Positions 1 to 54,198 are shown, counted from the whole stretch's first letter. The stretch is DNA of 54,198 nt, filler included, from Squatina squatina (GCA_031763465.1; 3 parts of 3 records of this genome joined end to end with filler, not necessarily neighbours in it); one strand, 5' to 3'. The notes: a model not told the origin generated them from the letters alone. A program made the numbers and translations.

Positions 1-749
1 GTGATATCATCGAGGTGTTTAAAATGATAATGTGATTCCATATGGTGGAGAAAAAGAAACTATTTCCTCTGGTGTGGTAATACGGAACAAGGGGCTATCA
101 CCTTAAAATTAACAGAGTGATTCCTGCCAATGAACCAGAAGCTACTGGAAGCTGTACAGAAGCAATCTGCGCACAATTGTCAGATCGCAAATCTAAAAAA
201 ATAACATTCACAACAGATGGAGGTCTGTGCAAAAGACAAATCTAGCGTTTTTTTTTCCCCTAGTTGGAAATAATTTTATTATAAAGAAATGCAAATCAAA
301 TTAAAAACGCGCAACATTTGAAAAATATCCGTCACTCAATCTTCTTGAAGATAAGACACTTCTCTAAATCCGCTTCTTTATTCCTTATTTTGGGAAGTCC
401 GGCAGCAACAAACAAAAACTAACACTGGGACTGTGCACACACAACTACTTCCTGTTCATTGCCAGCAGTCAGGCCTAAAATTAAAGCTATGCCTTTTTAG
501 GAATGAAATCAGAAGGCACTTTTTGATACAAAAGATTGTGGAGATTTGGAACCATCTCTCTCAAAAGGCCATGGATTCCGGGTAAATTGAATTTTTCAGG
601 TCTGAGAGTGATAGACTCTTGTTCGGCAAGGGGATCAAGGGATATGGAGCAAAGGCGGGTAAGTGGAGTTGAGGTTCAGGTCAGCCATGATCTAACTGAA
701 TGTCAGAACAGGCTCAAGGGATTGAGTAGTTTATTCATGCTCCTATGTT
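1..749 (+). mobile_element. CR1-type LINE 3' end (ORF2 C-terminus + 3' UTR), interrupted by an insertion at 113-475
   Basis: Degenerate CR1 tail: gaggtgtttaaaatgat...ggaacaaggggc..ccttaaaatt / aggaatgaaatcagaaggcacttttt...gtggagatttggaacc...gggatcaagggatatggagcaaaggcgggtaagtggagttgagg...cagccatgatct...tcctatgtt. Confidence 0.8.
113..475. mobile_element. Non-autonomous DNA transposon (MITE) with 9-bp TSD and degenerate TIRs
   Basis: TAAAATTAA at 104-112 and 476-484; left end tgattcctgccaatgaaccagaagctact vs reverse complement of right end tgactgctggcaatgaacaggaagtagt; CR1 sequence is colinear once the insert is removed. Confidence 0.65.
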
Positions 750-3476
750 GGGTGAGCAGAATTGTGGTCTCAACCATCCATTTGTTCATGTGTGTCACAC
801 TTTAAATGTACATGTTGGTGGCAAGTTAATAAATTGATGTAGAACTTTCCTGCAGTGAGCACGAGTTCAACTTGTGTTATCTTCAGTTCATGACATCACA
901 ACAAGGGAATTTTATACATGTCTGCCCAAACTCTGAGCAGCACAGTGAACACCTGAATAACCAGTATGGTGGGTTGTCCAGACTCCAGCCCATGGGCCGA
1001 ACCCGGCTTGATTCACAATTTCATCAAAGCTTTCCCTTTTAACACCCCTTTTCATCTCTGAGGCAGCAGGTGAAAGAAGTGAGGTAGGCGTGACAATAGA
1101 CAAGTGGTCACCTCTGGAAAAACCCAGCAGCTGATCCTCTGGTAGGATTTTGGAAATTTCAAACTTAATGATTTGTCTGTAATCGCACAATATTTCAATG
1201 TAGATGAGTGATTTGGCCATCCTCAGTACCAATTGCAGAGAAGTATAGAGACACAGCAGAGATTCTTTAAAGGAATCACAGAATACACAGGAAATAACAT
1301 TTACTCTTCAAATCCAGTCAGATAGCTCAGTTCACATTTTTAAAAATAATCCCTAATGTTTTCAGGATAAATGCCTGAAAAACAGGAGAACTGACAAACT
1401 ATTAAAGAAAACTTAGATATTTTAATCACCTCCTAACTCTTCACTTCAATTAAATGCAACTGATATTACTCATGAATATTATAATCATGTAAATGCACTA
1501 TAAAAGCATCAGTAATATTTAATGGGGCATAATTATGACAAATTATCATACCTTGTAATGTGTGTTTCCCATGTGAAAATTAACAGCATTTTTACATTAG
1601 AGAAGGCTGCCAATAGAAAGAAAACACGTTCCGTACCATGCTCAGTGTTTGACAAGGATTTGCCAAAGATCATGAGAAAAAGACAAACTTGCACGTGCAA
1701 TTCCTTAAAGAGTATAAATATATGCTTATTTCAATATAATTTTCTATATGCACTCAAAATGTGACAATATATCTTCTACTCAATAGATTTGTGTTAAAAC
1801 CTCTTGCACCTTTGAAAAATTTGTATTCTTTGCCCAAGTTATTTTTTTAACAAATTTTGCTGCGTNNNNNNNNNNNNNNNNNNNNNNNNNNNNNNNNNNN
1901 NNNNNNNNNNNNNNNNNNNNNNNNNNNNNNNNNNNNNNNNNNNNNNNNNNNNNNNNNNNNNNNNNATAATATGGATTACATGTATTATATTTTATTTTCA
2001 GCTTTAAAAATAGAATAAAAATGGAGAAATCTATAGACTAAATCATTGGTAGTTTCCTATCAATTAACTGAAAAGAGTAACCCAGTTCCATTTTTAGTTT
2101 TAAATCTACATGCTGCCAAAGTCATTACACTGTGTAGAGTTGACCCAAAGTGTATTCCCTTCACTTGTGCATCTGTATTACGGCATGAAAATTGTAATTC
2201 AATCCCATCCAAACATTTAAGTATGGGTAGCCTGATTCTTTCCTTTTTTCTCTCCCTTTCTGAAACCATTATCCTCCATTAGGTAGTTTTCCTTTCTCAT
2301 ACTGAGTATGATGTCACAGTCAGTAACCACAAGAGTGGAGATTTGTGTTTCGTTTGCCACAGCCAATAAATCTTCAGTGTCTTCGCTGATTCGCATCACT
2401 CCATTTCATCTCAAGAGGCAGTGTTCTCTATCACTCCCTCTAAAATCCCCTTTCTCTGCACAAGGTCACTCCCTGGTGGCTACATATTCCCTAGAATTTC
2501 TTTAAATGGATTAATTAATATCAAATTTATAAAGCAGTAATCAGAGCCTGCAATATGAAGTACAGTGGCTCTTTCTGAGTGAACAGCTCAATCCACATAG
2601 TGACANNNNNNNNNNNNNNNNNNNNNNNNNNNNNNNNNNNNNNNNNNNNNNNNNNNNNNNNNNNNNNNNNNNNNNNNNNNNNNNNNNNNNNNNNNNNNNN
2701 NNNNNCTTGCATGAGCAAAAGGAAAGGATGGTGGAGTTTTTTGTGCTACTTGATTCAGTCATTGACCTGTGGACATGTTTGAATGTACATCATACCAGAG
2801 ATGGGTTCAAATGCCTGGTGAGTGGCTCCATGTCCAAGAGATGGAGGTGTGTGTTTTTGACTTGGCGACACGGACAATGAATTTCCTAATGTATGGTATT
2901 TATATTCGATACTTTAGTGCATATTTCATGTGAATTTTGAAGCTGAAGTATAGCCTGAAATTTGGATCCTCTCTGTGTAATGTAGCTCCTGCTGTGGCAG
3001 TAGATCAGCGAGACCTGGCTGACACTACCCCTCCCTGAGCTACATGCATTCATTATATGCTGTTTGCATCATTCCAAAAGAAAACGTCAAATAAAATCAA
3101 TGACTTCATTCTTTAACACTTCCTCCCCAACTAGACAGTCCTGTAACCTCATAGCCTATTGCCTCAAACCCTGTATCTTAATTAAAGCTGCACTGCACCA
3201 TAACTGCTTCAATTATGTTTTACTTTGATTAATGGAGTGATGTTACTGTTCTCTATATTAAGCCTAGAATAAATAGAATAATGTATCATAAATCATTTGC
3301 AATAGTACTCTAACATATTTTGCAGATTTCGTACAAAAACAAGAAAGTGGAGTTTAATCATATCTAATCTCCTTTCTCCACTTAATAGANNNNNNNNNNN
3401 NNNNNNNNNNNNNNNNNNNNNNNNNNNNNNNNNNNNNNNNNNNNNNNNNNNNNNNNNNNNNNNNNNNNNNNNNNNN

Positions 3477-3866
3477 ACAGTGGACAGCAAACTGTGAGAT
3501 AGTGCCAATATCTCCAGCTCTCGCCTGGAAGGAGCTAAACACATGAAAGTTAATTACCGCAGTCACCTTCACCGCCACTGGCAATGCAATCCTTGCCCTG
3601 CTCGGAGGTTGCAGTTGTGGCTGCAGCAAGTGGCAGATTTCAGTGATGACGTCCTTACTGAAGCTCAGACATCTCACACATTGTTCCTCGCTGAAGTTCA
3701 GGTCGGAGAATTGCTCCCTGAACACCCTGGATGGATATGGCCTCCTGCTGAAAGCCCTTCTCCCTCTTCCAGCAACTTGTCCTGCTCTGCATAGCCTCTG
3801 TTCATTCTCTAAGTCATGCTGTATTTCAAGGGGAATTCCTACTATTGCACCCATGTTTGGCAGCAA
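3477..3866 (-). pseudogene. PIF/Harbinger transposase N-terminal fragment (HARBI1-like), runs into a gap
   Basis: RRPYPSRVFREQFSDLNFSEEQCVRCLSFSKDVITEICHLLQPQLQPPSRARIALPVAVKVTAVINFHVFSSFQARAGDIGTISQFAVHC fits the HARBI1-family HTH pattern (L..L...L.P......A......V..AL.F.A.GSFQ...GD..GISQ). Confidence 0.9.
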
Positions 3867-4024
3867 GTGGTTTGTGCAGAAGTCCTGAAGTCAGGAAAGC
3901 CCTTTAGCAGGTGCTACACCTCTCCCTGTAGACTTTTCTAACTTGAAACAACTATAGAAAGCACCAAACACTTGTAGAATTGGAGCAACAGCCAAAATAC
4001 ATCAATTAGCAACTAACCTATAAG

Positions 4025-4175
4025 CAATGTTCCCTCTAAGTAAAAGGAAAGGTCCTGTGCAGGCCGCTCATCGGCTTTCCAATTGTAAACAGCACACACG
4101 CACAAAAATTTAAAGGAATCGCACATTGAAAGAAACAGGACGCGCAGAGCAAAGCGCAGCTAACAAGGAACATTG
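4025..4175. mobile_element. 151-bp hAT-type MITE nested in the Harbinger element
   Basis: TIRs caatgttccctctaag / ctaacaaggaacattg; 8-bp flanking direct repeats cctataag (4017-4024) and cctagaat (4176-4183). Confidence 0.75.
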
Positions 4176-4319
4176 CCTAGAATATGACGATCCCTTTAAA
4201 TAGCACTAGTAAGGCTTTCTTCCTGCTGCTGAAGGCGTGTTCAGCTGTGTGAGTTTAAGATAGGACATTAGCTGGAGCATTGAGCTCCAGAATGGCCATG
4301 TTGGCGTCAAATCAGCGAT

Positions 4320-5165
4320 GGTGAGGGCACCACCTGTGCGCACACAGTGAACGTCACCGTCGGTGAGGGTATCACCCACTCGCATGCAGTGAACATTACT
4401 GGTGAGGGCGTCACCCACGCGCACGCAGTGAGCGTCACCGTCGGCTCGAACGTCACCTGCGCGCACGCAGTGAGCGTCACCATTGTTGAGGGCGTCACCC
4501 ACCCGCACACACGCAGTGAGCATCACCGTTGGTGAGAGCGTCACCGTCAGTGAGGGCGTCACCGTCAGTGAGGGCATCACCCACACGCACGCAGTGAGCA
4601 TCAGCACTGGTAAGGGCATCACCCATGCTTACGCAGTGAGCAACAGTGTCGGTGAGGGTATCACTCATGCGCATGTAGTGAGTGTCAGCGTTGGTGAGGG
4701 TAGCACTTGTGCACACGCAGTGAGCATCAGCTTCGGTGAGAGTAGCACTCGTGCTCACGCAGTGAGCATCAGCGTTGGTGAGGTTAGCACGTGTACGCAT
4801 GCAGTGAGCGTCAGCGTTGGTGAGGGTAGCACGTGCACGCATGCAGTGAGCGTCAGCGTGGGTGAAGGTATTACTCTTGCGCACGCAGTGAGCGTCAGTA
4901 TTGGCGAGGGTAGCATGTGTATACATGCAGTGAGCGTCAGCATGGGTGAGGGTATCACTCTTGCGCACGCAGTGTGTCTCTGCGCTGGTGAGGGCAGCAT
5001 GTGTACGTATGTAATAAGCATCAGCGTGGGTGAGCGTTTCACTCTTGCGCACACAGTGAGCATTAGCATTGGCGAGGGCAGCACCTGTACGCATGCAGTG
5101 AGCATCAGCATTGATGAGGGCATCACCCGCGCGCAGTGAGCGTGTGCGTGTGTGATGCCCTCACC
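4320..5165. repeat. 42-bp minisatellite, about 19-20 diverged copies, with an inverted partial unit at the end
   Basis: gcagtgag/gtagtgag recurs at 4591, 4633, 4675, 4717; consensus approx. cacgcagtgagcgtcagcgtcggtgagggcatcacccgcgcg; gtgatgccctcacc (~5152-5165) is the reverse complement of ggtgagggcatcac. Confidence 0.95.
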
Positions 5166-6414
5166 AATATGGTGTCTGGCGTGATTCATTGCACAAATGT
5201 GCGCATGTGCCGCAGACACCATTTTGGAGCGCTAAGGGCACTTGTAACGCCCAAAACATTGGTGCTGCGGATCTGAATTTTGTGCCCAATGTTTCAGGAT
5301 TATGTTAATATATTAGGCCAATTTATATGTAAGTATATTTTGCGTGTGGCTTCACAGGTGGCTTCCCTTAGAATTTTACCCTGTTTAATCTTCAGTCCAT
5401 AGCCGTGTAAAACAAGTGAGGTATATAGAGCTATCTGATCCATAGTTTGGTGCCCTTCACAGAAATAACTTTCTCCACCTTAATTTCAGCATCACTGATA
5501 TTGGCATCTATCCACATTATGTCTTGACTGGTAACTGGAATTAAATCCACTTCCTTCAAGACTGCAGTAAGTGCTGATCACGCAAATATTGAAACTATCT
5601 ACAGCAAATTCTTATTTTCTTCTAAATTATCAGTTGAAAGCCTCTTACTGTGATTTAATTAAGAGCAAAATAAATTAGATCTACTTTTCCTTATGTTAAT
5701 GAAGCTTTTGCTTACAGATCTAACGGAAGTATCAACAAGGCAAGCACATAAACTAGCCTTTATTAAAAAAGTGTTGGTTTGTGTCATCTAAGTCTGTTTC
5801 TATATCTACTGTGTCATTTATTTACATTCTGCAATGCTGAATGAGCTTGGTCAATGAATACCATCAATTGTGCTCAGCAGCTAAAGATTTTTTACTTTGA
5901 AGCAATTTATTTAAGCAATCATGAAGATATTTGCATTATTAATAAATAGTGCATACTGGGATTAATTTGGCCATGAAACAAAGCTCAATTTGTGCACTAA
6001 ACCTTAGCTACATTGTTTGAATTAGTAAACTTCTTAGTCACATTTTTCATTACTTACAATTTGACAATGATTTAAATGGACAGTTAATGAAAATATTCAT
6101 ACACATCATATATATCATAAATATAAGCTCTTTCAATAAGTTGGAATATTCAATCTTTTCTTTTACGGTGTGGTAGTATTTAAAGAGAATTGGTATGTAT
6201 TAAGTAGATAACCAATGAAATGAATTCACAGATTATATGCTGCATTTTGAAAATGTAACTCTGACAATAGTGACTAAGATTCAGTAATAAAATACCATAA
6301 GTTCCGAGGGAAAACCTTTACTCTATTTCCTTTATACAGCCATAGCTATTGTTAGTTTTAGTCAATTGTATTTCCATGCTGTACCTGTTCAATTGATATC
6401 TTTTCCATTTTTAG

Positions 6415-6549
6415 AACAAGAAGGGAACTGATTTGTTGCTTGGAGTTGATGCCTTCGGCCTCCATATTTATGATCTTGAGAACAAACTGACACCTAAAAT
6501 ATCTTTTCCATGGAATGAAATTCGTAACATTTCATATAGTGATAAAGAG
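6415..6549 (+). CDS. NF2: Merlin (NF2 or NF2-like) internal exon, FERM F3 lobe, equivalent to human exon 8
   Basis: ttttag|...|gtaagt, 135 bp, phase 0/0; [45 protein letters not shown] vs human [45 protein letters not shown]. Confidence 0.93.
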
Positions 6550-8841
6550 GTAAGTTGTTGTTTTATTGTGGAACATAGTGACATTTTTAATACAAACTTC
6601 TGTATCTTCCATGACATTGGTCACAGATAGTCTGGGGTCTGGAATGCAATTTTTGATTTTTACATGGCTCGCTTTGAAGTTCCAGAATTGCTCATCCTGC
6701 GCTGAGGCAGTACTCGGGCTCTGTCTCCGATGTTGGCATNNNNNNNNNNNNNNNNNNNNNNNNNNNNNNNNNNNNNNNNNNNNNNNNNNNNNNNNNNNNN
6801 NNNNNNNNNNNNNNNNNNNNNNNNNNNNNNNNNNNNNNNCTGAAAAATTAACAGTCTCTCTTCAGGGGTTATTCAGAATTTTGCAGATTGTCCAACCCAA
6901 TCTATTTTCCACATCAGGAATGTTTTGGAGGATACTTCTGGCTGATCTGACTGGGATCAGCTGCTGTTCTCTCGCTTTTATTGGTATTTAACCATCGGCA
7001 TTTATATATTACAGTTAATGTTGCTCACATCATAAGTGGATAATATGCATTCATTGGCATATAAGCTTAACAGGGAGTGACCAACCATAGCACTGTATAA
7101 TTTGGATTAATTCACATGGAACAAAAGAATGATCTCTATTTACATTGTATATGGTAATTAATTCACATTAACTTAGTGTGATACCAGCCTGAACAGACAA
7201 CTGCAGTTGCCCAAGTACCTGAGCACTATTATTTACATCATCAAAGTGCAGAGAGAATGCTGATGAAAGGGGGGTATTATGGGTTGTCATGAAAGTCTTA
7301 CATTGAAATGGCAGAAATATAGCATTGTTTTCATTCTTCAGTCCAAATCCTCAGGCCGAGTATATACTGGTGCCGAACTGGATTAAAAGCTCTACCCTCA
7401 TGTAGCCAGAACAGCTACTGAACAAATACTCCAGCAGAAACTATCTTTGAAAATAGATAGCTACTTTCCAATGTTTTCACACACGAGCAATGCATACTGC
7501 TGTGCTTTATTTGCTGGCCACTTCCCTGTGCGTTGTGCTGCAAATGGAGTAACTTTGACAGCATGNNNNNNNNNNNNNNNNNNNNNNNNNNNNNNNNNNN
7601 NNNNNNNNNNNNNNNNNNNNNNNNNNNNNNNNNNNNNNNNNNNNNNNNNNNNNNNNNNNNNNNNNGTTGCGACCAATGTACAAAGGGTTAATTTAAATTT
7701 ATGATCATATTTATACATCTCATTAACTGCAACCATAATTACAATGTAGAATGTCAAATAAAGACTGCATATTATACAATTTGTGCAATTGTTACTTTTT
7801 ATTAGAATTTTCTAGTTAATTCATGCAAGGCAAGATAAAGTTAGTCTTGTAACCTTACATTATTTTTCACATTTTAAAGCCTTTAATAGCAGCTGAGCTC
7901 AAACATTTACAATATAATCCTTGGCAATGAAATATAACAATATAAACAAATAGCAAGGAGATAAAATACACCATATTTCAAAATGCATTAAACTAATTTA
8001 GTATCTCCAAATGGGCATTTATACAATTACATCACTAAAGACATTTTTCTTCAGTTTTAAAAGATTTGTATAATAACCTCAGTACACAATGACAATTAGA
8101 AAAGTATGTATTGCGCCTGTCAGGTGCAATATATTTCCAGCTAAACTGGAATATAAGAATAATTCCAGCAAGCAGCATGTTTTTCAATAAATGAAAGTAA
8201 AAGCCAAAAACAATTAAAACAGCCTTACTTCTTACATCTAAAAAAAACTTCTGCGGCCCACATGTGTAGAACAGTGATAGCAGCCTCTTAATTAATAACA
8301 TGGATGGAAACCTCTTGGTAATCAATTAACATTAGTGGCAAAAGTCAATCTCCCCACCCCCCATCCCGCCCTGTGACTGATAGGGTTCCTAAACTTAATC
8401 CTGTTATCTTTTGCCTTCTATGCCTGAAAAAGCCTGCAGATTAACGTGGCAGACATTATCGAATTTATAACCGGCCATTCAGACATCTGCCCTACTTTTG
8501 CCAGCGAGTTAATGTAAAAGGAGCTAATCTGTTTAAGAGCAATGGGGGCATTTCATAAATTTGAGTGCAAAGGACGGTTGAGGCTGTCATATCTCTTTCA
8601 GAGAGCGGCAGCTGAATAAAAGTGTCAGCCTTCCACTCACCACTCAGCTCAGCGCTTGTTATGGGCAGGCAGCCTTTCCATCTTCCAGCCTCCTGCTTTA
8701 ATGAGATGGCAACACGAATAATGAAACAGTAGGGGGAACAGNNNNNNNNNNNNNNNNNNNNNNNNNNNNNNNNNNNNNNNNNNNNNNNNNNNNNNNNNNN
8801 NNNNNNNNNNNNNNNNNNNNNNNNNNNNNNNNNNNNNNNNN

Positions 8842-8937
8842 GTATTCATCTGCAGGCTCTGTCAGACACAATGCCTCATAACCCTTCTTCAGGAGTCGTC
8901 GAACCAAGGGAGAAGATTGAAACTCTTGTCTGCTGCA
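8842..8937 (-). pseudogene. HSP90B1: Degenerate HSP90B1 (endoplasmin/GRP94) fragment, probable retrocopy
   Basis: [32 protein letters not shown] vs GRP94 [32 protein letters not shown]; many substitutions at normally invariant sites; no pyrimidine-rich acceptor upstream. Confidence 0.75.
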
Positions 8938-11778
8938 TCATTTATTTATTTATTCATTTATTTTTAAACTAGATATATGTAGCATTTTTATACAGGGATA
9001 TGTATGGGTAAATGCACAGCTGGCAGGTGTTCAATTTATGCCTCGTTCTCAATGTCAGTTTTAGGAAGCTATTGTCAGGGCTCAGGGAAGGGGACAAGTT
9101 CACTTCCCCATTTATGTGTCAGATTTACCAGTGGCTTTGAAAAGACCAGTTAAAAGCTACTCTTATCTGAGAATAACAAGTTTCTTCTTCTGACAATCTT
9201 GTTTGCACCACTAAAGAAAAAGTTCCTCGGACACTTTCCCTACCGCTTTTCCAAAACCACACAATCTTTACCGATATCGCACGTTCAGCAAAATGTCCAT
9301 ATACTTCCCTGTCATTACAGAATGGCTGATTGTTTATAACACAACTTTTTTGCACATATTTGTAAGTCAATTTATGCAGCATTGTCTTTGAAAAGGTATC
9401 ACTCTCCCAGAAGTGGAGAGCTTTATGTCAAACATAATACAGTTCAGCAGGCTGTTTTTTTTCTAAACAAAAAGATGTCAAGCATATCCTGTGTAAGTCA
9501 GGAGGAGAAAGTTAAAGCTTAAATCATAACTATAACTGAATTTTAAAAAATCATTTAAAGTTATGAAATACAATGCCTAAAGGTAGTCCATTTCCTATTT
9601 CGAAGCAAAATATGTAATATATCATTTACAGACTATAATCAGAAAACATTGCCTGAAAAATAATACAGGATCATGCTGTGTACATTAACATGACACAGAT
9701 CTTGAGAAGAATGCATGACTAAATAAAGACTGTTTACTCAGGGACTACCTTAGCTACCTGCTATCCCCCAGTTGCTCCCCTTGAAACTTCGTGGCAGATG
9801 TTGCTGCGTTAACTTAGCTCTGAAGTGGCTCATCTTCCCCTAGCTCCCTCACAATAGAGTCAAAATACATTAGATCTCTTTATTTGTGCCCGAGGCCAGT
9901 TCAGGAGCACAGCTGTGTCCTACCCTACTCTACCTTTGGTGTTTAAGTGCCTCAGGCAGCAAATGTGAGACCAAAACTGTTCTGCCACTCTCAACTGCAT
10001 CTGCTGACACTCCAGCCATCTTGCTGCAGGCTGCTGAGGACCACTGCCTCCCGTCCTAACAGATGTCTGCAACAACCTGCTTACTTACACCTGTACTGGC
10101 ACTTGTAACCTCACTGATCATTTGTTGAAAAATTCATGACTCACTACCCTCTCCGAGGATTTACATCCGGAATCAAAGTCTCTGCATTCACTCCATGCAA
10201 GCTCAAAGTGGTTCCACCATGCATTAGTTGCTGGCATTGAAAAGCTTTTCTAGCTTTTATACATCATGCCTAAACTTCAATTACAAGATCAAGGCATTGA
10301 ATCCTACAGTGAATAGTTCCTAAATGAGAAACACNNNNNNNNNNNNNNNNNNNNNNNNNNNNNNNNNNNNNNNNNNNNNNNNNNNNNNNNNNNNNNNNNN
10401 NNNNNNNNNNNNNNNNNNNNNNNNNNNNNNNNNNCAAACCAGGAAGTATAAAGCAGGAAATATAAATTAAATTTAAATGATATGCAGAAAGCAAAATAAA
10501 GATTGGGAAATACAGATGCAATTAAGGGAGAGAGATAAATGAGGCAGATAGAAAAAATCTTTAAAATATTTTCCAACACTAATTTTCTTCTGAGGGAATG
10601 AGACTCCACACTTAGAAAATTAATTTTTCATAGCCAGAAAGATTGTTCAGTAGTAATTATCAGTTATAAAGCTGTTAAAAACACAAAACACAATGCACCA
10701 GTCCTAACTTTTTCAGACATTTTTAATGCAGAACTAATCGGTAAATACCCCAAGTTCACGCCATTGCAGTCATTTCAATGCTGAGTCTATTGGTGAGGCC
10801 TGCAACAGCACACCCTGTGGAGGAGCAGGGTAACTCAGATTCTGGATTTCCACGTTTAAGTGCTCATCTGCATACTCCAGAGGTTGCTGTCACCGCAAAT
10901 TCCAGGCCAAGGAATACACTGGCAAGGTGATTCCACAACCAGCGCCCCCAGTGGGGAATGGCACTCAAAAGGAGGGCAGCTCAGAGAATTGCATTAGTGT
11001 TGCTGCTCGACCTCCAACCTGTGCTCCCAGTGAGTGTGGAAATCATTGAATTTACCCTTACATTGAAAATGCTGGCAAAAAGAACCAAAATACTCCAACA
11101 CTTAACATTTATTTTGTTCTAGTCACTGGGAAGACATGAGCCTCAAGATGCCTTTAATTTTTAAAACCACATTTTTACTGACAATGAATTACATGGTTGA
11201 CCAATGCTTCCCAATCCACCCAACACAATGACAAAGGGCAGTGCCTGAAATACCGCTAGACAATGATTGCAACATTCTCCTGCCTTCACATTTCACTCAG
11301 CATGATTCATATGGATTCCCATTCATTTTAATTAAAGTATCATGGACTGTAATAATTTCAGTTGGCCATTCTTGGGAGTCCTGAATAGCTTGGAATTGCT
11401 TCATGTAGTATCATTTTCAGAGCACCACCACAAAAGTTGTTTATTTAACTTATTTATATCTTGTGTTCATGCAGTTCAGAAAGAGAAGCATTAATAAAAA
11501 TGTATATATTTAAAATGTGATTTCAGGAGATTTGCTTATCACAGAAACCACTTTGAAATGAACACAATAAACCATAAATAAATCATTGCTCTGCAGATAA
11601 CATATAATTAGAAATAATGTCCATCTTGTCCCCCACTCTCCCATACACAACTGCATAGATATTTCCAAGGGCATCTCCAGCACTGTAGATCTACTCTATC
11701 TTCAATAAAACTTGCACATTCTTTTAAAATGAAAGCCCCATCACCACCCCCTACCCCAGAAAAGTATCTGATCAATAC

Positions 11779-11859
11779 CTCATCACCAGTTTGTGGTCGC
11801 ATCAAAGAAACTCGATCGTACTGCTGCCGCATCAGTGCCCACAATGCATCAAGTCTGCC
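11779..11859 (-). CDS. ANTXR2: Anthrax toxin receptor 2 (CMG2) cytoplasmic-tail exon
   Basis: ttatag|GGC...GAG|gtattg, 81 bp, phase 0/0; [27 protein letters not shown] vs human ANTXR2 [27 protein letters not shown] (ANTXR1 has GKLDALWVLLRKGYDRVSV). Confidence 0.9.
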
Positions 11860-12779
11860 CTATAATTTAAAAAGATGCCATAAGATAACATAGAAAAAGA
11901 AACAAGGTTCAGTTGATCTTTTATAATACAAAAAGCACCAGTGTTTTCTTAACCCCTCTGAAAACCCACACTACAAAACTGCATATTTACAATTTGTTTC
12001 CTTTTCTTTTTAATAGTGTAGTCTATCAGCTTTATCAAATGAAAATTAGTTCCCATTTTTCTTGTCATTCTTACTCGTCATCTTGTCTTATTTTTAAAAT
12101 TATTCTTCCTCAGGACAATGCAACAGAAAAGAAGATAATTTTCTTCATTTATACTCGGAATTTATGTCAGGAGGCCTCATGTGTTTGACTTTTGAATCTT
12201 TATTAAATTGTTTCATAGTCAGCACCATGGCCCTGCTAAAATACAATACATTTTCTTCTGGAGTGGATATATGTCAGTAGATAGTGAGAAATTACCTTNN
12301 NNNNNNNNNNNNNNNNNNNNNNNNNNNNNNNNNNNNNNNNNNNNNNNNNNNNNNNNNNNNNNNNNNNNNNNNNNNNNNNNNNNNNNNNNNNNNNNNNNTG
12401 TCAGACTATGCTCCCTCAATACTCAAAGGGTTAAGCTGTGTGTAGGTGTTTGGTTCAAACCTCATTCTATGACAAACAATCGTATGGTCACATCTATTGC
12501 TAACAGAAGAGCATAAGGTTTGTCACGTAGTGGAGTAAAAGATTAAACAAGACATAGCTATTGATTCTACCGTAGGAGCTCAAAGTCTCAAGAGCCAATA
12601 CACTCAGAACGAATTGCCCAGGCTTCATCAGTGAACAGAGGTTTTCCCATTATGCTGTCAAAATGCCAAAGCCAATATCTTGCACTTAAAACTGTACATC
12701 AATATTAGAGAGAGGGGTCACTTAAGAAAAATTGTACTTTTTTTAAAATGGAATATATAATCTGTCTTCTACCAATCTG

Positions 12780-13364
12780 TAATTAATACTGCAATAAGAC
12801 TATTCCTTAAGGATAAATCGGTTAAGGATAAACAGACATTTTCAAAAATATTATGAAATACATGCAACTGGCAAAATGCACAACTACTCTGAAACTAAAG
12901 AACTGGGAAACTAAAGCAGATATAAAGAGAAAAATAAATTTTACAAGACTTGTAGCAGGAAGGAGGGGGTGATCATTGGGTCAAGTACAAGTACAGAAAG
13001 AAGTAAAAAGAAAATAGATTAGAGGTGCCAAGAAACAGTAGGAATGGGACATAGCAGCAGATTCAATAGACAACACCAAAACATTCTTCCAACACTAAAC
13101 AGAAAGACAGCACTCAGGAAAGAAGTTAAAGCATTAGTGGACTCGGTGGCATTGACAATTAGGATGTACAAGAGGCAAACGTACCAAATGACTACAACTT
13201 TCAGGTTTGCCAAGACTGATACTAACAATATATCATCTCAAACATGTGTGAGGATTTTGATAGTAAAACAGAAGTTTCAGATAATCTATATACCAAGACA
13301 ATAAGAGAAACGAGGGCAGAGTTGTCAGTGAACAATAAGGAGGCTCCAACAGACTGGAAACAAG
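12780..13364 (+). mobile_element. Highly decayed CR1 LINE ORF2 fragment (region between endonuclease and RT)
   Basis: A-rich; remnants IRGAKKQ*EWDIAAD..N.KTFF and P.DWKQ resemble CR1 IR.AK..YE..IA...K.N.K.F and VP.DWK.A. Confidence 0.55.
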
Positions 13365-13464
13365 NNNNNNNNNNNNNNNNNNNNNNNNNNNNNNNNNNNN
13401 NNNNNNNNNNNNNNNNNNNNNNNNNNNNNNNNNNNNNNNNNNNNNNNNNNNNNNNNNNNNNNNN

Positions 13465-13533
13465 GACCTGCTGAGCTTTTCCAGCAATTTTTGTTTGTAT
13501 TCTAGATTCCAGTATCTGCAGTATTTCGCTTCT
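13465..13533 (+). mobile_element. Penelope-type terminal repeat tail fragment
   Basis: gacctgctgagcttttccagcaatttttgttt...gattccagtatctgcagtatttcgct, the same family as 36803-36935. Confidence 0.55.
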
Positions 13534-14170
13534 TTACAAAAACATTATTATTCAGTTGCAAGATGGCCATGTGGCAGGTAACGATCAATAATGAAACTAT
13601 AAGCAGTGCAGTATGAAGTGAAATCCAGAGATTCGATAATATCCTGTCAAATGTCTAGTTATTTATAATTACAGACGTATACTAAATGAGTACTTACTGC
13701 CCCACTTCCTGTAGCATGGGTGCTGGGCACAGCAGATAATTATCCGTCACCTTGGTATTTGGTCTCTCATCTGGAAAATGAGTCATTGCATGAGCTCCTT
13801 ATACTGAACTGTTTAATGAACTGGCGAATAAACTTGTTTCCAAAGGTATTAAATTTAACATTTTTTTTTAAAAAAAGGACATTAAACTTTGAAGCAAGAA
13901 TGACACAGATTAACATCAAAATTACACATACATTCTGGAAAATTAACCTCCAGAAGTTCAAGTATAACAAATCTGACTAAATTAGATGGGTCAAAGATAG
14001 AAAAAAAGTTGCATATTTAATGACTTATTTCAAAGAAATCTACTTTTACAGTCAGAAAAACTCAAAAATTAATTTCTATATTTCCATGAACATTTGAATA
14101 CTACAGTATGTTCTCCAATATACCTATTGCAATATTAAACAGCTTCCAGGGAGTAAGCATCACACTTTAA

Positions 14171-15102
14171 GGGCTAAAATTTCAGTTGCGTAGCACCCAT
14201 TGTATGGGCGCTTTGAGCACTGAATTGGGTCTAAAATGATGTCCGAGCAGCACGTGCACATTTTCAGTGCAGGCCGAGCTGGATGCCATCTTGATGAGTG
14301 CGCTAGGGCAGGTGTTCAGAGCAACACTGATTTGATGGCAGTGCTACCATTTTTGTTGTCATTGCTGGAGCTAACACCCTCTCGCAGCAGTGGTAAGTGT
14401 ATGCAGATGAGGTGAAGCTACGAATGTAAGGTGAGAGTCATGTTTGGAGGAAATTGTTGGTAGGTGAGTGATGGGGGTTTGGGGGATTGAGCGCTGTATG
14501 AGGCTAGTGGTCCAGATGGTGGGATATAACATTTGAAGATGAATTCACTGACCTTGACCACTCGTGTGAGGTCATTAAACTTCTTCCTGCACTTCCAGGT
14601 CCTCGGGACTATACAACTGGCATTGACCACAATGGCTATCTGCTCCCACTGCACTCTGGTCTGTTGCCTGCAGGGCCTCCTGGCCCCCTGTGGAAAGATG
14701 ACTGCCTTCCTGAAGTTGACCACCTGGACCACCAGGCCTCAAGTGCTACAAAGAACCTAGGTGCACACTCTTTCCCTTGTTATGCCATCATTCCAACTTT
14801 TTTTCCATGATCTTGCCAACCTCCTCAATCACCTTTTGCAGGCAGACGGCACCTTCCTTTAAGAAGTTCAGACTGCCTTCAAGTTGTGCGGGCTAGCTTT
14901 AATTGGTGCTAGCCTGGCACGATCATGGGCCCCCTGCTGAGCCACTCAACAGCATGTTCAGCGCTGGGTTGAACGCGACAATCATGCTAATCAGCAGGCA
15001 CCATGAAGTTTACATGCTGCCTGCAGTCCTCTGAACAGGTGCGCATCGATACCACATCATGATCCCCTCGCCTGTTTTTAGGCCTTATTCAATTTCTAGG
15101 CC
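14171..15102 (-). mobile_element. Non-autonomous Harbinger element (932 bp) carrying the Myb/SANT-gene first exon
   Basis: Termini gggctaaaattt and aatttctaggcc; flanked by taa / tag (3-bp TWA-type TSD, one mismatch). Confidence 0.75.
14551..14788 (-). pseudogene. Harbinger Myb/SANT-like (trihelix, NAIF1/MSANTD-like) DNA-binding protein exon 1, disrupted
   Basis: MA*QGKECAPRFFVALEA/LVQVVNFRKAVIFPQGARRPCRQQTRVQWEQIAIVVNASCIVPRTWKCRKKFNDLTRVVK followed by donor gtcagt; W..IA..VN.....RT...CRKKF.DL motif; early stop and frameshift. Confidence 0.85.
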
Positions 15103-15703
15103 TAGATGTTTTGATAGCACAAACATCTGTAAAACTTTTCTAAAATGCAGAAAAAAAAGCACTTTACCACTGTTCATGAGGAGTTGAAGGATATGGGATA
15201 ATGAACACAGGAGATGCATTAGTACTACATCATATATTTTGGCCTAACAATATCTATCTATATATTAAGAAAAATGTACAGCTGCATGCATTTCCTGTCT
15301 GTATGACTTCCAGTCGTCACATTTTTGCTACACTTTTTGTGCCGATTTTAAACATTATTAATTCCTATGTCCAAATTTATAATGGAAAATGCCCGTGTAA
15401 ATGTGTCATGAATACTGCACAAAATGTTTCTCAAAGATTTACCACCAACTTGCTTTTTTACTGAACTCATTTTCCTNNNNNNNNNNNNNNNNNNNNNNNN
15501 NNNNNNNNNNNNNNNNNNNNNNNNNNNNNNNNNNNNNNNNNNNNNNNNNNNNNNNNNNNNNNNNNNNNNNNNNNNNCAGGAGCGTGGGACTGAAGTGCAA
15601 CCAGAACTTGAGGAGCAGCCCCTTTAAATATTGGTACAGGGGCTGCAACCTCAGATTAAACAAGTCTCGCCCGCTCGCTAAGACAGCGGCTGACTCTTCT
15701 TAC

Positions 15704-15737
15704 CTGTCAAGTACAAAGTACAGATCAAACGCTCCAT
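15704..15737 (-). CDS. Possible first coding (leader) exon of an unidentified secreted or membrane protein
   Basis: gtcATGG Kozak context, MERLICTLYLT + 1 nt, strong phase-1 donor CAG|gtaaga, in a CpG-richer patch (15600-16270). Confidence 0.3.
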
Positions 15738-16741
15738 GACATGATTTCTCTTCACTTTGCACAGCCCCCGGTCCGTTCAAGGTCAGGAACACTGATACAA
15801 AGACCAGGAAACTCCGGAGCCCGGGGCAAATACGCCACAACTTCATTATTGTTCAATTAAACAAGTTATACAGTCCCAGAGTACAGAACCGGCAACACGG
15901 AATAAAAAGCTTCTGCAAATATTAAAGCAGCCCCATCGGATTTGTAAAAAGTAGGTGGGGTGGGGAAACACGAGCTTTTGCAACAGTGCAAGAGCTCGCT
16001 GGAACGCTCGGTCAGTTCAAGCATTAACTTCCCAAAGGAAGACGGCGTTTCGACAGGGAAAGAATTGCACAAACGTCCCTCTTACACCCAGCCTGCAGCG
16101 GTCGTTTACACAAAGCATAAGCCAGCGGTTCAAACGGAACTTGCTGTGAGTTCATACTGCTTGGTGGGGGCGGGATAAGTGTGGCTGGGTGTGCCAGTAA
16201 CACTCGGTCAGCCAGAGGAGGATGTCGATGCATAACCACAGATGGTGCGTTCTCTGCAAACGGTAGCATGATATCACTTCCTGTGTTCAGGACAATATTA
16301 ACACCGATTATTAATCTATGTGCTCAATTTTCTTTGCTCTAGGGAAGTTCTGGTCAAACTAAACCGATAAAACGTGAGAGTAAATTTCCACGTCAAGATG
16401 TACAAAAGTGTCTTATAATCTTAATTTTCAACTTCACACTTAGATAAGACTCTTTTTTGTTACCGAAACTCGAAGGGTGCACTTAGATCAGCCACTTTGT
16501 CATACTGAGCGTACACTCCCAAAATATAAAATTATAACATTACGTACTTACCTGAAAGGGAAGGAAGTTAACATCAAGTGTTGAGATTTTCAATCCGCAG
16601 TCCCTAAAATGGCAAGCCGAGTTCATGATATAGATGAGAGGATAGACATTCTTTAATCCCAGTTTCTTTCCTTGTTACTATTGATAATTAGCATTGAAGG
16701 AACGGAATGAGGCATACCTTCCAGTAACTACAATGAGAAGT

Positions 16742-16935
16742 AAAAACAAGAAAATGCTAAAGACTCTCAACCGGAGAGAGAAACAAAAGTTAACATTTCA
16801 GATCTTATGACCCTTCATTAGAGGTTCAGACAGAGAGTGAGAAAACCTGAAACGTTAACCATTGTTCCTTCTTCCACAGATACAGCCTGACCTGCTGTGT
16901 TTTCCCAGCACTTTATGTTCCGTTTGTTCAGGTTT
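16742..16935. mobile_element. Inverted (divergent) pair of Penelope-type terminal repeats
   Basis: Minus copy 16742-16822 (reverse complement tctaatgaagggtcataagatctgaaatgttaac...) abuts a plus copy ...cctgaaacgttaaccattgttccttcttccacagatacagcctgacctgctg. Confidence 0.6.
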
Positions 16936-16979
16936 CCAGCAGCCAGTGCTTTTCTTTTCATTTTAAGAAACCAGAAGGG

Positions 16980-17036
16980 GCGGGATATGGGCATTGCTGA
17001 CAAGGCCACATAGATTGCCCATCCCTAGCTGCCCCA
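16980..17036 (-). mobile_element. LINE 3' tail fragment (same family as 31420-32450 and 53300-53388)
   Basis: gggatatgggcattgctgacaaggcc...attgcccatccctagctgccc. Confidence 0.6.
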
Positions 17037-17221
17037 AAAGCTAAAAATTGACTATGTTGGCTGGCTAAACAGGTACAGTAATTTCTTGATTTTACTATTT
17101 CCATTGCATAATCTGTCCTATTGTTTCCAACACTGATCATGAAAGTAACTGTTAGAACATTCACATATCACAGAACTCAAATAGATTATCCATGGTCCTG
17201 GACAAAAATGAGATTAAAGTC

Positions 17222-17498
17222 ACAGAATCATAAATGGTTACAGCACAGAAGGAGGCCATTCGGCCCGTCGAGCCCGTGCCAGTTCTCTGCAAGAGAACTT
17301 CAGCAAGTCCCACTTCCCCGCCCTTTCCCCTTAGCGCTGCAAATTTTTTTCCTTCAGGTACTTATCCAACTCCCTTTCTGAAAGGCACAATTGAATCTGA
17401 TTCCACCACTCTTTCAGGCAGTACATTCCAGATCCTAACCACTCGCTGCGTAAAAAAGGTTTTCCTCATGTCGCCTTTGGTTCTTCTGCCAATCACCT
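17222..17498 (-). mobile_element. CR1 LINE 3' end
   Basis: acagaatcata...cagcacagaaggaggccattcggccc...attccagatcctaaccactcgctgcgtaaaaaagg (reverse complement encodes FFTQRVVRIWN.LP). Confidence 0.85.
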
Positions 17499-18816
17499 NN
17501 NNNNNNNNNNNNNNNNNNNNNNNNNNNNNNNNNNNNNNNNNNNNNNNNNNNNNNNNNNNNNNNNNNNNNNNNNNNNNNNNNNNNNNNNNNNNNNNNNNTC
17601 GGTGCCAGATTGTGTTCTGACACCCAAGTTATACCTCCACTTTCACGTCAATGCCCACCTGAAACTCTTTCGCATTGACAGAAATGGTGGAAGTGTAATT
17701 ATGATCCAACGAACAGGATTTTGACCGTTTTAAAATGAAGAACAGGACGTCGTTGCTTTAAGACAAACTGCGTTAAAATGTGACAGAATTTAAATAAAAC
17801 GCTGTTCCTTTTACAGTTTTAATAAAATAAAACCTTACATAGAAATGTGTAAATAATGGTTAATGTGACGTTTCCATTATCTTAACGTATGTTTTACAAA
17901 AATAACATTTTAATTTAAATGTTCTGTGTTTTTTTTCCCCAACTGGAAAGAAAGTACTGGTGGCGCCCGAGCGTGCAGGCTGACCATTATTGCCTCGGTG
18001 CCAGCTAATCTAAAAGATGGTGCATATGGCATGAGAAGACCCATATGCCGCCCAGGATTTTTTGGCGGTTGCATTCTTCGTGCAATCATTCGAAATTTTC
18101 AGCAAGTATCAGACTCGACTTTCTCTCGAACGTACAAGGAAAAAAAAAGCATGAATCACGTTTTCACATGACCATTTCCCAAGTGGCCACAGAGTAGCGT
18201 GCCCTGGGCCTATGCCGGTGAAGTCTATTGTAGTACAATAACAACGTGTGCTTTCCCCAGTTGGGCGATGGTCAGTCACCGTGTACACAAGCGCGATAAT
18301 GGAACATTATGAGAGGAGGGATACTTCAAAACTTGAAATAGTTTCTGATTCCCATACTAGGACCATTTATTTAGACATAACAACAAATACACTCCCCACT
18401 GTGGTGTTTCAAGCTTGGGGGTGGGGGATGCTAATGATCTAGGATTTGTGACACATCCTTGGTTACATTCCACAATCGCATTCTGTAGTTAACAACCGGC
18501 CCAACAATCTAATAATTGACCACATAAAATATACACTGCACATGTAAATTTAATAGGTGTCATTAACTTGGGCTGAGGCTTTATAGACAGTAGGGAGACA
18601 ACCATTGGCAAATAAACGAAGACTTAAACTGCAACCTTTTGATGTGCTTCACCTATTCTTTCAACTCTTCTGCCCTCCACTGGAATTAAAAAAAAACAAT
18701 TTCCAGTGCAGAATCTTGTGCAACCATTTCTTCATTTCCTCGTTTTCACGTGTTTTTCTTTTAAATAGTAGCNNNNNNNNNNNNNNNNNNNNNNNNNNNN
18801 NNNNNNNNNNNNNNNN

Positions 18817-18828
18817 TTAATTAATTAA
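18817..18828. other. Artificial contig linker TTAATTAATTAA (stop codons in all six frames) inside an N run
   Basis: Centred in a 100-position spacer; identical construct at 35269-35280. Confidence 0.95.
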
Positions 18829-18872
18829 NNNNNNNNNNNNNNNNNNNNNNNNNNNNNNNNNNNNNNNNNNNN

Positions 18873-19201
18873 GGAATGCACCGCCACTATAACCACAGCC
18901 GCAGTGTATTCAGTGAAATAAATTGTACGCCACAATGACAACAAATGGAAAACTTGAGCAAAGTTGAAAGTGACATTTAACCAGACATAACAACCGACAT
19001 TAGTAAAAATTAGGGCGAGACTGCGAGTAAATAGGAGCTGAATTCAAGAATGAATATGGACAATTACTATGTTGAATCTCATATACCATTACATCAGATA
19101 TGAGGACACTAATTCCGCCGCAGCCACCACGAGGTCACGGGTGCTGCATTTGCAGACACCGTAAACTCCGCAGAAGAGCATCATAATTGTGCCAAATTAA
19201 C
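18873..19201 (-). pseudogene. GPR139-like GPCR pseudogene, paralog A, exon 2 (TM1-TM4)
   Basis: Frameshifted translation NLA/IMMLFCGVYGVCKCSTRDLVVAAAELV/LISDVMVYEI...PYSFLNSAPIYS...GCYVWLNVTFNFAQVF/ICCH.../TEYTAAVVIVAV matches the chondrichthyan GPR139-like pattern NL..IVILSRG.CGLSKCITRYLVAMA.ADL...SVWLTV.FTFDRFVAICCQ...CTEKTAAVVI. Confidence 0.85.
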
Positions 19202-20047
19202 TCCTTGTCTTGAGAGGATGATCAGTCGACAGTTATTTTTCTGCATTCTTTATCTGGTCATTCCAAAACCTCTGTGGTCTAATTTTAACCTAACTGGCGG
19301 GGCGGGAATACCACAGAATCACTGGAACGCGGGTTTTACACGGCGCCCAATATTCCTCTGTAGTAAATTCATTAAGCCATATTTTATCTATTTGCAACTG
19401 TATTTCAAGCTATCTTTAAACCTATAACACATTTGCGAAATTAGTTTCAATGTATCATTTGCATGTTATTTTTTTTCTGCGTTCAGTTTTACAGAATTTT
19501 AAAAACTCGACTTACAACTTGAGTAAATCTATTTTTTATATATAATTTATGCCTTTTCTTTCTAAACCCATGGAAAGTAGAAGCAGCTGAGATTTTATCT
19601 CCAGCGATGCTTCCTTGGTTTAATTTCGGAGGTTAGATGTTCTTCCGATCGGCGGCAGTAACGTGGGCCATTGAGACCGTCTCTCCCGGCAGATCTCGGC
19701 AAATTATCCCAATGGACAGTTTCTACTTTTTTGTCATATTTACCAAGCTGTGATGCTAATATTTGGCTCCGTGAGAAATTTACAAGACAATCTGCAAATG
19801 AGACAAAATCCCGACAAAATTTTTTAATTTGAAACTTCAAAATACATTGTGCTGCCCATCCGGTTATTACCTTAGGACCATGTGGGAAACTTTAAGTTTT
19901 CTATTTGTTATTTACTTAATGGCGGTAATTAATGTCTGCACATCTATCGCATCGAAACAAGCAGGTAATTTTATTGCAACGACAACAGGAGTATTGATAC
20001 AGTGAAACACTTCTAAAGGAGAATAGTAACTGGATATGAGCGCATTG

Positions 20048-20121
20048 CTCTGAACAACAACTTTTGGAAGAGTACGATAGCATATGCTTTCCATCTGTAT
20101 GATTATTATCGGCTGTCCAAC
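20048..20121 (-). pseudogene. GPR139-like paralog A exon 1 (start codon and donor decayed)
   Basis: GQPIIIIQMESICYRTLPKVVV aligns to paralog B MGQPVIIQIENIYYPILAIVGVP; upstream 20125-20290 aligns to 26567-26745. Confidence 0.75.
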
Positions 20122-21759
20122 TTTCGGACCGAAACGACGTTATCTGTCACTGTTCGGGACGCACAGATAATTAGGTCCTGTGAAGTTTTGAGAGAAACGC
20201 CAAGTGATAAAATACCATTCCACAACTGGTAACAATTAAAGTCATTTAAACAAACAGATTAAGCCGAGCCATATTTGCACCTACTGATCAGGGAGCAGAC
20301 AATTTGACAGTAAAAAAAAACCTAGAATATTACTTTGCTAATGTTGTAAAACAATATAATTTTTATGAAATCTACAAACTCTTGAAGCTGAAGTTATTCC
20401 ATTGTATGTTTATCAATTGCATTTGATGCAATAAATGTGTGCATTCGCGGTAAATGAGCACCATATACATCTTAGGTACATTATAGTTTCCTTTGTTAAC
20501 TATAGTAAACATAATTTCAGTCTAGGGAGGGCTAAGAGGTGCCCGTGAGATCGAAGAGCATTTACAGATTCAAACAGAAAGTCATATATTCAGATGTATA
20601 CAGCTGAGCTGCACTGCAGATATGTTCAGATGTTAGATTTCAGCATCAACAGGCGTTTGGCGGAGGGGAAGAAGATAGAAACCGGGTGTGCAGAAGATAA
20701 ATGTGGAGAAACATCTCAGCAGCCATTTGGAAGCGTTATGTGAGTTTCTGTTCGTCAAATTCGAAAGAGCTGGAGGCAATAAACACTTCACGCGGGTTTT
20801 GCAGCCGGAATTTGAAGCAGGACCCGATTACACCTCTCGGGTCAATAGCAAGTAGCCCTGTCTGAATACCAGTTATTTTAGAAAAATGGCAAATTCTCTT
20901 AATGCCCGTCACCTTTTTGCGATATTTCACCATTTGCTCAATTTTGGTATGATGTCTATGAAAATGATGATACACAGTTATATTGTTCACCAACGAGATG
21001 GTGATCTTCACAGCACCAGATGTTGGCATTTAGGGAGAGGCTTGCGTGGTGCGAAGAGGTGTCAGTTTTCAATAAGAAACTTAAATTATGCACTTTATGC
21101 TCCTTGGATATTATTTTCATCAACCTTCCCAAACTTGTTCCCTGCAGTCACATCCCCATTTGGAACTGAGGTAGATGATCGCAATCGGAGCAGCGATTTT
21201 AGGCATTACAATTCGTCTTAGCTCCCTTCGTTGATTTTGAGAAATCCTCTAAAGTTCACTCCTTGAAATTATTTTAACCACCTCTCATCAAGTGTGCATG
21301 TTGGGAAAGTTTGGTGAGATTTATTTGTTTTTCTGCTGTAAGCAAACGAGATGATTTTTTTGTCGTTTAAGTTGGGTATTTTCAAATAGGAAGGGAAAAT
21401 ATGACATGTACAGATTCACTAAACTGTCTCATTACGAAAATTCCTGGCGTTGTTGGCATTATGAAAATTCCTTACTCTAGTGTTGATGTTAACTGTACAG
21501 ACCTGTCAGGCTGTGCAAAAAGGAACATCGAATCTAATGGGACTTATTTGCTTTTCTTCGTGCCTTTGAATCTAAGTGAATTAAGGGGGTATATGTTCTT
21601 ATGGTGAAGAGAACAGCCTAGTTGTAAAGCGAAAGCATATTAATTGAGAACTAGCATAATCCTCTATATCCTTCCCCCTGATATACGTATGTAGCTTTAC
21701 TTTAAATACTTCTATGCTATTAGCCTCTCATTGTGCATGTACTCTCTCAAAGCATTTCA

Positions 21760-22365
21760 TAATTTTAGAGACTTTATTCTGAAACACCTCCGTTTTCCCT
21801 TTTCAACAGTCTGTTCATCCTTTCCGAATTTGAATAACCGTTCAGTTCTGGTTCCATCTTTGTATTTTTTGCACATTCTCGCGTGCATCTATTTACTTTT
21901 TATGAAATGACGATCACAAATGTGAACAGCATTCGAAGTGTGATCTAATCAACGTACGATGCAGGTTTAGCCTAACGCCCCTTTTTTTTCTCAATTCATT
22001 CCTGCAAGAAATAAACCCTACTGATTGGTTTGCTTATATTGTGGCATGACCGTCCTGCATCACAACTTTTAGTGATTTGTGCACTTGCAATCCAAGATCC
22101 ATTTGCTCCACTACCCCATTTATTTTCCAAGTAATGTGTGACCTTCTAATACATTTTACCAAAATGTGAGACATCAACGTATCTATGTTAAAATTAACTT
22201 GTCAATTATATGCCCATTCTAGAAGTGTGTTTATGTGGTCTTGTAATTTGTTGCCTTATCTGTATTGACTATCCCCGGAGAGAATTTCTTGTCGTCCGCA
22301 AATTTTGAAAATGTGCATTTGATTCCAAAGTCTAAATCGTTAATATAAATTGTGAGTAAAAGTTG
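21760..22365 (-). mobile_element. CR1 LINE RT fragment
   Basis: LLTIYINDLDFGIKCTFSKFADD (FADD catalytic motif) followed by decayed downstream ORF2. Confidence 0.85.
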
Positions 22366-22806
22366 TAATTTGGGAAAAAAATGGCAGGTCAGGCAGGACC
22401 TTTTCGCTGAAAGAATCAAACGCCCAGGGGATAATTTACGCAATTAATCCGCTGTGAGTAACTGCTCTCCGTTTCAACAGATAACTGCATGTGTTACTGA
22501 CGAGAGTGGGGTTTGAGGGATATGTTAACCGGTGTTAGGTTTAGATCAGTTGAAAGCAACAGCTATATTTGTCTATTTGATTTTTATTTCGATCTGAAAA
22601 ATTATTACCTGGATGTTCAGATCCGACAGTGCTTGTCTTCAACTATGGGCAGCACTTACGAATACTAAAAGGGCTTTTCATCTCCTGCAATTGGACATCG
22701 AATATGGGGAACAGCTGGCAGCTTCCATTTTCTTTAGTGATTCCTGTTTGTAGATGCCAATGAACAACTACTGCTCGCTTCTGATGATTCTGTGAAGCCA
22801 TTTAAC

Positions 22807-23258
22807 TTATTTGATTAAATTAGTAATGTGAGCCAGGGGACGCTTAATCATATTCTTTAATTCCTCTCTGAATTTGCTCTGGGACACTGCATAGATAAAA
22901 GTGTTTGTGCAGGAGCTCAATGACATAAGCAAAAGCCCGGATACTTCTAAAGTGGTGAAGGGTTCGCGGCAATCTGCTTCTAAAAAATGATTATCGGTAA
23001 ATAGTACACATATGTAAACTATGAAAATGACCATCCATAATAATAGAAAATTGCCAGATATGGCGAGTAGTAAAATGATGGATTTCCTTCGTTTCTCCAT
23101 TTCTGGATCAGTGTGATTCTGAAGCTTGAATGCTCGCAGACCACTCCTCAATCTATTGGCCACTACAATGTGCCTGATGGTCAGGGCATTGAGCAGCAGA
23201 ATCAAAACAAATGGTGCAAATGGCGTGAAAATGGATTCCAGCCACAAAATTAGTAACG
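22807..23258 (-). pseudogene. GPR139-like GPCR paralog B, exon 2 remnant (TM5-TM7 + tail open; TM1-TM4 missing)
   Basis: WLESIFTPFAPFVLILLLNALTIRHIVVANRLRSGLR...DPEMEKRRKSIILLLAISGNFLLLW...LSSCTNTFIYAVSQSKFREELK; family hallmarks DPEME.RRKSIILL and SCTNTFIY. Confidence 0.85.
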
Positions 23259-24448
23259 CTTCTTACTCTGAGAGGATGAGCAATCGACAGTTCTTGTATG
23301 AATTTCAAAGATGTTTTTCGCATCACTCAAATCTCTCTCTATTTCTCCCAGTCTAGTGGGTAAGCCGAGTAATCATCTGGGCTTACCCACGAGATTGGAA
23401 ACTAGTTACGCATCGCTAACCTAGTCTGCATTTCTTTGAAATACATAGGACATGTTTAGATTTTCAACTTTCCACTGAATGAAACATGAGCTTTTCCGAC
23501 TTGCGGCCAGAATTGAATCCGCCCGATTATCATATCCATTCACTTCAACCGAAAGGAATGTACGGCCAGCTGGTGGGGGCGGGGAGCCAGAAGGGCAATG
23601 ATTTGCTTATCCTTCTCCTCCAAATAGACCATAGCGTAACTTTCCATCTGTCCTTCCGGGAGCAAATTGGCGTTGTGGATCCACCAACAGCCAACATCCT
23701 GTGGCCGAACTCACATCGTCTGTTTTCAGCCAAACGTTCGATTGACAATGTACCCCAGTATCTGCTCATTTCTAATATCCTCAGTTACTATGCAGTGCAG
23801 GTTTCAAAGTGATAATAAGATTCTGATTGTACTGTTCTTTCATTCAGTCTTATGGAAGCAGGTGCAATTTCGTAGCAGTTGTCTTTCCAGTGCTTTTCCT
23901 CATCAAGTGACTGGCAAAGGAAGATTTCTCAGTGATACATTGTTTCATGAGCACAATACGATGATACCCATTTCATATTGGGTTGTGCTTCAGCTATAGA
24001 CCGCCCGAACCTTTTACTTCAAAGCAGCCAGTTAAATGACGAGCAATACATGGGTCTGAACATTGCCAGAGGGAATTTATGATATATCAGTTACTATTAT
24101 ACATTTGGAAGCAGGCATTCCTCAGATTTAAAAATTTAAAGCGCATTTGAAATTTAGTTTATAAATAATGTGCATAGCTATTAATATCAAACAGAGATCC
24201 GGAAATAATGTCTGTGCCTTGCAAACAGCACCAGGATTGTCTTGGCTGGCAAGACGTTATCTCCCACTCGATAACCAGTTTCTTATACAATGGAGCTGCA
24301 CATCGGGAGGCGCTGAGAGCAGCCATTCCGCCCAAGAAATTCTACCTCAGATAGCTGCTGCTGCATGAATAGCTCTCCTTAAATAAGTTCTCAGCAATGA
24401 TCAGAAATGTATATTTAGCTGTGTATTTGAATCCAAGTATATTTATTG

Positions 24449-24580
24449 TCAAAAGCAAAACACTGTGGATGCCGTAAATCTGAAATAAAAGTATAAAATG
24501 CTGGAAATACTCAACAGGTGAGGCAGCCTCTGTGCAGAGAGAAACAGAGTTAAAGTTTCAGATCGATGATATTTCGACAA
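24449..24580 (-). mobile_element. Penelope-type terminal repeat copy
   Basis: aaaagcaaaacactgtggatgc...atgctggaaatactcaacaggtgaggcagc...gagagaaacagagttaaagtttcagatcgatga. Confidence 0.6.
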
Positions 24581-26494
24581 AATAATTACTGTCAACACAT
24601 TTGACATAAAATGTTTCTTTAGCGTCCAATATGAGACGAATAACCTAAAAAGCAATAGCTTTTTCTCAGATGCAAATTTCTGTCAAGTGTGGAAGCGTAA
24701 GCTTTGGCACTGTAGCTTGTACAAACATTGCACTGGAAATCCCTGTGACTGTATCGGCATTCCATTTAAATTATTATATCCAAATAAATCTATTATCCGT
24801 CTGTGTTTGACGTGTGATGAGGTATTAGACTTTCCAGCTGTGGTCGTGAATAACAAGCTGTTTTTTTTTTCAATCTACCAAATTCTGTGTTGAAGTCCAA
24901 CATTGAGGTCAATTATTTATCTGCTTGTTTATGAAATGGGAAGTAAGCACCGGTAGCACGGAGGGTAATTTTCACCTTTACCACATGGATGACAACGTGA
25001 AGAACGGATGACCTTCCCATAGTAAAGCCCGCCCGAATTTCATCCCATTGTTGCCCCTGCATCAAGACTGCTGTGTCTGTTGCTGCACTATTTAAAAAAA
25101 GTAATAGCGAGGGGTCTGCCGATCTCCCGTGGTAACTTCAACCCGATACACTGTTGATCCTGGATGACAAAAATCTTGATCGAAGCTGTGGGAGAAGAGC
25201 AGTCGAAATTCTAATGCAGTCACTGTACTTTGACCATGCAGACGAAACTTGGGATAGATTGTAGTTTATATCGCCTGAATATTAAACATCGGCCGACCCT
25301 GTGATTAGAAATTGGTTTTGCGCAGTGGCGTTGAGCAGGAGGTTGCACATCGGCCGCCTGTTATACACCTCGCTTGATATTGAGTTCGACATAAATCAAT
25401 GGAACTGGACATCAGGCGGGGAGTGAGAGGCAGGCACGATGGCGCCGTTCTACCCCTGTGTGTAGAAAGGAAAATATGTCAGCAATGACTGCAGGTGTTA
25501 GCAGATCCCGCCCGATTTTTTTTCCATTCAGAATAATGGAGGAAAATCCGCTCTTTTTTGGCAAGTCTATAATCCGCGCGGAGGATTTGGCTTTTTATGC
25601 TTGGCCGAGATGATGCAGAAAACCCTGCATGTAAAGATTAAAATCGATCGCATGGTTCTCGGAGAACCAACTTTCTTCCATTGATAGTAATAGAGGACAA
25701 TCTGTTGCTGTCTTTATGGAAGCATATCCTCTGCGATAGCGAATAGGCAGTACAAAGTACATTTCCATTGATTCCTCCCGCACCACAGTGCGCTCTAACA
25801 AGATGAAACTAAATCACCAGGTGGGAAAGACGAAAATCTACACCTATATTTAAAGTACAAATACGCCTAAAACATCGAATAGAACCCAAAATGTGATCCG
25901 CTCACAGGAAATGTCTGGTGAGTCTGAGCATTCAGCCTTTTCACGCGGCTGGCCAGTTGTCTGTGAGACGGGAACCCGGACAGCTCCCGGTTGGGAAAGG
26001 GGTAGGGGGGAGGGCAACAGTTAGCTGCGATGCTGACCTGGCAGCTTGTTCGGTCTCCGGGTGTGATTCAATTCCAGGGATGTTACAATACGACAGCTAT
26101 GGGCTGGGGTGTACTTGTGAGTGCGGGAGAATCTCTTGTTTGTCCAAGTTTCATAAATATATAACAGAAAGTTTTTTGCCTTTCATTGAGCAGCCTCGGG
26201 GGATTCCTTTAAGAATCTGGTTTCATCAGATCCTAATGCTTGGATCAGCCACACAACGACAAGAAATTCTATCGATGCCGAGACATCCGTAAATAAACTT
26301 GCTGAATTTAAATATTCAGAGCAAACTCTGTTTCCTCTCAGTTTGTTATATTAAAAATATAACAGAAACGTGAAACTATTTGAGTTATCTCTTTGATGCG
26401 GTAATTTCAGTCTGCAAATAAAACACAACAAAGCAAACAGATAATATCATTACAACTGTTAAAGGTGAGTATTAACTGGTTATAATCGGCTTAC

Positions 26495-26564
26495 CAGGAA
26501 CACCAACTATTGCAAGAATCGGATAATAAATGTTTTCTATCTGTATGATTACGGGCTGTCCCAT
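26495..26564 (-). CDS. GPR139-like GPCR paralog B exon 1 (intact)
   Basis: ATG...CCTG|gtaagc, 70 bp, phase 1; MGQPVIIQIENIYYPILAIVGVP (YYP.LA.VGVP family motif). Confidence 0.85.
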
Positions 26565-26624
26565 ATTCGGAGAGGAGACGTTGACTGTAACAGTTCCGGG
26601 CACGCAGATTTTTGCTTTCAAAAT

Positions 26625-26745
26625 AAGCACTTATTTATAACTGAGAGAAACCTCAAGTGACACATGAGCATTACACAATACTTCGCGTTAGTTACTGTCA
26701 TTTGAACAAACAGATTAAGGCGAGTCATCTGAAGTGCTACTGATA
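26625..26745 (-). promoter_or_regulatory. Putative promoter of GPR139-like paralog B
   Basis: TATAAATA on the minus strand at 26632-26639; upstream block AACAAACAGATTAAG shared with paralog A. Confidence 0.5.
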
Positions 26746-28839
26746 CTATTTATAGATTCATGCACGGCATTTCATGGAACAAATGCGCGTATTCATGATG
26801 GCTCAGCTTTCTCTACCTCTTAGTTCTATCAACAATTTTCCCTATTATTTTTAATTTGAGACTTATATATTTTATATTAATATGGATCAATGCTACATGT
26901 GATACCGAAGAATATTCAGATACACACAGAACGTGATAGTCAGCTGTATACGGCTGAGCTGCCCCACAGATTTGCAGATTTGTTTTGGAAGTATTCACAG
27001 ACCTTCTGCGGAGGTAAAAGAGGTATCAACGGTTTGAAGGTGAGGGGGGCGGGGGAGAGGGGTTTGTCCATTCGAATGCATTCGAATAAAACCTCTAAAA
27101 TGCCCAACTGTAAGTAATCAGGAAATGTCATTAAGAGAATCCTAGTGTTCTCATGGCAATGACGAAGTTAATTGTGCCGGCCAGCAGTCTGTGTAATACA
27201 TGCATCATATAATCTTCATGGGGTTTCTTTGTCTTTGTCCACGATCTTCTTTGGAAATAAATTAAGCAGAAAAATAACCAGTTGTGTGTAGAAGATGACA
27301 GTCTGAATGGAATGTTATCACACATCGAGTGACAATCGCTGATTTTCATCTCTCTGATTGGGGAACAATTAAAATATTTTTGTTGAAAGGAGACAGTAAA
27401 TGTAGTCAATAAATCAATAATACCCCATAAGCTCTGAAGTCTGTCGACCTCCAAATTTTGTTGAATTCAAGATTTTAACTGTTCATTTTAAGATTTTCAA
27501 ACTATCACGCCTCATCTTTTTGGGTGTTCGGTTCTGAATGGAGACCGGAAATACTGGACACAAACAACTGAGCAAGTAATGTTTGAACCCAGCAGAAGCG
27601 GGAAATGACATCTCATGTAGCTCTATTTTATCTCGAGACCCGGAAAGTGATTCGTGCGCGTTTCTGGCAGTAGGCTGCACTGAATGAAACGGCCGGGAAT
27701 AATTAGTCTGCCGGATGCTGATTTCCACCTCGAAAACTGTCCCGAAGTTGATGGCAAGTTGCTACCAGGCCGTTTAACCCAGGTGGGCGGGGCTGCTGAC
27801 AGGGACCTTCAAGGAACCGCATCCGAGCACAAGATAAGTGGATGGACAGAGAACGTGAAGAGGGAAGGGAGGAACCCAAGCTAGGGAAATCCTAGAATCC
27901 TTGTGCGACTCAGAGGGGAATCCCTGCTCCTAATGATCCGCAGGTAAGAGCAAGTGTCAGGTGCCTGGATAGCCTGCGGTACCGGTCATCACAATCTCCT
28001 ACAGCAAACGGATTGGTTGCATGCGACACAATGCTGCAAACACCAGTGAGTCAGCAGAGGTGCTGTCCAGAGAAATCAGGGTCAGTAGACTGATGTCACA
28101 GAGCCAGGTAGAAGTCGGAGCTTGTTGAACAAGCCGGAGAACCTGCTCATGCACAGAGGCCACAATAGCGGATATGGAACAACTTGACTTGAATAATTTC
28201 GAAAGCCAAAGCATTAACATGTGCTAATATTATAGTGTGTCTCGCAACAACAAATTGATCTGAATCGCAATGTTAACGGTAACTCTTTAGCACCAGCCGC
28301 ATGTCGAGGCTTTTGTCGACATTGGACTAATCACACTAGTCAGTTGCAAACATTCGTTTCACTGCCAAATGTCAACATTCAACTTCCCTCCGTCTGTGTT
28401 TCACAACAAAATGTTTCAATGGAGCCAGTTAATAGCTGATGGTAGCCTATACCATATAGGCTATTGATATGCAGCACACTGATCGGCCGGATTGTATACA
28501 GAGAGACCAGCTTTTCGGTTTCGGTACCTTTCAACGCTCAGAAGATCTACTGAAGTGAATGCTCCTTTACGGGCACATATATCAAATTTGCAAGTCATAG
28601 AAAAGACCTCTTGTGTCAATCCCAACTCATTTGAAGAAGGTCTATTCATGTAAAGAGTTGCAGTTGTTTACTTCAAAGATACTTCCCTCGAACAAGACTA
28701 ACTATTTTGAATCTCGACGAAGAACAGGGTTCATTAACGTTATTAACTAGGTTGAATCGACACCTCGGCATGTGTTTATCTTTAATTACTCATGGCTGAC
28801 GTCAATACTGTCACCTATTTCCTTACACAAGAAATTTTC

Positions 28840-31418
28840 GTCCGGAACCAGGTTATGGAGATCCTCACATAGTCTGGAGAAAGGTTATGGAGATCTTCAG
28901 GTAATCTGGCAAAAGGTTATGGAGATCTTCACCTGGTCTGGAGCCTGCTTATGGAGATCTTCGGCTGGTCTGGGGCCAGTGATGGAAATCTGCAGCTGTT
29001 CTGGAGCCAGTTTATGTGGATCTTCAGTTGATCTGGGGCCAGGTTATGTGGAATTTCAGCTGGTCTCGAGTCAGATGATGTCGATCCTCACTGATATGAA
29101 GCCTGGTTATGGAGGTCGTCAGCTGGTCTGGAGCTAGGTTATGTATCTCCCTATGCTAGGTTATGTATCTCCCTATGCTAGGTTGAATCGACACCTCTGC
29201 ATGTGTTTACCTATAATCACTCTTTAATAAGCTGCTCTGGAATGAAGATATGTGGATATGCAGCTGCTCTCGAGCGAAGTTTTGGAGATCTTCATCTGGT
29301 CTGAGCCAATTCATGAAATATCTTCAGCCGAACTGGAGCGAGGTTATGGAGATCTTCAGCAGGGTTGCTACCAGGATATGGAGATCACCATTTGCTCAGG
29401 ACTCAGGTAGTGGAGATCTTGAGCTGGTCTGGAGACAGGTTATTGGGATCTTCAGCTGTTCTGTAGCCATTTTATGGAGAACTTCAGCTGGTGTGGAGCG
29501 AGGTTATGTAGATCTTCAGCTCCTCTGGAGCCATGTTATGGAGATCTTCAGCTGGTCAGGAGCCAGTTTATGGAGATCCTCCACTGGTCAGGAACCAGGT
29601 ACTGGAGATATTCAGCTGGCCTTGAGCCAGGTGATGGATATCTTCAGCTGGTCTGGATCCAGGTTCTGTCGATCTTCAGCTGGACCAGAGCCAGTTGGTG
29701 GAGATTTTCACCTGGACTGGAGCCCGATGATGGAGATCTTCATGTGTTCTATCGTCAGGCAATAGAGATTTCAGCTGATCTGAACCAGATCATGTCGGTC
29801 TTCATGTGGTCCTGAGCCAGGTAACGGAAATCTCAATCTGCCCTGCAGCAAGGTTATGGAGATGTTCCGCTGTTCTGGAGACAAGTGAAATGGATCCTTG
29901 GCTGGTCTGGAACAATATTACGTGGATCTTCAGCTAGTGTGGAGCCAATTTATGGAAATCTTCAAGTGTTCTGGAGCCAGGTTATATGGATCCTGAGCTA
30001 GTCAGGACAGGTATATATAGACCTTCAGATGGTCTGGTGCCAGTTTATGAGGATATTCATCTAATGTGGAGCAGGTTTATGGAGGTATTCTGCTGAACTG
30101 CAAACCAGGATAAGCCAATCTTCAGCTTGTCCAGCGCCAGGTTGAGGAGATGTTCAACTGATCTGGATCGAACTGATGGAGATCTTCAGCTGGTCTGGAT
30201 CTAAATGATGGAGATCTTCAGCTGGTCTGGATCTAAGTGATGGAGATGTTCGGCTGGTCTGGAGCCAAATAATGCAGATTTTCATCCAGGCTAGAGCCAG
30301 TTTATGTGGGCCCTCAGCTTGTCTAGAAGCAGGCTGTTTGCATCTTCAACTGGTCTTGAGCCAGGTTAGGTGGATCTTCAGCTTGTCTGGAATCAGTTTA
30401 TGTGGAACTTCATCTAGTCTGGAAGCAGGTTATGTTGGTCTTCAGCAGGTCTGGAGTGAAGTTATGGATCTCTTTCACTGATCTACAGCCAGATTGTGGA
30501 GATAGTTATCTGGTCTACAGCCAGGTAATCTGGATTCCCAGCCAATCTGGAACCATTTTCTGGATATCCTCAGCTAGTCTGGAGCCAGATTACGGAGATA
30601 TGCAGCTTGTCTGGAGCAAGGTTACGTGGATCCTCAGCTGGTCTGAAGCCAGTTTATGGAGTTGTTCAGCTGGTCTGGAACCAAGTTATGTGGCTCTTCA
30701 GCTGGTCTGGAGCCATATTATGCAGATCTTCAGCTCGTCTGGGGCCAAGTTATGTTGACCTTCAGCTGGTCTGGAATCAGTTTATGTGGACTTTCAGCTG
30801 GTCTGGAGCCAGGTTATGGAGATCTTTATCTGGTCTGAGCCAAGTTCAGGAGATCTTTAGGCGAACTGAAGCCAGATTATGGCTAGTCTGGACAGGATTA
30901 TGCAGGTCATCAGCTAGTCTGGAGCCATATTACAGAGATCTGCAGCTTGTCGGGAGAAAAGTTATGTGGATCCTCTGCTGCTCTAGAACCAGTTTATGGA
31001 GTCGTTCATCTGTTCTGGAGCCAAGTTATGTGGATGCTCATCTGCTCCGGAACCAGTTTATGGAGATGTTCAGCTGGTCTGGAGCCAGGTTATGTGGATT
31101 CTCAGCTAGTTTGGAACCAGTTTATGGAGATCTTCAGCTTGGCTGAAGGAAGGCTACGTGGATCCCCAGCTGGTCTGGAACCAGTTTATGGAGTTGGTCA
31201 GTTGGCCTGGAACCAATTATCTGGATCTTCAGCTGTTCTGGAACTGGTTTATGGAGTTGGTCCGCTGACCTGGAGCCAATTATGTGGATCTCCAGCTGGT
31301 CTGGAGCCAATTATGTGGATCTCCAGCTGGTCTGTAACGAGTTCATGGAGAGGTTCAGCTGGTCTGGAGCCAGGTTATGTGGATCCTCAGCTTGTTTGGA
31401 ACCAGTGTGTGGAGATTT
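28840..31418. repeat. 32-bp tandem satellite, left block (~75-80 units)
   Basis: Consensus tggagatcttcagctggtctggagccaggtta; e.g. near-identical consecutive units at 30177-30208 and 30209-30240. Confidence 0.97.
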
Positions 31419-31419
31419 T

Positions 31420-32450
31420 TTATTTAATTCGTTCCAGGAATGTGGGTGTTGCTGGCAAGGTCACCATTTATTGCCCATCCCTCACTGCCCTTGAGAAGGT
31501 GGTGATGAGCCACCTTATTGAACTGCTGCAGTCGTTGTGGTGAAGAAACTCGCACAATGCTTTTAGGGAGGGTCTACCAGGACCTTGACCCATTGACAAT
31601 GAAGGAATAGCAAAATACTTCCAAGTCAGGATTACGTGCAACTTGGAGGGAAACTTGGAGCCTGTGCTGTTCCCATGCGTCTGCTGCCCTTGTCCTTCTA
31701 GACAGTAGAGATCATGGACTTGGGAGGTGCTGCCAAAGAAGCCCGGGTGAGTGGCTGCAGTACTCATTGCAGCCACAGTGCACCGGTGGTGCAGGGAATG
31801 AATGTTTACGGTCATGGAAGATCAAGTGGACTGCTTTGTCCTGGATGGTCTTGAGTGTTGTTGGAGCTGCACTGAAAGTGGAGAGTATTCTATCACCCTC
31901 CTGACTTATGCCTTCTAGATAGTGGAAAGGCTTTGGGGAGTTAGGAGGTGAGACAATCACCACAGGAAACCCAGCATCTGACCTGCTCTTTTAGCCGCAG
32001 TGTTGCTGTGAATGGTCCAGTTTAGCTCCTGGTCAAAGTTGACCCCCAGGATTTTGATGTTGGGGGATTCAGCGATGGTAATGCCATTGAATATCAAGGG
32101 GCGGTGATTAGATGCTCGCTTGTTGGAGACAGTCATGCCTGGCACCTTTGTGGCGCAAATGCTGCTTGCCACTTTTCAGCCCAAGCCTGGATGTTGTTCA
32201 GGTCTTGCTGCATGCAGGCGTGGACTGCTTCATTATCTGATGAGTTGCACATGGTACTGAACACTGTGCAGTCATCAGCGAACGTCCCCATTTCTGAACA
32301 TATGATGGAGTGAAGGTCATTGATGAAGCAGCTGATGGTGGTTGGGCCTAGGACACTGCACAGAGGAACTCCTACAGCAATGTACTGGGGCTGCGATGAA
32401 TGCCCTCCAATCACTACAGCCATTTTCATTTGTGCTAGTTATGCCTGCAG
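31420..32450 (-). mobile_element. 5'-truncated CR1/L2-group LINE (RT domain to 3' tail) inserted in the satellite
   Basis: GVPLCSVLGPTTISCFINDL...FADDCTVF...QQDLNNIQAWAEKWQ; ILGVNFDQELNW; 3' tail ccaccttctcaagggcagtgagggatgggcaataaatg...gaattaaataaaaa. Confidence 0.92.
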
Positions 32451-33556
32451 CCAGGTGGTGGAGATCTTCAGCTTGTCTGGAGCCAGATATTGCAGATATT
32501 CATCTGGTCTGGAGCCAGTTTATGTGGACCATCATTTTGTCCATAACCAGGTTACTTGGATCTTTAACTGGCCTGGATCTAGGTTTGATGTGGCTTCATC
32601 TGTCTGGGAGCAGGTTATATTGATCTTCAGCGATTTACAGCCAGGTTATGGAGATATGTCCCTGATCTGGAGCAAGGTCTGTGGATTCTGAGCTGGTCTG
32701 GAACCAGTTAAGGAATACCTTCAACAAGTCTGAAGCCAGATTACCCAGATCTGCAGCTTGTCTCGAGCAAGGTTATGTGGATCATCAGCTGGCCTGGAAC
32801 CAGTTCATGGTGATGTTCAGCTAGTCTGGAGCCAGGTTATGTGGATCTTCAGCTGGTCTGGCGCCAGATTATGGAAATATTCAGTTCATCTGGAGTGAGT
32901 TTATGTGGATCCGCAGCTTGTCTGGAACCAGGTTTTGGAAATCTGCAGCTGGTCTCGAGCCCGCTAATATGGATCCTGATCTAGTCTGGATCAGTTTATG
33001 TCGATCTGCAGCTGGCCCGGAGCCAGTTTATGTGGATCTTCATATGATCCGGACCCAGGTTATGGTGACATTCTGTTGATCTGGAACCACGTTAAGCAGA
33101 TCTTCAGCTTGTCCACAGCCAGGTTAAGGAGACTTTCAGTTGGTCTGGATCCATGTTTTGGAGATCTTCAGCTGGTCAGGAACCAGATAATGGAGATATT
33201 CAGTTCTTCTGGAGCCAATTTATGTGGATCGTCAGATTGTGTGGAACCAGGTGACATGGAGCTTCAACTGGTTTGGAACCAATTTATGCAGATATTTAGC
33301 TTGTCTGGAGCGAAGTACTGGAAATCTTCTGCTGCCATTCAGCCAGGTTAAGGACATATTTAGCTGGACTGGACTAGATTATGGGGGCCTCCAGCTGATC
33401 TGGAGCCAGGTTATGGAGATATTCAGCTGGTCTGGAGCCAGGTTATGTGGATCTTCAGCAGGTCAGGAGTCAGGTTATAGAGATCCTCAGCTTGTCTGGA
33501 ACTAGTTAGTGGAGATGTTCAGCTCGGCTGGAGAGAGTGTATGTGGACGTGCAGCT
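32451..33556. repeat. 32-bp tandem satellite, right block (~35 units)
   Basis: Same consensus resumes after the LINE and stops at the LTR. Confidence 0.97.
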
Positions 33557-34125
33557 TGTTGGAGGGGTGGATTGATTAAGACTTCACTCGACACCCAGGT
33601 CTGTTCCAATCGTCAAAAAGGTTATTGTTTTACACTGGTGGGGAGCAAGTAATGGGCAAACCATGCGCTTTAGCTCCCGAACAAAGAAAATCATACGTGT
33701 CTTACACATTTACGCAGCCGATGTCGGCTGGCTGCAATCCAATCACAATTTTCGTTGATTACATACACATCCAATCCAATTAGTAATTAGACATCATGTG
33801 TCTGCACGATGAGCTCGTGGTCAGTCTCTGACCTTCCTGTGATGTTTACCAGACACCTTTCCAATCGAAAGTGGGCTCTCACTTACATTGCTCAAGACTT
33901 TTCTTATCTCCTCCACATTCTGGACATATCTTGTGGTGAGCAGTTGCACCGTGCAGCCGCCGGCCTTCTAAAAAGGAGACCCGGTTGAGCGCGGATAACT
34001 GGCTGGGTCTGTGGCCACAGGAATGTGGACAAGCTATTAGAGCTCCCATGATGCCTTGCACACCAGTTGGTAACAACCTATTTGATATGTATATGTAGCT
34101 GCTTCGGCCATGGCTGGCTCTAACA
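33557..34125 (-). mobile_element. 3' LTR of an endogenous retrovirus/LTR element (~569 bp)
   Basis: Minus strand begins TGTTAG and ends CCAACA; polypurine tract GGAAAGGTGGGG immediately 5' (34127-34138); several CCAAT boxes at 33739-33865; abrupt boundary with the satellite. Confidence 0.8.
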
Positions 34126-34329
34126 ACCCCACCTTTCCGCAATGGCCTACCCTTGGGCCCATTAACCGACCGATAGGGTTATACATTGCCCGGTATTCCC
34201 TGCCTCAAGCTTCCGGGCCAGTCACGTGATTTCGGGAATTTTGCTCATTCAGATCAAATTAATATGTCCCAGATTAACACTCGCTTTCAATGCCAAGTGC
34301 CGTTTGTGCAACCTTGCTGTGACCTCCCC

Positions 34330-35224
34330 TTTTCTTTTCGCAGGGTGCATCATCTACAAGACGTGCAAGCCATTATTCCCCTTGTCAGGGCTAATATTAT
34401 TTGCACGGCTAACAGTACGTGTGATATTATTCTGATCCAAGGGTGGATGTTAACATTCATCCCTCATTCCCATACCTCCTCCCACCAGCTTGGGCTTTAG
34501 AATGTTCGTTCAGTATCTTCCTCGAGGGCCTCCAATTTGCTCTGTAACTGGTGGTAGAGTCTGATCGACTGACCCACCCACTGTCTCATTTCCCACAACT
34601 GCTCCGCTTGGTGTGGGATCGGTGCCTGTTCCGGCTCTTCAGACTCTTTAAGATGATCATGGAGCTGATCAGTTGCGGTGAATGGCTCCAGCTCTCATTG
34701 CTGGAGGTGGACCATGTGGGCCTGAACTATGGTCACTGGCCGGCGAGGGGTGAAACAGAAATCAGGATAAGGAATGGGGCAGCTTAAGCGTCCGTAGCGG
34801 TATGATCTTTCCGAGTGGAGATGCAATACTTCCCCTCTCCTCCATGTCCTGACCGTGCAAAATGTTGTGGGGCAGGGGTGATTTCAAGGACACACACTTC
34901 AGTTAAAACCACACTCGTCCAATTCCCCCTGTCCAACCAATGGGGGCATATAGGCATACTACCCTGTTGTTTGCATCCGGTAAAGGAGACCCTGTATAGA
35001 GTCCCGTTCCTGTGCATGACATGAACATGAGTGAGGTGATATCGGAGGGAGGTATTGTCTCGTATAACTTTGATATTTTCCAGCTGGTCTTGGGGGAGCA
35101 GTCCCGTATTTGCAGTTACAATCGGAATCATGAGGACCACCCTTATCCCAGTTATGTGGCTGGCTTCACAATTGGGGACTACTGGGTGGACCCTTGTCAG
35201 ACATTTCAGGGCACAATTGTCTAG
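34330..35224 (-). pseudogene. Decayed envelope glycoprotein C-terminal half, F-protein-like (candidate lokiretrovirus-type env)
   Basis: Cys-rich ectodomain with N-glycosylation sequons (NTS, NGT), heptad region LYHQLQSKLEALEED, Trp-rich SWWEEVWE*G, hydrophobic TM WIRIISHVLLAVQIILAL; located directly upstream of PPT and LTR; stops and frameshifts. Confidence 0.75.
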
Positions 35225-35268
35225 NNNNNNNNNNNNNNNNNNNNNNNNNNNNNNNNNNNNNNNNNNNN

Positions 35269-35280
35269 TTAATTAATTAA
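35269..35280. other. Artificial contig linker TTAATTAATTAA inside an N run
   Basis: Same construct as 18817-18828. Confidence 0.95.
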
Positions 35281-36351
35281 NNNNNNNNNNNNNNNNNNNN
35301 NNNNNNNNNNNNNNNNNNNNNNNNCATTCCTGTGGTAGTTTTGTGGCAGATAGTTTGTGAGGCATCTTGACATCCGCTAGGCCAGAAATTCCATGGTACC
35401 TTGTGATTTGCGTTATGCATATGATTAAAACCTTGTGAGGTTACATTTTTATACAAAGAATAAATAACCAGAAAGAGAGGATGAAAGGAAACACAGGAGA
35501 ATTCTCAAACTAATACTTGTCACAGTCAAAGTTAATGAATGCAAATACTGAAAGAGACAGCTTCTAATATAAAGACTGCAATTTTGCAATAACTGGCAAA
35601 TTCACGAGGGTATTTGTGACTTTTAATTTGTCCTTACCCATCTCTTGCAGAGATTTTGCGGTTGTGACATTTTTAAACGCGACTTGAGGAACGTTTTAGA
35701 AGTGGAAGTGGAGAACAGAATGTCTTTACTAAATGTTGGGATACATTCCATTGCAAATCGGTTGTACCTTTCCTTCTGCACGCTATTTCCAGTCTCTAAC
35801 TGTTCCACAACTCAGAATTATGTGAACGCAGAATACACCTGTTTTATCATCTTAAAAAATCATCCACAAGCAGTATATAAAGGGAAAAATTAAGACATTG
35901 CTGCCTTCACTTCAGAATGAGGACCCAGGATACAAGAAGAAAGCAATGTAGGAGGGGAGCAAACTCTGAGATCAGTTATATTTCCTGGGTAACATTCATG
36001 GTTAAGTGAGAAGCATGGACTTACATAGATATCATCTTAATCGGCCTATGCAAGGAGTTGTGAGGTGATATGGGGAGATCCATTGCTCAAAGAGCCAGAC
36101 ATTACCTGTCGGGGTAAAGCTACTTCATATCCTCATAACCTGACATATTACAGTATGTCAGGAATGTGCCAATCTATCCAATTCTATTGATCAGGAAATA
36201 TATTTATGTCCTGATACATCTGATCTGCGGTATTTTCCTGATATTTTATATTTTACCAATATGTTTCATAGCTTGGAATTGAGTCAGAATACTATGGATG
36301 ATGATGATCTTTAGGTTTCAAATCTTTGGTCTTTAGGTTCCAAATAATCGA

Positions 36352-36800
36352 GGGGTCCAAAATTAGCCTCCTTTAACGTCCCATTAGCGCCTCCGAGGGG
36401 CATTAATGGGACATTTAAAAAAAAAAGGCATCGGGAGGCGGCCATCTCGCCTCCCCCAAAATTCAGCTGGGGTGTAAAGGCCTTTGCGTCTGCCCAGCTG
36501 AATTTCGCAGTGGGTCGGCGCGTGATGACATCAAGACGTGCGCCGACCCGCACCGCGTAGCTGCAGTGCCCTCGGCGCTCCATTTGCGTCCCGCGGGCGA
36601 AATTCACCCACGCGAGGCGGCCACAGCGCGGGGCGGTTGCAGCAACAGTAAAACCTGTCGCTGCAACAGGCTCCTTAAAGGGGAGGGCATCTGCGCCTCC
36701 GGCCGCCATTTTTATTTATCAGCCGACTTTATAGTCGGCCGATAAATGGCAGCCCCTCAGCTGGATCGGGCCACCATCACCTCGCCTGGCATGCCGACTG
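36352..36800 (+). mobile_element. GC-rich Harbinger-type non-autonomous element fragment
   Basis: Starts ggggtccaaaatt; CpG-rich; internal hairpin tttatcagccgact-ttat-agtcggccgataaa (36715-36746). Confidence 0.5.
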
Positions 36801-36802
36801 GT

Positions 36803-36837
36803 GTTCTGACGAAGGGTCATCGACCCGAAACGTTGAC
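36803..36837 (+). ncRNA. Minimal type I hammerhead ribozyme motif (probably degenerate)
   Basis: Core boxes CUGAnGA (36806-36812) and GAAA (36827-36830), stem II GGGUC/GACCC, palindromic ACGU in place of stem III, GUU cleavage triplet, 3-bp stem I. Confidence 0.45.
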
Positions 36838-36935
36838 TCTGTTTTTCTCTCCACAGATGCTGCCTGACCTACTGAGTTCTTCCAACATTTTTTGTCTATA
36901 CTCTAGGTTCCAGCATCCGCAGGATTTCGCTTTTG
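36803..36935 (+). mobile_element. Penelope-type terminal repeat with a minimal hammerhead ribozyme motif
   Basis: gtt-CTGACGA-agggtcatcgaccc-GAAA-cgtt-gac followed by ctctccacagatgctgcctgacctactgag...ttccagcatccgcagg. Confidence 0.6.
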
Positions 36936-39469
36936 TACACTAAAAGCTGGTCAGGTATTCCTCGTCCGAACCTAGGGCTGGTTCCTTTCATTTTCAGTGG
37001 GAAAAGTTTACCAAAAAAAAATGACTGAAGCCCCTAGCACAGCATCATCCAAACCAGTGCATATGTCTATTTACTATGCTGCATTCATCTCAAACCTCTT
37101 GTGCTGCTGATTGATTGATTAAAATCCTTCAGCAGGAGGTGGGACCAAGTTTCATTTCCCAGGTGTGTTTTTTTAAGTTAGTTTTGGAAGTTTTTAAACT
37201 AATATTAAAGTGAAATGGAACCAAAGAAACAGAAGGAAATTGGGCTGAAATATATTACAAGCTAAAGTTGATTGTTTTTGAGTCGTGCACAAGTGTTTGA
37301 AACCCAGCAAATTTGAGAGATCTTGGGCAGCCACATTTTTCTGAAAAGCTCAGAGTCTCTTTATCAATTACAAGTTTGCACCTCTGCATTGCCGTATAAT
37401 GGCATTTGTACAAACAAGGCAAATTACAGTCGGTATTGGACTGCAATGTATTGTATTTAATTCTGGAAAAAATGGTTAATTGAGACACCATTCTCTATCA
37501 GTTCATCACCATTTAGCATAACCCATTAATTCAAACTGAAAGACAGTGGTAATCAGAGTGGGAATGTGCCCTTAGTAAAATAATCTCCTAATGACTGATA
37601 ACAACTCCAGTTGTAAATGTAATTCCTATCAGTCCTCTTGCTGTGGCTTAATCCCTTATTTGTTGACATTTTATGCAAATTAGTTTGGGTAAATTCTAAG
37701 GCTTATAGTTTGTNNNNNNNNNNNNNNNNNNNNNNNNNNNNNNNNNNNNNNNNNNNNNNNNNNNNNNNNNNNNNNNNNNNNNNNNNNNNNNNNNNNNNNN
37801 NNNNNNNNNNNNNTGCATAACTGTCATTCTGAGACTTTGCACTTGCATACTGGACCCAGATGGAGCCTGTAAGGATAAGCTTTTCTGAACAACTGTGTAG
37901 GGAAAAATCTAAAACTGCATACATATTACCTACAGTTGCTCCAGTCACTCGATCTGTCTTACTATCATGTTTCATCACGAGGACAGAACTATGTGACAAA
38001 AACATTTGAGACCACATCAAGCAAGGGGTGAAGCTATTAAACCATTTCGCTGATGCACTCCCATTGACTACAGTGACGGGAATATGATCCTTTTATATTA
38101 AAGTTTGAGAATTTACAGCTGTCCAATACATAAACGTTGTCCAAAGAGATCGTAGGAGCTCATAAGGCAAAAGAATACATCATAATGTTCTCAGACATTT
38201 TAACCCCTTTTGTGGCAATATCGCCTGAGCATTCCCTATTAAATATGTTGTGAGACTTCTGCAAAGGCAGCAATTCTCACGATGGTATGGTTGTTGATGT
38301 CATGACACTTGTTGGTTTAGGAGTCCCTTTATTATGCTCAGAAACACTGGCCATTATTCTTTCCAATGTCACAGATCTAGCCATCTATATCTTTCCATTT
38401 GACCAGTCAAGGGGGTCACTTCAGATCCTATCCGGATGAATTGGTGCGAGTTAGGACAGGGGAGCGGAGTTTTGGATGACCTCAAGTTTACAGAGTAGAA
38501 CGTACAAGCGTCTATCGCGATTGTAACATTGCTGCTACAATGCAAGTATTTATGTACTGCTACTTAATTCTCTTTAAACAGAGCAGTAATGAATATATTT
38601 GCCACCACACGCACCAAGGTCACTCAATTCATTACCTACACACCCACTCAGATGACATTTGGATAACATTCAATATTTTTTTTTACCTGAGCCAAGTTTT
38701 TTAAAAAAAAAAGGGCAAATCTTGCAATCTCCCAGTGCTTTAGGACTTTTGGTACTATAGCCATATTTACATTGGCACATTTATTATAAAGTAAAGTTAC
38801 TTGTTACAAATAAACCACCCAACACACTGGTCACCCAAGAGCACCGTGGAACTCAACCTGGTGCCATTCATTCTTTACAGCTCCTGGGTGATTAACAATA
38901 TACAATTACACTTCCACAAAACACCATTTTATACTGCAGCAAGTGGATCGGTTTAAAATGGCCTAAGCTGGTTAGCACCATGCACTCACTTCCAACAAGT
39001 GGCTAAACCATCTAAGTATATGTGAACGTAGACAAACAAATGCCCAGATATTGGAAATGGTCTAGAATTATAAAAATTGATCCGTTTTCATTTGTGTGGC
39101 AGGAAGTGGTTCATCCTGGCTGGTGTCTTCAAAACAGACCCGTTAAAGATAAATTTCTGCATCAGCAAATGCGGAATCAGAAATTGTCAGATGGCCCATT
39201 AAGCTTGCATCTTCCACACATGTGCAATTTACCCTATAATGGTCTCATACTATTCATTTAATCTCCTGAAAACAAATTCTGCAGAAATGCTTCAAGATCC
39301 CTACGGAATTCCTGATATTCATCCATTCCCATATTTAGCCCTGGCCTCTGCAATTCCAGGCAATATTCCCACTCTCCTCCCCAGCCCTAACTATTGCATC
39401 TCAGACTCCTTGATCGATTGGAACTAGTTTAAAACCTAAATGTGAAAACTCAACATGACTAAAGCCGGT

Positions 39470-40095
39470 GCAAATTGTAAGCTTAGTGGCTCAGGAAAAA
39501 ATGACAGACTGAAGGTCACAATTTACAATACAACCAAGTAAGCGAGGACACATGGCTCTCCTATGAGACAAGAGGTGAAGATTTCATTTTTTAGTATTCT
39601 AAAGGGACCAGACAAATGTCGACCATGACAGGCTGTTTCACTTTGTCTAGAACAGTAGAACCAGAGGACACAGCCTGCACTTGAAAGGGAGTAAATTCAA
39701 ATCTAATCCGCGGAAATATTACTTTAAGCGAGTGGTCAATCTATGGAACAGGCTCCTGAGACGGCGGAAGCAGATAATGTTGATTCATTCGAATGAAATA
39801 GATTCCTTTCAATAAATAATATTTTGTGATACTGTGCAAGAGTAATTTGAGACATGACATATGATAAACGTAGAATACTTGGGAGGAATAGATAATTTTG
39901 GACCAAGGTTTCCAAAGTTTTTCACCACTGGGGGTTTCCTCGCCTCATATCTGGGTCGTTGTAGACTAATTGATAAAAATTGAGTGCCACAATTAATCAC
40001 AACTCCATTATCATTGTATCAAGGGACTACCAGGATTGTAGAAGGCAAACTAGATGGGCCTTGGTCTTTTATCTTGTAGCAATTCTTATGCTCCT
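39470..40095 (+). mobile_element. CR1 LINE 3' end, decayed
   Basis: RTRGHSLHLKGSKFKSNPRKYYF/RVVNLWNRL is the CR1 ORF2 C-terminus; ends ...ctagatgggccttggtctt...ttcttatgctcct. Confidence 0.75.
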
Positions 40096-40223
40096 AGGAG
40101 GCATGTGGGAGCTGCTCAAGTTGACTCGCTGACTTGATATTTTTATCTTGAACTGCTGAAGTCCTGGTCATGATTGATATGCCACCATGAGAAGACTAGT
40201 GGTCACAGATCAATGTTCTAATG

Positions 40224-40307
40224 CAGTAGGCGCAGGCAGGTAGTGCAGGAGTCCCCTGTGGCCATCCCCCTCTCAAACAGATATACCACTTTGGATATTG
40301 TTGGGGG
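40224..40307 (+). mobile_element. CR1 LINE ORF1 fragment
   Basis: RQVVQESPVAIPLSNRYTTLDIVG (PL.NRY..L motif preceding the ORF1 esterase domain). Confidence 0.7.
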
Positions 40308-40809
40308 NNNNNNNNNNNNNNNNNNNNNNNNNNNNNNNNNNNNNNNNNNNNNNNNNNNNNNNNNNNNNNNNNNNNNNNNNNNNNNNNNNNNNNNNNNNNN
40401 NNNNNNNTGTTCACCCAACACGAACTGGTACCAAAGGGAAAAACTGGACACTTCTGACAAACAGCTTCTAAGAAACCAGCAGAACGGGAACTTGAATGGA
40501 CATCAATATTATATTAAAAATCTTGTGTTGGCATGCACACTATCATAACCTCTAATACAATTATTACTAATTGGCATGCCAATACTAAATGCCAACACTT
40601 ACTTGTCACATTTACCTGTAACTATTTCCTATCATACCACCAGGTGATGTTTTAATGGGAATCCCAGTGTTATTGACAAATGGTCTGTAATGTTTGTCTG
40701 TCACAACACTAGGTGGTGCTGTATTATCTTTTCCCCACAAATCATTCAAAATGCTTCCTGGGAAGAAAAAAATTATTCATCATTTTTGCTAAGTAACAGA
40801 AATTTTTAG

Positions 40810-41080
40810 GAGGCCCAATTGGTCTGCTTTAGACAAGTGGTAGCGCCGAACAGTGTGCGCTACCCGGGCTTTAAAGCAGCGCAAAGCTAAATTTAATTAG
40901 TTTCATCAATTGGGCATGGCGCCCCAGCAGCGCTAAGGCTTCCTCACCTAGGACGCCATTGACGCCAGGCTAAGGTGCACGACGTCACCGGGTCACGCAA
41001 CAACCCCACAATGCCGGCCCGCGACCCCCTTTTGCGTCACCAGCTAGCCGCGGCAGGAATTAGAGCGCAGCTCACCGGCG
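40810..41080 (+). mobile_element. GC-rich Harbinger-type MITE fragment
   Basis: CpG-rich block with agcgc/gcgct subterminal motifs, running into a gap. Confidence 0.35.
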
Positions 41081-42161
41081 NNNNNNNNNNNNNNNNNNNN
41101 NNNNNNNNNNNNNNNNNNNNNNNNNNNNNNNNNNNNNNNNNNNNNNNNNNNNNNNNNNNNNNNNNNNNNNNNNNNNNNNNAAAACTCTAATGTGGATGGT
41201 AGATTAGTATGTGAATATCAGGTTACCCAATTGTCAGTTACTGCAGCTCAATGTTATTCTTTGGCTTTCTGATCCATTTACATGGTGCACTGGTGAACAT
41301 TTCTGCAGCTATAATGAAAACCTTGTGTCCAATCCCATTAAATAACCGTTAAGGTCAGCACGTATTAAATGACAAGGTGATTTACACAGTGTAATGAATG
41401 TTTAAATGGTTCTATTTGCTTTTTCACCACATACTTTAGTTTGAGTCAAATTTTTATGTCTCTTCTTTCATCACAAATTCACTGCTCTTTCCACAGCAAT
41501 CACCTCATTGCCAGCACCTTGCCATATAGTGGAAATTGTGGTAAACCACTTCCCAATACCCTTGCAATTCAGCACCTTCTGTAATATTGAAAGCAAGTTG
41601 AATGATTTGGACTCCACACAAATCTGCTCAGCAGATTTACTGTAGCAGCTGAGACAACGTAATAGAAACTACATTATTGAAGTCTTTAATCATCGGTAGA
41701 AATATTAAAAGATGCCACCTATTACTGCATTTGCTTTTTTGATCACATTAAGTTTGTAGTGTAAGCCATTGATTTTATCAATCACAACTACCACCTTCAG
41801 CAGCAGTAAAAGACATTAATGGATTATTTGCGAAATGCTTTATTCATAAGGATTATTTCTGTGTAATTTTTTCTGATCTTTATACATGACTCCCCAGTGT
41901 TATTAAACATCAATGCCCTATATTATAGGCAGACAACCTTCTTATTAGTCAGAATTTGTTGCTTCAGATGAGTTAGGATTCCAGTAAAGTGGTCTTTTTT
42001 GTCTATTTTCCCCGGCAGTCTAGAGTAGGGGTTTCTGGGACTGTCGCTAATGAAGTTTTTACACAGGTCAGTCAACGCATTACCCTCTGCTTTAATGCCA
42101 CTCCCAATCTTCATAGTTACATTTGTTATTATACATCAAATTATAAAATTTAGTTATAATA

Positions 42162-42719
42162 GGGCCAAAATTCCTCTGTTCTGTGCCTCCTGTTATCACC
42201 TCCGAGGGGCGCTAACGGGGCGTGAAACTGTTTTCGCCCCGGTGGGGGGAGAGGGGGGGCACTACCAGCTCCTGTGAAATTGTGCAGGAGTTAGCGAAGG
42301 TACAAAAACGGTAGCGCCACGCCTCCACTGGTAGCGCCCTGGGCTGCTGCGCCTCCGGCGATGACATCATTGCCGTGCGCGGTGACCCATTTTCACTCCA
42401 CGGCAACCCCTTTTCACCCCATGGTGGAAATTGGCCAGCGACCTGTGAGGCTGCCATGGCCGATACCCGCGCCAGCCTCGTGGGTCGTGACCCAAGTTAG
42501 TCACCCATCGCGGGACCTTACAGGGGTGTGCCTGTCGCCATCTTTGTTTTTTTCCCCCCTTACCAGTCGGGTGCTTGCCACTCCTTTTGCGGGCCACGAT
42601 CGTGCAGCCCAGCACTCCATCTAAGTGCCAAGCTGTGGCCACAGCACCCCTTAGCCTTGGTGGCCCAGTGGAGGTCTCCAAAGGGCCTGCAGAATTCGCA
42701 GTGTCCCTCCCCTTTACCG
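42162..42719 (+). mobile_element. GC-rich Harbinger-type non-autonomous element, left part
   Basis: Starts ata|gggccaaaattcc; shares cctccgaggggc and gatgacatca motifs with 36352-36800. Confidence 0.55.
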
Positions 42720-44509
42720 NNNNNNNNNNNNNNNNNNNNNNNNNNNNNNNNNNNNNNNNNNNNNNNNNNNNNNNNNNNNNNNNNNNNNNNNNNNNNNNNN
42801 NNNNNNNNNNNNNNNNNNNTTGCTGCCTGCAGAATCTGTGCTGGAAATGGTTGAGCAACAACTTATGCCTGAGGAAAGTGATCATCTGTCAGGTGGGAGC
42901 TTTTACTGTTCATTTCATGCTGTCAACTGATCAGCTGGAGCAATGGCCACTGAACTCCCACCTCAGGCTGACAGACATGGTTCCCATGCTGAGTGAATCC
43001 CGTGGCCATACAGGGAAATTTAAAAAGTAAGTGAAAAAAGGATCTTAAATGCCTGTAAGCTACCTGATAATGATTTCAATTGGGTTGCCTGCCGCTGCCG
43101 GTCGGGTCAGCTCCACGATGACAGACGTGCCTGGGGGAAAGGCGCGTGGGAGAGAGATAACAGCAGATTCCCAACTTGCTTTCAAAAATAACAACTTTCT
43201 AACCCGACCAGCCACCAATTGCATTCGCTAACACACCAGAAGCTTCCGGCCGAAGAGTGGAATTTCAGCTGGAATCTACATAGAATTACTTTTTTTAATC
43301 AAAATATTTTTTTTTAAGTTTTGAGCTTCCTTCCAATAGTACAATTGAGTTTCTACTGGAGACGAGAGGAACACCTGTTGTGTCAATTTCTATGCAAGAA
43401 CAGATTTTGTCGTAGATTTGCTTAGATTCATGCACACATATAGAAGAATGGCATTATCTCATAGCAAACCATGTCACATTCATCGTAATTGTATAGACTA
43501 CCTTTGCCAAGTAAAAATATTCTCCTGATTATTTTTTGCTTTAGATTGAGCGCTCAAAATACAGGCAATCCACTGTTAAACATTACCCAATCAGAGCAGC
43601 ATATTTTGGAAGTGTGTGTAAAATATGAGTTTGGTCAGTATTTCTTGTTTTCCCTCAGAGTGAATGGCTGAGCAAATGATGAAATGTGTTGTGGTACAAA
43701 GGTTTGCAAATTGGCCAATTTTATCTGGAGTTTACAGAGATCTCAATCCAAGCGTGTAATGTCTTNNNNNNNNNNNNNNNNNNNNNNNNNNNNNNNNNNN
43801 NNNNNNNNNNNNNNNNNNNNNNNNNNNNNNNNNNNNNNNNNNNNNNNNNNNNNNNNNNNNNNNNNGTTTTACTAGGTTAAAGGCATTATATAAATACAAG
43901 TTGTTGTTGTTGAATTTAATCTAATTCACCGTGCAAACCGAGCTTGGTGTCAATCTTTTTCTAACTGCTCTCTTTCTGTCTGAGAGCTACTGGACCTTAC
44001 CATCTAAATTATCATATATAGGTTAGTGCCGGTTGTAATATTTAAGTCATACTTTATCAGTTATGATGTGACCTTTTGTAGTGTATACTCAATTCCGGAA
44101 CACCATGCCAAGGCTACTATTGCAGTTTTTTTTTCTTTGCCAGGTCTTGGGAGTACCCTGGCTATTGACCAATATTTTCTTTGGCAAGACATCCTGGATT
44201 CCTAGTCTGGCAAGAGATTGCTGTTCTGAAGCTTTTGGCAAACAACATAGGTCCTGTCAGACAGCTGGTTTTGATTTAGAGCCTGTGTTGGAGTCTACAC
44301 TATGTTTTTTCAACCATGTTTGCAGACCATTCACAATGGCAACTTCACATCAGAGCTGACTTGCCAATGTAAACTATCACTCATTGCGCAATGTGACCAC
44401 TGGATTCCACAAATCCTGCCATAGCACCCACGACCACCATCTCAAGAGATATAAGTCACCAAAAGGAGAGAAAGCTGAAGACAGAAGCAAAGTGGGGCGA
44501 TAGAGAGAA

Positions 44510-44807
44510 ACAGCATTTATATAGTGCTTTTCACAACAACGAATAAAGTCGTTTTTGAAGTGTAGTCGCTGTTGTAATGTAAGAAACCAATTTGCACACA
44601 GCAAGCTCCCACAAGTAGCAATGTGATAATGACCAGATAATTTTTTTTTAGTGATGTTGATTGAGGAGCAAATATTGGCGAGGACACCAGGGATAACTCG
44701 CCTACTCTTCCTTGAAATAGTGTCATAGAATCTTTTACGTTCACCTGAGAGGGCAGACAGGGCCTCAGCTTAACATCTCATTCGAAAGATGGCACCTCTG
44801 ATAGTGC
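44510..44807 (-). mobile_element. SacSINE1-like DeuSINE (Deu domain + tail)
   Basis: atttatatagtgcttttcac...gcacacagcaagctcccac...aggacaccaggg...cacctgagagggcagac...catctcattcgaaagatggcacctctgatagtgc. Confidence 0.8.
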
Positions 44808-45423
44808 NNNNNNNNNNNNNNNNNNNNNNNNNNNNNNNNNNNNNNNNNNNNNNNNNNNNNNNNNNNNNNNNNNNNNNNNNNNNNNNNNNNNNNNNNNNNN
44901 NNNNNNNTTTACTGTTTGTTTCTCTACAGTAATGAAAGAAATTATCTACTTCCAGGACCACCATAGCTGCTTAAAATGCTTTTTTAAATTCTCCTTGTAC
45001 TGACGTGAAGAAAGAAAGAAAGTGTAAAATAAAAGTGCATTGTCCTTTTAGCACAGGCGTACTATTAGTTTAATTTGCCCGTTGCCGTAACTTGTCTAAA
45101 ATAAAAGTACCCTTTATGCACATTCCACAGTCATCTTGAAGTGGTTATGACTCAATGACTAAAATAACAAAATAGGCATTGTATCTACAAGAATGCCAAA
45201 TGGTTGCGTCTCCCAATGATTTATTATAATTACTATGATTAGAATGTTTTACCATTAATACGATGTAAAAAGAGAACCAATCTATGATTCGCAAAGATTT
45301 TTTGAACCACAATTATTGGTAAGTAATTGTGATATTTTTATTAAAAGCTGTTTAAAACCTGCCAATCCACGTTCATCAACAACAACAACTTGCAATTATA
45401 TAGTGCCTTAACATAGTGTCATC

Positions 45424-45472
45424 TGTGGCTGAGTTGGTAACCCTGTCACCTGAGCCAGAAGGTTGTGGGTTT
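45424..45472 (+). mobile_element. tRNA-derived SINE head (A box, start of B box)
   Basis: tgtggctgagttggtaac...cctgagccagaaggttgtgggtt. Confidence 0.6.
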
Positions 45473-48339
45473 NNNNNNNNNNNNNNNNNNNNNNNNNNNN
45501 NNNNNNNNNNNNNNNNNNNNNNNNNNNNNNNNNNNNNNNNNNNNNNNNNNNNNNNNNNNNNNNNNNNNNNNNTTTAAAACCAAGCTTGAAGTCACTTCAT
45601 CATGAAATCCTCATTTACTTTGTCTTTTTTTTTGGCCCTTTTCAATCTTGGTGATGCCTTGCACTATGGGCTCTAGCACTTTACTTTCCATTCCCAATTT
45701 TAAAATATCTGGACAAAGTGACCTCCCACTACATAACATTATGGATGTTGGTATAAAATTTCAACCAGTAGTCAGATTCAAACAACATCTTTCATTCATA
45801 ACTAAATTACACATCTGCTATTCAAGAGCAACTTCATTTTCTTAAAGTTACAGCTTGGGTTTTATTTTAAAATGACTGTATAAATCTTGCAAGCTAAATA
45901 ATCAAATATAAGACACAATAAATCAATCGTTCACCAAATTTGTAATTGTGACGCTCCTTGTGGATTAGCAGGGAAATTATTCTAATGTGGGAAATATTTG
46001 CCCTAGTTATTCAAAATGTGGAACATATGGCATTCATTTAGCATTACAAAACTCCTCAGGGCTTCAGCTTTCTGCATTCTTGTGCTTTTGGATAGTACAT
46101 AAACCATCAGTTCACTATTTAGCTTTCAATTCACTGGAACGTTGTGTACATGCTCTGTGGCACCATTATACCAACAAANNNNNNNNNNNNNNNNNNNNNN
46201 NNNNNNNNNNNNNNNNNNNNNNNNNNNNNNNNNNNNNNNNNNNNNNNNNNNNNNNNNNNNNNNNNNNNNNNNNNNNNNTTGGGCGTTGCGCCCAATGATA
46301 ACATCATTGAGTCCCTCTAATGCTGAACTCTGCCTTTTCAGCCTTAAAGCTTTAACGCCCATTAAGCGCCCGTGTTAAGGGGGGAACAAATTTCCCATCG
46401 CTAAATTTAATGCCCAAAATGAGCGTTAAGACCTTAATGCCGATTTAGCGCTAGATTAGCGCTGAAAAAATGACGAATGGGGCGCCCTTGGTCCTTTACA
46501 CACACACATATATNNNNNNNNNNGGTACCAGGGTAAATTCTGTGATGCAGCAATCACAATGGGAAGTTACACTTGCAGGGGGCATGGGTCATAGATTGGA
46601 TACAACATTTTAGCCGTGATTCTCTGGCTTGCCCCCACCGATAATGTGCAATCCACCCATATAATTCCTGCAAATCATGCTAAACTTCAAGCAGCCATAA
46701 AGATCAGATTCTTAGCTCACCTGCCCTTGTTATATTTTCCTCCTGGTCACACTCTTATGTGACATAACGTACAAAAGCAAAATAAGGAAAAACTCACAAC
46801 TTGGTGTTGTATTGGTTTCATTGGTTCATGAAGTAATCATTAATAGGAGCAGCTTGTAAACCTCAGGGAGCTTCTGGCCATGAATAGCTGTTAAGTTGTG
46901 GTATTGAGGGCTTGTGAATGTCCATGGTCCCATACCTTAATATGAATCATAATGTAAGAAGCAGAGGAGAAAATTTGGAGAGAAAACACTAAAATAAGTG
47001 TACCTGTAAATTTATTTTACAGCACTTGGGAAACTATTTATAAAGTAACCACTAACGTAACTTTAAAGAACTGTAAACTATAAAACCTTAAACTCAAAAA
47101 AGCATGTCTGATCTGTAAAAATATTTGCTTATAGCATTACACAGCACTCATGTATATCCATCTGTCAAGAACAAGTCATTCTTTAATGCTCGCTGCACAG
47201 AATAACAAGGTATCACTGCAAACATTCTCCTTTGCTAATTACATTTAATTTAGGGTTTTCTCTCCAAATTCTCCCCCTTAGCCCTCCATTTCAGCACATG
47301 ATGACTCATGCTGAAGTATGGGTCCATGCACATTGGCAGCTCTCCGCTAAATCCAAGCAGCCTTTCTTGGCCAAAGCCTCCCTGATGCATAACAACTGCC
47401 CCTTTTAATGACTAATTCATGAACCAATGTAAGGCCAAGCAAATGCAATAAAAAGTGTTAAATGCAGCACATTGTTTGATTACAGTTTTGNNNNNNNNNN
47501 NNNNNNNNNNNNNNNNNNNNNNNNNNNNNNNNNNNNNNNNNNNNNNNNNNNNNNNNNNNNNNNNNNNNNNNNNNNNNNNNNNNNNNNNNNGGGAATCATT
47601 GAGAAATATTAAAAGTTAATAATTAAGAGGTTCTTGCTTTTGCAAGAATTGGGTCTGAACTTTATGACACGCGGCATAGACTTGGGTTCTCCTTGGTTAA
47701 AGTTACAGGTGATAAGTAACCCCCTTATCACGTTACAAATTTATGCACCAAATTTGAACCTTCCAAATTTTCCAGTTAGAAACTGGTCGGGATAGTTAAT
47801 ACAGTCCACAAAAATTTACCTCATGGTCACATTATAAAAGGCAACTGCAATCCATTTTGATTGCAATGCACCATTTTCTGCACTGCAATCTTATTCAGAA
47901 AATATGTTTTAACTTTTACATTCTAATACAAGAATCTTTTTCTTGTCGTTTTGTAACTTAATCTTTGATTTTGGATATAAATTAGACAGGCAAAATAATC
48001 TGAAAGTCATTATGTAGGATGATTGCAAAATAATTAGAAAGATTTCCTTCCAACCATTTCAAAGAATCTTTTTCAATTTCTTGCCAGTGGAGGTCAATAG
48101 GTGAAATGACTTTCCCTTTCATCTTTTAGCACAGTATTGGAGTTTAATATCCAGCACAGCTGGATAAACGGAGAAGGTTGGGCGGGTGAAGTGATGAGTT
48201 ATTTTTGCTTGAGGGTAGAAAACAGAATGAATCTAATAGCACCTGCACAGGAAAATGGTGTAAACTGTATTAAATATAATCCTGGTAACATTTCATGAAA
48301 GCAAGAAAGAGTGCCAATGTGTGGTTAGCCAAAAGAACA

Positions 48340-48404
48340 GGACTTTCTTTTCATGGGTTTTCTTAATTTTTCTGTTTTTATGAAAACCCGTGAAATTAAA
48401 GCCC
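48340..48404. mobile_element. Tiny TIR-only Harbinger-type element / hairpin
   Basis: ggactttcttttcatgggttttc vs reverse complement of right end gggctttaatttcacgggttttc. Confidence 0.5.
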
Positions 48405-49074
48405 CCAGAAATATTTGTCTGAGGACATTCAGTGCTATGAAATAGTAAAAACAACTAAATCAAAATTCTACCAAAATGGTGACAATTAAAAATCCTACTA
48501 ATGTGAAACTTAATACAATACTGAGCATTGTGTGCAGAACAACTGAAATGAATCATTATTGAAGCATAGTTGTTGAATAACCAATATTATCAGCATGTGC
48601 TTTGTGGTGCCAGAAGAAATTAATCAAAAATCATGATTTACAAAATCCANNNNNNNNNNGTACTGCCTTTGGTTTTCCATTGTGCATGCGATTGAGAAAT
48701 TGGATTATTCAGAAAGGCAGGAATGTAATTCATTATATTCCAGTAAAATTCCCATTTGGTCACAATGTAAAATAGGCAGCATATCATGGAAAATACTTTA
48801 TTTAGTGGTTCTCTTACAAATATAAATATTAGAAGAATACTTGTTACAGTACAAATTATGAATGAGCAGTCATCATACACCAATTGTAATGTTAACATTC
48901 TTATAGTCCTTCACAGAGAAATACAGGATGCCGNNNNNNNNNNNNNNNNNNNNNNNNNNNNNNNNNNNNNNNNNNNNNNNNNNNNNNNNNNNNNNNNNNN
49001 NNNNNNNNNNNNNNNNNNNNNNNNNNNNNNNNNTGTGACCCCTGTTCCAAATCTCCGCCTCTCCATATCAGATT

Positions 49075-49185
49075 ATCGAATCATAGAATGCTGGCAGCAC
49101 AACGGTGGTCATTCGGTCCGTCGGGCCTGTGCCGGCTCTCTGCAAGAGCACTTCAGCTCGACCCCTCCCCCGCCATTTCCCAGAG
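49075..49185 (-). mobile_element. CR1 extreme 3' tail fragment
   Basis: gaatcatagaatg...cattcggtccgtcgggcctgtgccggctctctgcaagagc, homologous to 17222-17330. Confidence 0.7.
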
Positions 49186-50146
49186 AAAAAGATTTTTTAT
49201 TTTGCAGGTCTTTCAAAGATTATCGTCAACAGCAACATAAATCATTTAGCAATATCCGTATAAGACACTTCATACCTGAATAGTGTCATTCATTTCACAT
49301 CACAATTACGGCTTGCACGAAGTATATAAATTAGAATATTACATAACATTGTTCGATTCATACAACAAAAGTTTAGTCGATCGGACTTTTTTGATAATCG
49401 CCGCATTGTCATATTGAAAACATTCAGATAATCTTGGGAAATATTCATTTTTGACACATTGGCGCTTCAAGTAAAAGGTTGAAATTTGCTGTTACCGTTT
49501 TAATGATATCCATTAAAAACTGACAAAAGTTAATCTATTCAGTTAATGTCGGCTTTTTGATTTAATCTTTACCCACTATCAATGCTCTGTATCGGCACTT
49601 TCAGATTGCACAGCTGAACCTATTTCCATTATACGGCTATATTAATTAAACAATGTAATTAGATGCGATGTATCTGTGGGTGGGATATGTTTCTACAATA
49701 ATTTTACGTAAAATATTTACATGATAAAACATTTATATCCAAAAAACCCAAAATCTGCTGACACGTAAACTATTTTCTACACCTGTTGGTTCATTTAAAA
49801 TGTAAAGGGTTATAAAATTCAAATGTCAATGGTTTATTCACAGGAGGATCATTAACAGACGCCCTGCTGGCTGCATAGACATAAGCCACAAGGTTCAGTA
49901 ACATCTGCAAGACACATGTTGACCACTGCCAGACAAAAAGCACTTAGTAATATAACGGTCAGCTACTGCTTATCAATAGCACATTGTTTATGAGGTCCTA
50001 TGCTAAATACGTGCTTGCATGTGTGTAGAAACGACAATATGATGTCNNNNNNNNNNNNNNNNNNNNNNNNNNNNNNNNNNNNNNNNNNNNNNNNNNNNNN
50101 NNNNNNNNNNNNNNNNNNNNNNNNNNNNNNNNNNNNNNNNNNNNNN

Positions 50147-50337
50147 GAAATGGTGCCATGGGATCTTTTACATCCACCTAAGCGGGCAGACAGCCTTGGT
50201 TCAACAACATCTCATCTAAAAGACAGCACCTCTGACCGTGCAGTCCTGCATTGGAGTGCTTGGGTCTCTGCAGTGGGACTTGAACCCATGACCGACTGAC
50301 TCGGAGGTGAAATTGCTACCACTGAGCCATGGCTGGC
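50147..50337 (-). mobile_element. SacSINE1-like DeuSINE 5' half with tRNA-derived head
   Basis: gccatgggatcttttacatccacc...gacagcacctctgac...gtgggacttgaaccc (B box) ...ctaccactgagcca (A box). Confidence 0.8.
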
Positions 50338-51769
50338 ACACAAGGATCAGCATTTTAACAGCGGTGTGCAATTGCTTTAAAGTTACATGGGAAACCTCCA
50401 CAGCTGAAACATTTCATCAGTTGGGAATATTTTATTAAATTAATCACTGGTTGAAAGCTATATTTTTAAGATTTAAATCAATTGCTTTCGTTCAGTTGAA
50501 TGGATTGTTCCTTTTAAATTCTTATGAACAGAAAATGCAATTTGAAAGCTTCTTGCTTTACAAAACATTTGACTCTATCCTACTTTTCCTCAGCTTCACT
50601 TTATCCGACACTACCTATCTGAATACTCTGGCAATAAGGGTGACTCAGTGCACGAGGACCAAACAAAGATTGAAGAAGAAATTATCATTGAGATCAACAG
50701 GTAGGGTGCTGTGTGTGGATTATCACGGGGGTTATAATGGCGGAAGGAGCTGGGAGTAAATAGAGTATAAATGTAGAATAAGAAAAGCTTAACTGCTAGC
50801 AGTCTGAAGTTTGGGGACTGATTCGTGTAATGGGTTAGACAGTGGCCGTTTACTTCTGGGACCCGGATACAAATCTAATCCAGACGGGTTAAAGATGCCT
50901 CCTCTTTGTTGCCTGTAAGGGCTCGCTCTGAGCCTGGGCACTGTCAAAGTCCTGGTGGGCATTGGCCCATGGCACAAAACTGCCAGTACTGACTGACTCC
51001 AAATTGGCATTCCTGGCCCAGAGAATGGCTGGTGCAGGTTGATTGAAAGATGTCACACTGGATAAATTTAGGCGAAGTCACATTGGGTGTAAAGTAGGGA
51101 GTTTCACAGTGTATCTAACCATGCTGTGCCTGACTTGAAAATGTTTGATGGGGCAGTGCATTCTACATGGAACCAGTGCTGCCCATGACCAAATGTTCAA
51201 ATGTACACAAAAGGGGCAGGAGAATTTCCAAGAAGACAATCTCTGATCTGCTGTACTTATACCAGCCCACAGTAAATTGAACTACAACTACAAATGAACT
51301 TGGGTGCACCATTACTAACCATTTCAACTGCACACACCACAACTTCACAATCAGTATGAGAAATTATCAGTGAATAGGGAGAGGCCCTTACCAGGGAAAA
51401 AAAAGATTCTCATGTGACCAATTTGATCACGAAATATCATCACACAATTTAAAACATGTTTGGCTACTACATGAAAACACCTTTTAAGTTGCTATTCTTT
51501 GGAAATATTTTCAACACATTAAATTTGTGCTGCGTGGCTGCCCTGAGGCAGCAACCAGTCACATTTTAATTTAATCAGCAAATTTCTTGCTGATGCCGAG
51601 ATAAAGGATTTCAAGTAAAAATCAATGTGGGGTGCTTACAGCGTCTTGAGGATCTGAACTGGTTGAAAGTGTGCTCCTTTTCCTCAGAGACTGGAATCTC
51701 TGTTGGCTCCGCACTGAAAACCGCCTGAAGGACTCCCTGCTCCTGGAAGCGAACTGGAGCGATGCTGAA

Positions 51770-52155
51770 ACATCATAGCACGTGCCCCTGTTGTGATCTT
51801 ACCCTGTTGTGTGCGCAAAGTTGCTGAGATCACCTTTCACTTCTCCCCACCAAAGTCCCAGCGTGGAATCCGCGTAGTGCTGGCCTTGCGCCTCCCATCC
51901 TGATTTGTCAAACTTGGGCAAGGTTTCTGAGCGCCTGATTGGCCCGAGCCAATGACAACACCTGCTCCGTGCCTTCATTCAAGTGACAGAAACGCCAGGG
52001 GCTACGGTTCTGGTATATTTAGTCACCCCCTCGCTCCTTCTCTCTCGATTTCGATTCAGATACGGTACGCGACTGACGCAGCGAGGCGATCGCGTGATCG
52101 GTGAGCAGCGCTTCTCCTGCACAGCGTGCGGCTCCTGACCCCAGCCTTCGCAGCG
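51770..52155 (+). promoter_or_regulatory. STC2 promoter / 5' UTR (CpG-rich)
   Basis: TATATTTA 52014-52021; opposed CCAAT boxes ATTGG 51938-51942 and CCAAT 51949-51953; CACGTG 51779-51784; GCGTG 51861-51865. Confidence 0.7.
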
Positions 52156-52315
52156 ATGTACTCAGTCATGTTCGCGAGTGCACTCACAGCCCTGCTGCTT
52201 TTCACGCGGCCTGATCTCGTTCTTGGAACGGACGAGGCCGACTTACCGGAAAACCACCACGAACGGGCCAAGTTGACCAACCAGCAAAAAGCTCGTCTTT
52301 CGTTACAGAATACAG
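52156..52315 (+). CDS. STC2: Stanniocalcin-2 coding exon 1 (signal peptide)
   Basis: MYSVMFASALTALLLFTRPDLVLGTDEADLPENHHERAKLTNQQKARLSLQNT + G|gtatgt; human STC2 has QQKGRLSLQNTA. Confidence 0.93.
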
Positions 52316-53299
52316 GTATGTGGTCCGAGANNNNNNNNNNNNNNNNNNNNNNNNNNNNNNNNNNNNNNNNNNNNNNNNNNNNNNNNNNNNNNNNNNNNNN
52401 NNNNNNNNNNNNNNNNNNNNNNNNNNNNNNNNNNNNNNNNNNNNNNNNNNNNNNNNNNNNNNNNNNNNNNNNNNNNNNNNNNNNNNNNNNNNNNNNNNNN
52501 NNNNNNNNNNNNNNNNNNNNNNNNNNNNNNNNNNNNNNNNNNNNNNNNNNNNNNNNNNNNNNNNNNNNNNNNNNNNNNNNNNNNNNNNNNNNNNNNNNNN
52601 NNNNNNNNNNNNNNNNNNNNNNNNNNNNNNNNNNNNNNNNNNNNNNNNNNNNNNNNNNNNNNNNNNNNNNNNNNNNNNNNNNNNNNNNNNNNNNNNNNNN
52701 NNNNNNNNNNNNNNNNNNNNNNNNNNNNNNNNNNNNNNNNNNNNNNNNNNNNNNNNNNNNNNNNNNNNNNNNNNNNNNNNNNNNNNNNNNNNNNNNNNNN
52801 NNNNNNNNNNNNNNNNNNNNNNNNNNNNNNNNNNNNNNNNNNNNNNNNNNNNNNNNNNNNNNNNNNNNNNNNNNNNNNNNNNNNNNNNNNNNNNNNNNNN
52901 NNNNNNNNNNNNNNNNNNNNNNNNNNNNNNNNNNNNNNNNNNNNNNNNNNNNNNNNNNNNNNNNNNNNNNNNNNNNNNNNNNNNNNNNNNNNNNNNNNNN
53001 NNNNNNNNNNNNNNNNNNNNNNNNNNNNNNNNNNNNNNNNNNNNNNNNNNNNNNNNNNNNNNNNNNNNNNNNNNNNNNNNNNNNNNNNNNNNNNNNNNNN
53101 NNNNNNNNNNNNNNNNNNNNNNNNNNNNNNNNNNNNNNNNNNNNNNNNNNNNNNNNNNNNNNNNNNNNNNNNNNNNNNNNNNNNNNNNNNNNNNNNNNNN
53201 NNNNNNNNNNNNNNNNNNNNNNNNNNNNNNNNNNNNNNNNNNNNNNNNNNNNNNNNNNNNNNNNNNNNNNNNNNNNNNNNNNNNNNNNNNNNNNNNNNN

Positions 53300-53388
53300 A
53301 TCACCACCTTCTCAAGGACAACTAGGGATGGGTAATAAATGCTGGCCTTGCCAGTGATACCCACATCCCAGGAATGAATTTAAAAAAT
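53300..53388 (+). mobile_element. LINE 3' tail in an STC2 intron
   Basis: caccaccttctcaaggacaactagggatgggtaataaatgctggccttgccagtgatacccacatcccaggaatgaatttaaaaa. Confidence 0.8.
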
Positions 53389-54011
53389 CAGTAGTAAATG
53401 AGTTTTTAAACAGTGTACTAAGTCATAATTATTGCTGAACAACCTCTGTCCCAGAAAAAAAACAAATTTTACAAGTGTGGAGTCTCATTCCCTTAGAAAA
53501 CATTTAAAAATTGCAGTTTTTTTAATAAAATAATTATTTTTGTGTTTTTCATGTAATGCTCCATACTTGCAGCTCATAAGTCACTCTTATCACTTTACCT
53601 ACACCATTCAGAACTACTTTCATCTTCCTGGCTGCAGCCGCGAAATTTGCACGTCAAAAGAATGTATCAGTCAGTGTCATTAACCTTGAAAACAGTCAGC
53701 TTTGAGCTGACTGCCCCTCTAACATATCTTTGCCCCCACACACAGCATTCCATGGGCAATGTAAAAAATTTGACGTCAATGCCTCAGCATTGCCCAATAT
53801 AAAAAATCACGTGAAGTATTAGTCTGGCTTTACAGATAAAATCATTTAAAAATAAATATCAAAAGACGATTTTTAAAAATATATTAAAGTTACTGTTAAG
53901 TGTATGGCTTGTGGCCCTCCCAAATACCTGAGGTAAGCTTTCATCCATGTAAATTAATGCAACTGTACTTTCACAACAATATTACAAGTTATATTCTTAA
54001 AATCTGTCCAG

Positions 54012-54198
54012 GGCAAATCTTTTATTAAAGATACTCTGAAATGTATGGCTCATGGACTGAGAATAAAATTCAGCTGCATCAGTCGTAAGTGCTCCACTAT
54101 CCAGGAGATGGTGTCTCAGCTGCAGCAAGAGTGCTACCTCAAACATGACCTCTGCTTCACCGCCAAGGACAACATTAATGTGGTCGTGGAGATGATTC
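54012..54198 (+). CDS. STC2: Stanniocalcin-2 exon 3 (runs off the window)
   Basis: gtccag|GKSFIKDTLKCMAHGLRIKFSCISRKCSTIQEMVSQLQQECYLKHDLCFTAKDNINVVVEMI vs human GKSFIKDALKCKAHALRHRFGCISRKCPAIREMVSQLQRECYLKHDLC; exon 2 presumably lies in the N gap 52331-53299. Confidence 0.96.

Follow-up and report, generated by a model that had tools for sequence, protein, structure and literature searches.

The reading that we favour, on a slight balance of probability, is that the minus strand of a stretch of Squatina squatina DNA (GCA_031763465.1) preserves the dead 3' end of an endogenous retrovirus (ERV) family which is spread across sharks, which encodes an envelope protein (Env) predicted to be F-type, and which likely belongs to a clade III or snakehead-like retrovirus rather than to a lokiretrovirus. 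The window is the whole stretch of DNA that was analysed, 54,198 nucleotides with filler included, joined from three parts of the genome. Although the locus itself is a dead fragment, the env family to which it belongs matters for the question of how retroviral Env arose. LTR elements with an F-type Env are known already, and what is likely new is a family of shark Envs that are extended at the N-terminus, probably carried on a non-Loki backbone. Our searches of the open-licence PMC and bioRxiv literature turned up no shark ERV, and no member of the snakehead clade, for which an F-type Env has been described, and the available portions of PMC9040795, PMC12583693, PMC13709493, PMC2717909 and bioRxiv 2024.03.17.585361 report no F-type shark ERV Env; the shark ERVs described with filovirus-like ectodomains are of a different type (PMC11521997).

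Four scenarios for the origin of retroviral Env were left open by Wang and Han (PMC7947760), and going by that account an F-type Env on a canonical cartilaginous-fish retroviral backbone would speak for those scenarios that make F-type ancestral. We put forward tentatively, with somewhat more doubt than belief, that sharks carry still-young canonical (non-Loki and non-foamy) retroviruses whose F-type Env bears its own N-terminal receptor-binding module, and that F-type is the ancestral state. If this is true, F-type Env would be found, together with foamy viruses, lokiretroviruses and errantiviruses, on every deep branch round the root of Retroviridae; retroviruses would then have started out with an F-type envelope, later replaced by Env of gamma/HIV type.

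The decayed env, its LTR and their surroundings

The element is read on the minus strand, where env-like frames extend from 35224 down to a stop codon at 34289-34287 and are followed by an untranslated spacer of 148 bp (34139..34286), a G-rich polypurine tract (PPT) of 12 nt of which 11 are purines (34127..34138), one base, and a 3' LTR of 569 bp with TG...CA ends (33557..34125). This is the order that the earlier note had reported. The decayed 3' half of env (34287..35224) was identified by six-frame translation, by tblastn of natural homologues and by blastp, in which both of its frame pieces align to one natural homologue with 53% and 60% identity; it represents the C-terminal ~310 codons, approximately residues 389-690 of a whole homologue of 714 aa. 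Three frameshifts (near 34940, 34902 and 34812) and four internal stop codons (at 34697, 34499, 34466 and 34352) interrupt the frame, so that this copy is dead and cannot make protein, in agreement with the earlier description of a decayed copy.

Several parts of the protein can still be followed through the damage. The Cys-rich and likely beta-rich part of the ectodomain lies at 34740..35224 and, judging from the Cys pattern of the homologues and from the motif order of lokiretrovirus (Loki) Env compared by eye, would correspond to F domains I/II. Heptad repeat B (HRB, 34500..34619) has the top heptad score and aligns to residues 593-633 of the homologue P0007, for which antiparallel packing against a trimeric heptad repeat A (HRA) is predicted. 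Then come a Trp-rich membrane-proximal stretch (34437..34496), seen in the translation and conserved among the homologues, and a predicted transmembrane anchor (34362..34439, with a Kyte-Doolittle peak of 1.95 over 19 residues), after which a short cytoplasmic tail extends to 34290.

The LTR starts with TGTTAGAG and ends with CTCCAACA, giving a terminal inverted repeat of 8 bp with 7 of 8 positions matching, and it contains four reverse CCAAT boxes at 33865-33743 and an imperfect poly(A)-like hexamer at 33626. An LTR with TG...CA ends, a short inverted repeat and a preceding PPT is what is required of an ERV. As a stand-alone proof of an LTR, the combination of PPT and inverted repeat was set aside, having 12 matches under loose rules on both strands of the window in a chance control. 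The LTR is called because it lies 161 bp past the env stop and because related contigs diverge at both of its ends: of the contigs of another run, one parts from the window at 33563 and a second at 34131, both no more than 6 bases from the respective LTR end, and the LTR is thus seen as a repeat in its own right that also sits between different flanks (one departing contig per end). The claim that this is an endogenous LTR element is borne out. Summed contig depth, a rough measure, is 51-81 just inside the LTR vs 15-35 upstream of the PPT. In one public run (X1) we found 65 related contigs over 33400-35224, covering env and LTR, of which 2 are at least 99% identical, 9 are at 95-99%, 20 at 90-95% and 34 below 90%, that is 54 of 65 below 95%. 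The contig leaving at 33563 carries a loose end of 255 bases (this one contig) that by eye looks like a primer binding site (PBS) for what would be a serine tRNA. A Ser PBS is present in the class III element XtERV-S and is not diagnostic (PMC8278194).

The element is cut by an assembly gap at 35225..35324, beyond which gag, pol, the 5' part of env and the 5' LTR are not seen, and there is no second copy of the LTR within the whole window. GC content is 38% beyond the gap vs 50% in env. No Pfam family was matched at E<=0.05 in the six frames of 35325-50000, and therefore gag-pol is absent from the 14.7 kb upstream. This gap and the one at 18773-18872 each consist of 44 N, a 12-base spacer with stops in all frames and another 44 N, the other gaps being of 100 N; this form is an assembly marker and has no biological meaning. 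On the other side, outside the element, the host flank consists of satellite arrays of 32-bp units (28840..33547, by Tandem Repeats Finder), which extend over ~4.7 kb and stop 10 bp short of the LTR end. One X1 contig spans the satellite-LTR junction (33461-33612, with 7 differences in 152), so the same junction is present in another sample, reflecting either an old shared insertion or a copy borne by the satellite. What the locus preserves is the relic of a germline insertion next to a satellite.

The env family in sharks

When the C-terminal env piece, with its stops written as X, was searched against a database of 5.8 billion sequences, two proteins among 129 candidates, of Mustelus asterias and Pristiophorus japonicus, came up at E~1e-51, and the N-terminal piece gave no homologue among 51 candidates. 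Judged by these comparisons, the reading as env is far beyond chance (E=1e-51, with the 53% and 60% identities given above). A profile search, which finds only relatives with shared exact 5-residue words, returned 15 homologues among 6676 candidates, 14 of them with shark names and one unnamed, and the anticipated shark family was thus recovered. The named genera are Mustelus, Pristiophorus, Chiloscyllium and Heterodontus. The earlier note had called for a search for copies with an intact env, and this search was productive: there are five whole ORFs of 699-722 aa, cluster look-ups included. Scans of viral contigs and of metagenome contigs gave no relative of the env family.

The Mustelus copies lie on at least four different contigs and are 88-99% identical, which is the pattern expected of a young multicopy ERV. 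Chiloscyllium contributes nine chiPu_ gene models and one C. plagiosum protein; we take the chiPu_ tag to belong to the C. punctatum assembly that was screened for lokiretroviruses. In two trees, of 11 and 21 rows and built with homologues aligning over fewer than 110 or fewer than 80 residues left out, copies cluster by host, most forks of the second tree being weak, and the locus copy sits on a long branch nearest to Pristiophorus, from which a shark is the likely host of the sequence. The pattern of copies is that of a multicopy ERV family which would be young in Mustelus and decayed at the present locus, and not of a single co-opted gene, and the whole, nearly identical Mustelus ORFs indicate that the family was recently active. 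Its members are annotated merely as "uncharacterised protein" because they are missed by Pfam. The value of the locus is that it marks the env family in one more genome.

Anatomy and fusogen class of the envelope

Whole homologues are composed, in order, of a signal peptide, a Cys-rich extension of ~150 aa with a Pro/Thr-rich hinge, an F2-like segment, an RxKR site and a fusion-peptide-like stretch, which is followed by HRA, a Cys-rich middle, HRB, a Trp-rich stretch, one transmembrane anchor and a short tail (~35 aa). In P0007 the RxKR is at 249-252 and the Cys-rich extension occupies residues ~35-170, where the AlphaFold model is of low confidence. All three of the whole proteins checked have one furin motif and one transmembrane anchor. 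The Cys pattern of the homologues reads C472-x8-C481-x11-C493-x7-C501 ... C524, C539, C547, and the C-x8-C cluster presumably corresponds to that in F1 of paramyxovirus and pneumovirus F. The furin site, fusion peptide, HRA, HRB and transmembrane anchor by which class I fusogens are recognised are all found in the whole homologues, while the locus keeps only the part after HRA, and we regard it as nearly certain that the Env is a class I fusogen.

That it is furthermore F-type appears highly probable to us, and motifs, neighbours and a predicted complex together lend moderate to good support to the earlier view of an F-like, non-gamma Env. CX6CC and motifs resembling the immunosuppressive domain (ISD) are absent from the three whole homologues checked and from the C-terminal piece of the locus. 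The fusion-subunit ectodomain is ~400 aa long in the whole homologues, whose CxxC is found in the N-terminal extension, and the remnant has ~265 ectodomain codons ahead of its transmembrane anchor, consistent with the at least 250 aa counted before. A gamma-type Env was considered and rejected on these motifs and on the long ectodomain of the TM subunit.

Features in the ESM Atlas, which covers only clusters of 50 or more members, place gypsy Env and Baculo_F (0.95) and Fusion_gly of negative-strand viruses (0.94) on top for the homologue P0026, with the best 10 of 10 family matches falling within one clan; a feature score of 0.95 was reached by shuffled proteins once in 100. The structure neighbours of P0026 are Baculo_F, gypsy Env, two chordate clusters and foamy Env, at TM values of 0.39-0.46, i.e. 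below 0.5. F-type (class Ib) fusogens such as paramyxovirus F are marked by a three-domain core to which both subunits contribute, and by these neighbours the shark Env may have such a core. For a further homologue, P0016, the feature score is only 0.78 and the four best structure rows are F-type clusters. The F proteins of paramyxoviruses and pneumoviruses (PF00523), to which the 0.94 refers, share with the shark Env the order of cleavage site, HRA, Cys-rich middle, HRB and transmembrane anchor; they differ in having no sequence-level match to it and in relying on a separate attachment protein, whereas the shark Env is LTR-encoded and has its own N-terminal extension.

HRA (266-368) and HRB (590-645) of P0007, taken in three copies apiece, are predicted to form an antiparallel six-helix bundle with a score of 0.73, compared with 0.00 for the best of three controls, the controls being other than heptad peptides; contact agreement was at least 68% and partner pLDDT at least 68 in these runs. 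The mark applied to this score is reached by 51 of 78 solved complexes and by 2 of 108 mismatched pairs, a calibration from which the bundle job differs, and such a prediction fits any class I fusogen and may echo solved bundles.

The profile and fold comparison with Fusion_gly and with F structures of the PDB, which the earlier note had recommended, gave no significant match. Pfam hmmscan, whose HMMER filters discard most matches above E~0.1, found no fusogen family in any of the 17 proteins (0/17), PF00523 Fusion_gly and PF03408 included, and PDB sequence searches with two proteins and two profiles gave chance matches only and no fusogen. AlphaFold models from two alignments, with 17 and 15 close homologues, reached pLDDT 30.3 with pTM 0.18 and pLDDT 35.1 with pTM 0.25, and three Foldseek searches with these low-confidence Env models returned nothing at E<=0.001. 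Among the PDB rows with more than 200 aligned columns there were RSV F chains only, at E 6-9, and these were not counted.

The Env is predicted to work like an F-type Env. A signal peptide would direct the precursor of ~700 aa into the ER, where the protein begins a route on which furin would cleave it at the RxKR near residue ~252, and the newly exposed N-terminus would then act as the fusion peptide. Once extended, HRA would form a trimeric coiled coil along which HRB would turn back, and the predicted six-helix bundle that results would draw the membranes together. The likeliest receptor-binding part may be the Cys-rich N-terminal extension of ~150 aa on its Pro/Thr-rich hinge.

The retroviral lineage behind the envelope

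Neither RT nor RNase H nor a full integrase came to light, so that the evidence on the lineage is indirect. The piece of pol nearest to view is an integrase-tail-like stretch of ~35 aa directly 5' of env in P0016, with a weak match to MLVIN_C (E=0.15) that lies far under the cut-off (12.2 vs 29.2 bits). Its spacing is shorter than in the Loki tails compared, and it contains the word GPHEI, which is common to some Loki elements. As for the lineages available in the hosts, the RTs of chondrichthyan ERVs are mostly of clade III (PMC11089739), one elephant-shark ERV lineage groups with snakehead retrovirus (PMC4422223), and the snakehead retrovirus clade is found in all major vertebrate lineages (PMC6001957; PMC12193657). 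Snakehead retrovirus (SnRV; clade Huo, in part ERV clade III) thus resembles the shark family in occurring in elephant shark (PMC4422223), and differs in the tail of its Env, which has 136 aa (PMC12193657) vs ~35 in the shark Env. The earlier note had named a lokiretrovirus and, failing that, another LTR lineage with an F-like fusogen, and this second option is the better reading.

It is unlikely that the family represents a true shark lokiretrovirus (lokiortervirus) which was missed by the 2020 screen and whose diverged Env gained an N-terminal extension. Lokiretroviruses are recognised by four features: an RT from the clade that is sister to canonical retroviruses, a dual RNase H (tether plus RH), an integrase related to CGIN1 and a PF00523 match in Env (PMC7947760). 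Their Env is, like the shark Env, F-type and encoded by an LTR element of aquatic vertebrates, and the signal peptide, RxKR, fusion peptide, coiled coil and transmembrane anchor by which it is recognised (PMC7947760) are all present in the shark Env. By eye the motif order is also alike, with the F2-like part starting in GP-x-x-G-x-V-L and then RxKR, a G-x-P past HRA, an L-x-I-P strand and the Cys cluster, so the two are likely distant homologues, and host jumps of Loki elements are frequent (PMC7947760). An F-like fold is however not specific to Loki elements, because foamy Env and gypsy Env have such a fold. Against a shark lokiretrovirus, the Loki screen by RT tblastn and tree, as far as its available text goes, was positive in 0/6 chondrichthyan genomes, including both Chiloscyllium species in which the shark env occurs (PMC7947760), and PF00523 is matched by 0/17 of the shark Env proteins, vs E=2.2e-7 for Loki Env (PMC7947760). 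The architecture of Env differs as well: the Loki Env that was fully compared has neither the ~150-aa extension nor the second Cys group nor the Trp-rich stretch, and has another Cys spacing and another fusion peptide, that of the shark Env being more polar (PMC7947760). The shorter spacing of the P0016 integrase tail would point the same way, and the lokiretrovirus label is not supported.

Very unlikely, in our judgement, is an env-bearing Ty3/gypsy retrotransposon of errantivirus type residing in a vertebrate, which would not be a retrovirus at all. It is favoured by the Atlas, where errantivirus (Ty3/gypsy) Env and baculovirus F (PF07253, PF12259) are the best neighbours in both features (0.95) and structure, ahead of paramyxovirus F; with the Atlas limited to clusters of 50 or more members, close vertebrate relatives were unable to appear there. 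A GPY/F-type integrase tail occurs in gypsy elements too, but the only integrase-family hint from Pfam for the P0016 tail is the retroviral MLVIN_C. The hosts of errantiviruses and baculoviruses are invertebrates, and their proteins give no HMM-level match to the shark Env. The F-type fold is present in many gypsy elements (PMC13524379), whereas, according to what is accessible of the same survey, no intact homologues of invertebrate errantiviruses occur in vertebrate genomes (PMC13524379).

A slim chance is left to a fish foamy-like ERV with a reduced Env. Foamy Env (PF03408) shares with the shark Env an F-type (class Ib) core, a long fusion subunit and the lack of CX6CC (PMC11468914), it is among the Atlas structure matches (TM 0.41), and a cartilaginous-fish foamy ERV is, going by its title, in print. 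The shark Env nevertheless does not match PF03408, and with 699-722 aa it is shorter than the 990 aa of the foamy cluster. It has one furin motif and a short signal peptide, and whereas foamy Env carries its receptor-binding domain (RBD) inside the N-terminal subunit (PMC11468914), the F2-like part of the shark Env has no room for an inserted RBD, its extra domain being N-terminal of that part.

Similarly slim is the chance of a new retroviral lineage that is neither Loki, foamy, snakehead-like nor gypsy, or of an epsilon-like backbone with a recombined env. None of the 15 homologues has a non-shark name, yet this apparent isolation comes from a search that needs exact 5-residue words. The MLVIN_C-like tail is compatible with gamma or epsilon elements, and env swaps between ERV classes are known from XtERV-S (PMC8278194). 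Finally, a co-opted, syncytin-like host gene, of which the locus copy would be a pseudogene, is suggested by the whole ORFs annotated as genes in Mustelus asterias but is scarcely credible, as the whole ORFs are multicopy, up to 99% identical and clustered by species, and the heavily broken locus copy retains its PPT and LTR; on copy number and identity, co-option was rejected.

The neighbourhood of the preferred clade III or snakehead-like insertion includes some further features. On the strand of the LTR, and ~7 kb downstream of it, there is a gene for a rhodopsin-family GPCR (22807-26570, minus), of which a first-exon-like stretch near 26570-26495, closing with a GT donor, and a 7tm_1 ORF (22807-23262, E=6.7e-7) are visible; a decayed duplicate of this first exon is found at 20009-20105 on the minus strand. 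The gene resembles what we take to be an expanded GPR139-like family of sharks. In Mustelus, the gene model P0009 (LOC144504743) fuses env residues with a tail in which the same GPCR family seems recognisable by eye; this tail has no significant match in the window, and the model suggests that such ERVs sit in GPCR clusters in Mustelus too. Elsewhere in the window, a 42-bp tandem repeat at 4321-5185 has long open frames on both strands, and the weak match to SUFBD_core that it gives below the cut-off (E=2.4e-5) is probably an artefact of the repetition.
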